Source: Desulfotalea psychrophila LSv54 (GTDB lineage: Bacteria > Desulfobacterota > Desulfobulbia > Desulfobulbales > Desulfocapsaceae). Taken from it: a stretch of DNA of 32,000 nt. This document shows positions 1 through 32,000 of this stretch, piece after piece. The translations under genes and the position numbers were made by a program. Below the pieces are notes generated by a model. That model worked only from the letters and a program-made list of their open reading frames with translations. It had not been told where the DNA came from and did not search any database. How positions within the stretch are numbered: position 1 is the first letter of the stretch; every line of letters begins with the position of its first letter. Location: the NCBI RefSeq assembly GCF_000025945.1, contig NC_006138.1:3420001-3452000 (forward strand), given 5' to 3'.

Positions 1-1
1 A

Positions 2-190
2 AGAGAGAGGGTGAAGGGGACAAAAGAAAAGATAGCAAAAGAGAAAGGGAATCAGACAAGCAAAAGAGGCATTGAAAAGCAGAGACAGAAAAAATCAGAG
101 CAGATACAAAAAGAGTTAGATAAGGGCTCTGAGCAGGGCCAAGAGTCCCGGCAGGAAAGAAAAAAATGGTGGAATTTTCTTGATAACTAA
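2..190 (+). CDS. Partial CDS (3' end only): Lys/Glu/Gln-rich C-terminal tail of an unidentified upstream gene
   Basis: The frame is open from the window edge to TAA at 188-190 (...KEKIAKEKGNQTSKRGIEKQRQKKSEQIQKELDKGSEQGQESRQERKKWWNFLDN*). It is purine-rich low complexity with no family recognised, and could be non-coding. Confidence 0.3.
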   Translation, partial: RERVKGTKEKIAKEKGNQTSKRGIEKQRQKKSEQIQKELDKGSEQGQESRQERKKWWNFLDN

Positions 191-374
191 GACCTGCAGG
201 CGGGGCTGAAAAATAGCCTCCTGGCAAAACGAGCCCTCCCCCGTCTACCGCCATGGCTTCAGCTGGCACAGGTGCATTGCCAGCCCTCTCCTACCAGGCT
301 TGACAGATTCATTCTGCTAGGATAAGTCTAGTTAGATCTGCATTTATAGAAACTTTTTAATGAGGAGATTGGCC

Positions 375-557
375 ATGGCAATATGCACAAACTGCCCCTT
401 TCGGGCACAATATAAGCGGCGTCCAAACTCTTTGCTGGGCAGGCTGTGGCGCTGGCATGCAGGTTGGTGTCCCGGCTGGAACGCATATATGAAATCTCTT
501 CCTCAGGAGGAGAGGGCGGATCTGGCGAAAAGATATCAGCTGAAACGTTTTCTCTAA
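375..557 (+). CDS. Small (60 aa) Cys-rich hypothetical protein (CxxC ... WCPGW)
   Basis: ATG at 375 is preceded by GAGGAG (363-368). Product: MAICTNCPFRAQYKRRPNSLLGRLWRWHAGWCPGWNAYMKSLPQEERADLAKRYQLKRFL. It is in the same frame as track ORF 360..557. A GC hairpin lies 37 nt downstream. Confidence 0.45.
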   Translation: MAICTNCPFRAQYKRRPNSLLGRLWRWHAGWCPGWNAYMKSLPQEERADLAKRYQLKRFL

Positions 558-593
558 GATGACCCCAAAGCAAGACCTCGACAAAGAACAAAC

Positions 594-617
594 AAGCCAC
601 CCCCAAAAGGGTGGCTT
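594..617 (+). terminator. Stable GC hairpin (AAGCCACCC-loop-GGGTGGCTT), possible terminator of the small ORF
   Basis: Perfect 9-bp stem with a 6-nt loop read directly. There is no T-tract on the plus strand, so terminator function is uncertain. Confidence 0.35.
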
Positions 618-834
618 ACCCCTCCTGCAACCGACCAGCGGAATACTCCTTCCCCTAAATAAAAATTACTCAACCTCTCCTTTAATAAGCCCCAAGGAAC
701 TATCTCTGAATTAAGCCATTTTGTTTAATGACAAATCAGGGCCATAGTGCTTCATTAGAGGCGGCAGTAAAAAGAGCAATTTACTCGGAGTCTCGCTAGA
801 AACTATTTTATTAACGACACAGAAAAAGTGAAAA

Positions 835-2487
835 ATGAATTTTTTATCCAAAGATGCCTCGCTACAAGAGTCAATTACAAAAATGAAGGCTGTTTTAGCA
901 GATGCCGGATGTGAAACTACTTTCTCCCAGGAAAAGCATCCCCTGCAGCACTGTTATTCGGTAAACCTCACCTCAACTGAAGCACCAGAGCATATCTATG
1001 CCAATGGTAAGGGAATTCTGTCAGAGGCATCCATGGCCAGTGCCCTGGGTGAATATATTGAACGACTCCAAACCAATAACTTTTTCACTGATTTCCACCT
1101 GCCAAACCGTTCATATTTCCCTGATCAGGTCGCCTTTGAATTTGGTGGGCCTTACCTCAACGACGAACTCCGCCTGATCTATAATCCAACCGGAGAGCTT
1201 GAGGATGAAGACCTTGTTGATTACAACAGTGATCAGGAGGAGAGGATCATTGCCCTGCCCTTTGCCAAAAAATCAAATGGTGAGACTGTCCATTTTCCTC
1301 TGAATGTCCTGGCTAATCTTTATGTCAGCAATGGCCTGGCCTCCGGCAATACCCCTCAGGAAGCACAGGTACAGGCGCTCAGTGAGATTTTTGAGCGCCA
1401 TGCAAAAATAGAGATCATCAAAAATGGCTATGCCCTGCCCAAGATCCCCGACGAGACAGTCCAAGCCCTGCCACGACTGCAGAGTGATGTTCTGGCACTG
1501 CGGAAACTGGGCTACATCATCGAGGTACTTGATGCCTCACTAGGGGGACAGTTCCCCGTCACCGCCATCTCTTTGATCAACCCCAAAAACGCCTCCCTCT
1601 TTGTCTCCTTTGGCGCTCACCCCATCCTGGAGGTGGCGCTGGAGCGAACCATGACAGAGTTGATGCAGGGTCGGGAATTGGATAATCTGGATGCCTTTGA
1701 AGTGCCCACCTTTGACATGAATCTTGTCTCGGACAGTTTTAACCTTGAATCTCACTTTGTTGACTCAAATGGAAAAATAGGCTTTGGCTTTTTACGTTCC
1801 ACCAAGAGTTTTTCCTACACCCCTTGGGACTATAAAGGGGAGGGCTGTGAGGCAGAGCTGAAATATCTCACTGCCATCCTGGATAAGATGGGTAAAGAGA
1901 TCTATCTACGAGAGTACAGCTACCTTGACTTTTACTCCTGCCAGATAATCGTCCCTGAAATATCTGAGGTCTACCCCATAGATGACCTCCTCTACAATAA
2001 CAAAAACAGAGGCAAGTGGATTCGGGATATGGTACTGGATTTTGCCAACTATGATCCTGAGAATATCCTGGAGACCATTGACGAGCTAGATGATTTCATC
2101 AATGTCGAAACGTACATCGGGGTTATCTTTGCCAAGAACTTCACCATGCTTGAATTCAGGGCCCAGATACAGCTCATCCGTGGTAATAGAGAAGATGCCC
2201 TGCCAGCCCTGGAAGCAGGGACGAATAAGCTCGGTCATATCGTCGCAGAGCTGATTCGCATGGAAGAGGACAATTTACCCTGGTCTGAGTATAAAGAGGC
2301 GCTCTTTAATATCTTTGGCAGAGAAAACGTCGAAAAAGCCAGAGACATCTTAGAGGGAAAAGAGTACCTGATAAGCACAAAACTTCATAATAACTATGAC
2401 AGTATGTTAAAAATGTACGACAGATTAGAGCTGAAAAAACAGGCTGCCGCCATGGGTCTCAAAGAAGAGACAGGCAAAAAAATGTAA
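835..2487 (+). CDS. ycaO: YcaO-family protein, E. coli YcaO-type (stand-alone, non-RiPP type)
   Basis: The 550-aa product is collinear with E. coli YcaO as I recall it: NGKGxxxxAxxASALGEYIERLxTNxFF, NLYVSNGLASGNT..EA.VQALSEIFER, SLGGQFPV, FGAHP...ALERT.TEL.QGR, LESHF.DSNG. Confidence 0.9.
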   Translation: MNFLSKDASLQESITKMKAVLADAGCETTFSQEKHPLQHCYSVNLTSTEAPEHIYANGKGILSEASMASALGEYIERLQTNNFFTDFHLPNRSYFPDQVAFEFGGPYLNDELRLIYNPTGELEDEDLVDYNSDQEERIIALPFAKKSNGETVHFPLNVLANLYVSNGLASGNTPQEAQVQALSEIFERHAKIEIIKNGYALPKIPDETVQALPRLQSDVLALRKLGYIIEVLDASLGGQFPVTAISLINPKNASLFVSFGAHPILEVALERTMTELMQGRELDNLDAFEVPTFDMNLVSDSFNLESHFVDSNGKIGFGFLRSTKSFSYTPWDYKGEGCEAELKYLTAILDKMGKEIYLREYSYLDFYSCQIIVPEISEVYPIDDLLYNNKNRGKWIRDMVLDFANYDPENILETIDELDDFINVETYIGVIFAKNFTMLEFRAQIQLIRGNREDALPALEAGTNKLGHIVAELIRMEEDNLPWSEYKEALFNIFGRENVEKARDILEGKEYLISTKLHNNYDSMLKMYDRLELKKQAAAMGLKEETGKKM

Positions 2488-2572
2488 GATGGCTACCTCA
2501 TTGACTAACCGTTTCGAATGGGCTCAACTCAGAAATGAGCACCCAGGAAAATGCTGAACCAAATTGGACAAT

Positions 2573-3271
2573 ATGATTAAAGAGCAACGACCGAGTAAAA
2601 AGCATCAGCCAAGAGGACTGCCAATCCTCCACGAAGATAAAGATATCATCGTAGTGGTGAAACCAACGGGACTACTGACCATCGGCACCGATCGGGAAAA
2701 ATCGAGAACGGCCCACTATCTGCTCAATGATTATGTGCGCAAGGGTAATCCTAAATCAAGCAACAGGGTGTATGTAGTCCACCGTCTGGATCAAGACACC
2801 TCTGGGCTACTTATCTTTGCCAAAAGTGAAGAGGCTAAAAAATTCCTGCAGAAGGATTGGGAGAATACCGAAAAACACTACCTCGCCATCGTTTGCGGAA
2901 AGTTAAAAGAAAAAGAGGGCACAATTTCATCTTATCTAACCGAAAACAAGGCATATAAGGTCTACTCAACCCCGGATTCCACCAAGGGTAAGCTCTCCAA
3001 GACAGCCTATAAGGTAATAAAAGAGGGAAAGGAAGTTAGCCTGATCGATATTCATCTGCTCACCGGACGCAAACATCAGATCCGCGTCCACTTCGCGGAA
3101 AATGGACATCCCGTTGCCGGGGATAAGAAATACGGGACCGGGACCAGTGGTTTAAAACGGCTTGCCCTGCATGCCCGTTCAATCTCCTTCACCCATCCCT
3201 ACAGCCACAAAATAATGACCTTTGACACAGGATTACCGGAGGATTTCACCCGACTCCTGCGTAAGCTTTAA
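2573..3271 (+). CDS. RluA-family pseudouridine synthase
   Basis: Contains the catalytic motif HRLDQDTSGLLIFAKS and KHQIRVH. It is ~232 aa with no S4 domain. The track ORF starts at TTG 2564; ATG 2573 (MIKEQR) is the more likely start. Confidence 0.88.
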   Translation: MIKEQRPSKKHQPRGLPILHEDKDIIVVVKPTGLLTIGTDREKSRTAHYLLNDYVRKGNPKSSNRVYVVHRLDQDTSGLLIFAKSEEAKKFLQKDWENTEKHYLAIVCGKLKEKEGTISSYLTENKAYKVYSTPDSTKGKLSKTAYKVIKEGKEVSLIDIHLLTGRKHQIRVHFAENGHPVAGDKKYGTGTSGLKRLALHARSISFTHPYSHKIMTFDTGLPEDFTRLLRKL

Positions 3272-3272
3272 A

Positions 3273-3313
3273 AGAGAGAGGCGCCCCTGAATAAGGGGCC
3301 CTCCCTCTCTTTG
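3273..3313 (+). terminator. Imperfect long hairpin after the pseudouridine synthase gene
   Basis: AGAGAGAGGCGCCCC-tgaataa-GGGGCCCTCCCTCTCT followed by TTT. The inner 5-bp GC stem is perfect and the outer stem is imperfect. Confidence 0.45.
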
Positions 3314-3319
3314 CACCGC

Positions 3320-3345
3320 GGCCATCCAATTCCAATTGGATGGCC
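3320..3345. repeat. Perfect 12-bp-arm palindrome GGCCATCCAATT-cc-AATTGGATGGCC
   Basis: Read directly from the sequence. It lies in the 475-nt intergenic region upstream of the radical SAM gene. Confidence 0.9.
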
Positions 3346-3748
3346 TTCCCTCATCCCAACCCTGCCAATAAATTTCAAAAGCCAAAGCTATAATCTATTG
3401 CCCCTCTCCCAAACAATTAATAGCTGTCCTTTTTTCATTGCACCAGACAGACGACACCATTACATTGTTATTAACAAAAAGAGATGAGATAATTCACCTG
3501 TCAGCATAGATGACAGCGGGCTCGCCCTCAGCCTATCGGAAAAACATGGGAATCACCAGTTTTTCTTTGTCTTCTATATCGCAATAGGTGGAAATTAGAT
3601 CTGCTTATCCTAAACACCTGCCGGGCTAAAATGCCAGAAGCAGAAAAGAAACGCTCTGTTATTCAGGCAAGGTATGGGAAGAAACGATCTTATCTCTCTA
3701 CTTTTAAGACAATATGTAATGCTAAAGTTTAAACAGAGGTTACAAGGT

Positions 3749-4696
3749 ATGGATGCAACAAGAGTATTTGGCCCGGTGCCATCAAGACGACTAGGCAAGA
3801 GTGTCGGTGTAAACAATATCCCACCCAAAATATGCAGTTATTCCTGTGTATACTGCCAATTGGGTATATCGCTAAAAATGGTAGGTGACAGACAGAATTA
3901 TTATGATCCAAATGATCTGCTGCTAGAGGTAAAGGAGAAGGTCGCAAACGCCAAGGCCAATAATGAAGCTATTGATTATCTGACAATTGTAGCCGATGGT
4001 GAACCTACCCTGGATAATAATCTGGGATTATTAATTGATCTGCTCAAACCACTGGGATATAAGATTGCAGTAATTAGCAACTCAACACTGCTCGATAATG
4101 TTCAGGTCAGGAAAGATCTGGCTAAGGCTGACTGGGTTTCTGTTAAGGTTGATACTCTCGATGAAAAAATTTGGCGAAAAATAGACAGACCTCACAAGAA
4201 AATATCATTTTCGGCAATGCTGGATGGTATCAGAGCCTTTGCCCAAGAGTACAAGGGAAAGCTTGTCACTGAGACAATGCTGGTAAAAGATCTCAACTGC
4301 GATACAGAAGAGGTTGCTCAATTTATCTGTGAGCTTAAGCCGGCAATATCCTATTTGAGTATCCCTACCAGACCACCGGCAATGACATGGGTAAAGGCCC
4401 CCGATGAGCAGGAGATCAACAGGGCTTACCAGACCTTCAAAAACCACGGTCTGAACAGCGAATACCTTATTGGCTACGAGGGAGACGAATTTGCCTACAC
4501 CGGTAATGTAGAGGATGACCTCCTGAGCATCACCTCTGTCCATCCTATGCGTGAAGAGGCAATTGAAAAATATCTACTCAAGGCGGGTAGCGACTTTTCT
4601 GTCATTGAAAAAATGTTAGCTGAAGAGAAGATTATTGTCTCAGAGTATAACGACGAACGTTTTTACCTCAGAAAACTCACCCTGGAAAACAAATAA
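3749..4696 (+). CDS. Radical SAM protein (COG0731-like Fe-S oxidoreductase), function unknown
   Basis: Has the CxxxCxxC motif CSYSCVYC, preceded by FGPVPSRRLGKSVGVN, which is typical of this family's N-terminus. I prefer the ATG at 3749 (MDATRVFGP...) over the track start 3674. Confidence 0.85.
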   Translation: MDATRVFGPVPSRRLGKSVGVNNIPPKICSYSCVYCQLGISLKMVGDRQNYYDPNDLLLEVKEKVANAKANNEAIDYLTIVADGEPTLDNNLGLLIDLLKPLGYKIAVISNSTLLDNVQVRKDLAKADWVSVKVDTLDEKIWRKIDRPHKKISFSAMLDGIRAFAQEYKGKLVTETMLVKDLNCDTEEVAQFICELKPAISYLSIPTRPPAMTWVKAPDEQEINRAYQTFKNHGLNSEYLIGYEGDEFAYTGNVEDDLLSITSVHPMREEAIEKYLLKAGSDFSVIEKMLAEEKIIVSEYNDERFYLRKLTLENK

Positions 4697-4879
4697 CAGG
4701 GTTGCCCTTCTATTTTGTAGAGATAAATAGAGGGGCAAGTCAATCAGACAGGATATCTACGCCCAGCCCAAAAGTTCTCCATAATCAAGCCATGCCTATT
4801 GGCAGAATGGGGCTGGTCTAAGAATATCCTGCCGGACCATCTCTTGCGCCTACTGCTAAGGGATGGCGATTATCAGAAC

Positions 4880-4914
4880 AAAAAAAGGCTCCAGAATGCA
4901 AGCATCCTGGAGCC
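4880..4914 (-). terminator. Rho-independent terminator of the GRE/activase unit
   Basis: On the minus strand, GGCTCCAGG-loop-CTGGAGCC is followed by T7 (A-run 4880-4886 on plus). It lies 65 nt after the activase stop. Confidence 0.7.
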
Positions 4915-4978
4915 TTTATAAATACATTACCTGTTATTTAAGAAGCCGAAGATCCCTTACAGCAATCTTCCCAGCAGG

Positions 4979-5917
4979 CTATTTAAAATTTCTTTCCTTG
5001 TAAGCATCGGCAATCAGCTTCAGCTTATCAAAAAGAGCAGGCTCAAGCGTCGCATCTACCAACTCGTAATCACGACCAATATAACCATACTTTGGCTGGC
5101 CCATACGATGATACTCAAGTACCTCGTACTCTACAGGATCTCCGGGAAGGCTTTCCAAAAATTCAACAATTGCCTTAATATCTTCTTCAGTATCATTAAA
5201 GCCTGGAATAATTGGAGTTCGAGCACGAATAGGAACGCTTGGCGCCATTTCACGAATTTTTCGTAAATTTTCCAACGGGAGCTTATTGGACACACCAGTA
5301 AACTCTTTATGCTTCTCTTCGTTAAGACTCTTTACATCAAACATAATGGTATTGAGATAGGGAACACAGGCCTCAATATTTTCCCATTTAGCAGCGCCAC
5401 AGGTCTCAACGGCAGTCTTTATACGTCTGTGACGAGCTTCTCGCAACAGGGCAAGGGCAAACTCTGCTTGAGCAAAAGGTTCTCCTCCAGAGAGTGTCAT
5501 GCCACCGCCTGAACGAGCATAGAAGATAGCGTCTTCTTCAACACGATCAACTACTTTCTTAACAGTCATCTCTTCACCGTACATGTTCAGGGCACCAGAA
5601 GGACAGGCATCGGCGTAAGCTTGCTCATTGCTAACAAATTCACGACGCAATACAACCTTACCGTCTGCTCCCTCGGCAATTGCACCGTCGGTACATACCT
5701 CAGTACAACGAACACATTTATCAAGTCCTAAACATTTACTGGGGTTATAGGCCAACTCTGGCTTATGTTTTTGCGATTCAGGATTACAGCACCACTTACA
5801 ATGCAATGGACATCCCTTTAAAAATGCAACAGTGCGGATGCCCGGGCCATCGTGAACGGAATATTTTTGAACGTTAAAAACAACGCCCTTTATTTTATTA
5901 TCTAAAAGTGAACTCAT
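4979..5917 (-). CDS. islB: Glycyl radical enzyme activating enzyme (radical SAM, with ferredoxin-like insert)
   Basis: N-terminus is MSSLLDNKIKGVVFNVQKYSVHDGPGIRTVAFLKGCPLHCKWCCNPES (GRE-activase signature plus CxxxCxxC). Extra Cys clusters are CLGLDKCVRCTEVC and CPSGAL. It sits immediately downstream of the GRE. The start is set at ATG 5917 (the track ORF extends to 6001). The symbol depends on the GRE assignment. Confidence 0.9.
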   Translation of the reverse strand: MSSLLDNKIKGVVFNVQKYSVHDGPGIRTVAFLKGCPLHCKWCCNPESQKHKPELAYNPSKCLGLDKCVRCTEVCTDGAIAEGADGKVVLRREFVSNEQAYADACPSGALNMYGEEMTVKKVVDRVEEDAIFYARSGGGMTLSGGEPFAQAEFALALLREARHRRIKTAVETCGAAKWENIEACVPYLNTIMFDVKSLNEEKHKEFTGVSNKLPLENLRKIREMAPSVPIRARTPIIPGFNDTEEDIKAIVEFLESLPGDPVEYEVLEYHRMGQPKYGYIGRDYELVDATLEPALFDKLKLIADAYKERNFK

Positions 5918-6027
5918 GATGCTTACCCGGCCCCTTATATAAATTAATATACTACAAGCAAATATGGAGATGATCCGGGGACCATCTCCATACCATAGCA
6001 CATGCTACAAACTACTTGCTACGAAAC

Positions 6028-8514
6028 CTACATATTTTCGTGAGCGGTACGTCTGATCAGATCGTTCTGAAGATCTTTAGAGAGATCACAGAAGTAAGCA
6101 GAATATCCTGCAATACGAACGATCAGGGTACGATATGCTTCTGGATTCTCTTGAGCAAGTCTCAAGGTCTCAGCGTTAACAACGTTGAACTGAATGTGCC
6201 ACAAACGAAGATCACAGAAGGTACGAATGAAATGTACCAACTTCTGAGTTCCTTCCTCACCTTGAACACACTTAGGTGTGAACTTGATGTTCACAAGACG
6301 AGCTGCACGCTCACGGTGGTTGAAGTTTTTAGAGGTGTAGTTAGAGAGAAGAACCGCAGTAGGTCCGTTCTTATCAGCACCGTGAGAAGCAGAAGAACCA
6401 TCGGAAAGAGAGGTTCCTGCATAACGTCCGTTAGGAGTTGCACATACCACTTTACCAAAAGGTACGTGGGAGGTGAATGGTACATAACGAAGATCAAGGA
6501 ATACGCCAAGCTCACGCTGATACTTCTCAGCATAACCTACACAGAGCTGATCAAGATCACGAGCAATTGAATCTGCATATGGATCGTTATTACCGAAACA
6601 TGGAGCAGTCATCATAAGGGCACGGAGATCTTCCTGGCCTTCGAAGTTGTTCTTCATAGCTTCAAGAACTTCAGTCATGGTGACTTTCTTCTCTTCGAAT
6701 ACGAACTTCTTGATTGCGCTCATTGAGTCAACAAGAGTACCAACACCCATGAACTCAAAGTAACCAAGGTCAATTCCCTCAGGAATATATGGTTGGTGAA
6801 TATCAATGCAATGCTTCATGGCAAGATCATGAAGCGCAGAACCCATAGGTGCAGCAAAATGACGAGCACGGGTCTTGATTACATAGTACTGCTGTTCGAA
6901 AGCAATCTTAAGGAAGTTGATGTGCTGAGCTTTGTAAGCATTCCAGAACTCTTCCCAGGTCTCCATCTTGGTTACATCACCAGTCTCGATGGAAAGTTGA
7001 GCATCACCGAACTTAAGCATTTTACCGTTGAAGAATACAGACTCAAGGGCAGCTACAAAGTTGATGTAACAACCACCAGCTGTGTAGGTATCACGGTTTG
7101 GCATACGAATCTCAGCACAACCAGATACTGAATAGTCGTAAATCTCTTCGAACTTAGCACCTTTTGCAAGGTGAAGTGGAATTACTTCCTCATCATTGAT
7201 CAGTTTAGGGAAACCAGAACCTTCTTTAATGGTCTCTGCAACTTCTGCAAGGAAACGCTCAGGAGCACGAGCGTGAATACGAGCAGCAAGATCAGGGTAG
7301 TGATGAGGGAACTCACGCTTAGAACGAAGGAAGAGATAAGTCAACTCGTTGGTTGCATCAAGACCATCTGGGGTCTGACCACCGATGGTTACTGCTTCCC
7401 AATGAGCATAGCCTTCGTTGAAAGCACCACCGGTAGGGGAGATATAGAGATCGATATACTGAGCCATACCTACATACATAAGCTCAACGTACTCAATAGC
7501 CTGGTCATCGGTGAGAATACCAGCTTCAATATCTTGCTTGTAGAATGGATAGAGGTACTGATCCATACGACCGTTGGAGATAATGGTACCAGTTTTCTGC
7601 TCAAGACGAGAGAACATCTGAGTGAACCACTGAGATTGACATGCTTCGTAGAAGGTACGAGCTGGATGCTCAGGTACGTGGTTACATACCTCAGCCATCT
7701 TGAGAAGTTCTGCCTTACGAACAGGATCAGCACATTTCTCTGCAAGTTCCATGGCAAGTGCAGCGTGACGCTTAGCCCAAACAATAACAGCTTCACATAC
7801 GAGAATAGCTGCCTGAAGGAAAGGCTTCTTGTCTACGTTGTCACCAGGAGAGAGAGGGTCAAGAGCTTCAAGCTGAACTGTAAACTCGTCACGAAGTCCA
7901 CCGAAACCACGCTTCAATACTTTATCGAAGTCATGTACCCACTGATTAGAAGAACGAAAAGAAGCGGTCTCGTTTACGATGAAACGTGAAACCATTCCAT
8001 CTGGATCATCATAGGTAAGTGCGTGTACGTCTGCTGGAAGGGTTTTAGCAAGAGTCTCGTGATAAGTCTTACCTTTCCAGTAAGGAGCAATCTCTTTAAC
8101 AACGATATCTGCATCTGCTTGAGAGATGGAGAAAGGAGAGTTGTCACGGGTAGGAAGATCAACTACCGCAGTATCAAGAAAGTCACCATCAAGCTCTGGG
8201 TAGAGAACACCATAACGTCCCTGGTATCCGATACGACCGGCAAGAAGCTGATCGTCATCGATGTATACAGTCATGTTCTCTGCACACTTCATAAGAGATT
8301 TTGCCCAACGAAGGTTAAGATGCTGACCTTCTGTCTCTTGCATACCTTGGGTGAAATAAAGAGCACGCTCTATATCAATTTGTGGCTTAGCAGTTTCAAT
8401 TTTATCAAGGATTTTGAAAACACGCTCGTGGGTTGCACGGAACTTGTTTACTTTTCCTGCGGCCTTGTCCATGATCATTTGCTCATGTGGAGAGCGACAA
8501 CATTCTACAGACAT
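6028..8514 (-). CDS. islA: Glycyl radical enzyme, sulfonate-cleaving type; best guess is isethionate sulfite-lyase (IslA/IseG-like), with HpsG/HpfG-type DHPS enzymes as alternatives
   Basis: 828 aa. The Gly-radical motif is [10 protein letters not shown] (G803) and the Cys loop is SVSGCAE (C466, E468). R187 and Q191 (FRSSNQW) and R676 (LDLRYVPF) each sit 2 residues below the IslA residues I recall (R189, Q193, C468, E470, R678, G805). There is a strong RBS (AAGGAG) 7 nt before ATG 8514. GRE family confidence is ~0.97; the isethionate-specific call is ~0.55. Confidence 0.85.
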
Positions 8515-8584
8515 AATCCAACTCCTTATCTATTTTAATTGGGGTGCTGCACTTTTAGCGATCTAACGCCTTTTCCTTTTATAT

Positions 8585-8600
8585 AGCAACAGGCGTGCCA
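8585..8600 (-). promoter_or_regulatory. Canonical sigma-54 (-24/-12) promoter for the GRE/activase unit
   Basis: The minus strand reads TGGCACGCCTGTTGCT (TGGCAC-N5-TTGC, GG-N10-GC). The -12 element lies ~70 nt upstream of the GRE ATG. Confidence 0.75.
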
Positions 8601-8776
8601 TTTACAAAAAAAAATTCAAGATGCTGAAATAGCGTATAAACACAAAATGAAGAGAGATTTCTCTTCTTATTGATAATGGTTATTATTGCCATGTACTCTT
8701 TGCACGATTGCAACGCCAAGACAAAATATGTCGATAAAATATGCTGATACAGATAGTTAGCCAAAAAAAAGCCAAT

Positions 8777-8819
8777 GTTGCTTTTTTGCAACATGGCACT
8801 TTTGTTGCACAGCTGCACA
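8777..8819 (+). promoter_or_regulatory. Two copies of the repeated motif GTTGC-N6-GCA(C/A); candidate activator (UAS) sites
   Basis: GTTGCTTTTTTGCAAC (8777-8792, a perfect palindrome) and GTTGCACAGCTGCACA (8804-8819). They lie ~180-230 nt upstream of the GRE sigma-54 promoter. The same motif recurs at 15857, 15972, 22786, 22891 and 22970. Confidence 0.5.
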
Positions 8820-8841
8820 GGCCAAGAGAGAAGGGATAATG

Positions 8842-8879
8842 AAAAAAAAGAGGGCCACGGAAAAAAAACCCCGTGGCCC
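8842..8879 (-). terminator. Rho-independent terminator of BMC operon A
   Basis: On the minus strand, GGGCCACGG-loop-CCGTGGCCC is followed by TC-T8. It lies 45 nt after the AldDH-A stop and is homologous to the hairpin after eutJ at 15986-16017. Confidence 0.75.
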
Positions 8880-8923
8880 CCCTAAACAGCTATGATTCAT
8901 TTATGATAAATCACATATACTTA

Positions 8924-10351
8924 CTATACAATTCTAAAGCTACCTACAAGGGCACAACGACGAAGACGAACAAATGTTGCCGCGTTACTTACACCTTCAC
9001 CGGTTGGAGTAGAGATGGTCATGGAAGTCCAACCCTCACCACCTGCACCAAGTCCGGCAATATGCGGTCCGTTCTTAACAAAGAGACTGGTATTCACAGC
9101 CTTAGCCATTTTCTCCATGTTATGAATATTGGTAGAGTGCATACCAGCAGTGTGACTCAAACCACGCTCAAGCATAAGAGCCCACTCAAGAGCTTGGTCA
9201 AAGTTACGGGCACGAACAACGGGAATAAGTGGCATCATCTGCTCGGTTACAGCGAAAGGATGACGAGCATCGCCTTTCACATCAACGAAGAGAAGTTTAC
9301 ATCCCTTAGGAATGGTGATTCCAGCAAGATCTGCAAGCTTATAAGCATCACGACCAACCCACTTAGGATTAGCACGACACTTATCGGTACCGTAGTCAAG
9401 AAGAACGGTTTTACCGATGGTCTCTGCCTGGGCAAGAGAGATCTCAAATGCGCCGATAGCAGTAAACTCACGTTTGAACTCATCCGCTACAGAATCAACA
9501 ATAATGATCTCTTTTTCATTGGCACAGATCAGGTTGTTATCAAAAGAGGCACCAATATAAATGCTCTCAGCAGCACGAGCAAGATCAGCGGTCTCATCAA
9601 CTACTACAGGAGGATTACCTGCACCAGCTGCGATAAGGCGCTTATCGGTAATCTTACGAGCAGCAGCTACAACAGCCTCGCCACCGGTTACGGTAAGAAG
9701 ATTAATTCCCTCGTAGGTAAAGAGACGTCGGGCCGCATCAAGAGAAGGCTCTTTGATACAGACGAGAAGGTTATGAACACCTGTCTCTTCTACAATAGCC
9801 TTGTTCATCATCTTGATGGTTTCTTGAGTAATACGTTTTGCTGCAGGATGAGGAGCAAAAACAACACTGTTACCACCAGAGATCATGCTGATACCATTAT
9901 TGATAACGGTAGATCCTGGGTTAGTAGAAGGAGTAACAGAGGCAATAACACCCCAAGGAGCATTCTCGATAAGGGTAAAGCCCTCGTCACCGGTAATTGC
10001 TGTAGGCTGAAGAATCTCTGGTCCTGGAGTACGGTTAGCCACAAGCAAGGTCTTAGCAACCTTATCTTCAACATTACCCATACCAGTCTCAGATACAGCC
10101 ATCTCAGAGAGACGACGTGCATTCATGCGAGCAGCGCGACGCATAACATCTACTACACGGTTACGCATAGCAACGGTATCAATAAGCTTGTAAGCCACTT
10201 TGGCTGCCGCTACGGCATCATCAAGCTCATCAAAAACACCCCAATCGCCTGCTGCCGGGGCAGAGGCTACAAGGCTACCATTTTGCGCTTTGCTCAATTG
10301 AGCAAGTACTTCTGATACAATAGACTCAATTTGTGCTTGTCCTATAGACAT
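8924..10351 (-). CDS. eutE: CoA-acylating aldehyde dehydrogenase (EutE/PduP family) with N-terminal encapsulation peptide, copy A
   Basis: Catalytic Cys context is FDNNLICANEKE, plus ENAPWGVIASVTPSTNP. The N-terminus MSIGQAQIESIVSEVLAQL is an amphipathic helix followed by a linker. The start is set at ATG 10351 (GGAG RBS, matching copy B); the track start is 10363. Confidence 0.93.
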   Translation of the reverse strand: MSIGQAQIESIVSEVLAQLSKAQNGSLVASAPAAGDWGVFDELDDAVAAAKVAYKLIDTVAMRNRVVDVMRRAARMNARRLSEMAVSETGMGNVEDKVAKTLLVANRTPGPEILQPTAITGDEGFTLIENAPWGVIASVTPSTNPGSTVINNGISMISGGNSVVFAPHPAAKRITQETIKMMNKAIVEETGVHNLLVCIKEPSLDAARRLFTYEGINLLTVTGGEAVVAAARKITDKRLIAAGAGNPPVVVDETADLARAAESIYIGASFDNNLICANEKEIIIVDSVADEFKREFTAIGAFEISLAQAETIGKTVLLDYGTDKCRANPKWVGRDAYKLADLAGITIPKGCKLLFVDVKGDARHPFAVTEQMMPLIPVVRARNFDQALEWALMLERGLSHTAGMHSTNIHNMEKMAKAVNTSLFVKNGPHIAGLGAGGEGWTSMTISTPTGEGVSNAATFVRLRRCALVGSFRIV

Positions 10352-10372
10352 CTCTAACTCCACTATCTAATT

Positions 10373-10663
10373 TTATTTGGCGTAAAGTTTCCCACCTGAA
10401 GCAGTGATCTGATCAACAATTGCAATAACATTCAGATCAACAGGAGATCTCTCTCCTGTCGCTGTACGGGGCGCAGCGCCACCCCCGCGAACCAAAAGAA
10501 CATACTCGCCCTCTCCAGCCCCAAGGGTATCCACCGTCACTTGACCGTAACGTATTATATCGCCTTCAGCATTAATAAGATCCACAAGAAGCAAACTTGC
10601 ATGAGGGACTCTAGGGTCACGAATAGTTGCAACGACCTGACCTTTCACTCTTCCTAACTCCAT
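10373..10663 (-). CDS. eutN: BMC vertex pentamer (BMC-P, EutN/PduN/CcmL family), copy A
   Basis: 96 aa. MELGRVKGQVVATIRDP...LLLVD...DTLGAGEGEYVLLVRG is typical of EutN/CcmL. Confidence 0.92.
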   Translation of the reverse strand: MELGRVKGQVVATIRDPRVPHASLLLVDLINAEGDIIRYGQVTVDTLGAGEGEYVLLVRGGGAAPRTATGERSPVDLNVIAIVDQITASGGKLYAK

Positions 10664-10707
10664 ACCATTTCCCTCAAATAAATCTGCTTCTTAGACAATC
10701 TACCTTC

Positions 10708-10986
10708 TTATTTTTTCAATCTAATTGGATACACTTCCTCAAGATCCTGATGGGGACGAGGAATAACATGGGCCGCAATAAGCTTGCCCATACGTTTTGC
10801 TGCTGCGGCACCGGCATCAATTGCGGCTTTACACGCGGCAACATCACCACGAATAAGCACACAGACATAACCGCCACCAATACGCTCATAACTCACCAAC
10901 TCTACCTGAGCCGCCTTAGTCATTACGTCTGCTGCATCTACAAGACCGGTTATACCTTTTGCTTCTAATATACCAAGAGCATCCAT
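10708..10986 (-). CDS. eutM: BMC-H hexamer shell protein (PduA/EutM type), copy A
   Basis: 92 aa with PF00936-like features: ALGILEAKG...[12 protein letters not shown]...[21 protein letters not shown]...HVIPRPH. Confidence 0.95.
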   Translation of the reverse strand: MDALGILEAKGITGLVDAADVMTKAAQVELVSYERIGGGYVCVLIRGDVAACKAAIDAGAAAAKRMGKLIAAHVIPRPHQDLEEVYPIRLKK

Positions 10987-11004
10987 TGCTGTTTCCTCTT
11001 CTCT

Positions 11005-11370
11005 CTATTTTTTAGTTGCTTTGGTCGCAGGACGTTTCGCATTAGCTGCTACCTTAGCCGCTGCTGCTGCCGCCTTTTCTTCTGCAAAGATAGAACCTAT
11101 CTTGTCATTCACCAGAACCTCAAGACTATCATCCGGACGAGGAATAACGTTGGTTGCAACACATTCACCCAAACGAGATCCAGCTGCCTTACCTGCATCT
11201 ACAGCTGCTCCAACTGCGCCAAGATCACCCTCACAGATAACAGTTACACCACCTGCTGCATCCGTGGTTATGGTCTTCACAGACACACGGGCAGCCTTAG
11301 TCATAGCATCCGCTACTTCAATGGCGGCAACCAAACCAATTACTTCTACAAAACCTATAGAACCATTCAT
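11005..11370 (-). CDS. BMC-H shell protein with Ala/Lys-rich C-terminal extension, copy A
   Basis: 121 aa. The BMC domain is [27 protein letters not shown]...NVIPRPDD, followed by the tail [40 protein letters not shown]. Confidence 0.9.
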   Translation of the reverse strand: MNGSIGFVEVIGLVAAIEVADAMTKAARVSVKTITTDAAGGVTVICEGDLGAVGAAVDAGKAAGSRLGECVATNVIPRPDDSLEVLVNDKIGSIFAEEKAAAAAAKVAANAKRPATKATKK

Positions 11371-11415
11371 ACTAACGCTTCCTTTCTTTATTGGTTATAA
11401 CCAGAGGGTCAGCAC

Positions 11416-11973
11416 CTATAATATACTACGCATAACTTCAGGCGTAACGCTTGGAATCACAACAGAACGAACAAGCATTGCAGTCTCGGCACAGGCATCA
11501 GCTGCTGCCTGGGTTGCCATACTTACTGCTGCTACATCACCGGTGAGAAGACAAAAAGCCTTACCACCAAGACCCATGGCAATACGTACCTCGGCAATAT
11601 CTACCTCGGCGGTCTTTGCTGCCCGATCTGCCGCTACAATCGCTGAAGATGCGGAAAAAGTCTCTATTATACCCAGGGAAGGCCCCTGTGGTTTTCCTGC
11701 AATGCCAGACATGGCAGCAATAACGGATCGATCAATACTCGGGATAACAAAATGATCCGCCACGGCACCATCGGCACCGTCAATACCTGCAGCCACGGCA
11801 GCTTGAACCGCTGCCACGTCACCGTGCACAGCTGCAATAAACTTACCTGGACAGATGGTCTTCATCATCAAGATCTCTACGCTAGAGGCCTTCATCATCC
11901 TATCTGCAGCCTCAATACCAGCTGCAATACTACTAAATTCAATCATTCCAACTGATTGTATATAAGTTGTCAT
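11416..11973 (-). CDS. pduT: Tandem-domain BMC-T shell protein, PduT type (Fe-S pore), copy A
   Basis: 185 aa with two BMC domains. The KTICPGKF motif is identical to the Salmonella PduT segment that carries the [4Fe-4S] ligand Cys (C41 here). Confidence 0.9.
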   Translation of the reverse strand: MTTYIQSVGMIEFSSIAAGIEAADRMMKASSVEILMMKTICPGKFIAAVHGDVAAVQAAVAAGIDGADGAVADHFVIPSIDRSVIAAMSGIAGKPQGPSLGIIETFSASSAIVAADRAAKTAEVDIAEVRIAMGLGGKAFCLLTGDVAAVSMATQAAADACAETAMLVRSVVIPSVTPEVMRSIL

Positions 11974-11975
11974 GA

Positions 11976-13319
11976 CTACACTCCTTTAATCACTATTTCA
12001 TTACCTACTTCTACCACAGTGCCTGCGATAGAGGCGTGAACTGTAGCACCTAAGGCACCTTGAGGCACTGCACCAACCAACTGACCCACCTGAACAAAAT
12101 CACCTGCCTTAACCTGGGCCACTGCTGGTGCACCGATATGCTGATTAAGTGGAATACGCACCTCAGCAGGAGTATAGTCACCGGTAAAATCAGGATGAAT
12201 ATTCATGAACTTATCAATACCAATCTTCAGGGCCAAACGAGGCACAGGCACCTTACGGTAAGGACGAACCTTAGACTGGGCGGGAATAACCTCACGAGAT
12301 CCCTCATAGGGCACCTTGTTTTCGCGAAAACGAGCCTTTAGAGCTGCGTTAATACGACGAGGAGAAAGGCCCATGGGACAACTAAACAACTCACAAACAC
12401 CACACTCACAACAGAGAGCTGCCTGCATGGCACCAAGGGCGACATCTCCACCACCACCAAAGGCACGCATCACCTTATGGGTCTGAAAATCCTGACCTAT
12501 AAGATAACGGGGACAGAGCTCGGTACAAAGGCGACACTGAATACAGGCAGTGGCAGCCTGGCGCTGCATGCTCTGCAGATCACGGCTGGCCATGGTATGT
12601 AGATAATGACCCCGTGGCAAAATAATAAGACCACCGGTGGTCTTAGTGACTACCTTGGCGGCAAATTCCTCTGCTGAGTCGACCATGCGACCCATCATTG
12701 GCCCACCAAGAATGTAAACAGGATCAGCAATGGTTGCGCCGCCGCAGTGAGCAAGACACTCACTCAACTTGGTGCCAAGAGGCACACGAATAACAGCAGG
12801 GCTACCTACATTACCGGTTACAGTAACAATTTTATGAGTAACTGGCGTACCTTTCATGGCGTCGGCTACTCCGGCAAGAGTACCCACATTGGCAACAACA
12901 GCGCCAACATCCTTAGGCAAACCAAGAGGCGGAATGGTTTTTCCGGTTACCTCGTAGACTAGGGTCTGCTCATCACCTGCTGGATAAAAGTTATCCAACT
13001 GAACAAGCTCTAAACCTGTCCCCTCTATACAGTCAGCAAATATTTTTGCTATTTCGGTATATTTACGTTTTATACCGATAACACCGCGTGTAGCTCCCGT
13101 AACGGAGACGATGGCCTGCATCGCGACAACGATATCCGCTGCGCGGGTTCGCATAATATGTTGATCAGTATGCAACAGTGGCTCACACTCACAACCGTTG
13201 GCTATAACTGTATCCACCTGCGTATCATATTTTACATGGGCGGGAAAACCTGCTCCGCCCTCGCCCACAATACCGGCATCCAGTATCGAGCGAAGAAGAC
13301 TATCTTTATTCATGATCAT
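11976..13319 (-). CDS. pduS: PduS/RnfC-like flavin and Fe-S oxidoreductase, copy A
   Basis: 447 aa. Contains GEGGAGFPAHVKY (NADH-binding RnfC/NuoF-like) and two 4Fe-4S motifs, CIQCRLCTELCP and CCECGVCELFSCP. Size matches PduS. Confidence 0.9.
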   Translation of the reverse strand: MIMNKDSLLRSILDAGIVGEGGAGFPAHVKYDTQVDTVIANGCECEPLLHTDQHIMRTRAADIVVAMQAIVSVTGATRGVIGIKRKYTEIAKIFADCIEGTGLELVQLDNFYPAGDEQTLVYEVTGKTIPPLGLPKDVGAVVANVGTLAGVADAMKGTPVTHKIVTVTGNVGSPAVIRVPLGTKLSECLAHCGGATIADPVYILGGPMMGRMVDSAEEFAAKVVTKTTGGLIILPRGHYLHTMASRDLQSMQRQAATACIQCRLCTELCPRYLIGQDFQTHKVMRAFGGGGDVALGAMQAALCCECGVCELFSCPMGLSPRRINAALKARFRENKVPYEGSREVIPAQSKVRPYRKVPVPRLALKIGIDKFMNIHPDFTGDYTPAEVRIPLNQHIGAPAVAQVKAGDFVQVGQLVGAVPQGALGATVHASIAGTVVEVGNEIVIKGV

Positions 13320-13358
13320 CTCTTTAAGTTCGCTAGAGAGCTACAAAAAAAACGGCTG

Positions 13359-13637
13359 TTACTTGTCACGTTTGAAAGGGAAGACTTCTTCCAAATCACC
13401 ATGTGGACGTGGAATAACGTGCACAGCTACTACCTCGCCAATACGTGCTGCTGCTGCTGCACCTGCATCGGTAGCGGCCTTACATGCTGCCACATCACCA
13501 CGAACAATCGCAGTTACGAGACCAGCACCAATTTGCTTGTAACCTACCAGTTGTACGCGAGCAGCTTTTACCATTGCATCTGAAGCTTCGATGAGTGCGG
13601 TCAAGCCTTTAGTTTCAATCATTCCTAATGAATCCAT
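13359..13637 (-). CDS. BMC-H hexamer shell protein, copy A (first shell gene of the operon)
   Basis: 92 aa, [59 protein letters not shown]...HVIPRPH. Confidence 0.95.
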
Positions 13638-13696
13638 TGTATTCCTCCAAGTTTCGTGTAACGAAAAAAGTTTTACTCTATTTTACCAACATCCGT

Positions 13697-14677
13697 TTAT
13701 AGGCACTGACCTACAACGGCAACCTTATATATATCATCCGCAGTACAACCACGGGAAAGATCATGCCAACCTGCAGCAAAACCCTGAAGAAGCGGGCCAA
13801 GAGCTGTATACCCACCCAAACGCTGAGCGAGCTTATAGCCAATATTACCTGCTTCAAGAGAAGGAAAGATAAGCACATTTGCCATTCCTTCAACTACACT
13901 ACCGGGAGCCTTTTGGGCAGCAACACTTGGGACGATAGCTGCATCGAGTTGTAGCTCACCGTCAACCAACATATCAGGAGCGCGCTTACGAATTTGCTCA
14001 ACGGTATCACGAACAAAAATTGCCCGCTCATGATTGGCGCTACCCTTAGTAGAAAAAGAGAGCATGGCCACCCGAGGTTCTTCACCGAGTAACTTGCGCG
14101 CCTTATCCGCCGATGATATGGCTATATCAGCCAAAGTATTTTCATTGGGCACTGGCACTACACCACAATCGGCAAAGATATAATCTTTTCCGCCTTCCGG
14201 TGCTATCATAAAAAAGAAGCTGGAGATGGTTTTCATACCCTGCTGCTTGGGCAGAAACTGCAAACCTGCACGAATAACATTACCAGTCGAAGATATATTA
14301 CCGGAAACACCCAGATTAACCTCCTCACGACGCACCATCATAGCTGCACCGGCAAGGGGACATCTCATGGCCTTTACGGCATCATCCATGCTCAGCTTTT
14401 TACCCTTTGCCTCACGAATTGCAATAAATTCATTGGCATTTTTTTCAAGCAGAGAGGGACTGGTATGGTCAACCACGGTCACCCCACGACTTGAACATTT
14501 TGCCTCCCGCATCTTAGCGCGAACAGCAAACGGAGAACCCATAAATACTGGATGAGCAAGCCCTTCTGCCTGAAGACGACCAGCCGCCTCAAAAACTCTC
14601 TTATCGAGGCAATCAGGAAAGACAATTGTCTTAGGCGCTTTACGACATACATCTTTACAACGTTCTAATATGCTCAC
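13697..14677 (-). CDS. eutD: Phosphate acetyltransferase (EutD/Pta, PTA_PTB family)
   Basis: 326 aa with IVFPDCLDKRV..AA, GNISSTGNVIRA, FSTKGSA, AGNIGYKLAQRLGG. Present only in module A. Confidence 0.9.
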   Translation of the reverse strand: MSILERCKDVCRKAPKTIVFPDCLDKRVFEAAGRLQAEGLAHPVFMGSPFAVRAKMREAKCSSRGVTVVDHTSPSLLEKNANEFIAIREAKGKKLSMDDAVKAMRCPLAGAAMMVRREEVNLGVSGNISSTGNVIRAGLQFLPKQQGMKTISSFFFMIAPEGGKDYIFADCGVVPVPNENTLADIAISSADKARKLLGEEPRVAMLSFSTKGSANHERAIFVRDTVEQIRKRAPDMLVDGELQLDAAIVPSVAAQKAPGSVVEGMANVLIFPSLEAGNIGYKLAQRLGGYTALGPLLQGFAAGWHDLSRGCTADDIYKVAVVGQCL

Positions 14678-14686
14678 ACTTATCTC

Positions 14687-15511
14687 CTAAGCAACGTTGT
14701 TGATGCACGCAATACGTACAGAAGTGGGAGTACTATAGGTTACATCTACACCTTCGGGGAAATAAACCATATCGCCAACCTTAGCCACCAAGGTTTTTCC
14801 ACAAATATCAAGATGTAACTCACCTGCAACAACAACACCTACCTCTGGACATTCCACGGTACGCTTGAAAGATGCCTTCTCCCACTCCATATAACCACCG
14901 GCAAGTTGAGCGCCAGCACATTCGCCCAGGGCATCGGCAATAAACACCTGTTCTGCTACAGCTACAGGAGCACCGGCATTTGCCTTAAGAAGGCGATCGC
15001 CCTCAACCACACAGATACCACCACAGGAAGAAGAGGCATTCTCTGCTACCAGAGAGACAGAAACATCAGGCTGAGCAAGTCTTTCCGTTACTACCCTACG
15101 CACAAGACTCTCAAGAGCCTCATCGGTCAACACACCCGGAAGGCGCTTTTTCAGGATTTCACAGACTTCAGAAATCAGGACATCGGCCTCGCCTGAGGTG
15201 TTCACTGGAGCAGTTGGAGTAACTATGGCAGGAGCAGCAAAAGCCACTGGCGCTACAGGAGCAGCAGGTTTTACTGGAACAGCTGGGGCCGCCGGAGCAA
15301 CTGGGGCAGCCGGAGCAGGAGTACTGGTAAGAGGACAGGCCTCAACCACAACCTTCTTCTCTTCAACCTGGAGTATTTTCAAACCTAACTCCAAGGCCTT
15401 ATCAACTGCTTGAGGGGTAATAATACACTCTTGAGGCGGGCATAGGATCGACTTCTTCCCACTCTTGAGGGCCCCATTAATATCGGCTTCGGTTATAATC
15501 CGCTTTCCCAT
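14687..15511 (-). CDS. eutQ: EutQ-like cupin protein with Ala/Pro-rich internal linker, copy A
   Basis: 274 aa. The N-terminus MGKRIITEADINGAL...ITPQA resembles Salmonella EutQ (MKKLITANDIR...). Next comes a ~45-aa linker (PAPAAPVAPAAPAVPVKPAAPVAPVAFAAPA...), then a C-terminal cupin (GGYMEWEKASF...GDMVYFPEG). AGGAGG RBS. Confidence 0.85.
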   Translation of the reverse strand: MGKRIITEADINGALKSGKKSILCPPQECIITPQAVDKALELGLKILQVEEKKVVVEACPLTSTPAPAAPVAPAAPAVPVKPAAPVAPVAFAAPAIVTPTAPVNTSGEADVLISEVCEILKKRLPGVLTDEALESLVRRVVTERLAQPDVSVSLVAENASSSCGGICVVEGDRLLKANAGAPVAVAEQVFIADALGECAGAQLAGGYMEWEKASFKRTVECPEVGVVVAGELHLDICGKTLVAKVGDMVYFPEGVDVTYSTPTSVRIACINNVA

Positions 15512-15691
15512 GCACTTCCTCCTACTGTTTTATATCTTATAGAGTCCTTCCCTCTTAAAAGCTGAGAGGCAAAGACCATCAATTTGAAAAATAACAAATT
15601 ATTACAATAACTTTTCATCCAGAACAGCTCATAAAAAGAGACGTTTAACCGAGCGACAGCATTCCAAAATGAAAAAACTCTATCCTCTTCT

Positions 15692-15707
15692 AGCAAAATT
15701 CGTGCAA
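15692..15707 (-). promoter_or_regulatory. Sigma-54-like element with a degenerate -24 box, upstream of operon A
   Basis: The minus strand reads TTGCACGAATTTTGCT (GCAC-N5-TTGCT, but TG instead of GG). It lies 181 nt upstream of the eutQ-A ATG. A syntenic counterpart sits 177 nt upstream of eutQ-B. Confidence 0.35.
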
Positions 15708-15856
15708 AAAAAACACATGTTCTCTTTTTTTTTGTTGTTAGCGAAAAAAAATCCTATTTCCATAGGGAAAACCAAGCCATCCTTAAAAAAAATATCAGGC
15801 AAATCCTTTTTTTTCAGGAAAAGAGAGAGACAAAGGCCAAGAAACAATGGCCAAAA

Positions 15857-15872
15857 GTTGCATTTTCGCACA
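15857..15872 (+). promoter_or_regulatory. GTTGC-N6-GCAC motif copy
   Basis: GTTGCATTTTCGCACA, read directly. Confidence 0.45.
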
Positions 15873-15971
15873 AAAAGACAAGTAGTCTCCTGAATAACCA
15901 GCTAAAAGAGCAAGGCATTAACATGTAGTTCTAACGCCTTAACACGATGCTCCGGCTCACAGGCAACACGG

Positions 15972-15987
15972 GTTGCGTTTTTGCATC
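15972..15987 (+). promoter_or_regulatory. GTTGC-N6-GCA motif copy
   Basis: GTTGCGTTTTTGCATC, read directly. It abuts the operon B terminator. Confidence 0.45.
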
Positions 15988-16017
15988 AAAAAGAGCCACC
16001 GAAGAATCCCCGATGGC
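15986..16017 (-). terminator. Probable rho-independent terminator of BMC operon B
   Basis: On the minus strand, GCCATCG-loop(9)-CGGTGGC (one G-U pair) is followed by TCTTTTT. It lies 32 nt after the eutJ stop. The sequence AGCTGTTTAGGG..CCA.CGGGG is homologous to the operon A terminator. Confidence 0.55.
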
Positions 16018-16048
16018 CCTAAACAGCTCCCCCATAATCTGCAAAATG

Positions 16049-16864
16049 CTAACGTAAATTCAGCGACGCTATGGAAAATGGAGTAAGCATAAGAGGCTGG
16101 GTCGGTAGCTGAATAGGCAACTTCAACTCCTTCTCAAAGACCCCTACAACCCCGGGCAAACAACAGGTACCGCCAGAGAGCAAAATAGTCTCCACCTCCT
16201 GACCCCTTATATGATCTGCCACAATATCAGTCACCCGTTCCAAGGTTGGACGGACAATACTGAGAATATTAAATTCAGCGGCCTTGCGTTTACGCTGCTC
16301 TGCCTCTTCTATAGAGATATCATAGTAACCGGCAATGGTCAGAGAAAGATGCTTACCGCCCGTAGGCTCGTCATCACTAAAAACCACCTGACTATTCCTC
16401 ACCACAGCAGTACCGGTGGTACCACCACCAATATCAACAATGGCGGCCTTATTCAGATCAAGAAGATGAGCAACACAGCTTGGCTCATCCTCTACATAGG
16501 TGACCTCAAGCCCCACAGATTCCAAGATATTTATCGAGAGGCGCGCATCTGTTCCCGGAGGAAAAGATGTCGAGGCTTGGGTGATTTCACAGCCAAGACG
16601 CTCTTCGGCCTGCTTGATAAAGCGACGGACAATATCAATAGCGCCGACATAATCGACAACCACGCCATCACGTACCACCTCTGCCCATTCCAGGAAAACG
16701 GCAACAGGTTCGCCCTCGGCATCAATGGCCATCAAGACAACATCGGCTGTACCTAAATCAATACCAACGTGAATTGGCCCCTCTACTTCAACTGCTTCGG
16801 TATCATTAATCATTGCCGCAGCACGGTCGAGCCTTTCGCAGGCGAGTTCCCATGAAATAGCCAT
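16049..16864 (-). CDS. eutJ: EutJ-like actin/Hsp70-fold ATPase (putative BMC chaperone)
   Basis: Contains VGIDLGTADVVLMA, DGVVVDYVGA, IVDIGGGTTGTAV and LSGGTCCLPG. The start is set at ATG 16864 (MAISWELA...), directly abutting the AldDH-B stop; the track ORF extends to 16942 and overlaps AldDH. Present only in module B. Confidence 0.88.
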   Translation of the reverse strand: MAISWELACERLDRAAAMINDTEAVEVEGPIHVGIDLGTADVVLMAIDAEGEPVAVFLEWAEVVRDGVVVDYVGAIDIVRRFIKQAEERLGCEITQASTSFPPGTDARLSINILESVGLEVTYVEDEPSCVAHLLDLNKAAIVDIGGGTTGTAVVRNSQVVFSDDEPTGGKHLSLTIAGYYDISIEEAEQRKRKAAEFNILSIVRPTLERVTDIVADHIRGQEVETILLSGGTCCLPGVVGVFEKELKLPIQLPTQPLMLTPFSIASLNLR

Positions 16865-16865
16865 A

Positions 16866-18293
16866 CTAGACAATCCTAAAGCTGCCGACAAGGGCACAGC
16901 GACGAAGACGAACAAAGGTCGCTGCGTTAGTAACACCTTCACCGGTTGGAGTGGAGATAGTCATGGAAGTCCAACCTTCACCGCCTGCACCAAGTCCGGC
17001 AATATGGGGACCATTTTTCACAAAGAGACTGGTATTAACGGCCTTGGCCATTCTCTCCATATTGTGAATATTGGTGGAGTGCAGACCAGCGGTATGACTC
17101 AAACCGCGTTCAAGCATAAGAGCCCACTCAAGAGCTTGATCAAAGTTACGGGCACGAACAACAGGAATAAGCGGCATCATCTGCTCGGTTACAGCAAAAG
17201 GATGACGGGCGTCACCTTTTACGTCAACAAAGAGAAGTTTACAACCAGCAGGAATGGTTACTCCGATAAGCTCTGCAAGCTTATAGGCATCACGGCCAAC
17301 CCATTTAGGATTAGCACGACACTTATCGGTACCGTAATCAAGAAGAACGGTCTTACCAATGGCCTCTGCCTGCTCAAGAGAAATTTCAAAGGCACCAGCG
17401 GCGACAAACTCACGCTTAAACTGATCCGCTACAGACTCAACAACAATAATCTCTTTCTCGTTGGCGCAGATGAGGTTGTTATCAAAGGAGGCACCGATAT
17501 AAATACTTTCAGCAGCACGGGCAAGATCCGCTGTCTCATCAACCACAACGGGAGGATTACCAGCACCTGCGGCAATAAGACGCTTATCGGTGACCTTACG
17601 AGCAGCCTTAACAACGGCTTCACCACCGGTTACGGTGAGAAGATTAATTCCCGGATAGGTAAAGAGACGTTGGGCCGCATCAAGAGATGGCTCTTTAATG
17701 CAAACGAGCAGGTTATTAATACCAGTCTCCTCTGCAATAGCCTTATTCATGAGCTTAATAGCCTCTTGAGTGATGCGCTTTGCGGCAGGATGCGGAGCAA
17801 AGACAACTGCATTACCACCTGAGATCATACTGATACCGTTATTAATAACAGTTGATCCAGGATTGGTAGAGGGAGTAACCGAGGCAATAACACCCCAAGG
17901 AGCATTCTCTATAAGGGTAAAGCCATCATCACCGGTAATTGCCGTGGGCTGAAGAATCTCAGGACCCGGAGTGCTGTTGGCCACAAGCAGTGTTTTCAAC
18001 ACCTTATCTTCTATATTGCCCATGCCCGTTTCTGCAACAGCCTTCTCAGCAAGGGGACGTGCATTCATCCGGGCGGCACGACGCATTACCTCAACGACAC
18101 GGGTACGCATAGCAACAGTATCAATAAGCTTGCAAGCCGCCTTAGCTGCCGCAACGGCATCATCCAACTCATCAAAGACACCCCAATCACCTGCTGCCGA
18201 GCCAGACAAAACAGGAGCACCCTGCTGAACATTACCTATTTGAGAAATAACCTCTGCGACAATAGACTCAATTTGTTCGCGGCCAATAGACAT
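16866..18293 (-). CDS. eutE: CoA-acylating aldehyde dehydrogenase (EutE/PduP family) with N-terminal encapsulation peptide, copy B
   Basis: 475 aa. By eye roughly nine in ten residues are identical to copy A. It has the same catalytic motif ICANEKE. The N-terminus is MSIGREQIESIVAEVISQIG. Confidence 0.93.
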   Translation of the reverse strand: MSIGREQIESIVAEVISQIGNVQQGAPVLSGSAAGDWGVFDELDDAVAAAKAACKLIDTVAMRTRVVEVMRRAARMNARPLAEKAVAETGMGNIEDKVLKTLLVANSTPGPEILQPTAITGDDGFTLIENAPWGVIASVTPSTNPGSTVINNGISMISGGNAVVFAPHPAAKRITQEAIKLMNKAIAEETGINNLLVCIKEPSLDAAQRLFTYPGINLLTVTGGEAVVKAARKVTDKRLIAAGAGNPPVVVDETADLARAAESIYIGASFDNNLICANEKEIIVVESVADQFKREFVAAGAFEISLEQAEAIGKTVLLDYGTDKCRANPKWVGRDAYKLAELIGVTIPAGCKLLFVDVKGDARHPFAVTEQMMPLIPVVRARNFDQALEWALMLERGLSHTAGLHSTNIHNMERMAKAVNTSLFVKNGPHIAGLGAGGEGWTSMTISTPTGEGVTNAATFVRLRRCALVGSFRIV

Positions 18294-18314
18294 CTCTTAC
18301 CCCACTCTCTAATT

Positions 18315-18602
18315 TTATTTACTATAAATCACTTCATTCAGAGCACTGATCTGGTCAACAATGGCAACAACGCTCAGGTCAATCGGTGGCTTCCCTCCGC
18401 CCACCACAAGCGCGGCACCACTTCCCCGCACCAGGAGGACATACTCGCCCTCTCCGGCACCGAGAGTATCTGCAGCCACATGTCCCTCGCGTCTTACCAC
18501 ACCATCAGCGCGAATGAAGTCAACAAGAAGCAAGCTTGTATGGGGAACCTTAGGATCACGAATGGTAGCAACTACCTGACCTCTTACTCTTGCCAATTCC
18601 AT
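18315..18602 (-). CDS. eutN: BMC vertex pentamer (EutN/PduN/CcmL family), copy B
   Basis: The start is set at ATG 18602 (MELARVRGQVVATIRDP...), giving 95 aa. By hand alignment about two-thirds of residues are identical to copy A, with a 1-aa indel. Confidence 0.9.
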   Translation of the reverse strand: MELARVRGQVVATIRDPKVPHTSLLLVDFIRADGVVRREGHVAADTLGAGEGEYVLLVRGSGAALVVGGGKPPIDLSVVAIVDQISALNEVIYSK

Positions 18603-18649
18603 ACTCTTTCTCCCCAACCACACATTACTTCACAGACTGCGTGATTTAA

Positions 18650-18928
18650 TTATTTATTCAATTTAATTGGAAAAATTTCCTCAAGGTCCTGATGAGGACG
18701 AGGAATAACATGGGCGGCAATAAGCTTACCCATACGTTTTGCGGCTGCAGCGCCCGCATCTATTGCAGCCTTACAGGCAGCGACATCGCCACGAATAAGC
18801 ACACAGACATAACCACCACCAATACGCTCGTAACTCACCAACTCTACCTGAGCCGCCTTGGTCATAACATCTGCTGCCTCTATAAGGCCGGTAATACCTT
18901 TTGCCTCTAATATTCCAAGAGCATCCAT
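18650..18928 (-). CDS. eutM: BMC-H hexamer shell protein, copy B
   Basis: 92 aa, with 6 differences from 10708-10986 (hand count). Confidence 0.95.
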
Positions 18929-18945
18929 ACTATGTCCTCTGTTTT

Positions 18946-19314
18946 CTATTTTTTGACTGCCTTAGAAGCCAATTCTTTCGCGGGCTTAGCTGCCGCAATA
19001 GCGGCAGCTGCCTTTTCCTCTGCAAAAACAGAACCAATTTTATCGGTCAAAAGAGCTTCAAGGCTTTCATCTGGACGGCCAATAACGTTGGTACCGACAC
19101 ATTCACCCAAGCGAGAGCCAGCTGCCTTACCGGCATCTACGGCTGCGCCAACTGCGGCAAGATCACCCTCACAGATAACGGTTACACCACCTGCTGCATC
19201 CGTGGTTATGGTCTTCACAGACACGCGAGCAGCCTTAGCCATAGCATCAGCAACTTCAATGGCGGCAACCAGACCAACAACTTCAACAAAACCTATAGAA
19301 CCATCCATGCTCAT
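18946..19314 (-). CDS. BMC-H shell protein with Ala/Lys-rich C-terminal extension, copy B
   Basis: 122 aa (or 120 aa from ATG 19308). It has a BMC domain plus the tail [39 protein letters not shown]. Confidence 0.9.
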
Positions 19315-19343
19315 CTTACCTCTTTTAATTGGTTAGCCCGCAC

Positions 19344-19901
19344 CTACAATATACTACTCATAACCTCTGGAGTAACACTTGGAATCACAACAGAACGGAC
19401 AAGCATTGCAGTCTCGGCACAGGCATCAGCTGCTGCCTGGGTTGCCATACTGACTGCAGCCACATCACCGGTGAGAAGACAAAAAGCCTTACCACCAAGA
19501 CCCATGGCAATACGTACTTCGGCAATATCTACCTCGGCAGTCTTCGCGGCACGATCTGCGGCCACAATTGCAGAGGATGCAGAAAAAGTCTCTATAATAC
19601 CAAGAGAACAACCCTGTGGTTTACCGGCAATACCGGACATTGCAGAAATAACGGATTGGTCAATGCTAGGAATTACGAAATGATCCGCTACGGCGCCATC
19701 GGCACCGTCAATACCAGCAGCCACGGAAGCCTGAACCGCAGCCACGTCACCGTGTACCGCTGCAAGAAACTTACCAGGACAGATGGTCTTCATCATCAAA
19801 ATCTCTACACTGGAGGCCTTCATCATACGATCTGCGGCTTCAATACCGGCTGCAATGCTGGTAAATTCTATCATTCCAACTGACTGAATATAAGCTGTCA
19901 T
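19344..19901 (-). CDS. pduT: PduT-type tandem BMC-T shell protein, copy B
   Basis: 185 aa, with 8 differences from copy A (hand count). KTICPGKF is retained, and residues 99-181 are identical. Confidence 0.9.
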   Translation of the reverse strand: MTAYIQSVGMIEFTSIAAGIEAADRMMKASSVEILMMKTICPGKFLAAVHGDVAAVQASVAAGIDGADGAVADHFVIPSIDQSVISAMSGIAGKPQGCSLGIIETFSASSAIVAADRAAKTAEVDIAEVRIAMGLGGKAFCLLTGDVAAVSMATQAAADACAETAMLVRSVVIPSVTPEVMSSIL

Positions 19902-19903
19902 GA

Positions 19904-21247
19904 CTACGCTCCTTTAATCACTACTTCATTACCTACTTCCATTACAGTACCTGCAATAGAGGCATGAATTTTTGCACCCAAGGCTCCCTTAGGCACTGCA
20001 CCAATCAACTGACCCACCTTGACAACATCACCTTTTTTGACCTGAGCCACAGATGGTGCACCGATATGCTGATGAAGCGGAATACGCACCTCAGCAGGAA
20101 TATAATCACCGGTGAAGGCAGGATGAAGATCCATAAAACGATCTATACCAATCTTCAAAGCCAAACGAGGCACTGGCACCTTACGATAAGGGCGCATGTC
20201 TGATTGGGCAGGAATCACTGCTCGAGAGCCCTCGTAAGGAATCCTTTCCTGACGCATTTTTGCTCTAATGGCAGCATTGATACGACGAGGAGAAAGGCCC
20301 ATGGGACAGCTAAACATTTCACAGACGCCACATTCACAACAGAGAAAAGCCTGTTCAAGGCCAGCACCATTCAATCCACCCGCAGCAAAGGCACGCATCA
20401 CCTTATGGGTTTGAAAATCCTGACCTATAAGATAGCGCGGACAAAGATCGGTACAGAGGCGACACTGAATACAGGTACTGGCAGCCTGACGTTCCATGGT
20501 ATGGATATCACGACTGGCCATCACATGCAGATAATGACCTCGGGGCAGAACAATGAGTCCACCGGTGGTCTTAGTCACCATCTTAGTGGCAAAGTCCTCT
20601 TCGGAATCCACCATGCGACCCATCATAGGGCCACCAAGAATGTATATAGGATCGGCGACAGTTGAGCCACCACAATGAGCAAGACACTCGCTCATCTTAG
20701 TTCCCAAAGGCACACGAATAACAGCAGGAGAGCCAACATCACCGGTTACGGTAACAATCTTATGAGTTAAGGGTGTTCCCTTAATGGCTGCAGCTACCTC
20801 AGCCAAAGTGCCCACATTGGCAACAACTGCACCAACATCTTTAGGTAGACCAAGAGGCGGAATGGTCTTTCCAGTTACCTCGTAAACCAAAGCCTGCTCA
20901 TCACCTGCTGGATAAAAGTTATCCAATTGGGCAAGCTCCAGGCCTGTTCCTTCTATACAGTCCGCAAATATTTTTGCTATCTCGGTATACTTACTCTTTA
21001 TACCGATAACACCGCGGGTAGCTCCCGTAACGGAGACGATGGCCTGCATCGCAACAACAATATCCGCTGCACGGGTACGCATAATATGTTGATCAGTATG
21101 CAACAGTGGCTCACACTCACAACCGTTGGCTATAACTGTATCCACCTGCGTGTCATATTTAACATGGGCGGGAAAACCTGCTCCGCCCTCGCCCACAATA
21201 CCGGCATCCAGTATCGAGCGAAGAAGACTATCTTTATTCATGATCAT
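19904..21247 (-). CDS. pduS: PduS/RnfC-like flavin and Fe-S oxidoreductase, copy B
   Basis: 447 aa. The first 84 residues are identical to copy A, and divergence rises toward the C-terminus. Both 4Fe-4S motifs are retained. Confidence 0.9.
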   Translation of the reverse strand: MIMNKDSLLRSILDAGIVGEGGAGFPAHVKYDTQVDTVIANGCECEPLLHTDQHIMRTRAADIVVAMQAIVSVTGATRGVIGIKSKYTEIAKIFADCIEGTGLELAQLDNFYPAGDEQALVYEVTGKTIPPLGLPKDVGAVVANVGTLAEVAAAIKGTPLTHKIVTVTGDVGSPAVIRVPLGTKMSECLAHCGGSTVADPIYILGGPMMGRMVDSEEDFATKMVTKTTGGLIVLPRGHYLHVMASRDIHTMERQAASTCIQCRLCTDLCPRYLIGQDFQTHKVMRAFAAGGLNGAGLEQAFLCCECGVCEMFSCPMGLSPRRINAAIRAKMRQERIPYEGSRAVIPAQSDMRPYRKVPVPRLALKIGIDRFMDLHPAFTGDYIPAEVRIPLHQHIGAPSVAQVKKGDVVKVGQLIGAVPKGALGAKIHASIAGTVMEVGNEVVIKGA

Positions 21248-21286
21248 CTCTTTGGGGTCGCTAGAGAGCTACAAAAAAAACGGCTA

Positions 21287-21565
21287 CTATTTGTCACGTT
21301 TGAAGGGAAATACTTCTTCCAGGTCACCATGTGGACGTGGAATAACGTGTACAGCTACCACCTCGCCAATACGTGCGGCTGCTGCTGCACCTGCATCGGT
21401 TGCTGCTTTACATGCTGCAACATCACCACGAACAATCGCAGTTACCAAACCAGCACCAATTTGTTTGTAACCTACAAGTTGTACACGAGCAGCCTTTACC
21501 ATTGCATCTGAAGCTTCAATAAGTGCGATCAAGCCCTTAGTTTCAATCATTCCTAATGAATCCAT
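21287..21565 (-). CDS. BMC-H hexamer shell protein, copy B
   Basis: 92 aa. It has one amino-acid difference (T13I) from 13359-13637 despite about two dozen nucleotide differences (hand count). Confidence 0.95.
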
Positions 21566-21623
21566 TGTATTTCTCCAAGTTTCGTATAACGAAAAAGTTT
21601 TACTCTATTTTGCTACCATCCAT

Positions 21624-21668
21624 TTATAGGCACTGACCTACAACGGCAATTTTCTATACCATCCGCAT
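21624..21668 (-). pseudogene. Remnant of the 3' end of pta/eutD in module B
   Basis: ttataggcactgacctacaacggcaa is identical over 26 nt to the last codons plus stop of pta-A (13697-13722). A further ~20 nt are similar with a 1-nt indel, and homology is then lost. No pta ORF is present in module B. Confidence 0.8.
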
Positions 21669-21759
21669 CCTGGAGCCGCTCAAGGGGAGGAGACACCCTA
21701 GAGCACAAAAGAGGCTCAATACAGGCACGGATCGTCTACTATAACAACATTCGCTTTGA

Positions 21760-22440
21760 TTACTCTGCAGGCTTATTAACGCAGGCTATACGCACAGAGG
21801 TAGGAGTACTGCAAATCACTTCGACAGCCTTAGGGAAATAAACCATATCACCTGCCTCGGCCACCATTTTTTTACCGTCAACCTCAAGATGAAGGGTACC
21901 TGCTACCACCACCGCCACCTCAGGTGATTTTAGCGTACGGGTAAAAGATCCCTTTTCCCATTGCATATGACCGCCAACAAGAGAGGTACCTGCAGTCAAC
22001 TCTTTAACAGCCAAAGAAGCACCATCATTTTCTCTGACAAGACGATCTTCCTCAATGAGAGAGACACCAGCACAAGAGGCAACCACGCCTTCCACTGGAG
22101 ATTGAACAACAACTGGTTCGGCAAGCTTGGCCGTAACAACACGACGAACAAGAGACTCTAAGGCATCTGCTGCCGGGGCTCCCGCCACAGATTCCTGAAT
22201 AATGCCACACACCTCAGCAATAAGGGTGTCCGTTGCGGAAGATCCACGCACAGGGACATAAGAACAGTTCTCCTGAGCTACAAGTCCTGGAGCCTCAAAA
22301 AGTATTTCAACCCCCTGTGCCTGCGCCATTTCAACTGCCTGCTGAGTGACAATGCATTCCTGGGGCGGACATAGGATTGATTTATGACAACCTTGGAGAA
22401 CCTTTTCAATATCGGCCTCGCTTATAATCCGCTTTCCCAT
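21760..22440 (-). CDS. eutQ: EutQ-like cupin protein, copy B (lacks the Ala/Pro linker)
   Basis: 226 aa. N-terminus is MGKRIISEADIEKVL...CPPQECIVTQQA, with the cupin GGHMQWEKGSF...GDMVYFPKA. It is the most diverged paralog pair in the two modules. Confidence 0.85.
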   Translation of the reverse strand: MGKRIISEADIEKVLQGCHKSILCPPQECIVTQQAVEMAQAQGVEILFEAPGLVAQENCSYVPVRGSSATDTLIAEVCGIIQESVAGAPAADALESLVRRVVTAKLAEPVVVQSPVEGVVASCAGVSLIEEDRLVRENDGASLAVKELTAGTSLVGGHMQWEKGSFTRTLKSPEVAVVVAGTLHLEVDGKKMVAEAGDMVYFPKAVEVICSTPTSVRIACVNKPAE

Positions 22441-22616
22441 GCAATCTCCCTTAATATATACAAAACACCTGCTCCCCTCTCTAGGAAAGAGAACAAAAAA
22501 CCATCTTATTTTCCATCTATCGCACTAAGTCTCTATTTTTTCAAACATATGCCAAGAAAAAAGATCCTGTCCTGGCCAGTCTCCCATATAGAGAAGAAAA
22601 AGATTCCCTTTTTTCT

Positions 22617-22632
22617 AGCAATTATCGTGCTA
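22617..22632 (-). promoter_or_regulatory. Sigma-54-like element with a degenerate -24 box, upstream of operon B
   Basis: The minus strand reads TAGCACGATAATTGCT (GCAC-N5-TTGCT). It lies 177 nt upstream of the eutQ-B ATG and is syntenic with 15692-15707. Confidence 0.35.
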
Positions 22633-22785
22633 GAAGCCACTTTTTTCCCCTTTTTATAAAAATTCAAAAAGCAAGAGCCTATTTTAAAAGGATTTAGAAA
22701 CAAAAAGACGGACTCGACAACAAGGAAAAAGCAGATTCCAGCAAAAGAATGTTTTAACAGATTACAAGGACAAAAAAAGACATTT

Positions 22786-22801
22786 GTTGCATTTCTGCAC
22801 A
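22786..22801 (+). promoter_or_regulatory. GTTGC-N6-GCAC motif copy
   Basis: GTTGCATTTCTGCACA. It is followed by AAGAGCCA...GGCCC, which resembles a decayed copy of the operon terminators. Confidence 0.45.
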
Positions 22802-22890
22802 AGAGCCAGACATTCACAAGGCCCCTTTTTTTCTAGCAAAGATACTCTCTCCACCAATTAACAATCCTTACACATATAGAGAAACCAACC

Positions 22891-22906
22891 GTTGCTTTTT
22901 TGCACA
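22891..22906 (+). promoter_or_regulatory. GTTGC-N6-GCAC motif copy
   Basis: GTTGCTTTTTTGCACA, read directly. Confidence 0.45.
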
Positions 22907-22969
22907 AAGCAGAGTAAGCATAGTAACCTACTGTTTACTCACTGTTTAAGCAAGGAGGCAAATTTTACC

Positions 22970-22985
22970 GAGGCATTTTTGCACC
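22970..22985 (+). promoter_or_regulatory. Degenerate motif copy (GAGGC-N6-GCAC)
   Basis: GAGGCATTTTTGCACC. The left half-site is imperfect. Confidence 0.3.
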
Positions 22986-23175
22986 AAAACAGCAAGAGCC
23001 AAGCGACAGAGGTCACAATAAAAATAAAATTTTAAAATCTTCCAAGCCCCTTAACAGAAAAAACCACCTATATATATTAAATACCCCAAATCCTCCTCCT
23101 AAAAAGTCGGCCATAAGCATCCGCTGCACCCTCTTTTTCTTGTTTTTTTGGGGAAAATCTTTTTTTTTAACAATT

Positions 23176-23191
23176 TGGCACTGTCTTTGCT
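23176..23191 (+). promoter_or_regulatory. Canonical sigma-54 (-24/-12) promoter for the amidohydrolase-fold gene
   Basis: TGGCACTGTCTTTGCT (TGGCAC-N5-TTGC, GG-N10-GC). The -12 element lies ~130 nt upstream of ATG 23322. Confidence 0.7.
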
Positions 23192-23321
23192 GAGAATATT
23201 CAGCAAGTTTTAAGGTTATTTTTTCTTCCACTTGTCTGTAGAGATGAATTTTAACTGATATTTCGGCGTAAAACATTATTTACGCCTTCATTATACATGA
23301 TAAACCATAAGAGGATTCGCA

Positions 23322-24281
23322 ATGAACGTGATTGACTTTCGGTTTCGCCCTAACACCCCTGAAATTTTGGATGGCATTCAACACAGCACCATGTTCAAGG
23401 GTTTGTGCAAGCATATTGATTTTTCCAAAATGAAACCGCAGACAGTTGCTGAGTGTGTTCAGGATCTTACTGCACATAATGTTGTACGTGCGGTTATCAC
23501 AGGTCGTGACTGCGAGACCACCTACAACGGATCTAAGCACAACAACCAAAGCATCATGAATTGGATTCAGCAGTTTCCTGAAAAATTCATCGGCTTCTTT
23601 GGAATGGATCCTCACAAGGGTATGAAAGGCATTGCCTCACTCGTTACCGCTGTAGAGACCTACGGCATGCGCGGTGCTGCCATCGATCCTTACCTTGCTC
23701 AGCTTTACCCAAATGACGCAAAATATTACCCAATCTACAGCAAGTGTTGCGAGCTTAACATCCCTATCGTTTTCACCACTGGTCCTGCTACTCTGGTACC
23801 AGGCGCTGTAATTGATCACGTTGCTCCACGTTATATTGACTTTGTTGCCCGTGACTTCCCAGATCTCAAGATTGTTATCAGCCACGGCGGATACCCTTGG
23901 GTTAACGAGGCAATCGTCGTTACCGAGCGTAATGCCAACGTATACCTTGATATCTCTGAGTTCGAGGCATCTCCAATGTCTGAGGCTTACGTTCAAGCAG
24001 CAAACAGCATGATTGCTGACAAGCTTCTCTACGCAAGTGCTCACCCATTCATTGATTTCCGTGATGCACTCGCAACCTACAACGGACTTCCAATTTCCGA
24101 CGAAGCTCGTCAGAAAATCATGCACGATAATGCTGCTAAGCTTCTCGGCATTGAGACCGTTGCACCTGTTGCTGCTCCTGTTGCTGCTCCTGCATACAAT
24201 GCAAGTAGCAACAACGCTACCAGCACCGCAGACTTAGTTCGAAGCATCGTAGCAGAGGTTGTTGCCCGTCAAAACGGTTAA
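23322..24281 (+). CDS. Amidohydrolase_2-like TIM-barrel protein (COG2159-like), lacking the HxH motif, with a C-terminal linker plus encapsulation-peptide-like helix
   Basis: 319 aa. It starts VIDFRFRP where the family normally has IDxHxH. It also has VISHGGYPW, a YASAHPF segment and MHDNAAKLLGI, typical of the family C-terminus. The tail is VAPVAAPVAAPAYNASSNNATS + TADLVRSIVAEVVARQNG. AAGAGGA RBS. A terminator follows. Confidence 0.8.
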   Translation: MNVIDFRFRPNTPEILDGIQHSTMFKGLCKHIDFSKMKPQTVAECVQDLTAHNVVRAVITGRDCETTYNGSKHNNQSIMNWIQQFPEKFIGFFGMDPHKGMKGIASLVTAVETYGMRGAAIDPYLAQLYPNDAKYYPIYSKCCELNIPIVFTTGPATLVPGAVIDHVAPRYIDFVARDFPDLKIVISHGGYPWVNEAIVVTERNANVYLDISEFEASPMSEAYVQAANSMIADKLLYASAHPFIDFRDALATYNGLPISDEARQKIMHDNAAKLLGIETVAPVAAPVAAPAYNASSNNATSTADLVRSIVAEVVARQNG

Positions 24282-24330
24282 TTACCAGGATCCACCCAGA
24301 GGCCCAAACCTCTAACAGAAAGACAAAAAA

Positions 24331-24368
24331 GGCGTGCGTTTCTCTCCTCAGAGAATCACGCCTTTTTT
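24331..24368 (+). terminator. Rho-independent terminator after the amidohydrolase-fold gene
   Basis: GGCGTGCGTTTCTC-loop-GAGAATCACGCC followed by T6. Confidence 0.8.
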
Positions 24369-24838
24369 ATTGCTCTGCAAACTCCATGTACCAGCAAGGC
24401 CAGGACAAAAAATATATATCAATATTTTTTATCTCCTTTTAAACTTTTTTTGGAGTATTGCTATTTCAACTTGCTCCTTATAATTACAAAGAAAGATCTG
24501 TTTTTAAATTTTACCGGTTGGTTAGGAACTATTTTTTCCTGCCAAAATAGCCGCCGAAATAGTTTGACAGAAAGCAAAATTTCCATTCTATGTATCAGCA
24601 TATTACACAAGAATGTACTAATGGCTTTCTCTCACCTTAGAGAAGATGGAGTATGCCAAATATAGATTTAACAAAAATGAAGTATGCTAATTAATAATTT
24701 TGACCAAACGATTTTTTTTAGGAGGTTTGCCACAAACTATATCACGTAATCAGCTGCCGCCCCATCACCCAGTAGAAAGTCGCAGCTGCAAGAGCAAAGA
24801 GAGCACAAAAGATATTTATTGAAAAGAGAGGTAGAAAA

Positions 24839-25651
24839 ATGCAAGTCATCGCTTGTATTAAGCAGGTACCTGATACAACTCAGGTAAAAATTGACCCAGT
24901 GACCAATACCCTCGTTCGTGAAGGTATTCCCTTTATCGTCAATCCCTATGACACCCATGCTCTTGAGGCCGCACTGGATCTCAAAGATAAGTATGGGGTT
25001 AGCGTGACCGTGGTCACCATGGGCCCACCGAATTCGGCAAACGCCCTGAAGAAGGCCCTGGCCATGGGAGCTGATCGTGCCATTCTCTTGTCCGATCGCG
25101 CCTTTGGTGGTGCCGACACCCTGGCCACCAGTAAGGTTATCACAGCAGCTCTTGCCAAACTACAGGGAGAGGAAGAAATCGGCCTCATCTTCTGTGGTAA
25201 GCAGACCATTGACGGCGACACAGCTCAGGTAGGACCCGGCATTGCATCTCGAATGAAAATCCCTCAACTCACCTTGGTTGATAACGTAGAAGAGTTCACT
25301 CCTGCAAGCAAAAAAATCCGCGTGCGCAGAAAGCTTGAAGGACGCTACGAAAGAGTTGAATCAAAAATGCCTGCCCTGGTCACCGTTGTTCGCGAGATCA
25401 ACAGCCCACGCTACCCCACCGTTCCTACCCGCCTCAAGTCGTTTAATGCCCCAATTGAAACCTGGGATAACAGCGACCTTAAAATCGACCCTGAAACCAT
25501 CGGTCTCAAAGGCTCTGCCACCTGGGTAAGCAAGATTTTCAGCCCAGAGAGAGAGAAGGGAGAAATTGTAGGAGATGGAATCAATGCTCCACAAGAGGCA
25601 GCTGCACAGCTTATCGATAAACTTTTGAGCAAAGATGTGCTCTCGTTCTAG
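24839..25651 (+). CDS. etfB: Electron transfer flavoprotein beta subunit
   Basis: 270 aa. MQVIACIKQVPDTTQVKIDP..., NPYDTHALEAAL and CGKQTIDGDTAQVGP are typical of EtfB/FixA. Confidence 0.93.
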   Translation: MQVIACIKQVPDTTQVKIDPVTNTLVREGIPFIVNPYDTHALEAALDLKDKYGVSVTVVTMGPPNSANALKKALAMGADRAILLSDRAFGGADTLATSKVITAALAKLQGEEEIGLIFCGKQTIDGDTAQVGPGIASRMKIPQLTLVDNVEEFTPASKKIRVRRKLEGRYERVESKMPALVTVVREINSPRYPTVPTRLKSFNAPIETWDNSDLKIDPETIGLKGSATWVSKIFSPEREKGEIVGDGINAPQEAAAQLIDKLLSKDVLSF

Positions 25652-25662
25652 AGGAAAAAGTT

Positions 25663-26973
25663 ATGACAAAGAAAGTAAAGCGACCAAGAGGTAAAGCTCA
25701 ACTCCTTGAGGGAAAATGTATCAGCTGTGGTGGACGCTGCGAAAGCTCGTGTCCCGTTGCATGTATCACCATGAGCGATGCTGGCGAGCCACAAATTAAT
25801 ACAGCAAAGTGCATAGGCTGTAAAAAATGTGTCAAGGCCTGTCCCGGAGAAGCACTCGAGATATTCTTCACCCCTGAAGAACTTGCCATCCTGAAAGAAC
25901 TCGGAGCTGATACCACGGTAGTAGAACCCACTCCGGAAGAGAAGGCTATTGCCGAGCGTAACGCTCAGTATAAAAACGTATGGGTTCTTGTCGAGCAAAC
26001 CGAAGGCATAGTCGCCGAGGTCTCTTGGGAGCTTCTTGGCGAAGGACGAAAGCTTGCCAATAAACGCGGCTCTGAAGTTTGTGCCCTTATTATTGGTGCT
26101 GGCGTTCGTAATATCTGCGCTGACGCCTTTCACTATGGCGCCGATAAGTGCTACCTCATCGACAACCCTGTTTTTAAAGAGTACCGCACCGAGCCCTATT
26201 TCCGTGCCTGTTGCGACATGATTCATAAGCATAAGCCAGAAATCGTTCTCATGGGAGCCACCGGCCTTGGTCGCGATCTGGCCGGAGCGGTTGCCACAGA
26301 GCTACAAACCGGGCTTACCGCCGACTGTACCGAACTGGACATCGATCCAAAGGGTAATCTGATGCAGACCCGCCCAGCCTTTGGCGGCAACATCATGGCA
26401 ACCATTATGTGCGACAAGTTTCGTCCACAGATGTCCACTGTTCGCCCCAAGGTTATGCAACTTGCCCCGATATCAGAAAACCCCAAATCTGAAATCATCG
26501 AAGAGACGGTTGATATCCCTGCCACAAGCATCATGACCAAAGTTCTTGAGATTATTCGCGAGAAAAAAGGTAGCAGCGATATCGATATCTCCAGCACAGA
26601 ATTTATCGTAGCTGGTGGTCGTGGCATGATGAGCAAGGAAAATTTTTCCATCCTCAACGAACTCGCCGATGAACTTGGTGCTGTAGTTGCTGGATCACGA
26701 ATGGCTGTCGATGCGGGTTGGGTTTCCCACACCAGACAAGTTGGTCAAACGGGCAAAACAGTTCGACCTGTTGTTTATATCGCCGTCGGTATTTCAGGCG
26801 CTATTCAACACATGGTTGGTATGCAAGACTCTGATATGATCATTGCCGTCAACAAAGATAAGGATGCACCAATCTTTGAAGTAGCAAACTACGGTATCGT
26901 CGGCGACCTCTTTGAGGTGGTTCCGGCTATGACCAAAAAGATTCGCGAGGCCAAGGCCTCTGCACAACACTAA
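25663..26973 (+). CDS. etfA: Electron transfer flavoprotein alpha subunit with N-terminal 2x[4Fe-4S] ferredoxin domain
   Basis: 436 aa. CISCGGRCESSCP and CIGCKKCVKACP are followed by an EtfA/FixB body (IVAGGRGM, SRMAVDAGW, VGQTGKTVRP..YIAVGISGAIQH). Confidence 0.92.
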   Translation: MTKKVKRPRGKAQLLEGKCISCGGRCESSCPVACITMSDAGEPQINTAKCIGCKKCVKACPGEALEIFFTPEELAILKELGADTTVVEPTPEEKAIAERNAQYKNVWVLVEQTEGIVAEVSWELLGEGRKLANKRGSEVCALIIGAGVRNICADAFHYGADKCYLIDNPVFKEYRTEPYFRACCDMIHKHKPEIVLMGATGLGRDLAGAVATELQTGLTADCTELDIDPKGNLMQTRPAFGGNIMATIMCDKFRPQMSTVRPKVMQLAPISENPKSEIIEETVDIPATSIMTKVLEIIREKKGSSDIDISSTEFIVAGGRGMMSKENFSILNELADELGAVVAGSRMAVDAGWVSHTRQVGQTGKTVRPVVYIAVGISGAIQHMVGMQDSDMIIAVNKDKDAPIFEVANYGIVGDLFEVVPAMTKKIREAKASAQH

Positions 26974-26997
26974 TCATTTTGGAAGGATTTACAGATT

Positions 26998-28947
26998 ATG
27001 CATATTAGCCCAATGATATTCACCCCAATACTGATCGCCTCTCTGCTTCTTTTTGCCTACGGCCTACGGTCACGTCTTAAACTGGCAGCCATGGGTAAGG
27101 CTGAAGATCGATCTGATATGATGGCACAACGAATAGCCATGATGTTCAACATAGCCTTCTTGCAAAAGAAAGTGCTAGGTGGCAGTTTCGGCCTGAATCA
27201 CTTTTTCATCTTTTGGACCTTTATTCTCCTCGCCCTCGCCAATGGTGAGTTTTTGGTAGCTGGCGTTTTTCCCGCTCTCACCTTCAAAGCACTTCCTCAG
27301 GGAATCTTCTCTCCACTGATGTTCGTCTTTGATGTTGTTTCTACCATCTGCCTTATCGCAATTGCTTCGGGAATTATCCGCCGCATCATCGCCCCACCAT
27401 ACAAAGAGGCTCGTACCGCTGAGGCCTTTGGCATTCTCGCCGTTATCGGTGGCCTAATGCTTGCCTACTTCGGCGTCCATGCAGCAGAGCTTGCCCTTGG
27501 TGAAATCAAGGCATCAATGCCTGTTTCCGGCGCTATCGCCTCTATGCTCAGCAATATGGCACCAGCTTCCATTGCCAGCTTTGGCCAGACAGCATGGTGG
27601 ATTCACGCCTTTCTTATCCTAGGCCTGATGAACTACCTGCCCTTTGGCAAGCACATGCACATCATCACCGCCATCCCCAACTGTCTTTTCGGGGCAATCG
27701 ACAAGGTTAACACTGTACCCCGTGAAGAATTTGCTGAGAATAACAGCTATGGCGTACAGGAAGCAAATGACTTCACCTGGAAAGACATTATCGACTCTTT
27801 CACCTGTACCGAGTGTGGCCGTTGCCAGAAGGTATGTCCTGCCACCCTCACCGACAAAGAGTTGGTACCACGTACCCTTATTGAGCAGATCAAGTACAAT
27901 TTGATCGCCAATCAAGCAGAGCTCAAGGCCGGCAAGCCTGTCTCCTACAACCTTATTGGCGACGGCGAAAAGAGCATCAGCAAAGAGGCTATCTGGTCTT
28001 GCCTTACCTGTGGGGCATGCATGCAACAGTGCCCTGTTCTTATTGAGCATGTGCCCAAGATTATCAAGATGCGTCGTCACCTGGTTCAGATGGAGTCCGA
28101 TTTCCCTGAAGAACTGTTAAGCCTTTTCGAAAACATGGAGCAACGTAGCAATCCATGGGGCATGGCACCATCTGATCGTAGTAAATGGGTTGGTGAGCTT
28201 GAAGTGCCAATGTTTGACGAATCCAAAGAGTATCTCTTCTATGTTGGTTGCTCCGGATCCTTCGATGCTCGAGCTCGTCAGGTAACAACCTCCATGGTCA
28301 AAATCCTCAATGCAGCTGGAATCTCCTACGGCATCCTCGGCAAAGATGAGCTCTGCTGTGGAGACAGTGTCCGTCGACTCGGTAACGAGTATGTCTTTGA
28401 TCAAATGGCACAGCAAAACACTGACCTCTTCAAGAAGCTTGGAGTTAAAAAGATCATCACCGCCTGTCCACACTGTTTTACCACCGTCCTCAACGACTAT
28501 AAGCAGTATGGCCTGGAGATCGAAGTTACTCACCACACCACCTTCATCAACAAGCTCATTGCTGAGAAGAAGCTTGCCCTGAATAACACAGAGATGAAAG
28601 GCAAGAATATTGTCTACCATGACTCCTGTTATCTCGGTCGCCACAATGGTATCTACGACGCTCCACGAAACGTCATCACCAGCATCACCCAAAAAGCTCC
28701 AATTGAAATGGAGAAGAACCGTGAGAACGCATTCTGCTGTGGTGCAGGTGGCGGTCGCATGTGGCTTGAAGAACGTACCGAAAAGCGAGTAAATGTTGAA
28801 CGTACCAAACAGGCCCTTGAGACCAATGCTGATTGTATCACCGTTGGCTGTCCATTCTGCCTGACTATGTTTGAAGATGGTGCCAAGGATCTTGGCGCCG
28901 AGGTTCCTGTAAAGGATATTGCCGAGGTAGTTGCCGCAGCACTGTAA
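26998..28947 (+). CDS. Membrane-anchored Fe-S oxidoreductase (HdrD/DsrK-like CCG domains fused to a polytopic His-rich membrane domain); Etf-associated quinone oxidoreductase type
   Basis: 649 aa. The N-terminal ~230 aa are hydrophobic, with several predicted TM helices and conserved His. Ferredoxin motifs are CTECGRCQKVCP and CLTCGACMQQCP. There are two CCG-type Cys-rich regions (CCGDS...CPHCF and CCGAGGG...CPFC). It is co-directional with and 24 nt downstream of etfA. Confidence 0.85.
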   Translation: MHISPMIFTPILIASLLLFAYGLRSRLKLAAMGKAEDRSDMMAQRIAMMFNIAFLQKKVLGGSFGLNHFFIFWTFILLALANGEFLVAGVFPALTFKALPQGIFSPLMFVFDVVSTICLIAIASGIIRRIIAPPYKEARTAEAFGILAVIGGLMLAYFGVHAAELALGEIKASMPVSGAIASMLSNMAPASIASFGQTAWWIHAFLILGLMNYLPFGKHMHIITAIPNCLFGAIDKVNTVPREEFAENNSYGVQEANDFTWKDIIDSFTCTECGRCQKVCPATLTDKELVPRTLIEQIKYNLIANQAELKAGKPVSYNLIGDGEKSISKEAIWSCLTCGACMQQCPVLIEHVPKIIKMRRHLVQMESDFPEELLSLFENMEQRSNPWGMAPSDRSKWVGELEVPMFDESKEYLFYVGCSGSFDARARQVTTSMVKILNAAGISYGILGKDELCCGDSVRRLGNEYVFDQMAQQNTDLFKKLGVKKIITACPHCFTTVLNDYKQYGLEIEVTHHTTFINKLIAEKKLALNNTEMKGKNIVYHDSCYLGRHNGIYDAPRNVITSITQKAPIEMEKNRENAFCCGAGGGRMWLEERTEKRVNVERTKQALETNADCITVGCPFCLTMFEDGAKDLGAEVPVKDIAEVVAAAL

Positions 28948-28973
28948 GAACCAAGCTGGACCGAAGAACAAAA

Positions 28974-29006
28974 AGCCCATACTGCTCTGCAGTATGGGCT
29001 TTTTTT
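28974..29006 (+). terminator. Rho-independent terminator of the etf operon
   Basis: AGCCCATACTGC-tct-GCAGTATGGGCT followed by T6. Confidence 0.85.
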
Positions 29007-29364
29007 ATGCACACCAAAGCAGCAAGCAGTAACTTTGACCAGAAAGCAAAGGACCGCCCCCCCCAGAACATCAAATTAATGGGCTAAGCTCACTACCCTC
29101 CAAGCGTAACCAAACAGATCCATGGATTGTACCGCTATCCCCCCACATGATCAGTGATGGCCCTTTAACGGCTTTCGGCACTCAAGGTGAACTAAAGAAC
29201 TGTGGATGATTCATAGGCTTACCTTACATGGAACAGAGAAGGAAACAAGCCAACAGAGAGCCACACTGTTAGCGGGCAATGCTTTAGCCAAAACACCTTC
29301 CACAACAGAACCTCTCTATCAAGGTCAATCCTGACAAACTGGCCTGGCCATCATGCCGGACAAA

Positions 29365-29399
29365 CAAAAAAAAGCCCCTCCGGATAAATCCAGAGGGGC
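29365..29399 (-). terminator. Rho-independent terminator of the TRAP transporter operon
   Basis: On the minus strand, GCCCCTC-loop-GAGGGGC is followed by T8-9. Confidence 0.8.
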
Positions 29400-29431
29400 A
29401 ATCAGCAACAATCAGGGGCAACCACTCTCTC

Positions 29432-31300
29432 CTAGATCATGAAGAGGGAGAGTTGCGGAATAAAGGTTACAGCAAGCAGTACCAATATCATGACGCCCAA
29501 AAATGGAATAACAACCTTGGAGACCTGCTCAATCTTAACATTAGCAACCCCAGCGGCAACAAAGAGGTTGACCCCAACAGGCGGGGTAACAAAACCAATG
29601 GCCAGGTTGACCACCATGATGATACCAAAATGCAGTGGATCAACACCTACCTTCATGACAATCGGCAGGAGGATGGGTACCAAAATAACAATGGCTGCCA
29701 GGGCCTCCATAAAGGTACCAACGACCAGAAGCAGAACGTTGATCAAGAGCAGGATAACAATTTTATTGGAAGTCATGCCAAGAATGAAGTCGGCAATCAT
29801 AGCCGGTACCTGCTCCACGGTCATGACGTTACCAAAAATCTTGGCCATGGCCATAAGGACAATAACAATCGCCGAGGTTGAACAGGCCTCAATAAAGGCA
29901 GGAGCCAGATTCTTCATGTTCAGCTCGCGGTAGACAAAGATACCAACAACCAAACCGTAGAAGGCTGCAACGGCAGCGGCTTCGGTGGGGGTCATGATAC
30001 CACCGTAGATACCACCGAGAACAATCACCGGTACCATCAGGGCAAGCTTTGCATCCCAAAATGCCCGAGCAAATGTCTTAAAATTACGTTCTTTCACCTC
30101 ACCCTTCCAGCCACGCTTCTTCGAATAAAAGAAACTAAAAACCATCAGGGCAAGTCCGGTAAGAAGACCGGGAACAATACCGGCAATAAAGAGATCACCT
30201 ACCGATACCTGGGCGGAAACACCGTAGACGACAAAGGGGTTGGATGGAGGAATCATTACCCCGATCGCACCGGCGGTTGCCACAACGGCACAGGAAAAGT
30301 ACTTATCATAGCCACGTGCCATCATGGCAGGAATGGTCAGGGAGCCAATTGCAGCAACGGTTGCAGGGCCAGAACCAGAGATTGCGGCAAAGAACATACA
30401 GGTTGCAATGGTCGCAAGGGCCAGACCACCGGGCAGGGCACCGAGAAGTTCATCGGCAAGATCCAGTAGACGGCGGGAAAGCCCACCACAGCCCATGAAC
30501 ACACCGGCAGCAATAAAAAATGGAATTGCCATGATGGGAAAGCTATCAATGGAGGTAAAACTCACCTGCGCCACATACTCAATGGGGAGAGAGCCGTTGG
30601 CCACAACGGTGGCAAGAGCTGCAAGGCCAAGACTGATGGCAATGGGCACACCAATTACCAAAAAGAGGGCAAAGTAGCCAAAGAGCACTGACAATACGTT
30701 AAAGCCACTAAATAAGATTATAGGCAAAGAGATAGCAGCACAGAGCCCCACACCAACAAGTGAATCAAGAATACCCGTTTCCTTAACCTGCTTGAAAAGA
30801 TCCTGAAGCAGGCGCAGAGACATCAGGCCAAAGGCAATGGGCAGAATCAAATAGGGTATATAGTACGGTATTTGCAAGGCTGCTGTAGTCTGTGGATATC
30901 TGATCTGCATACCGATATGCTTGATACCCATATACAAAATTACTGAAGTGAGGATCAAAAAGAAGACATCAACCACAACCCAGCTTATCCGTTGCAAACG
31001 CGGAGGAAGGCGATCATAAACAATATCAACTCGAATATTACTTCGATTCTTGATCGCTATGGGAACTGCCAGATAAGAGATCCAGATAAAGATAAAACGG
31101 GCAAGTTCTTCGGTCCAAACACCAGCACTCGGGTCAGCACCAAGAGGTACGCCGATATAACGGTAGGAGGTTTGGAAGACACTGATGAGAATGATAGAGA
31201 GCATTCCCAAGATAAGAAAGGGCTTTTCAAAATTATCATCAAGCCAATGCATCCAATTTTTATTGGCCGCCGGCATCTGTGGTGGTGTCGCTGAAGACAT
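29432..31300 (-). CDS. TRAP transporter, fused small/large permease (DctQ-DctM fusion)
   Basis: 622 aa, hydrophobic throughout. An N-terminal ~170-aa DctQ-like segment is followed by a DctM-like 12-TM body (GVPIAISLGLAAL..., FFIAAGVFMG, GPATVAAIGS). Confidence 0.9.
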   Translation of the reverse strand: MSSATPPQMPAANKNWMHWLDDNFEKPFLILGMLSIILISVFQTSYRYIGVPLGADPSAGVWTEELARFIFIWISYLAVPIAIKNRSNIRVDIVYDRLPPRLQRISWVVVDVFFLILTSVILYMGIKHIGMQIRYPQTTAALQIPYYIPYLILPIAFGLMSLRLLQDLFKQVKETGILDSLVGVGLCAAISLPIILFSGFNVLSVLFGYFALFLVIGVPIAISLGLAALATVVANGSLPIEYVAQVSFTSIDSFPIMAIPFFIAAGVFMGCGGLSRRLLDLADELLGALPGGLALATIATCMFFAAISGSGPATVAAIGSLTIPAMMARGYDKYFSCAVVATAGAIGVMIPPSNPFVVYGVSAQVSVGDLFIAGIVPGLLTGLALMVFSFFYSKKRGWKGEVKERNFKTFARAFWDAKLALMVPVIVLGGIYGGIMTPTEAAAVAAFYGLVVGIFVYRELNMKNLAPAFIEACSTSAIVIVLMAMAKIFGNVMTVEQVPAMIADFILGMTSNKIVILLLINVLLLVVGTFMEALAAIVILVPILLPIVMKVGVDPLHFGIIMVVNLAIGFVTPPVGVNLFVAAGVANVKIEQVSKVVIPFLGVMILVLLAVTFIPQLSLFMI

Positions 31301-31420
31301 AGAATATTTCCTTACTCACAATAGAATGCCAAAGATCATTCTGCTGAACAATCTTTGGCATTTATATTAAACAGTGAAGGCATACGTGAATCCTCATATG
31401 CCTTTTACTGAAGCTAAAAA

Positions 31421-32000
<580 letters not shown>

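Follow-up and report, generated by a model that had tools for sequence, protein, structure and literature searches.

Isethionate lyases, which route organosulfonate sulfur into sulfide, have been studied in detail in Bilophila and Desulfovibrio of the gut; in the marine setting, isethionate is a common osmolyte of both algae and animals. The sister clade of these lyases contains HpsG, the DHPS sulfolyase of B. wadsworthia (PDB 6LON), reportedly from Liu et al. 2020, which makes hydroxyacetone rather than an aldehyde and has no microcompartment association. Two isethionate lyases serve as references here: DvIseG of D. vulgaris Hildenborough (Q727N1, PDB 5YMR; Xing et al. 2019), which has an adjacent activase and an associated TRAP transporter, and BwIslA of B. 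wadsworthia 3.1.6 (PDB 7KQ3/7KQ4), associated with the GRM 'guf' microcompartment (Peck 2019; Dawson 2021; Burrichter 2021). Physical encapsulation of the glycyl radical enzyme (GRE) has been shown only for Bilophila. For uptake, the closest described system is the isethionate TRAP transporter OaIsePQM of Oleidesulfovibrio alaskensis (PDB 8T9T; Newton-Vesty et al. 2024). In D. psychrophila, the 828-aa protein DP3027/Q6AIS4 was listed as a putative IseG within the IseG cluster on the argument of the same microcompartment and TRAP association, and isethionate use by the organism was marked '?' (Xing et al. 2019). Our literature search for an assay of this GRE or a growth test of the organism found none. 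The isethionate-lyase assignment is thus already known since Xing et al. 2019 as a bioinformatic prediction and, because it was so published, the assignment itself adds little past confirmation.

We analysed a window of 32,000 nucleotides of D. psychrophila LSv54 (NC_006138.1, positions 3,420,001 to 3,452,000). The minus strand at 6028..8514 encodes the GRE, 828 aa long and probably identical to DP3027/Q6AIS4; in the plus-strand frame, the same interval is riddled with stop codons. Its ORF, motifs, PDB matches, tree and published listing all point to the IseG/IslA type. A scripted motif search placed the glycyl radical motif (RVxG-aromatic) at residues 799–808, with G803 inside; SGCAE at residues 464–468, where thiyl-radical C466 and general-base E468 lie in a G-C-x-E loop; FRSSNQW at residues 186–192, with R187 and Q191; and LDLRYVPF at residues 673–680, with R676. 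An initial annotation of this DNA had given the same positions for all six residues. Pfam Gly_radical also matches the protein. The R187/Q191/R676 triad that would bind the sulfonate is invariant in 120/120 homologues, and the packing or essential residues V678, F680, T310 and W372 (IslA Val680, Phe682, Thr312 and Trp374) are present as well.

The initial annotation had further stated that each of the six residues is numbered two higher in IslA. Published IslA numbering is indeed Arg189, Gln193, Arg678, Cys468, Glu470 and Gly805, and HMMER alignment with PDB 7kq3 showed that the +2 offset is constant from about query position 97 to the C-terminus, being the sum of a one-residue N-terminal shift and one extra IslA residue near that position. 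Each of these residues aligned to the published sulfonate pocket or radical relay: the Arg/Gln/Arg positions match the pocket, and C466/E468 align to IslA C468/E470. The numbering published for DvIseG (Arg187, Gln191, Arg676, Cys466, Glu468) is that of the query, as is that of F680, T310 and G803. Identity to the query is ~70% for DvIseG and ~68% for BwIslA, which has the same pocket. Since identity to the ligand-bound crystal structures is ~70%, we consider this alignment-based residue mapping secure; a chance match is discounted, the solved isethionate lyases being matched at an E-value of 0.

Where does the enzyme fall among its relatives? Its best PDB matches were the isethionate lyases 5ymr (1361 bits) and 7kq3 (1357 bits), followed at lower scores by HpsG 6lon (1177 bits) and CutC (~510 bits). 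Phylogenetic placement, which the initial annotation had set as a check, put the query inside the sulfonate GRE clade of IslA-type and HpsG-type enzymes (SH-like 1.0) and, within it, in a monophyletic IslA-type clade (SH-like 0.997) that also holds BwIslA and DvIseG. The query subclade (SH-like 0.993) contains no assayed enzyme, DvIseG belonging to another IslA-type subclade, and the terminal branch of the query is long. A 50%-representative homologue search returned outgroups only (<=51% identity), which served for rooting and not for function. We aligned the three crystallised sequences with 120 + 120 homologues and derived from this the residues that discriminate IslA from HpsG. At all of these clade-separating positions the query is IslA-type (F186, S189, T308, T310 and F680), the corresponding residues of the HpsG clade being Y, A, A, A and I/V.

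The neighbourhood of the gene was consistent with this placement. As in D. vulgaris, the GRE adjoins a GRE-activating radical SAM enzyme of IseH/IslB type (4979..5917, minus strand), whose likely start is the ATG at 5917 (312 aa), the ORF extending to 6001 from an upstream GTG. The protein carries CPLHCKWC (CX3CX2C) and ferredoxin-like Cys motifs and scores 481.8 bits with NF048010 (cut-off 430; residues 34–329 of the long ORF) and 341 bits with TIGR02494. An AAGGAG ribosome-binding site immediately precedes the GRE start codon, and a sigma-54 type −24/−12 element, TGGCACGCCTGTTGCT (8585..8600, minus strand), lies about 70 nt upstream of that ATG; the window has 3 exact matches to TGGCAC-N5-TTGCW where chance would give 0.11. 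A strong intrinsic-terminator-like hairpin (8848..8883, minus strand; 15-pair stem with 9 GC pairs, T tail) follows the aldehyde dehydrogenase gene of the first shell module and marks the boundary between the shell operon and the unit of GRE and activase genes, and a second terminator-like hairpin (4884..4917, minus strand) follows the activase gene. An Rfam scan of the window gave no matches. The GRE/activase pair appears to form its own sigma-54-dependent transcription unit.

Upstream of this unit lie two microcompartment modules on the minus strand. Module A (8924..15511) is an acetaldehyde-processing core with its shell, comprising a EutQ-like cupin, Pta, BMC-H, a PduS-like protein, BMC-T, two BMC-H, EutN (BMC-P) and a CoA-acylating aldehyde dehydrogenase (AldDH). 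Module B (16049..22440) is a diverged tandem copy that carries EutQ-like, BMC-H, PduS-like, BMC-T, two BMC-H, EutN and AldDH genes plus EutJ, without Pta or a GRE; paired genes of the two modules are 45–99% identical at the amino acid level. The initial annotation had proposed that acetaldehyde would be processed by an acylating AldDH, Pta and a EutQ-type acetate kinase. The first two were confirmed (NF011927, 644 bits; NF007233, 353 bits), while the EutQ-like protein has the Pfam domain but scores under the NCBIfam EutQ cut-off, so that its acetate kinase role is only putative. Given the AldDH, Pta and shell genes, acetaldehyde is the expected product of the GRE.

The locus has the genes that define a 'GRMguf'-type (IslA) microcompartment, and its composition is that of the Bilophila cluster: activase, acylating AldDH, EutN, Pta, EutQ, BMC-H, PduT-like BMC-T, PduS-like protein, predicted amidohydrolase and PAS regulator. 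The Bilophila microcompartment, to which the initial annotation had also pointed, has been demonstrated experimentally. Unlike Bilophila, the query locus has two diverged tandem shell/AldDH/PduS modules, two tandem binding-protein genes and an asparagine at GRE position 190, and it comes from a marine psychrophile that respires sulfate. The Amidohydro_2 (PF04909) protein (23322..24281, plus strand) belongs to a family that recurs beside IslA-type GREs in relatives, adjoining the GRE in loci L018, L019/L020 and L027, and is also represented by gene 00649 of the Bilophila cluster. This conserved partner leaves the account of the isethionate pathway incomplete.

At the end of the window, a fused TRAP membrane subunit DctQM (29432..31300, minus strand; DctM 407 bits, DctQ 109 bits) is a probable IseQM-like isethionate importer. 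It is accompanied by a solute-binding protein (31421..32000, minus strand) whose gene runs on to 32506, past the window end. Over 314 residues this protein shares 66% identity with OaIseP, which is specific for isethionate, and it keeps 12/12 ligand contacts (P38, M39, D77, S95, N98, Y153, R156, R177, W200, N217, L221 and H244; contact residues from PMC11668362). It is one of two tandem binding-protein genes with 83% mutual identity, both of which retain the full IseP isethionate-contact set. Unlike OaIsePQM, the query system combines these two genes, whose products are predicted to bind isethionate, with a fused QM subunit.

Elsewhere in the genome, dsrA was found (563 bits, over cut-off), together with a genuine Xsc (920 bits), so sulfoacetaldehyde need not go via isethionate. 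Because the other two GREs of the genome are CutC (1668 bits) and HypD (1161 bits), the query is its only sulfonate GRE. IslA-type GREs are rare in the order of the host, occurring in 3/300 other genomes searched.

Could the enzyme act on another substrate? The initial annotation had left the DHPS enzymes open, and an NCBI-style name, '(2S)-3-sulfopropanediol dehydratase', would make it an HpsG-type sulfolyase that produces hydroxyacetone and sulfite. Behind this name stands the NCBIfam HpsG model NF048011, with which the query scores 1526 bits (cut-off 1000); moreover, the query is 60% identical to HpsG and shares its Arg/Gln/Arg triad and Cys-x-Glu loop. However, NF048011 gives 1510 bits for true HpsG, 1559 for DvIseG and 1504 for BwIslA. 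The model cannot discriminate IslA from HpsG because true isethionate lyases score equally high, and we rejected the name on this ground. The five clade-separating residues and the tree also speak against an HpsG (in the crystallised enzyme, query positions 186, 189, 190, 308, 310 and 680 are occupied by Y, A, L, A, A and I), as do the IseP-like transporter and a gene context built for acetaldehyde, since hydroxyacetone would need no acylating AldDH and no microcompartment. We therefore regard HpsG-type activity as very improbable. An HpfG-, CutC- or propanediol-type eliminase, cleaving a C-O or C-N bond, would share the general GRE eliminase fold and Cys-x-Glu loop, and CutC and propanediol dehydratase are likewise associated with microcompartments. 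This reading is effectively refuted: the query scores far under the cut-offs for HpfG (NF048009, 423.8 vs 1000 bits), which excludes the second DHPS enzyme, CutC (TIGR04394, 506 vs 1050) and HypD (510 vs 1100); Gln191 occupies the site of CutC Asp216 (beta-1), in agreement with the Asp that the initial annotation had named for CutC-type enzymes; and the true CutC of the genome sits in a separate BMC locus of its own. Thus, sequence comparison allows the choice between isethionate and DHPS to be settled, with isethionate as the predicted substrate.

Within the isethionate-lyase reading, one pocket residue stands out. Codon AAT at 7945..7947 (minus strand) encodes Asn190 in place of the substrate-contacting Ile found in DvIseG; the two enzymes also differ in the Cys loop (GCAEI in the query, GCTEA in DvIseG). 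Among the 120 nearest homologues, position 190 is I in 75, L in 43, V in 1 and N in 1, the Asn being unique to the query. The Ile codon ATT is one base away, and the variant may be a sequencing error. In the published structures, IseG Ile190 and IslA I192 make van der Waals contact with isethionate; the residue at this position reaches the substrate or sits close to its sulfonate group. Asn is also the fixed residue in another, deep-branching clade from 18 gut genomes (Gram-positive Eggerthellaceae, Coriobacteriaceae and Peptococcaceae, with Gordonibacter sp. An230 as one member), and so arose at least twice and was retained there. Transfer from this clade was rejected as a source of Asn190, the clade being 60–63% identical to the query and branching outside all other IslA-type sequences. 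No characterised enzyme with Asn at this position was found.

Two readings would give Asn190 a function. In one, the GRE is an IslA-type C-S lyase whose substrate range or kinetics are shifted, for example by tighter sulfonate binding at low temperature or by acceptance of a substituted 2-hydroxyalkanesulfonate that still gives an aldehyde; the uniqueness of the residue, its location, its fixation in the gut clade and the long branch of the query would all fit. Against this, the I192A exchange in BwIslA leaves KM similar and gives the highest kcat among the mutants in the panel, and IslA homologues reportedly do not conserve position 192. Furthermore, all other pocket residues are unchanged, both TRAP binding proteins have the contacts of the highly specific IseP, and the AldDH/Pta context suits acetaldehyde. 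We consider such a shift unlikely indeed. In the other, Asn190 would set apart a subtype of isethionate-type C-S lyases with a function of its own, which emerged independently in D. psychrophila and in the gut clade; an additional hydrogen bond close to the sulfonate would alter affinity, substrate range or behaviour with temperature. We regard this proposal as unlikely. Asn190 is probably of small functional consequence. The hydrophobic residue that it replaces is not a strictly defining feature, and N190 does not exclude membership of the isethionate lyases because the I192A enzyme is active and the residue there reportedly varies. Taken with the residues, phylogeny, gene context and presence of dsrA, the sequence makes it very probable that this GRE is an IseG/IslA-type isethionate sulfite-lyase.

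How would such an isethionate lyase operate in D. psychrophila? By analogy with characterised homologues, the IseP-like TRAP system would import isethionate and the adjacent activase would install a radical at Gly803. This radical would be passed to Cys466 as a thiyl radical that takes a hydrogen from C1 of the isethionate, with Arg187, Gln191 and Arg676 holding the sulfonate. Glu468 would deprotonate the C1 hydroxyl, and direct elimination of sulfite would leave acetaldehyde. If the cleavage is housed in the microcompartment, as the shell genes suggest, the acylating AldDH and then Pta could convert acetaldehyde to acetyl-CoA and acetyl phosphate, while sulfite would pass to DsrAB of the organism for respiration.

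The case has value for annotation, as the current NCBIfam 'equivalog' model labels the whole IslA clade a DHPS enzyme, and F186, S189, T308, T310 and F680 offer a simple means to separate IslA-type from HpsG-type enzymes. The Asn190 variant is a small, testable lead. For the biology of the family, the locus extends microcompartment-housed isethionate chemistry, as predicted from genes, to a cold marine sulfate reducer.

The glycyl radical enzyme (GRE) gene at 6028–8514 lies on the minus strand and encodes 828 residues, with stops throughout the plus-strand frame. The initial annotation had read this protein as a sulfonate C-S lyase from four motifs, and a script search of the translated ORF found each exactly where it had been placed: FRSSNQW at residues 186–192 (R187 and Q191), SGCAE at 464–468 (C466 and E468), LDLRYVPF at 673–680 (R676) and a ten-letter motif containing G803 at 799–808. 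The residues given there for IslA, the Bilophila wadsworthia isethionate lyase (PDB 7kq3), agree with the published numbering (Arg189, Gln193, Arg678, Cys468, Glu470 and Gly805). Alignment to 7kq3 revealed a one-residue N-terminal shift and, near position 97 of the query, one additional residue in IslA; from about there through the C-terminus, the claimed offset of two is constant. IseG, the D. vulgaris enzyme, has published numbering identical to that of the query (Arg187, Gln191, Arg676, Cys466 and Glu468). Besides the Arg/Gln/Arg triad and the radical relay, the query contains the full set of residues published as essential or substrate-packing, its V678, F680, T310 and W372 corresponding to IslA V680, F682, T312 and W374.

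Is the substrate isethionate or DHPS? Because the triad is also present in HpsG, the DHPS sulfolyase, it cannot by itself separate the two, and the earlier caution that DHPS enzymes have the same sulfonate pocket was correct. When the query was searched against all PDB sequences, IseG (5ymr, 1361 bits) and IslA (7kq3, 1357 bits) ranked above HpsG (6lon, 1177 bits), several entries of the choline TMA-lyase CutC (about 510 bits) and the remaining eliminases (about 400 bits). We then computed a tree from two sets of 120 sequences, the nearest homologues of the query and those of HpsG, to which we added the three crystallised enzymes and, by way of a 50%-representative search, more remote GREs. 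The sulfonate GREs formed a single clade (SH-like 1.0) dividing into two groups: an HpsG-type group with Y186, A189, A308, A310 and I/V680, and an IslA-type group (SH-like 0.997) with F186, S/A189, T308, T310 and F680. The query branches in the latter together with B. wadsworthia IslA and D. vulgaris IseG, and carries the IslA residue at all of these positions. HpfG, the DHPS dehydratase, was ruled out by score, as the query reaches 424 bits with NF048009, whose cut-off is 1000.

The surrounding genes bear on the same question. The initial annotation had named an acylating aldehyde dehydrogenase (AldDH), Pta and a EutQ-type acetate kinase as downstream chemistry fitting acetaldehyde; upstream of the GRE we found a CoA-acylating AldDH (NF011927, 644 bits), Pta (353 bits) and a EutQ-like cupin, along with EutN, three BMC-H, a BMC-T and a PduS-like protein. 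Profile matches resolve two microcompartment (BMC) shell/PduS/AldDH modules on the minus strand, module A (8924–15511) and module B (16049–22440), the latter a diverged tandem copy of most of A. Paired proteins are 45–99% identical (AldDH 88.5%, BMC-T 96%, EutN 62%, EutQ-like 45%), Pta occurs only in A and EutJ only in B, and the NLICANEKE Cys motif is conserved in the AldDH of each module. This aldehyde-handling core suits acetaldehyde from isethionate, not hydroxyacetone from DHPS. The experimentally demonstrated Bilophila IslA microcompartment has the same gene composition, including a predicted amidohydrolase and a PAS regulator.

A TRAP system occupies the window's right end. Its binding protein (31421–32506, minus strand) runs past this limit to C1:3452506 (chromosome coordinates) and was completed from the genome. 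Its best PDB match is 8t9t, an isethionate-binding periplasmic protein from Oleidesulfovibrio alaskensis (OaIseP; 468 bits, 66% identity; runner-up structure 160 bits), and all 12 isethionate contacts of OaIseP are kept. OaIseP reportedly shows no response to taurine or other small sulfonates. A second, tandem binding-protein gene (C1:3452894-3453943) is 83% identical to the first and also keeps 12/12 contacts. The PDB ranking, clade residues, tree, BMC core and transporter thus support and narrow the isethionate-lyase reading: as judged from sequence, the GRE is a predicted isethionate sulfite-lyase of the IseG/IslA type, not of the HpsG, HpfG or CutC type.

NCBIfam gives the protein a different name. 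The query scores 1526 bits with NF048011, the "equivalog" HpsG model that bears the name "(2S)-3-sulfopropanediol dehydratase, HpsG". We set this name aside as uninformative, because the model gives true HpsG 1510 bits and rates crystallised isethionate lyases just as high (IseG 1559 bits, IslA 1504 bits). NCBI-style annotation accordingly puts a DHPS-enzyme name on the entire IslA clade, and public names throughout it are probably wrong.

The activase gene (4979–5917; NF048010, 482 bits against a cut-off of 430; CX3CX2C motif) lies downstream of the GRE on the same strand, with a terminator on its 3' side. A strong terminator follows the module A AldDH (8848–8883), and a sigma-54 type TGGCAC-N5-TTGCT element (8585–8600) precedes the GRE start by about 70 nt; chance would give 0.11 matches of this kind in the window, which has three. 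A PAS/sigma-54 activator gene (C1:3454097-3455515) sits just outside the window after the tandem binding-protein genes, and such activators also adjoin IslA homologues in relatives. Together, these sequence signals make the GRE/activase pair look like its own sigma-54-dependent unit.

An Amidohydro_2 gene (PF04909) lies at 23322–24281 on the plus strand. This neighbour recurs at IslA-type GREs of distant lineages, with and without microcompartments (loci L018, 13587–14525; L019, 6420–7256; L027, 4844–5704), and Bilophila gene 00649 is a predicted amidohydrolase as well. In Gordonibacter, activase, Amidohydro_2 and CitMHS transporter genes follow the GRE gene. The stretch separating the BMC locus from the TRAP genes carries, on the plus strand, EtfB, ferredoxin-fused EtfA and CCG/Fe-S oxidoreductase genes (24839–28947), with no evident dehydrogenase partner.

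One pocket position departs from the known enzymes. Residue 190 of the query is Asn (AAT; Ile is ATT); in IseG, Ile190 makes van der Waals contact with isethionate, and its IslA counterpart, Ile192, is close to the sulfonate. Of the 120 nearest homologues, 75 have I, 43 L and 1 V at this position, and Asn occurs in the query only; same-order relatives and the closest metagenomic loci have I or L. Scanning one genome per species for the FRSSNQW pattern yielded 18 genomes (L027–L044): Gordonibacter (sp. An230), Eggerthellaceae and Coriobacteriaceae MAGs, and gut Peptococcaceae MAGs. These gut sequences form one deep IslA-type clade and share 60–63% identity with the query; Asn is fixed throughout the clade, whose remaining pocket residues are all IslA-type. 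Thus, Asn190 arose at least twice. Could it switch the substrate? IslA position 192 is described as not conserved, the I192A mutant of IslA has a KM near wild type and the best kcat in its mutant panel, and the transporter is of the isethionate type. On these grounds, Asn190 looks like a tolerated change and not a substrate switch, and we consider a functional shift quite improbable.

The genome encodes dsrA, so sulfite can be respired, and a true Xsc (sulfoacetaldehyde acetyltransferase; C1:978885-980615, 920 bits against a cut-off of 676), so the organism has both the Xsc and the GRE route for C2 sulfonate desulfonation. With CutC, in its own separate BMC locus (C1:2058289-2065373; TIGR04394, 1668 bits), and a stand-alone HypD (C1:672262-674607; NF043068, 1161 bits), the genome holds three GRE eliminases with different substrates. 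Only 3 of the 300 other genomes searched from the same order have a close homologue of the sulfonate GRE, and the one other same-genus genome in that search lacks it. At 75–77% identity, the nearest relatives come from marine metagenomes and the genera Pseudodesulfovibrio and Maridesulfovibrio. Among these, L018 combines TRAP, GRE, activase and Amidohydro_2 genes with the same BMC module; in P. piezophilus, the GRE occurs with no microcompartment. Third-position GC is lower across the GRE and BMC genes (4979–22440; 0.25–0.47) than in flanking genes (0.43–0.55). This composition and the rarity in order and genus suggest that the locus may have been acquired horizontally.

Axen et al. (2014) flagged a second GRM locus of D. 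psychrophila as likely distinct in function. Xing et al. (2019) placed Q6AIS4 (DP3027, 828 aa, strain LSv54) in their "IseG" network cluster; their Supplementary Table 1 enters it as putative IseG and puts a "?" for isethionate use. They deduced isethionate as the substrate from the association with a microcompartment and a TRAP system, the same argument as in the initial annotation. Our literature search found no assay or growth data for D. psychrophila. The isethionate-lyase assignment is thus a correct rediscovery of a published prediction, accompanied by two side observations, the Asn190 variant and an NCBIfam model that fails to discriminate.

Follow-up and report, generated by a model that had tools for sequence, protein, structure and literature searches.

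The closest described system to the locus analyzed here is the isethionate sulfite-lyase (IslAB) microcompartment of Bilophila wadsworthia 3.1.6 (Burrichter et al. 2021, PMC8667426; Peck et al. 2019), encoded by a single module in the order amidohydrolase-pduS-pduT-BMCH-eutQ-pta-BMCH-eutN-aldDH-GRE. Desulfotalea psychrophila LSv54 itself was classified as GRM1 (choline) with two loci (Axen et al. 2014), which may or may not correspond to the two modules described below. The carboxysomal CcmK3/K4 satellite locus and loci with multiple BMC-H genes offer a further comparison, through the ideas that a single shell may combine near-identical paralogs and that tuning is possible where these are transcribed separately (Sutter et al. 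2021). However, such cases concern single shell genes, whereas in D. psychrophila a complete set of shell genes has been duplicated together with core enzymes as one operon.

The window, a stretch of 32,000 nt of D. psychrophila LSv54 DNA, carries on its minus strand two colinear modules, A (8924-15511) and B (16049-22440; Table 1). The copies are offset by 7,928 nt, in agreement with an earlier note on this DNA that described the same gene order twice, about 7.9 kb apart. Each module encodes three BMC-H, one PduT-type BMC-T and one EutN BMC-P together with PduS, an acylating AldDH and an EutQ-like protein. This shell inventory, also claimed in the note, is matched by Pfam domain calls, each module having three single-domain BMC proteins (PF00936), a two-domain PduT-like BMC protein and an EutN_CcmL protein; domains of PduS type, Aldedh and EutQ are detected in A and B alike. 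The PduT-like BMC-T has its best PDB matches in 3NWG, 3PAC and 3N79 and retains the CPGK cysteine. The differences in gene content are also as claimed: pta is present in A only, eutJ in B only (NCBIfam EutJ, 348.8 bits), the GRE and its activase lie downstream of A only, and the EP-tagged amidohydrolase-fold gene is seen next to B only. The gene order given in the note holds, but has to be completed by the position of pta, between eutQ and the first BMC-H of A.

Table 1. Features of the GRE unit, modules A and B and the divergent neighbor (window positions)
Feature	Position	Strand	Remarks
Strong terminator after activase	4917-4884
Activating radical SAM enzyme (IslB-like)	4979..5917	-	Pfam Radical_SAM/Fer4_12
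GRE, IslA/IseG-like sulfonate C-S lyase, sole GRE in window	6028..8514	-	PDB matches, conserved residues
Perfect sigma-54-type -24/-12 element TGGCACGCCTGTTGC	8586..8600	-	72 nt upstream of GRE ATG
Palindromic UAS-like motif ATGTTGCAAAAAAGCAACAT, GRE unit	8775..8794	.
Intrinsic terminator closing module A	8848..8883	-	15-bp stem, then T run
AldDH_A, acylating	8924..10351	-	Catalytic Cys retained; N-terminal amphipathic EP-like helix; likely true start 10351
BMC-P (EutN) of A	10373..10663	-
BMC-H copy 1 of A	10708..10986	-
BMC-H of A with Ala/Lys-rich C-terminal tail	11005..11370	-
BMC-T of A (PduT-like)	11416..11973	-	CPGK Fe-S cysteine
PduS-like flavo-Fe-S protein of A	11976..13319	-
BMC-H copy 3 of A	13359..13637	-
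Phosphotransacetylase (pta), A only	13697..14677	-
EutQ-like cupin protein of A	14687..15511	-	Pro/Ala-rich linker of ~45 residues
Sigma-54-like element TTGCACGAATTTTGC	15693..15707	-	182 nt upstream of eutQ_A
Two UAS-like motifs upstream of A	15857..15986 (15857-15871, 15972-15986)	-
Intrinsic terminator closing module B	15992..16020	-
EutJ, B only	16049..16864	-	Likely true start 16864
AldDH_B, acylating	16866..18293	-	Catalytic Cys retained
BMC-P (EutN) of B	18315..18602	-	Likely true start 18602
BMC-H copy 1 of B	18650..18928	-
Tailed BMC-H of B	18946..19314	-
BMC-T of B (PduT-like)	19344..19901	-
PduS-like protein of B	19904..21247	-	Faster-evolving copy
BMC-H copy 3 of B	21287..21565	-
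pta 3'-end relic in eutQ_B-BMC-H spacer	21624..21649	-	26/26 nt identical to A 13722-13697
EutQ-like protein of B	21760..22440	-	Faster-evolving copy; without linker
Sigma-54-like element TAGCACGATAATTGC	22618..22632	-	178 nt upstream of eutQ_B
Three UAS-like motifs	22786..22984 (22786-22800, 22891-22905, 22970-22984)	-
Perfect sigma-54-type element upstream of amidohydrolase gene	23176..23190	+
Amidohydro_2-fold protein	23322..24281	+	C-terminal Pro/Ala linker and amphipathic helix (EP-like)

The gene downstream of A codes for a single IslA-like glycyl radical enzyme with its own activase, and isethionate is the predicted substrate of the microcompartment. The best PDB matches of the GRE are 5YMR (1361 bits) and IslA 7KQ3 (1357 bits), followed by HpsG 6LON (1177 bits) and CutC (about 416-511). 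Residues R187, Q191, R676, C466, E468 and G803 are conserved, while position 190 is N instead of the usual I/L. The enzyme is about 69% identical to that of Bilophila, where IslA has I192 in place of N190. The activase is recognized by the NCBIfam models TIGR02494 (341 bits) and NF048010 (481.8 bits); its ORF reaches 6001, and the ATG at 5917 is the likely start. An assignment of the GRE as CutC was rejected, as its score with the CutC model (506 bits) is below the cut-off of 1050 and its sulfonate-binding residues are those of IslA.

The locus shares with Bilophila its IslA-type GRE with activase, the acylating AldDH, Pta and EutQ-like protein, the PduS/PduT pair, shell genes of the BMC-H and EutN types and a neighboring gene of the amidohydrolase fold. 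Sigma-54-type promoters are also common to both, as is the motif upstream of the GRE. In Bilophila the shell genes are fewer, and no eutJ match was found in the loci examined, whereas D. psychrophila has two copies of the whole operon, one with pta and the other with eutJ. GRM1 is likewise a GRE-associated metabolosome with PduS, PduT, EutQ, EutJ and two AldDHs, but its second AldDH lacks the catalytic Cys (Axen et al. 2014), whereas those of D. psychrophila both retain it together with an EP-like N-terminus, and belong to two tandem paralogous operons. Halodesulfovibrio, other Desulfobacterota and the two closest contigs (L161 and L162) display an identical order with 72-97% amino acid identity and matching flanks (EtfAB plus the amidohydrolase at one end, the GRE at the other), but harbor one copy with both pta and eutJ. 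The doubling of a whole shell-plus-core operon represents a new architecture for a Bilophila-type isethionate microcompartment.

Single-module relatives, which the note had proposed as a comparison, do exist, and every relative found is of this type: all 161 related loci examined have a single module, no doubled module is present among 159 related loci from genome and metagenome scans, and the doubled arrangement is known from one genome among those scanned. All Desulfobacterota loci have the order eutQ-pta-BMCH-pduS-pduT-BMCHt-BMCH-eutN-aldDH-eutJ, from which that of Bilophila differs. L161 and L162 carry one module with the flanking genes seen in the window, the former with EtfAB-amidohydrolase and then the module, the latter with the module and then a GRE 86% identical to that of D. 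psychrophila. A and B are sisters in 200/200 neighbor-joining bootstraps for PduS, PduT and AldDH, in 199, 179, 170 and 166 of 200 for BMC-H1, EutN, BMC-H3 and EutQ, respectively, and with weak support (45/200) for BMC-Ht. As mutual closest relatives with single-copy outgroups, the two modules are shown by these sequence comparisons to derive from a single transcription unit that was duplicated in tandem within this lineage. Gene losses were reciprocal: pta is gone from B, leaving a 26-nt relic that includes the stop codon and reads (K)IAVVGQCL*, and eutJ is gone from A, so that the ancestral gene set is complete in neither operon.

Colinear homology between A (13742-8922) and B (21667-16864) amounts to 83.6% identity over 4,836 nt and stops exactly at the AldDH stop codons. 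Amino acid identity per gene ranges from 56% to 99% with dN/dS of 0.025-0.18 (8 pairs), EutQ (56%) and EutN (66%) being strongly diverged. For the BMC-H pair 13359-13637/21287-21565 we counted 23 nucleotide differences and one amino acid difference, as in the hand count of the note; however, this pair lies in the least diverged tract and probably makes the duplication look younger than it is. In a sliding analysis, dS is 0.07-0.4 between the pta relic and PduS codon ~80 and 0.5-2 elsewhere, and a tract of about 0.7 kb has probably been gene-converted between A and B. The previous claims that both copies are under purifying selection, and that the doubling is no assembly artefact and not very recent, are borne out by the low dN/dS in 8/8 pairs, the intact ORFs and the finished genome. 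An artefact or a collapsed strain mixture is extremely improbable: we found no point in its favor, the chromosome is finished (3.52 Mb), the two AldDHs have separate GenBank entries (AldDH_B being 100% identical to CAG37768.1 of D. psychrophila LSv54), and the copies are 16% apart in nucleotides, with unlike gene content and unique junctions. It is also very unlikely that one copy is dispensable and that the pta and eutJ deletions represent early decay. Each copy has indeed already lost a gene and the doubling is found in only one genome, but the losses are complementary and not cumulative in one copy, and all 16 paired genes are intact, with dN/dS of 0.03-0.18 at dS of about 0.4-2, a divergence far too large for unconstrained copies with all ORFs open. 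Both copies of the sulfonate-organelle operon of this cold-loving marine sulfate reducer appear to be kept in use.

The genes form three terminator-bounded units, with strong terminators after AldDH_A, EutJ and the activase; the 12-mer AGCTGTTTAGGG is common to the terminator of module A and that after eutJ. All three units are preceded by one and the same motif and by promoter elements of the sigma-54 type. The motif GTGCAAAAANGCAAC occurs six times at ≤2 mismatches in the window, 6/6 in the three promoter regions (shuffled promoter regions: mean 0.08, maximum 2), although this enrichment test is partly circular because the motif was derived from the same sequences, and independent support comes from the relatives only. 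In these, Bilophila included, the motif and -24/-12 elements are also found upstream of eutQ and GRE. The GRE element has an equivalent in L162 at the same distance (-88 vs -86) and in Bilophila loci; the eutQ_A promoter variant recurs at the orthologous place in L007, where L010 has the canonical TGGCAC, and the eutQ_B variant in L006. The UAS-like motifs of B sit in the divergent region common to eutQ_B and the amidohydrolase gene, whose own sigma-54-type element is conserved in Halodesulfovibrio loci. No activator gene lies within the window. Motif-to-promoter spacing is 150/265 nt in A and 154/259 nt in B, and the remainder of their upstream regions has diverged.

The -24 variants of the putative promoters (TTGCAC in A, TAGCAC in B) both have the first G of GG replaced, and this, the difference in variant and the number of UAS-like motifs (two before A, three before B) make differential expression possible. 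The modules may thus encode alternative organelle versions of the same function, used according to inducer level, temperature or redox state, each tuned in this psychrophile by a different PduS, EutQ and EutN. Asymmetric evolution confined to PduS and EutQ would fit such isoforms, and CcmK3/K4, separately regulated shell paralogs thought to tune permeability, offer a precedent (Sutter et al. 2021). Nevertheless, the conserved overall promoter architecture and the reciprocal losses, which leave neither operon complete, make them rather unlikely.

The note had left open whether two organelles are built or one with mixed shells and extra dosage, and the evidence leans towards the latter, since the same motif and promoter type precede all three units, B lacks pta and a signature enzyme of its own, A lacks eutJ, and shell edge and pore motifs are alike. 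Pore loops, DAMxKAA and (I/V)PRP(H/D) edge motifs are indeed shared by the shell proteins of A and B, the sole change being Pro-to-Gly in the tailed BMC-H of B. We consider it reasonably likely, judging from sequence, that a tandem-duplicated, co-regulated unit feeds one organelle population whose shells mix A and B paralogs. In this reading, the starting unit was an operon for the shell and core of an IslA-type (isethionate/sulfonate) glycyl-radical microcompartment, with its upstream activator motif, sigma-54-type promoter, eutQ-to-eutJ genes and terminator. This whole unit was duplicated in tandem in this lineage; pta was then lost from the upstream copy B and eutJ from the downstream copy A, part of the pair was probably homogenized by gene conversion, and PduS and EutQ of B diverged faster than their A partners. 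The regulatory signals retained by A, B and the islA-islB unit are the same, so that all three are most likely induced together: one sulfonate-responsive activator would switch on A, B and the separately transcribed islA-islB. Co-expressed products would co-assemble, with a doubled supply of shell, AldDH and PduS/PduT electron conduit, Pta coming from A alone and EutJ from B alone.

We favor this single mixed-paralog organelle over two separate ones, in which A would serve the IslA pathway and B would form another shell around a different cargo, either aldehyde-generating or of unknown kind, such as the divergent EP-tagged amidohydrolase-fold protein or an enzyme from another part of the genome. 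In favor of two organelles, each module is an operon of its own bounded by terminators, only B adjoins the amidohydrolase with its EP-like C-terminal helix, EutN and EutQ are strongly diverged with PduS_B and EutQ_B accelerated, and a 'second GRM1 locus' in this organism was speculated to have a distinct function (Axen et al. 2014). However, the amidohydrolase gene is a conserved neighbor of the single module in most relatives, Bilophila included, and therefore part of the ancestral system rather than a B-specific cargo. Moreover, the BMC-H pair one amino acid apart and the alike shell motifs provide no visible basis for separate shells, and the gaps in B, the upstream motifs common to A, B and the GRE unit and the probable ongoing gene conversion tying A and B together all make two organelles unlikely.

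Finally, a relative-rate test indicates acceleration of the B copies of PduS (p = 0.003) and EutQ (p = 0.0003), which could mark specialization rather than simple dosage.

The doubled operon described in the earlier note is real and well founded. All the genes it listed are present at its coordinates and form two colinear series, module A and module B (suffixes _A and _B for their gene copies), each encoding a complete shell set of three BMC-H, one BMC-T and one BMC-P proteins. The BMC-T proteins resemble PduT-type trimers of known structure and retain the CPGK cysteine. Both acylating aldehyde dehydrogenases score 642-644 bits with NF011927 and are 100% identical to CAG37757.1 (AldDH_A) and CAG37768.1 (AldDH_B) of the 3,523,383-bp chromosome, and Pta reaches 352.7 bits with NF007233 (NCBIfam). 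Since terminators follow AldDH_A, eutJ and the activase gene, the minus strand carries three transcription units, namely module B, module A and an islA-islB unit composed of the glycyl radical enzyme (GRE) and its activase.

Features of the window, from ORF calls with translations, Pfam and NCBIfam scans, and terminator and promoter searches; the minus-strand series is listed from high to low coordinates
Feature	Position	Strand	Basis or remark
eutQ-like, module B	22440-21760	-	Pfam/NCBIfam
BMC-H (BMC-H3), module B	21565-21287	-	Pfam/NCBIfam
pduS, module B	21247-19904	-	Pfam/NCBIfam
pduT-type BMC-T, module B	19901-19344	-	Pfam/NCBIfam
BMC-H with Ala/Lys tail, module B	19314-18946	-	Pfam/NCBIfam
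BMC-H (BMC-H1), module B	18928-18650	-	Pfam/NCBIfam
eutN, module B	18602-18315	-	Pfam/NCBIfam
acylating AldDH, module B	18293-16866	-	Pfam/NCBIfam
eutJ, module B	16864-16049	-	Pfam/NCBIfam
eutQ-like, module A	15511-14687	-	Pfam/NCBIfam
pta, module A	14677-13697	-	Pfam/NCBIfam
BMC-H (BMC-H3), module A	13637-13359	-	Pfam/NCBIfam
pduS, module A	13319-11976	-	Pfam/NCBIfam
pduT, module A	11973-11416	-	Pfam/NCBIfam
BMC-H with tail, module A	11370-11005	-	Pfam/NCBIfam
BMC-H (BMC-H1), module A	10986-10708	-	Pfam/NCBIfam
eutN, module A	10663-10373	-	Pfam/NCBIfam
AldDH, module A	10351-8924	-	Pfam/NCBIfam
Glycyl radical enzyme	8514-6028	-	after module A
GRE activase (radical SAM)	5917-4979	-	TIGR02494, 341 bits (cut-off 174)
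YcaO-domain protein, RluA-type pseudouridine synthase, radical SAM protein	835-4696	+	upstream of activase
Amidohydro_2-fold gene	23322-24281	+	divergent from module B
EtfB, ferredoxin-fused EtfA, HdrD-like membrane Fe-S protein operon	24839-28947	+	after amidohydrolase gene
TRAP transporter, fused DctQM permease and DctP binding protein (cut by window end)	29432-31948	-	
Intrinsic terminator after eutJ	16020-15992	-	strong
Intrinsic terminator after AldDH_A	8883-8848	-	strong
Intrinsic terminator after activase	4917-4884	-	strong
Sigma-54-type -24/-12 element, perfect	8586-8600	-	72 nt upstream of GRE
Sigma-54-type element, perfect	23176-23190	+	upstream of amidohydrolase gene
Sigma-54-type element, near-consensus, TTGCACGAATTTTGC	182 nt upstream of eutQ_A	-	TTGCAC, first G replaced
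Sigma-54-type element, near-consensus, TAGCACGATAATTGC	178 nt upstream of eutQ_B	-	TAGCAC, first G replaced

As for the single-module ancestors envisaged in the earlier note, relatives with one module do exist. A PduS scan with one genome per species gave 80 loci and a metagenome scan 80 more, and the doubled module is found in none of the 159 loci with matches. All Desulfobacterota loci of this type are single copy with the order eutQ-pta-BMCH-pduS-pduT-BMCHt-BMCH-eutN-aldDH-eutJ (BMCHt, tailed BMC-H), usually with the amidohydrolase gene adjoining and with the GRE and activase genes nearby at a variable position. Bilophila resembles these relatives in having a single module, but its genes are ordered differently, as published. 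The metagenome scan, made with PduS_B, returned only Bilophila-like (~60%) and Firmicutes matches and no close relatives. The two closest contigs were found via a protein search: L161 has EtfA-EtfB-amidohydrolase and then a divergent eutQ-pta-...-aldDH-eutJ, and L162 has ...aldDH-eutJ and then a co-directional GRE gene whose product is 86% identical to that of the window. Jointly, they display both flanks of the window around a single module.

In neighbor-joining trees (200 bootstraps, outgroups including L161 and L162), the A and B copies are sisters in all 200 replicates for PduS, PduT and AldDH, in 199 for BMC-H1 (the copy beside eutN), 179 for EutN, 170 for BMC-H3 (the copy on the eutQ/pta side), 166 for EutQ and 45 for the tailed BMC-H. 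The segments are colinear and in direct orientation, with sister copies and single-copy outgroups, as in a tandem segmental duplication. The sisterhood of A and B together with the single-module outgroups shows that a single transcription unit was duplicated inside the Desulfotalea lineage and that the doubled arrangement was not imported; we also reject horizontal transfer as the source of one of the modules, A and B being mutual closest relatives in seven of the eight gene trees. The duplication history of the two modules is now resolved. A different route to two modules per genome is present in Desulfovibrio sp. UBA6079, a MAG in which contamination is possible, where two contigs (L036 and L043) carry separate loci of this family whose gene order is Halodesulfovibrio-like in one and Bilophila-like in the other. 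In the Halodesulfovibrio loci L001-L004, the amidohydrolase gene and one complete module are present but no GRE lies within 10 kb, which implies a signature enzyme of another kind or one encoded at another place in the genome. A 212-aa ORF between the amidohydrolase gene and eutQ of L161 looks spurious and has no counterpart in the window.

The colinear alignment of the modules (A 13742-8922, B 21667-16864) has 83.6% identity over 4,836 nt, and amino acid identity between copies decreases from 99% (BMC-H3), 96% (PduT) and 93% (BMC-H1) to 89% (AldDH), 86% (PduS), 84% (tailed BMC-H), 66% (EutN) and 56% (EutQ). The purifying selection that the earlier note had deduced from one BMC-H pair, which indeed differs at 23 nucleotides and one amino acid, extends to all eight pairs (dN/dS 0.025-0.18, dS ~0.4-2.1), making it unlikely that one module is a redundant copy in decay. 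Both copies keep the catalytic Cys and the N-terminal helices of AldDH resembling encapsulation peptides (EP), the Fe-S cysteines of PduS and PduT, and the BMC-H pore loops and edge motifs, apart from one Pro in the tailed BMC-H of module B that is replaced by Gly. The cupin domain and the N-terminal 30 residues are conserved in both EutQ proteins; a Pro/Ala-rich linker of ~45 residues is present in EutQ_A and absent from EutQ_B.

Within the 194 nt that separate eutQ_B from the first BMC-H gene of B, a stretch of 26 nt matches the 3' terminus of pta_A perfectly, stop codon included (B 21649-21624, A 13722-13697), reading (K)IAVVGQCL* against KVAVVGQCL* in Pta, and module B therefore once carried pta. 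At the other end, homology halts exactly at the AldDH stop codons. No eutJ relic was detected by blastn and tblastn in the gap between AldDH_A and the GRE gene (8515-8923), and the only hint of eutJ in A is a 12-mer common to the terminators after AldDH_A and eutJ, at the same position. The losses were reciprocal, pta from B and eutJ from A. Identity per 100 nt varies from 59 to 98%; sliding dS stays at 0.07-0.4 between the pta relic and around codon 80 of pduS, across BMC-H3, and is 0.5-2 elsewhere, with a second low-dS stretch at the 3' end of pduT. In the first tract (~0.7 kb), intergenic DNA is also 93% identical, and the simplest reading would be gene conversion overlying the older duplication, to which the codon bias of highly expressed shell genes could add. 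With L161 as outgroup, copy-specific substitutions are more numerous in PduS_B than in PduS_A (33 vs 13, p = 0.003) and in EutQ_B than in EutQ_A (44 vs 16, p = 0.0003), and are symmetric in the shell proteins and AldDH.

The upstream regions were searched for sigma-54-type elements (TGGCAC-N5-TTGC). Upstream of eutQ_A and eutQ_B, only the -24/-12 elements and copies of the 15-mer GTGCAAAAANGCAAC, an upstream motif resembling an activator site, have escaped divergence. The -24 variants TAGCAC and TTGCAC recur at the orthologous place in two relatives (L006 and L007), and a third (L010) has the canonical TGGCAC. With at most two mismatches, the 15-mer has six sites in the whole window, all on the minus strand and all in the three promoter regions (GRE one, module A two, module B three); none of 1000 shuffles of these regions reached six (mean 0.08, maximum 2). 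Motif-to-promoter spacings match between A (150 and 265 nt) and B (154 and 259 nt), showing that the promoter region belonged to the duplicated unit. Relatives, including Bilophila and L162, likewise have the 15-mer motif and -24/-12 elements upstream of eutQ and the GRE gene. No regulator gene is present in the 32-kb window; in Bilophila, a PAS-domain regulator gene adjoins islB. At the gathering threshold, no Rfam element was found in the window, so the long spacers are not explained by a riboswitch or small RNA. A sigma-70 scan was uninformative, with fewer promoter-like sites than in shuffles. An additional perfect TGGCAC-N5-TTGC at 8794-8808 (+), which faces into the AldDH_A 3' end and directly abuts the palindromic upstream motif, is more likely part of an activator-binding region than a promoter.

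The GRE is nearest to IseG (5YMR) and IslA (7KQ3), at ~1360 bits, and less near to the DHPS sulfolyase HpsG (6LON), after which its NCBIfam equivalog match is named. CutC structures score 416-511 bits, and the choline_CutC model TIGR04394 gives 506 bits, below its cut-off of 1050. The catalytic residues G803, C466 and E468 are conserved, as are R187, Q191 and R676, the sulfonate-binding residues of IslA. Residue 190 is Asn, corresponding to Ile192 of IslA and to Ile or Leu in all 40-odd relatives, and the two closest genome relatives of the GRE (L010 and L011) have the motif around it in its HpsG-like form, RSALQW. By these similarities the enzyme is of the IslA type, with isethionate as its putative substrate. 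In Bilophila, isethionate is converted to sulfite and acetaldehyde, then acetyl-CoA and acetyl phosphate (PMC8667426); with AldDH and Pta both encoded, the same chemistry would be expected here, PduS and PduT being the proposed electron outlet. No paper was found linking D. psychrophila to isethionate use, and sulfonate respiration is here a prediction for Desulfotalea.

The IslAB microcompartment of Bilophila is a known kind of system (PMC8667426; PMC12125255). In the catalogue of Axen et al. (2014), D. psychrophila falls under 'GRM1', with two loci and 7 BMC-H, 4 BMC-T and 2 BMC-P genes; their data set includes both AldDHs, and their comment is limited to a possible distinct function of a second locus. 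In GRM1, the catalytic Cys of the second AldDH is mutated to Ser or Pro (Axen et al. 2014), unlike the two AldDHs of the window, which carry NNLICANEKE with this Cys. A GRE below the CutC cut-off and two AldDHs with the catalytic Cys are at odds with the GRM1 label, and this catalogued locus of a model psychrophilic sulfate reducer is re-assigned to the isethionate/sulfonate type. Both BMC-P genes of the whole-genome count by Axen et al. (2014) lie in the window; if their classes equal the Pfam-based ones, one more BMC-H and two BMC-T genes must lie elsewhere in the genome, without a pentamer gene. The literature search found no paper on tandem BMC operon duplication, its reciprocal losses or its regulatory architecture, and the locus adds a new architecture to a microcompartment type already known.

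As a rule, a microcompartment locus is taken to be one operon that gives one organelle. Here the whole shell-plus-core operon is doubled, promoter and terminator included, and both copies are kept by purifying selection despite substantial divergence, tied to each other by the reciprocal losses and by apparent gene conversion. The earlier note had proposed either two distinct organelles or one organelle with heteromeric shells and doubled core dosage. The sequence evidence leans towards the latter, a single co-regulated system whose shells would mix A and B paralogs, with higher dosage of shell, AldDH and PduS/PduT, because the regulatory signals are common, the pta and eutJ losses complementary, module B has no signature enzyme of its own, the shell interfaces are near-identical and gene conversion is apparently ongoing. 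The separate operons, the differing -24 variants and motif numbers, the acceleration of PduS_B and EutQ_B and the strong divergence of EutN are compatible with module B being used under particular conditions or having become specialised. We consider it improbable that this goes as far as two physically distinct shells from one regulon, an A-type for IslA C-S cleavage and a specialised B-type with its own diverged PduS, EutQ and EutN and another reaction or redox function, for instance centred on the EP-tagged amidohydrolase-fold protein; as a B-specific cargo this protein is ruled out, since most relatives, Bilophila (HMPREF0179_00649) among them, have its gene beside their only module. Two such shells would, if real, be a natural bacterial case of organelle duplication and divergence. 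The locus is a natural system for asking whether shell paralogs that are almost identical enter the same shell, what doubled dosage of shell, AldDH and PduS/PduT brings, and which components diverge first, here PduS, EutQ and the pentamer. Its conserved activator motif and putative sigma-54 promoter architecture are common to the H2S-producing pathway of Bilophila.

The amidohydrolase-fold protein ends in a Pro/Ala linker and an amphipathic helix (ADLVRSIVAEVVARQ) resembling an encapsulation peptide, and its best solved relative is the uncharacterised 3IRS. The genes at 835-4696 have no evident microcompartment link. The EtfB/EtfA/HdrD-like operon, syntenic in L161, may encode an electron acceptor, in the cytoplasm or the membrane, that serves the PduS/PduT route. 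Finally, several relatives (L018, L019, L035, L038, L042 and L044) have homologues of the TRAP transporter (63-66% identical) beside the GRE gene or the module, suggesting that it is a sulfonate uptake system.

Follow-up and report, generated by a model that had tools for sequence, protein, structure and literature searches.

The window analysed here, a stretch of 32,000 nucleotides from Desulfotalea psychrophila LSv54, contains a glycyl radical enzyme (GRE) with its activase, two microcompartment modules and, beside the second module, a gene for an amidohydrolase-fold protein (hereafter AH) that ends in a linker and a helix. The question raised by this locus is whether AH is packaged into a microcompartment and, if so, what kind of compartment that is. 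The initial annotation had interpreted AH as encapsulated cargo and as a possible signature enzyme of a second, undescribed metabolosome; in the comparisons described below the first half of this interpretation held and the second half did not. The main components of the locus are as follows, with the shell genes assigned by translation and by tblastn to Pfam-annotated BMC/EutN_CcmL genes of related loci.

4979-6001, reverse strand: GRE activase (Pfam, NCBIfam); GRE and activase together span 4979..8514
6028-8514, reverse strand: glycyl radical sulfonate C-S lyase, IslA/IseG type (Pfam, NCBIfam, PDB sequence comparison)
8924..15511, reverse strand: microcompartment module A, with EutQ-like, Pta, BMC-H, PduS-like, BMC-T, two BMC-H, EutN and AldDH-A
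16049..22440, reverse strand: microcompartment module B, with EutQ-like, BMC-H, PduS-like, BMC-T, two BMC-H, EutN, AldDH-B and EutJ

ORF calling and translation gave a 319-aa protein from the forward-strand ORF 23322-24281, as the initial annotation had quoted, and the linker and helix coordinates given there were exact, with nt 24159-24224 translating to VAPVAAPVAAPAYNASSNNATS and nt 24225-24272 to TADLVRSIVAEVVARQ. The gene is divided into these parts:

23322..24281, forward strand: AH gene, Amidohydro_2-fold protein with C-terminal linker and helix (ORF, PF04909, AF2)
23322..24152, forward strand: AH TIM-barrel domain, residues 1-277 (alignment, AF2, fold search)
24153..24224, forward strand: AH flexible linker, residues 278-301, ETVAPVAAPVAAPAYNASSNNATS (low AF2 pLDDT, variable among homologues)
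24225..24275, forward strand: AH predicted encapsulation-peptide helix, residues 302-318, TADLVRSIVAEVVARQN (AF2, conserved core, likeness to AldDH and EutC)

The profile search and the structure prediction that had been proposed as checks both agreed with the assumed fold. PF04909 (Amidohydro_2) matched residues 34-277 with E = 6.7e-39 and 134.8 bits, against a gathering cut-off of 26.4, and the AF2 model (mean pLDDT 93.2) confirmed the barrel, since the top Foldseek matches were all PF04909-type barrels. Residues 302-318 were modelled as a helix with pLDDT ~85, and the linker had pLDDT 51-65, falling below 50 at residues 293-297. Neither an Rfam family nor a clear terminator was found around the gene.

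The barrel had been described as lacking the usual HxH and the late Asp, and an alignment of AH with 122 remote relatives upheld both remarks. AH opens with IDFRFRP where the relatives have IDxHxHP, so that R7 and R9 stand where the metal-binding motif would be, and A240 replaces the strand-8 Asp (S-D-[YFW]-P). Therefore, the HxH-less and Asp-less reading stands. Only H188 (strand 6) is kept, and H241 in ASAHP is no substitute ligand because its column is variable, with Ala in gut orthologues and Tyr as the commonest residue in the remote relatives. Five residues of AH are invariant (D5, G91, H188, P192 and R203), and R7, R9, D96, D132, Y136 and E196 are near-invariant down to ~30% identity. 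Both the strand-1 HxH and the strand-8 Asp that mark a metal-dependent amidohydrolase are missing, and on its sequence and predicted fold AH belongs to the Amidohydro_2 (PF04909) TIM-barrel family but has lost the metal site.

The tail was compared with the N-terminal peptides of the two AldDHs in the window, which were located by translation and motif scan.

10292..10342, reverse strand: AldDH-A N-terminal encapsulation peptide, GQAQIESIVSEVLAQLS
18234..18284, reverse strand: AldDH-B N-terminal encapsulation peptide, GREQIESIVAEVISQIG

As noted at the outset of this work, the hexapeptide SIVAEV is common to the AH helix and AldDH-B (MSIGREQIESIVAEVISQI), and AldDH-A carries SIVSEV, one residue off. 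In 227 of 2000 composition-preserving shuffles, AH shared some 6-mer with the 27 other window proteins, and the hexapeptide match alone is poor evidence. Chance does not explain the underlying pattern, because the strict form of the motif is limited to three termini and the helix core is near-invariant. Among the 8,739 residues of the window's proteins the strict form was met at both AldDH N-termini, at the AH C-terminus and nowhere else, three occurrences in all, and the core L-V-x-D-I-V-R-E-V-M-A-R-L is near-invariant in 110 of 115 tailed homologues, with the hydrophobic residues of the AH helix spaced i, i+1, i+4, i+5, i+8, i+9, i+12, the spacing on which its amphipathic character would depend. 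The linker of the tailed homologues is unconserved, 12-32 residues long and rich in Ala, Gly, Ser and Pro. Tail-less orthologues of AH, which are 61-92% identical, stop at about residue 277, so the tail is dispensable for the barrel. The AH tail thus has the terminal position (302-318 of 319), the short helix and the variable flexible linker of an encapsulation peptide.

The type of AH tail also co-varies with the type of locus: in Desulfobacterota loci it resembles the N-terminal AldDH peptide, and in the other two locus architectures its likeness is to C-terminal peptides of AldDH and N-terminal ones of PduL. Another likeness was found to EutC1-19, which was reportedly validated by Choudhary et al. 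in 2012 as a targeting peptide of the Eut compartment. Seven of ten residues are the same between the AH consensus core IVREVMARLG and IVRSVMASMG of EutC1-19, whose tag sequence, MDQKQIEEIVRSVMASMGQ, was taken from PMC5405515.

The survey of co-occurrence between the tail and shell genes that had been suggested as a check was carried out on 101 complete AH orthologues from two independent surveys, one of 66 genome loci and one, GRE-centred, of 80 metagenome loci. Shell or microcompartment-edge genes accompanied 59 of the 63 tailed copies and none of the 38 tail-less ones. In the genome survey, 38 tailed copies had shell genes within 10 kb, eight had Pta, EutQ, EutJ or PduS at the locus edge, and one lay in a decayed locus where a truncated EutQ-like ORF and the activase remained; all 14 tail-less copies were without shell genes. 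In the metagenome survey, nine of the 16 tailed copies had shell genes, four had edge genes and three had neither in view, and shell genes accompanied 0 of 24 tail-less copies. The tailed copies without shell genes in the DNA examined were four in number (L005, L136, L145 and L152). A fine-grained case is provided by Desulfosporosinus-type loci, which share the same synteny (AE-GRE-MFS-sigma54/AH) and AH barrels that are 89-92% identical. In two of them (L073 and L074) AH is tailed and an EutN-PduS-T-EutQ-HHH-AldDH-PduL operon follows; in a third with otherwise the same synteny (L072) AH is tail-less and the shell operon is absent. On NJ trees all helical AH tails were accounted for by one gain and at least two losses. 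The independent gain and loss events on these trees are few.

Comparative genomics is hence in favour of the encapsulation claim, as the tail is terminal, dispensable for the barrel, linked to shell genes and similar to the AldDH, PduL and EutC peptides. That it acts as a putative encapsulation peptide is strongly supported by these sequence comparisons. In published proteomics of purified Bilophila wadsworthia compartments an amidohydrolase is not mentioned.

As for the kind of compartment, the window holds an IslA/IseG-type GRE with activase, AldDH, Pta, PduS-like and EutQ-like proteins, shell genes and the peptide motif, and the locus is of the known GRMguf or isethionate microcompartment type. 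GRM4 was discarded as the locus type, since GRM4 is the PDU-like 1,2-propanediol type. The GRE had received the NCBIfam label HpsG, (2S)-3-sulfopropanediol dehydratase, which was replaced by IseG/IslA after PDB sequence comparison (1361 bits to IseG 5YMR, 1357 to IslA 7KQ3 and 1176 to HpsG 6LON). The label likely arose because the NCBIfam matches gave only HpsG/HpfG models and none named IslA/IseG.

AH is found well beyond such compartments. In the metagenome survey it was present in 25 of the 33 GRE loci flanked on either side by 5 kb or more and absent from the other eight, three of which had shell genes; it is thus frequent, perhaps not obligatory. It also occurs in HpsG-type clusters, once as two copies, and the AH paralogues of the HpsGH cluster are tail-less. 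TauE sulfite exporters and PAS-sigma54 activators are among its neighbours, and minimal islands hold only a transporter, GRE, activase, regulator and AH. Publications on other GRM types, as far as searched, showed no AH. A functional link between AH and the downstream genes for EtfB, Fd-EtfA and membrane CCG Fe-S proteins was dismissed as a general feature because these neighbours are not conserved (0 in 66 genome loci and two sporadic cases in 80 metagenome loci).

Sigma-54-type -24/-12 elements lie 5' of the AH gene, the GRE gene and both modules:

8585..8600, reverse strand: element 5' of the GRE gene (perfect match)
15692-15707, reverse strand: element 5' of module A, twin of the module-B element
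22617..22632, reverse strand: element 5' of module B (1 mismatch)
23176..23191, forward strand: element TGGCACTGTCTTTGCT, 130 bp 5' of the AH start codon (perfect consensus match)

An equivalent element was present 5' of the AH orthologue in 34 of 61 loci. In Desulfovibrio vulgaris, the published sigma-54 regulon of DVU2827 consists of DVU2820 (amidohydrolase) and DVU2822-2825 (the IseG operon) (Kazakov 2015), and the elements of the window agree with it.

The notion of a second, chemically distinct metabolosome made of module B, with AH as its cargo or signature enzyme, draws on the position of the AH gene next to module B, on the SIVAEV shared with AldDH-B and one residue off in AldDH-A, and on the window showing no signature enzyme that belongs to module B. 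However, the two modules have 83.8% DNA identity over 4.7 kb, the same gene order and shell paralogues that are 83-99% identical, and Pta is retained only in module A and EutJ only after module B. These facts mark a tandem duplication of one locus, and module B shows neither an own signature enzyme nor a divergent shell, the two marks of a second metabolosome. The same tailed AH is found at the same position in single-module genomes, among them those of the closest relatives (Halodesulfovibrio). Furthermore, tail-less orthologues, under sigma-54 promoters, adjoin IslA/IseG- and HpsG-type GREs that lack any compartment, which speaks against AH defining the chemistry of module B. A second metabolosome is therefore highly improbable.

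A more plausible objection, though still an unlikely one, concerns the tail itself, which could serve contacts between proteins or oligomerisation (directly binding IslA, AldDH or PduS, for instance) or be a membrane-binding amphipathic helix. Encapsulation peptides may work through cargo-cargo association, so that shell binding and cargo binding would look alike in the comparative data; the helix pLDDT of ~85 in the model could mean packing onto the barrel, and the helix scores no higher than shuffles for the Eisenberg hydrophobic moment (0.23). The tail is nevertheless lost along with the shell operon while GRE and activase stay, which argues against compartment-independent binding to the GRE. 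AH is also without membrane context, and its motif equals those of the cognate AldDH/PduL and EutC peptides. With regard to the barrel, AH might be a non-catalytic enzyme remnant that serves the GRE pathway as scaffold, chaperone or sulfite-binding carrier, since the catalytic metal site is gone, NCBIfam has no functional family for it and the closest solved structure, 3IRS, is uncharacterised. This is slightly less probable still: D5, H188 and R203 are invariant and other residues near-invariant, as is typical of a preserved active site, and LigI is a metal-independent member of the superfamily that is catalytic. The family name, in turn, would fit a metal-dependent upstream hydrolase that frees the GRE substrate from N-acetyltaurine, taurine conjugates or isethionate esters; amidohydrolase-superfamily hydrolases of taurine conjugates do exist in Bilophila, and the AH gene often adjoins transporter genes. 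Against such a role, three of three canonical metal ligands tested are replaced, the minimal islands hold nothing beyond transporter, GRE, activase, regulator and AH, TRAP systems take up isethionate and DHPS as such, and an upstream step needs no place inside a shell, which together leave it with very little probability.

The preferred reading is that AH is a conserved companion of C-S-cleaving GREs that was recruited by its tail into the isethionate microcompartment (GRMguf) and does not mark a separate metabolosome; it follows from the module duplication, the single-module genomes and the tail-less orthologues, and we assign it a probability of roughly 0.7. Under this reading, the companion GREs would be IslA/IseG for isethionate and HpsG for DHPS. 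Where the pathway runs free in the cytoplasm, AH would consist of the barrel only (~277 aa), and where the pathway is enclosed in GRMguf, AH would gain a variable linker of ~18 residues and a helix of ~16 residues carrying the signature of the AldDH/PduL encapsulation peptides of its own locus. The helix may dock on shell proteins from the lumenal side, on a core of cargo that AldDH nucleates, or on the two together, and AH would probably be packaged together with IslA, AldDH and Pta. AH would be transcribed from its own sigma-54 promoter, as would the GRE gene and the shell operons.

The reaction can be proposed only with low confidence. Because two His are changed to Arg and an Asp to Ala, and because AH is specifically associated with sulfite-releasing GREs, it may bind a sulfonate or sulfite anion and handle a side-product specific to GRE desulfonation. 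The leading guess, equally tentative, is that it catalyses dissociation of a carbonyl-bisulfite adduct, 1-hydroxyethanesulfonate, which arises spontaneously from acetaldehyde and sulfite. Extended to all glycyl-radical desulfonation (IslA/IseG and HpsG), this would make the RxR-bearing AH an overlooked third, metal-free catalytic component that acts on a sulfonate or sulfite species, and a candidate alpha-hydroxyalkanesulfonate lyase releasing sulfite and the carbonyl product from the adduct, a proposal we regard as unlikely. If it were true, a newly acquired C-terminal encapsulation peptide would have brought AH into the microcompartment, where the two products are concentrated and the adduct therefore forms.

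In the gut and in marine sediments, GRE desulfonation of isethionate and DHPS is one of the main sources of sulfite and thereby of H2S, and the published pathways comprise only the lyase, activase, transporter and generic aldehyde enzymes. AH accompanies sulfonate lyases across Desulfobacterota and Firmicutes under what appears to be common sigma-54 control, and its tail seems to have come, and in some lineages gone, along with the protein shell. Judged from these patterns, AH would be a concrete new candidate cargo of the isethionate microcompartment and its tail a natural C-terminal tag, and AH is a candidate for a missing step or a protective function in sulfonate respiration. Orthologues exist in genetically tractable hosts, namely DVU2820 in D. 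vulgaris and one in O. alaskensis G20.

Among proteins of solved structure, AH is closest to BB4693 of Bordetella bronchiseptica (PDB 3IRS/3K4W), an uncharacterised TIM barrel that ranks first both by sequence (E = 6e-31 over residues 2-276) and, as 3IRS, by fold (TM 0.81 on target). BB4693 likewise opens with IDFRxRP in place of HxH but has no tail, and its identity to AH is only 28%. A literature search on 3IRS/BB4693 found nothing, and we know of no link between BB4693 and sulfonates or GREs. The characterised PF04909 enzymes, such as LigJ hydratase, the gamma-resorcylate and LigW decarboxylases, LigY and LigI, have the same (beta/alpha)8 barrel at 13-20% identity to AH. Remote relatives of this family keep HxH and the strand-8 Asp where AH has R7/R9 and A240, and in contrast to the characterised enzymes AH has no aromatic-acid pathway nearby. 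The idea that AH is a new metallo-bile-salt hydrolase of the Bilophila kind was rejected, as those enzymes are secreted and metal-dependent.

The tail of AH is comparable to EutC1-19, PduP1-18 and PduD1-20 in being a terminal helix of ~16-18 residues with hydrophobic pairs every four residues and a poorly conserved linker. It differs from them in being C-terminal and in sitting on an amidohydrolase fold. GUF loci are said to have been defined by Zarzycki et al. in 2015, with peptides predicted in them. A literature search that excluded this work found no encapsulation peptide on an amidohydrolase fold. Amidohydrolase-superfamily genes do lie inside microcompartment loci of the BUF/xanthine type (Axen 2014; Ravcheev 2019), as in the present case; those loci, however, are without AldDH and are unrelated to the AH family and to GREs, and the amidohydrolases in them are predicted to act in purine degradation, as ring-opening or carbamoyl hydrolases.

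A close known system is the isethionate microcompartment (GRMguf) of B. wadsworthia (Xing 2019; Burrichter 2021), which has the IslA/IseG-type GRE, its activase, acylating AldDH, Pta, EutQ-like and PduS-like proteins and BMC-H/T/P shell genes in common with the window, whose shell/AldDH module is, unlike that of B. wadsworthia, tandem-duplicated. Its IslAB microcompartment cluster ends with HMPREF0179_00649, a predicted amidohydrolase that is a table entry only, without a peptide, localisation or function given. Another close parallel is DVU2820 of D. vulgaris Hildenborough, an amidohydrolase-family gene that adjoins the TRAP-IseG-IseH operon and has its own sigma-54 promoter (Kazakov 2015), matched in AH and most of its orthologues by a -24/-12 element; in that study the GRE was read as a pyruvate formate-lyase. 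D. vulgaris Hildenborough, unlike the window, has no microcompartment at this locus, and from the pattern of tail and shell DVU2820 should be tail-less.

The initial annotation, made from the sequence alone, had described an amidohydrolase-fold protein with a C-terminal helix resembling an encapsulation peptide, and had proposed that it is candidate cargo or signature enzyme of a second, undescribed metabolosome. The genes and regions of the window (window positions) are as follows.

835-4696, upstream of the GRE activase: YcaO-domain protein (550 aa), a pseudouridine synthase of the RluA family and a radical SAM protein that matches viperin weakly; these genes appear unrelated to the sulfonate locus
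4979-6001: activase of the GRE
6028-8514, minus strand: GRE, the glycyl radical sulfonate C-S lyase
8924-15511, minus strand: module A, a shell gene set with aldehyde dehydrogenase AldDH-A
16049-22440, minus strand: module B, a shell gene set with aldehyde dehydrogenase AldDH-B
22441-23321: divergent intergenic region of 880 bp that separates module B from the amidohydrolase gene, AT-rich (36% GC; window 47%)
23322-24281, plus strand: amidohydrolase
24839-28947: operon right after the amidohydrolase gene, with EtfB, a ferredoxin-fused EtfA and a 649-aa membrane protein that is HdrD/DsrK-like (two CCG domains and 4Fe-4S motifs)

Translation of the amidohydrolase gene gave the 319-aa product quoted in the initial annotation, and re-translation placed the Ala/Pro linker at 24159-24224 and the helix at 24225-24272, exactly as reported there. 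The suggested fold was confirmed by Pfam, in which residues 34-277 matched PF04909 (Amidohydro_2, E = 6.7e-39); an NCBIfam search matched no family. In the AlphaFold2 model, built from 60 homologues (mean pLDDT 93.2), the barrel runs up to residue 276, residues 278-301 are of low confidence (block means 51-65, with values under 50 at 293-297) and residues 302-318 form a helix with pLDDT of about 85. The barrel is complete without the tail, which argues against the tail being an integral barrel element.

The metal site was compared in an alignment of the amidohydrolase with 122 remote relatives from a 50%-identity representative library. The columns reading IDxHxHP in the relatives are occupied by R7 and R9, and the Asp position of their S-D-[YFW]-P column by A240; the remark that the protein lacks both the HxH and the late Asp was therefore right. 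H188 is invariant. The His of ASAHP is not conserved among orthologues and relatives, and is therefore not a replacement metal ligand. D5, H188 and R203 are invariant in the barrel, and R7, R9, D96, D132, Y136 and E196 nearly so, a pattern that points to a catalytic barrel, which may bind an anion through the arginines standing in for metal ligands.

The tail recurs through the family. Nearly all of the best 120 database homologues (65-96% identity, Desulfobacterota) have 301-323 aa and end in a linker followed by D-L-V-x-D-I-V-R-E-V-M-A-R-L, and homologues below 50% identity have about 275-285 aa and thus lack the tail. In 110 tails the linker is unconserved, Ala/Gly/Ser/Pro-rich and 12-32 residues long (median 18), and the helix positions V, I-V and V vary little or not at all; a hydrophobic-moment test of the helix gave no signal and was uninformative. 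The hexapeptide SIVAEV is indeed common to the tail and AldDH-B, as the initial annotation had stressed, but its significance on its own is weak, since 227 of 2000 shuffles had a 6-mer in common with another window protein. It is nevertheless one local instance of a more general pattern. In every Desulfobacterota locus, phi-x-x-I-V-x-E-V-phi-x-x-L is found both where AldDH begins, (E)DIESIVSEVLKKL, and where the amidohydrolase ends, QDLVSEIVREVMARL. Strictly defined, the motif has three occurrences among the 28 window proteins: the N-termini of both AldDHs and the C-terminus of the amidohydrolase.

The AldDH encapsulation peptide is N-terminal in Desulfobacterota loci and C-terminal in Firmicutes-type and Desulfosediminicola-type isethionate loci (L070, L071, L073), where PduL stands in place of Pta; thus the same cargo set occurs with swapped termini across shell lineages. 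In the latter two architectures the PduL peptide is N-terminal, and the amidohydrolase tail follows their style. Some orthologues (L126 from a metagenome, P0007 and P0350) have a non-helical C-terminal extension ending ...(F/A)PLPFQPF(A/M)P(M)GR, which may represent a further type of interaction motif; one of them sits in a locus with shell genes. The tail of the L152 orthologue is different again (...EDKLRSLVASILQSSLK), and no shell genes are in view at that locus.

Two surveys related the tail to shell genes. In the protein-centred survey, one genome per species was scanned, the resulting 66 loci were queried with all window proteins and each C-terminus was read. In Desulfobacterota the gene almost always adjoins a single microcompartment module (EutQ-Pta-H-PduS-T-H-H-EutN-AldDH-EutJ), accompanied by a GRE of the IslA/HpsG class with its activase. 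Tailed copies had shell genes within 10 kb in 38 loci and Pta, EutQ, EutJ or PduS at the edge of the locus sequence in eight; the one without (L005) still has the activase along with a truncated EutQ-like ORF, and therefore looks like a decayed locus. The 14 tail-less copies (Maridesulfovibrio, Desulforhopalus, Desulfopila, Desulfobacterium, Mailhella and a Peptococcaceae MAG) had no shell genes (0/14), their loci containing the GRE, activase, a TRAP transporter, a TauE sulfite exporter and a PAS-sigma54 activator. The GRE-centred survey used the window GRE to scan metagenomes and yielded 80 loci; in 33 of these the flanks reached 5 kb or more on each side, and the amidohydrolase was present in 25 of the 33 and absent from eight. 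Its 16 complete tailed copies comprised nine with shell genes, four with compartment-edge genes and three with none in view, and shell genes accompanied none of 24 complete tail-less copies. In neither survey did a tail-less copy lie beside shell genes and, on the refutation criterion set by the initial annotation, homologues remote from shell genes lacked the tail. The tail thus goes strictly with shell genes, and the barrel goes with C-S-cleaving GREs.

Neighbor-joining trees of the barrel placed all helical tails in one large clade with tail-less members nested within it, indicating few independent gain or loss events. The clearest case is that of three Desulfosporosinus-type loci (L072, L073, L074), which have barrels 89-92% identical and the layout activase-GRE-MFS-sigma54 activator with the amidohydrolase divergent. 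Directly after the amidohydrolase gene, L073 has a full EutN-PduS-T-EutQ-H-H-H-AldDH-PduL operon, and L074 has EutJ and EutN before the contig ends; both proteins carry the tail ...QSIIEGVIKELASKGM. In L072 the compartment operon is absent and the protein ends seven residues into the linker. Desulfosediminicola has a third architecture, AldDH-H-H-PduL-EutN-PduS-T, again with a tailed copy.

The window GRE scored 1361 bits to IseG (5YMR), 1357 to IslA (7KQ3) and 1176 to HpsG (6LON), and is therefore of the isethionate sulfite-lyase type. On these scores the HpsG label from NCBIfam was rejected; NCBIfam matched the GRE with HpsG/HpfG models only, none named IslA or IseG, and the label is probably due to the lack of an IslA model there. 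When shell genes are present, loci of this GRE class are known as the GUF/GRMguf type, for which Xing 2019 and Burrichter 2021 established the link to isethionate. The proposal of a second, undescribed metabolosome was not supported: over a 4.7-kb stretch the DNA of modules A and B is 83.8% identical, their gene order is the same, and they are a tandem duplication of one locus that takes in the whole shell/AldDH/PduS module, rather than two kinds of organelle. Their proteins are 83-99% (BMC-H), 96% (BMC-T) and 88% (AldDH) identical; Pta occurs only in module A and EutJ only after module B. No comparable duplication showed up among the 66 related genome loci. Divergence is far greater in EutN (62% identity) and the EutQ-like proteins (45%) than in BMC-H and BMC-T. 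Both EutQ-like proteins (14687-15511 and 21760-22440, minus strand) have an N-terminal domain of about 50 residues (MGKRII[TS]EADI...) with no family assigned, then a linker and encapsulation-peptide-like helices (ADVLISEVCEILKKRL, LESLVRRVVTERL), and then a cupin domain; in copy A, about 48 additional Pro/Ala-rich residues are inserted, and a 133-aa ORF in L005 is the N-terminal domain surviving alone. The longest mechanical EutJ ORF (GTG at 16942) overlaps the AldDH-B 3' end by 77 nt (16866-16942), and its true start is probably further downstream.

Tail-less orthologues were also found in HpsG-type clusters of gut Desulfovibrionaceae. A Bilophila-like contig (L078) has two tail-less paralogues, 4230-5108 and 10001-10834, one on each side of hpsGH, which are unmentioned in the published descriptions found of the four-gene DHPS cluster. 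The EtfB/EtfA/CCG Fe-S operon may serve the pathway as an outlet for electrons; such genes adjoined the amidohydrolase gene in 0 of 66 genome loci. Among the metagenome loci, L136 has EtfAB after the orthologue, and L110 has an HdrD-like gene after the GRE.

Sigma-54 promoter-like sites were found in the window. A perfect TGGCAC-N5-TTGC lies 130 bp upstream of the amidohydrolase gene and another upstream of the GRE, with one-mismatch copies upstream of both modules (sites with at most one mismatch: 5 observed, 1.65 expected), and of 61 loci, 34 have this element 60-240 bp ahead of the orthologue. A third perfect -24/-12 consensus (8794-8809, plus strand), between AldDH-A and the GRE, faces away from the GRE and is antisense to AldDH-A. 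The region 22441-23321 has sigma-54-like elements in both orientations and matched no Rfam family.

Taken together, the tail helix would package the protein inside the shell with AldDH and IslA. The protein accompanies sulfite-releasing GREs whether encapsulated or not; our impression from the literature found, which is not a survey, is that it has not been noted on other GRM types. Acetaldehyde and bisulfite combine spontaneously to 1-hydroxyethanesulfonate, and the enzyme may, as a speculation, catalyze release from this adduct or otherwise handle sulfite, although release specifically seems rather unlikely.

The locus type, the encapsulation-peptide concept and the presence of the gene near IseG/IslA were already known; the last row of the gene table of Burrichter 2021 gives HMPREF0179_00649 as "hypothetical protein, predicted amidohydrolase", undiscussed in the text. 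What is new is the recognition of a conserved, tail-switching candidate cargo from an RxR amidohydrolase subfamily; a literature search, which did not cover Zarzycki 2015, found no paper assigning this protein a targeting peptide or any function. Kazakov 2015 assigned DVU2820, an amidohydrolase gene, together with the DVU2822-2825 operon, to the regulon of the sigma-54 activator DVU2827, in agreement with the sigma-54-type elements upstream of the window gene and its orthologues. The D. vulgaris GRE was characterized as IseG (UniProt Q727N1; Xing 2019), and by locus-tag equivalence DVU2824 would be this GRE; thus the association of the gene with the GRE was noted in 2015, before the GRE function was known. 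The nearest solved structure in both sequence and fold, the uncharacterized Bordetella BB4693 (3IRS), lacks the tail that the window protein has, and the tail consensus core IVREVMARLG is identical at 7 of 10 positions to IVRSVMASMG of the EutC1-19 tag (PMC5405515).

Follow-up and report, generated by a model that had tools for sequence, protein, structure and literature searches.

A ferredoxin-fused, probable bifurcating-type Etf operon with an EMO/EtfD-family membrane protein beside the microcompartment loci of Desulfotalea psychrophila

Introduction

The closest described counterpart of the locus analysed here is the Geobacter module GSU2795-GSU2797, in which etfB, a ferredoxin-fused etfA and an EMO gene follow each other in an order found in all orthologous modules examined. 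In G. sulfurreducens, which has one etf pair and no acyl-CoA dehydrogenase (ACAD; PMC2700814), this module is essential in Tn-seq, is described as displaying all signature residues of confurcation-bifurcation complexes and has been proposed to act as such a complex on NADH, ferredoxin and quinone (PMC5585712). Modules of this type are free of a dehydrogenase gene and occur in ACAD-less genomes (PMC2700814).

The membrane component has better characterised relatives in Syntrophus aciditrophicus EMO (SYN_02638) and mycobacterial EtfD (Rv0338c/MSMEG_0690, PDB 9OJN), which share an architecture of a five-helix NarI-like haem b domain, an HdrC-like two-cubane domain and an HdrB-like non-cubane domain, and whose genes adjoin etfBA. 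Electron transfer from Etf to (methyl)menaquinone has been shown for both Syntrophus EMO (bioRxiv 10.64898/2026.08.18.745454) and mycobacterial EtfD (PMC13083937). Their partner Etfs are AMP-binding and non-bifurcating, have no ferredoxin domain and are reduced by acyl-CoA dehydrogenases. Among bifurcating Etfs, FixABCX/EtfABCX of Thermotoga maritima (7KOE) transfers electrons from NADH to quinone and ferredoxin without a substrate dehydrogenase, and the soluble caffeyl-CoA reductase-Etf complex CarCDE of Acetobacterium woodii (6FAH) contains an ACAD-like reductase (CarC) and a CarE subunit with an N-terminal two-cluster ferredoxin domain.

Results

Layout of the etf operon and its transcription signals

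Within the 32-kb stretch of DNA from D. psychrophila LSv54 that was analysed (referred to as the window), positions 24839-28947 hold a tight operon of etfB, etfA and an EMO/EtfD-family gene, with the following features:

24282..24838, + strand: upstream region of etfB, putative promoter region; ~35-nt block in common with relative L011
24839..25651, + strand: etfB, 270 aa; small subunit of a predicted bifurcating-type Etf; Pfam ETF 149.6 bits, NCBIfam EtfB 298 bits
25663..26973, + strand: etfA, 436 aa; large subunit; ETF 159.5 bits and ETF_alpha 121.5 bits
25699..25863, + strand: 2x[4Fe-4S] ferredoxin-like domain of EtfA, residues 13-67; Fer4 families
26998..28947, + strand: EMO/EtfD-family gene, 649 aa; predicted five-helix cytochrome b domain, two cubane motifs and two CCG domains
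26998..27747, + strand: membrane domain of the EMO/EtfD protein, NarI-like cytochrome b, residues 1-250; hydrophobic segments and aligned His
27784..28038, + strand: Fer4 dicluster region of the EMO/EtfD protein; Fer4_9/10/8/17 families, two Cys motifs
28249..28872, + strand: two HdrB-like CCG domains of the non-cubane cluster type; 133 bits to Pfam CCG over two stretches
28970..29008, + strand: intrinsic terminator closing the etf operon; perfect stem-loop and then a U run; dG -24.7 kcal/mol, z -7.55

The genes are separated by 11 nt (etfB-etfA) and 24 nt (etfA-EMO). None of 200 shuffled sequences folded as well as the terminator at 28970-29008, and the gene upstream of the operon has a separate terminator at 24325-24368 (dG -21.7, z -6.5), in agreement with a preliminary description of this DNA as holding a self-contained three-gene operon with its own terminator. 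A sigma-54 scan of the region upstream of etfB (24282..24838), with GG and GC fixed and at most three mismatches to TGGCAC-N5-TTGCW, revealed no -24/-12 element, and neither a GTTGC-N6-GCA motif (at most one mismatch) nor a Rex box was found in the same region. The sigma-54 promoter and the GTTGC-N6-GCA motif do mark the neighbouring GRE, BMC-A, BMC-B, amidohydrolase and TRAP units, whereas the etf operon lacks both. The sole upstream conservation with L011 is the ~35-nt block, at 24720-24753.

The Etf subunits resemble bifurcating Etfs

The five bifurcating Etfs with solved structures all matched both subunits with scores 2-5x higher than did the non-bifurcating Etfs. For EtfB, the best PDB matches were CarD (6FAH, 240 bits), 5OL2 (230), FixA (7KOE, 228) and 4KPU (205), whereas the human (1EFV) and G. 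metallireducens (5OW0) non-bifurcating Etfs reached 98.6 and 49.9 bits, so that the ranges were 167-240 and 50-99 bits, respectively. EtfA best matched CarE (6FAH, 388 bits) and 7KOE (332), as opposed to 168.5 bits for 1EFV and 142.9 for 5OW0, with ranges of 268-388 bits for bifurcating Etfs and 143-169 for full-length non-bifurcating chains. CarCDE is thereby the best structural relative, and LctBC (7QH2) gave the weakest of the five bifurcating matches (167 bits for EtfB, 268 for EtfA).

The bifurcating-flavin site has been assigned to EtfB Asp93 and EtfA Arg146 and Ile157 in Acidaminococcus numbering (PMC10279923). D93, within a G-A-D-T motif, is conserved in EtfB, and a conserved T-R-P-A-F-G-G-N-I-M-A-T-I stretch of EtfA aligns with R146/I157 of Acidaminococcus 4KPU, in a residue comparison with bifurcating Etfs. 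The ETF profiles and the N-terminal Fer4 domain with its eight cysteines (C19-x2-C22-x3-C26-x3-C30 and C50-x2-C53-x2-C56-x3-C60), which matches the ferredoxin domain of CarE, bear out the earlier assignment of the first two genes to EtfB and an EtfA with an N-terminal 2x[4Fe-4S] domain. As judged from this homology, EtfAB is probably of the bifurcating type (group 2), and a dehydrogenase partner would then not be needed. The Desulfotalea Etf differs from the partners of Syntrophus EMO and mycobacterial EtfD in its ferredoxin fusion and its probable bifurcating type, and it is encoded in a genome without ACAD.

The bifurcating type of the Etf had been missed in the preliminary description. Elsewhere in the genome lies a second, shortened EtfA-like gene.

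An EMO/EtfD homologue as membrane component

The third gene product had been described as a fusion of a polytopic, His-rich membrane domain to CCG domains. Its polytopic character is supported by four hydrophobic segments over the Kyte-Doolittle threshold (3-21, 63-87, 109-131 and 143-161) and a fifth at ~196-216, and its CCG part by the 133-bit profile match, but the label His-rich does not fit a membrane domain in which 6 of 260 residues are His. H68 and a K-H-M-H-I motif (H219/H221) align with conserved histidines of M. smegmatis EtfD (9OJN), and H203 is a candidate distal haem ligand assigned by its spacing. The domain also has weak QmoC similarity. The Fer4 dicluster families cover residues 263-347, with cubane-motif cysteines at 270/273/276/280 and 335/338/341/345, and are followed by two complete CCG cysteine sets of the form C-x34/35-CC-x35/36-C-x2-C (418/453/454/490/493 and 544/580/581/618/621). 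While the Desulfotalea motifs keep five cysteines each, Syntrophus EMO misses one ligand and M. smegmatis EtfD holds a linear [3Fe-4S] cluster.

Residues 326-644 aligned with 9OJN at 324 bits and the full match reached 386 bits; mycobacterial EtfD is longer (1042 aa). The G. metallireducens homologue ABB32481.1 is 55% identical over the full length. With a five-helix NarI-like domain with histidines, Fer4 and CCG domains and adjoining etfB and etfA genes, the protein can be classed by its sequence as an EMO/EtfD homologue with complete cofactor motifs. The family trait of working with acyl-CoA dehydrogenases in fatty-acid growth has no counterpart here, in that ACAD profiles found no match in the genome.

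Partner enzymes and electron sinks in the host genome

As the preliminary description had noted for the window, neither an acyl-CoA dehydrogenase nor a lactate dehydrogenase gene is present there, nor in the 19 kb to its right, and the ACAD absence extends to the entire genome: profile searches with Acyl-CoA_dh_1 and Acyl-CoA_dh_M of the whole 100%-complete genome gave no match, whereas the controls matched in 9 of 14 genomes. The window and its flanks also contain no adjacent ACAD-like or GlcD-like partner gene of the kind seen in CarCDE, Bcd-Etf or LctBCD, and no alcohol dehydrogenase is encoded in the window. Four FAD-oxidase_C proteins (GlcD/D-lactate dehydrogenase-like) are encoded elsewhere in the genome. 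The genome encodes DsrK (716 bits, cut-off 400), so menaquinol could feed sulfite reduction, and a NuoD homologue, so another NADH-to-quinone route may exist.

Distribution and origin of the module

Of 400 genomes sampled from the phylum, 30 carry orthologous modules with 45-58% identity, the same gene order and the ferredoxin fusion. ACADs are absent from four of these 30 genomes (99-100% complete); in the other 26, which do encode ACADs, a role with these enzymes is possible. Across 20 orthologue neighbourhoods the three-gene order and the fusion are constant and the flanking genes vary; the annotated recurring neighbours are housekeeping genes, with no dehydrogenase partner among them. Every examined orthologous EtfA has both ferredoxin Cys motifs, with the exception of that of L105, whose two motifs have the canonical spacing. 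Two genomes carry, next to the ferredoxin-fused module, a classical one with an EtfA of 329 aa, which belongs to a separate lineage (35-44% identity). The Desulfotalea module appears to be a new member of the known type represented by Geobacter GSU2795-97, the identification of the latter as exact orthologue drawing on named Geobacter matches and the papers cited above.

No orthologue was detected in 120 genomes of Desulfotalea's own family (best identity 41%) or in 13 other sampled genomes of the order (12 from other families and the congener G009). In a quick tree, the clade of the window's protein branches within Geobacter-like and Dehalococcoidia sequences and well apart from the EMOs of Desulfotalea's family, and the module most probably entered the Desulfotalea lineage laterally. 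A ~41-kb stretch with the operon at its middle has no counterpart in G009, a 99% complete genome in which no Etf was found at all, indicating that the genus as a whole does not depend on the module and fitting a substrate-tied accessory role. Whereas GSU2795-97 is essential in G. sulfurreducens, the Desulfotalea module thus sits in a strain-variable region beside the BMC loci and, given the congener without it, is dispensable at genus level. Between Desulfotalea and L011 the three proteins share 78-90% identity, in contrast to the diverged DNA between the genes, a pattern suggestive of purifying selection.

Discussion

With slightly better than even confidence, we favour the reading that the operon encodes a self-sufficient redox module, in which a group 2 EtfAB with a fused two-cluster ferredoxin and an EMO/EtfD protein connect NADH, ferredoxin and menaquinone. 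EtfAB would dock to the membrane protein and the bifurcating FAD in EtfB would oxidise NADH, after which one electron would run downhill from the EtfA FAD over the non-cubane and cubane FeS clusters and haem(s) b to menaquinone, the destination that the preliminary description had given for comparable sets in syntrophs and sulfate reducers. The other electron would move uphill through the fused [4Fe-4S] domain of EtfA to ferredoxin; in the reverse direction, menaquinone could be reduced jointly by ferredoxin and NADH, and an acyl-CoA or lactate dehydrogenase partner would be unnecessary. We infer the use of NADH and ferredoxin and the direction of electron flow from these likenesses. Menaquinol might then pass to Qmo/DsrMKJOP in the sulfate-reducing host; of the earlier proposal that electrons run towards sulfite respiration, the encoded DsrK thus provides a possible route, and the connection itself is conjectural. 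In function, the module would most resemble FixABCX (228 bits for EtfB and 332 for EtfA against 7KOE), but it comprises three genes only, without a FixC-type flavoprotein quinone reductase or a separate FixX: the EMO with its haem b and HdrBC-like clusters would replace FixC, and the fused ferredoxin domain FixX. Compared with CarCDE, a counterpart of CarC is missing. The non-bifurcating Etfs and acyl-CoA dehydrogenases with which the characterised EMO and EtfD work count against this bifurcating reading, as do the ACADs in 26 of the 30 orthologue-bearing genomes, the lack of any Etf in the congener and the NuoD homologue.

The preliminary description had suggested that the operon is the electron outlet of the adjacent metabolosomes. 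In its explicit form, the operon would be the dedicated outlet of two sulfonate-degrading BMCs: NADH from the encapsulated aldehyde dehydrogenases would be oxidised by the PduS-like MNdh, single electrons would cross the shell through the [4Fe-4S] cluster of BMC-T(SE) to the EtfA ferredoxin domain, directly or via soluble ferredoxin, and from there reach EMO, menaquinone and sulfite reduction. The premise that these BMCs must export electrons is sound, since both loci encode a PduS-like MNdh and a BMC-T with a CPGK cluster motif at residue 41 (PMC11626177) and the window has no alcohol dehydrogenase. Moreover, no outside acceptor is known for this export pair (PMC11626177, PMC8667426), and the ACAD-free genome offers no other obvious donor to Etf. 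L011, the closest relative at 78% identity, has BMC, amidohydrolase and etfBA-EMO in the same order; the adjacency to the TRAP transporter, part of the position described earlier, is not conserved there. BMC, Etf and amidohydrolase are jointly absent from G009, with the operon in the middle of the missing stretch, and a PduS/RnfC-like gene lies 2 kb from the module in one 68% relative (L013). At phylum scale, however, the co-occurrence proposed as a check turned out negative: among the 400 sampled genomes, BMC shell genes occur in 0/30 orthologue-bearing genomes and the orthologue in 0/21 BMC-bearing genomes; in these 21, no etfA lies on the contig of the BMC genes at up to 50 kb from them, and four have no etfA anywhere. 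Among 150 further loci that hold EMO relatives (1.6 Mb), L011 alone has BMC genes adjoining the module; in the two 68% relatives, no BMC gene lies within 6-10 kb of it. The placement beside BMC loci is thus specific to the Desulfotalea lineage, and the operon, with its own terminators, lacks the promoter and repeated motif of its five neighbouring units. Joint absence from one congener at ~67% nucleotide identity is weak evidence, and together with the synteny in one relative it leaves a BMC link possible. That the ferredoxin-fused Etf/EMO is the acceptor outside the shell for electrons exported by MNdh/BMC-T(SE) seems doubtful to us, as does the dedicated outlet reading, and the specific outlet claim, to which we give a low probability overall, is unsupported. 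If true, two isethionate-type BMCs of Desulfotalea would connect directly to the menaquinone pool and to sulfite respiration, which would turn the BMC from a fermentative into a respiratory organelle and supply its long-sought acceptor.

It is likewise unlikely, perhaps marginally more so, that the Etf is a conventional acceptor for a non-ACAD flavoprotein dehydrogenase encoded elsewhere, with electrons passing to menaquinone. Lactate is a usual electron donor for sulfate reducers, and one of the four FAD-oxidase_C proteins could be the donor, by analogy with the LctBCD lactate dehydrogenase/Etf complex; LctBC is among the good PDB matches, and lactate-utilisation genes lie 3-8 kb from the module in one relative (L012). 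However, LctBC scores lowest among the five bifurcating Etfs, none of the four oxidases is encoded near the operon, at least one (C1:1156982) adjoins its own CCG-domain proteins in the usual Etf-independent arrangement, and no such dehydrogenase is among the annotated genes that recur beside the module in 20 neighbourhoods. Far less probable still is a classical beta-oxidation Etf:menaquinone oxidoreductase of the Syntrophus/Mycobacterium kind, left partnerless by lateral transfer and of little or no use, even though the EMO/EtfD family is tied to fatty-acid growth (bioRxiv 10.64898/2026.08.18.745454) and ACADs accompany the orthologue in 26 of 30 genomes. None of the three reading frames is disrupted and the cofactor motifs are complete, and the purifying selection indicated by the comparison with L011 argues against disuse. 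Furthermore, the Etf appears to be of the bifurcating type, unlike the AMP-binding Etf of Syntrophus, the classical and ferredoxin-fused modules form separate lineages where they stand side by side, and the orthologue is essential in the ACAD-free G. sulfurreducens (PMC5585712).

Architecture of the etf operon

The etf operon is best read as a putative Fix-like module of the Geobacter type that links NADH and ferredoxin to menaquinone without a partner dehydrogenase. It was acquired laterally, and its place beside the microcompartment (BMC) loci is a feature of the window lineage. An ORF listing and family scans of the window revealed three genes in one direction, separated by intergenic gaps of 11 and 24 nt. 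The preliminary description of a terminated operon encoding EtfB, an EtfA with a ferredoxin domain and a membrane FeS/CCG protein was confirmed in its ORFs, domains and terminator:

24325-24368: terminator of the upstream amidohydrolase gene, its own, before the etf operon
24839-25651, + strand: etfB, 270 aa
25663-26973, + strand: etfA, 436 aa, with a ferredoxin-like domain N-terminal to the ETF and ETF_alpha domains
26998-28947, + strand: EMO/EtfD-family protein, 649 aa, whose N-terminal third is hydrophobic and which also carries a two-cluster ferredoxin domain and a pair of CCG domains
28970-29008, + strand: strong terminator 3′ of the third gene (dG -24.7, z -7.6)

Because the operon has its own terminator and the amidohydrolase gene a separate one, it is insulated at both ends. 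The N-terminus of EtfA carries two four-cysteine motifs (C19/22/26/30 and C50/53/56/60), while the 649-aa protein has five hydrophobic segments, cubane motifs at Cys 270-280 and Cys 335-345, and two complete C-x34/35-CC-x35/36-C-x2-C sets.

Type of the Etf and its membrane partner

EtfB and EtfA were compared with solved structures of bifurcating Etfs (CarDE, C. difficile Etf, FixAB, Acidaminococcus Etf and LctBC) and non-bifurcating Etfs (human, Paracoccus, Methylophilus and G. metallireducens). EtfB scored 167-240 bits against the bifurcating versus 50-99 bits against the non-bifurcating structures, and EtfA 268-388 versus 130-169 bits, so that for both subunits all five bifurcating Etfs outscored the others by far. 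Residues that are near-invariant among bifurcating Etfs (PMC10279923) are conserved in both subunits, namely Asp93 in EtfB and the Arg146/Ile157 stretch in EtfA, and the fused ferredoxin domain of EtfA has a counterpart in CarE. Bifurcation, the use of NADH and the direction of electron flow would follow from this resemblance.

The best solved relative of the 649-aa protein was EtfD of M. smegmatis (9OJN, 386 bits), the ETF:menaquinone oxidoreductase of beta-oxidation (PMC13083937), with whose conserved histidines H68 and the K-H-M-H-I motif align. The domain plan of SaEMO, with its NarI-like haem b, HdrC-like cubane and HdrB-like non-cubane domains, is wholly matched. The Etf that docks onto the Syntrophus EMO, whose structure has been characterised, is AMP-binding and non-bifurcating (bioRxiv 10.64898/2026.08.18.745454), whereas that of the etf operon is of the bifurcating type. 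EMO has been tied to growth on fatty acids (bioRxiv 10.64898/2026.08.18.745454), a link that does not hold for the window's organism. EMO/EtfD structures are very recent, and the enzyme has been presented as the link from beta-oxidation to the quinone pool; the locus and its orthologues point to a second, distinct use, namely pairing with a ferredoxin-fused Etf of the bifurcating type in organisms that possibly lack any acyl-CoA dehydrogenase (ACAD).

Menaquinol from the module could serve sulfite reduction, because the own genome encodes DsrK. A DsrK/HdrD-like reading frame (own genome, C1:1142076-1143128, + strand, 123 bits) contains one in-frame TGA and may encode a selenoprotein.

Search for a dehydrogenase partner

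The operon had been described as lacking an ACAD partner within the window, and this absence extends to the whole genome: neither acyl-CoA dehydrogenase domain was matched in the 100%-complete own genome (3,659,634 bases in 3 contigs, the largest of 3,523,383), while controls behaved, ruling out an ACAD as the partner. A dehydrogenase just past the window edge was likewise ruled out, as the genes to the right are those for two DctP proteins and a sigma-54 activator, after which unrelated genes begin. The etf operon encodes the only complete EtfAB pair of the genome. Four GlcD-like FAD oxidases are all distant from it, and at least one of these has its own CCG proteins next to it.

Another EtfA-like gene is truncated (250 aa; L003:1072-1824, - strand; own genome C1 ~3152.9-3153.7 kb). 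It encodes an ETF_alpha and half an ETF domain and lies between FabH-like and FabG-like genes, with a weak EtfB-like match upstream; the two may form an Etf-like pair that belongs to a cluster for lipid synthesis.

Independence from an ACAD partner is general for the ferredoxin-fused module, ACAD being absent from 4 of 30 orthologue-bearing genomes (99-100% complete), with only a weak match in a fifth. In Geobacter sulfurreducens, a single etf pair occurs without ACAD (PMC2700814), and GSU2795-97, essential by Tn-seq and said to have all signature residues of confurcation-bifurcation complexes, has been proposed to link ferredoxin, NADH and the quinone pool (PMC5585712). We equate GSU2795-97 with the Geobacter type of the module on the basis of named Geobacter homologues and these papers. 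Modules of this kind are thus on record already, although none has ever been purified; if the module is an NADH/ferredoxin:menaquinone bifurcating complex, it would be a Fix-like site at which anaerobic respiration couples energy.

Distribution and origin of the module

Homologues of the 649-aa protein number in the thousands. Full-length identities to named Geobacter proteins are 55-58%; one of these, G. metallireducens ABB32481.1, bears the annotation of an Etf-associated cytochrome b and CCG-pair oxidoreductase. Across 120 genomes of the own family the best match was merely 41% identical, and the congener had none. An orthologue was present in 30 of 400 sampled phylum genomes (~8% of the Desulfobacterota sampled; 45-57% identity, mostly single-copy), none of the 30 belonging to the window's order, and also in some Dehalococcoidia. 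Genome and metagenome contigs yielded no further close relatives above ~59% identity.

In 20 orthologue neighbourhoods the order etfB, ferredoxin-fused etfA, EMO was constant, and EtfA (436-465 aa) had two cysteine motifs within its N-terminal domain. The flanks varied, the annotated recurring ones being housekeeping genes, including those for GatB, an IF-2B-family protein, an aminotransferase, UvrD and glutamate dehydrogenase. In one family, two genomes carry a classical and a ferredoxin-fused module back to back and divergent (L099:2503-10962 and L100:2885-11282). Since this classical module, with an EtfA of 329 aa and an EMO of 677-684 aa, stands beside the ferredoxin-fused one and is 35-44% identical to the window's proteins, the two represent separate lineages.

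In a quick maximum-likelihood tree of EMO, the window protein formed a fully supported clade with those of its closest relative locus (L011, 78% identical) and of two 68% relatives (L012 and L013). This clade nests in that of the ferredoxin-fused modules, among Geobacter-like families and Dehalococcoidia, and own-family EMOs branch far from it; such a position fits lateral acquisition of the module.

At L013 (862-3219, - strand), genes for a PduS/RnfC-like flavoprotein of 438 aa, which shares 31% identity with the PduS-like flavoprotein of the window, and for a DHO_dh-family protein lie divergent and directly upstream of etfB, without BMC genes.

Relation to the microcompartment loci

Besides the etf operon, the window contains a glycyl-radical enzyme (GRE) with activase, two tandem BMC operons, an Amidohydro_2 gene whose product has a C-terminal linker and amphipathic helix, and a TRAP transporter that is convergent to the etf operon on its far side from the amidohydrolase. 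The TRAP unit continues past the window, where two genes for DctP and one for a PAS/sigma-54 activator follow. Each BMC operon encodes shell proteins, a PduS-like flavoprotein (MNdh) and a CoA-acylating aldehyde dehydrogenase, and the CPGK cluster motif occurs in both tandem-domain shell proteins; both loci therefore have the MNdh/BMC-T(SE) pair, which is an electron-export pair (PMC11626177). No alcohol dehydrogenase was found in the window. A candidate cytoplasmic acceptor adjoins two such loci in a cultivated, tractable organism.

An attractive minority reading is that the module is the dedicated electron outlet of the BMC loci, as had been proposed earlier. BMCs require an acceptor outside, and L011 (proteins 78-90% identical) retains the order BMC, EutQ, amidohydrolase, etfBA-EMO, without the TRAP genes. 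Moreover, BMC shell genes, the amidohydrolase and any Etf are missing from the congener genome G009 (99% complete), which also has no counterpart of ~41 kb around the etf operon; yet, as conserved genes of G009 are only ~67% identical in nucleotides, this joint absence counts little. Against a dedicated outlet stands the distribution in the 400-genome sample, where the predicted co-occurrence failed: BMC genes were found in 0 of 30 orthologue-bearing genomes, and neither an orthologue nor an etfA near the BMC locus in any of 21 other BMC-bearing genomes, four of which have no etfA whatsoever. Among 150 other EMO-relative loci only L011 showed BMC adjacency, L012 and L013 having the module but no BMC genes nearby. 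The synteny with L011 thus favours the outlet and the phylum distribution opposes it, as does the regulatory evidence below; a general role as acceptor of BMC-exported electrons is unlikely, and we retain the Fix-like module as the preferred reading.

The four Etf-free BMC genomes were dropped as an IslA-type counter-example, since their similar GREs do not adjoin BMC genes, so that the comparison is not like for like. The stretch lacking in G009 (own genome C1 ~3415.9-3456.8 kb; window -4050 to 36840) starts before the YcaO gene, spans the GRE, both BMC operons and the amidohydrolase, etf, TRAP and sigma-54 activator genes, and ends shortly before aroC. Its flanks map to two different G009 contigs; a clean empty-site proof of an island was therefore rejected, and only the lack of a counterpart can be claimed.

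Regulatory elements and neighbouring features

Upstream of the GRE, BMC-A, BMC-B, amidohydrolase and TRAP units lie sigma-54 promoters, and the control regions of the BMC operons are marked by exact copies of GTTGC-N6-GCA. Both elements are missing upstream of etfB in the window, which led us to reject co-regulation with the BMC regulon; a sigma-54 promoter was likewise not found upstream of etfB at L011, nor was an operator for the NADH-sensing Rex upstream of etfB. Footprinting against L011 revealed a sole common block upstream of etfB (24720-24753, + strand, ~35 nt), which starts A-G-G-A-G-G-T-T and lies ~90-120 nt before the start codon.

In the gap that separates the start of the GRE gene from the 3′ end of BMC operon A, a perfect sigma-54 promoter consensus (8794-8809, + strand) faces the aldehyde dehydrogenase gene in antisense orientation and overlaps GTTGC-N6-GCA copies at 8777-8817. 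A third set of BMC shell genes is located 1.4 Mb away from the window (own genome C1:2058289-2064279). The GRE itself (6028-8514, - strand) matched NCBIfam HpsG, "sulfopropanediol dehydratase" (1526 bits, cut-off 1000), while its best solved relatives are the isethionate sulfite-lyases IseG (5YMR, 1361 bits) and IslA (7KQ3, 1357 bits), followed by 6LON (1177 bits). The HpsG label may be too broad here, and the presence of aldehyde dehydrogenase and PTA in the BMC also agrees better with isethionate.
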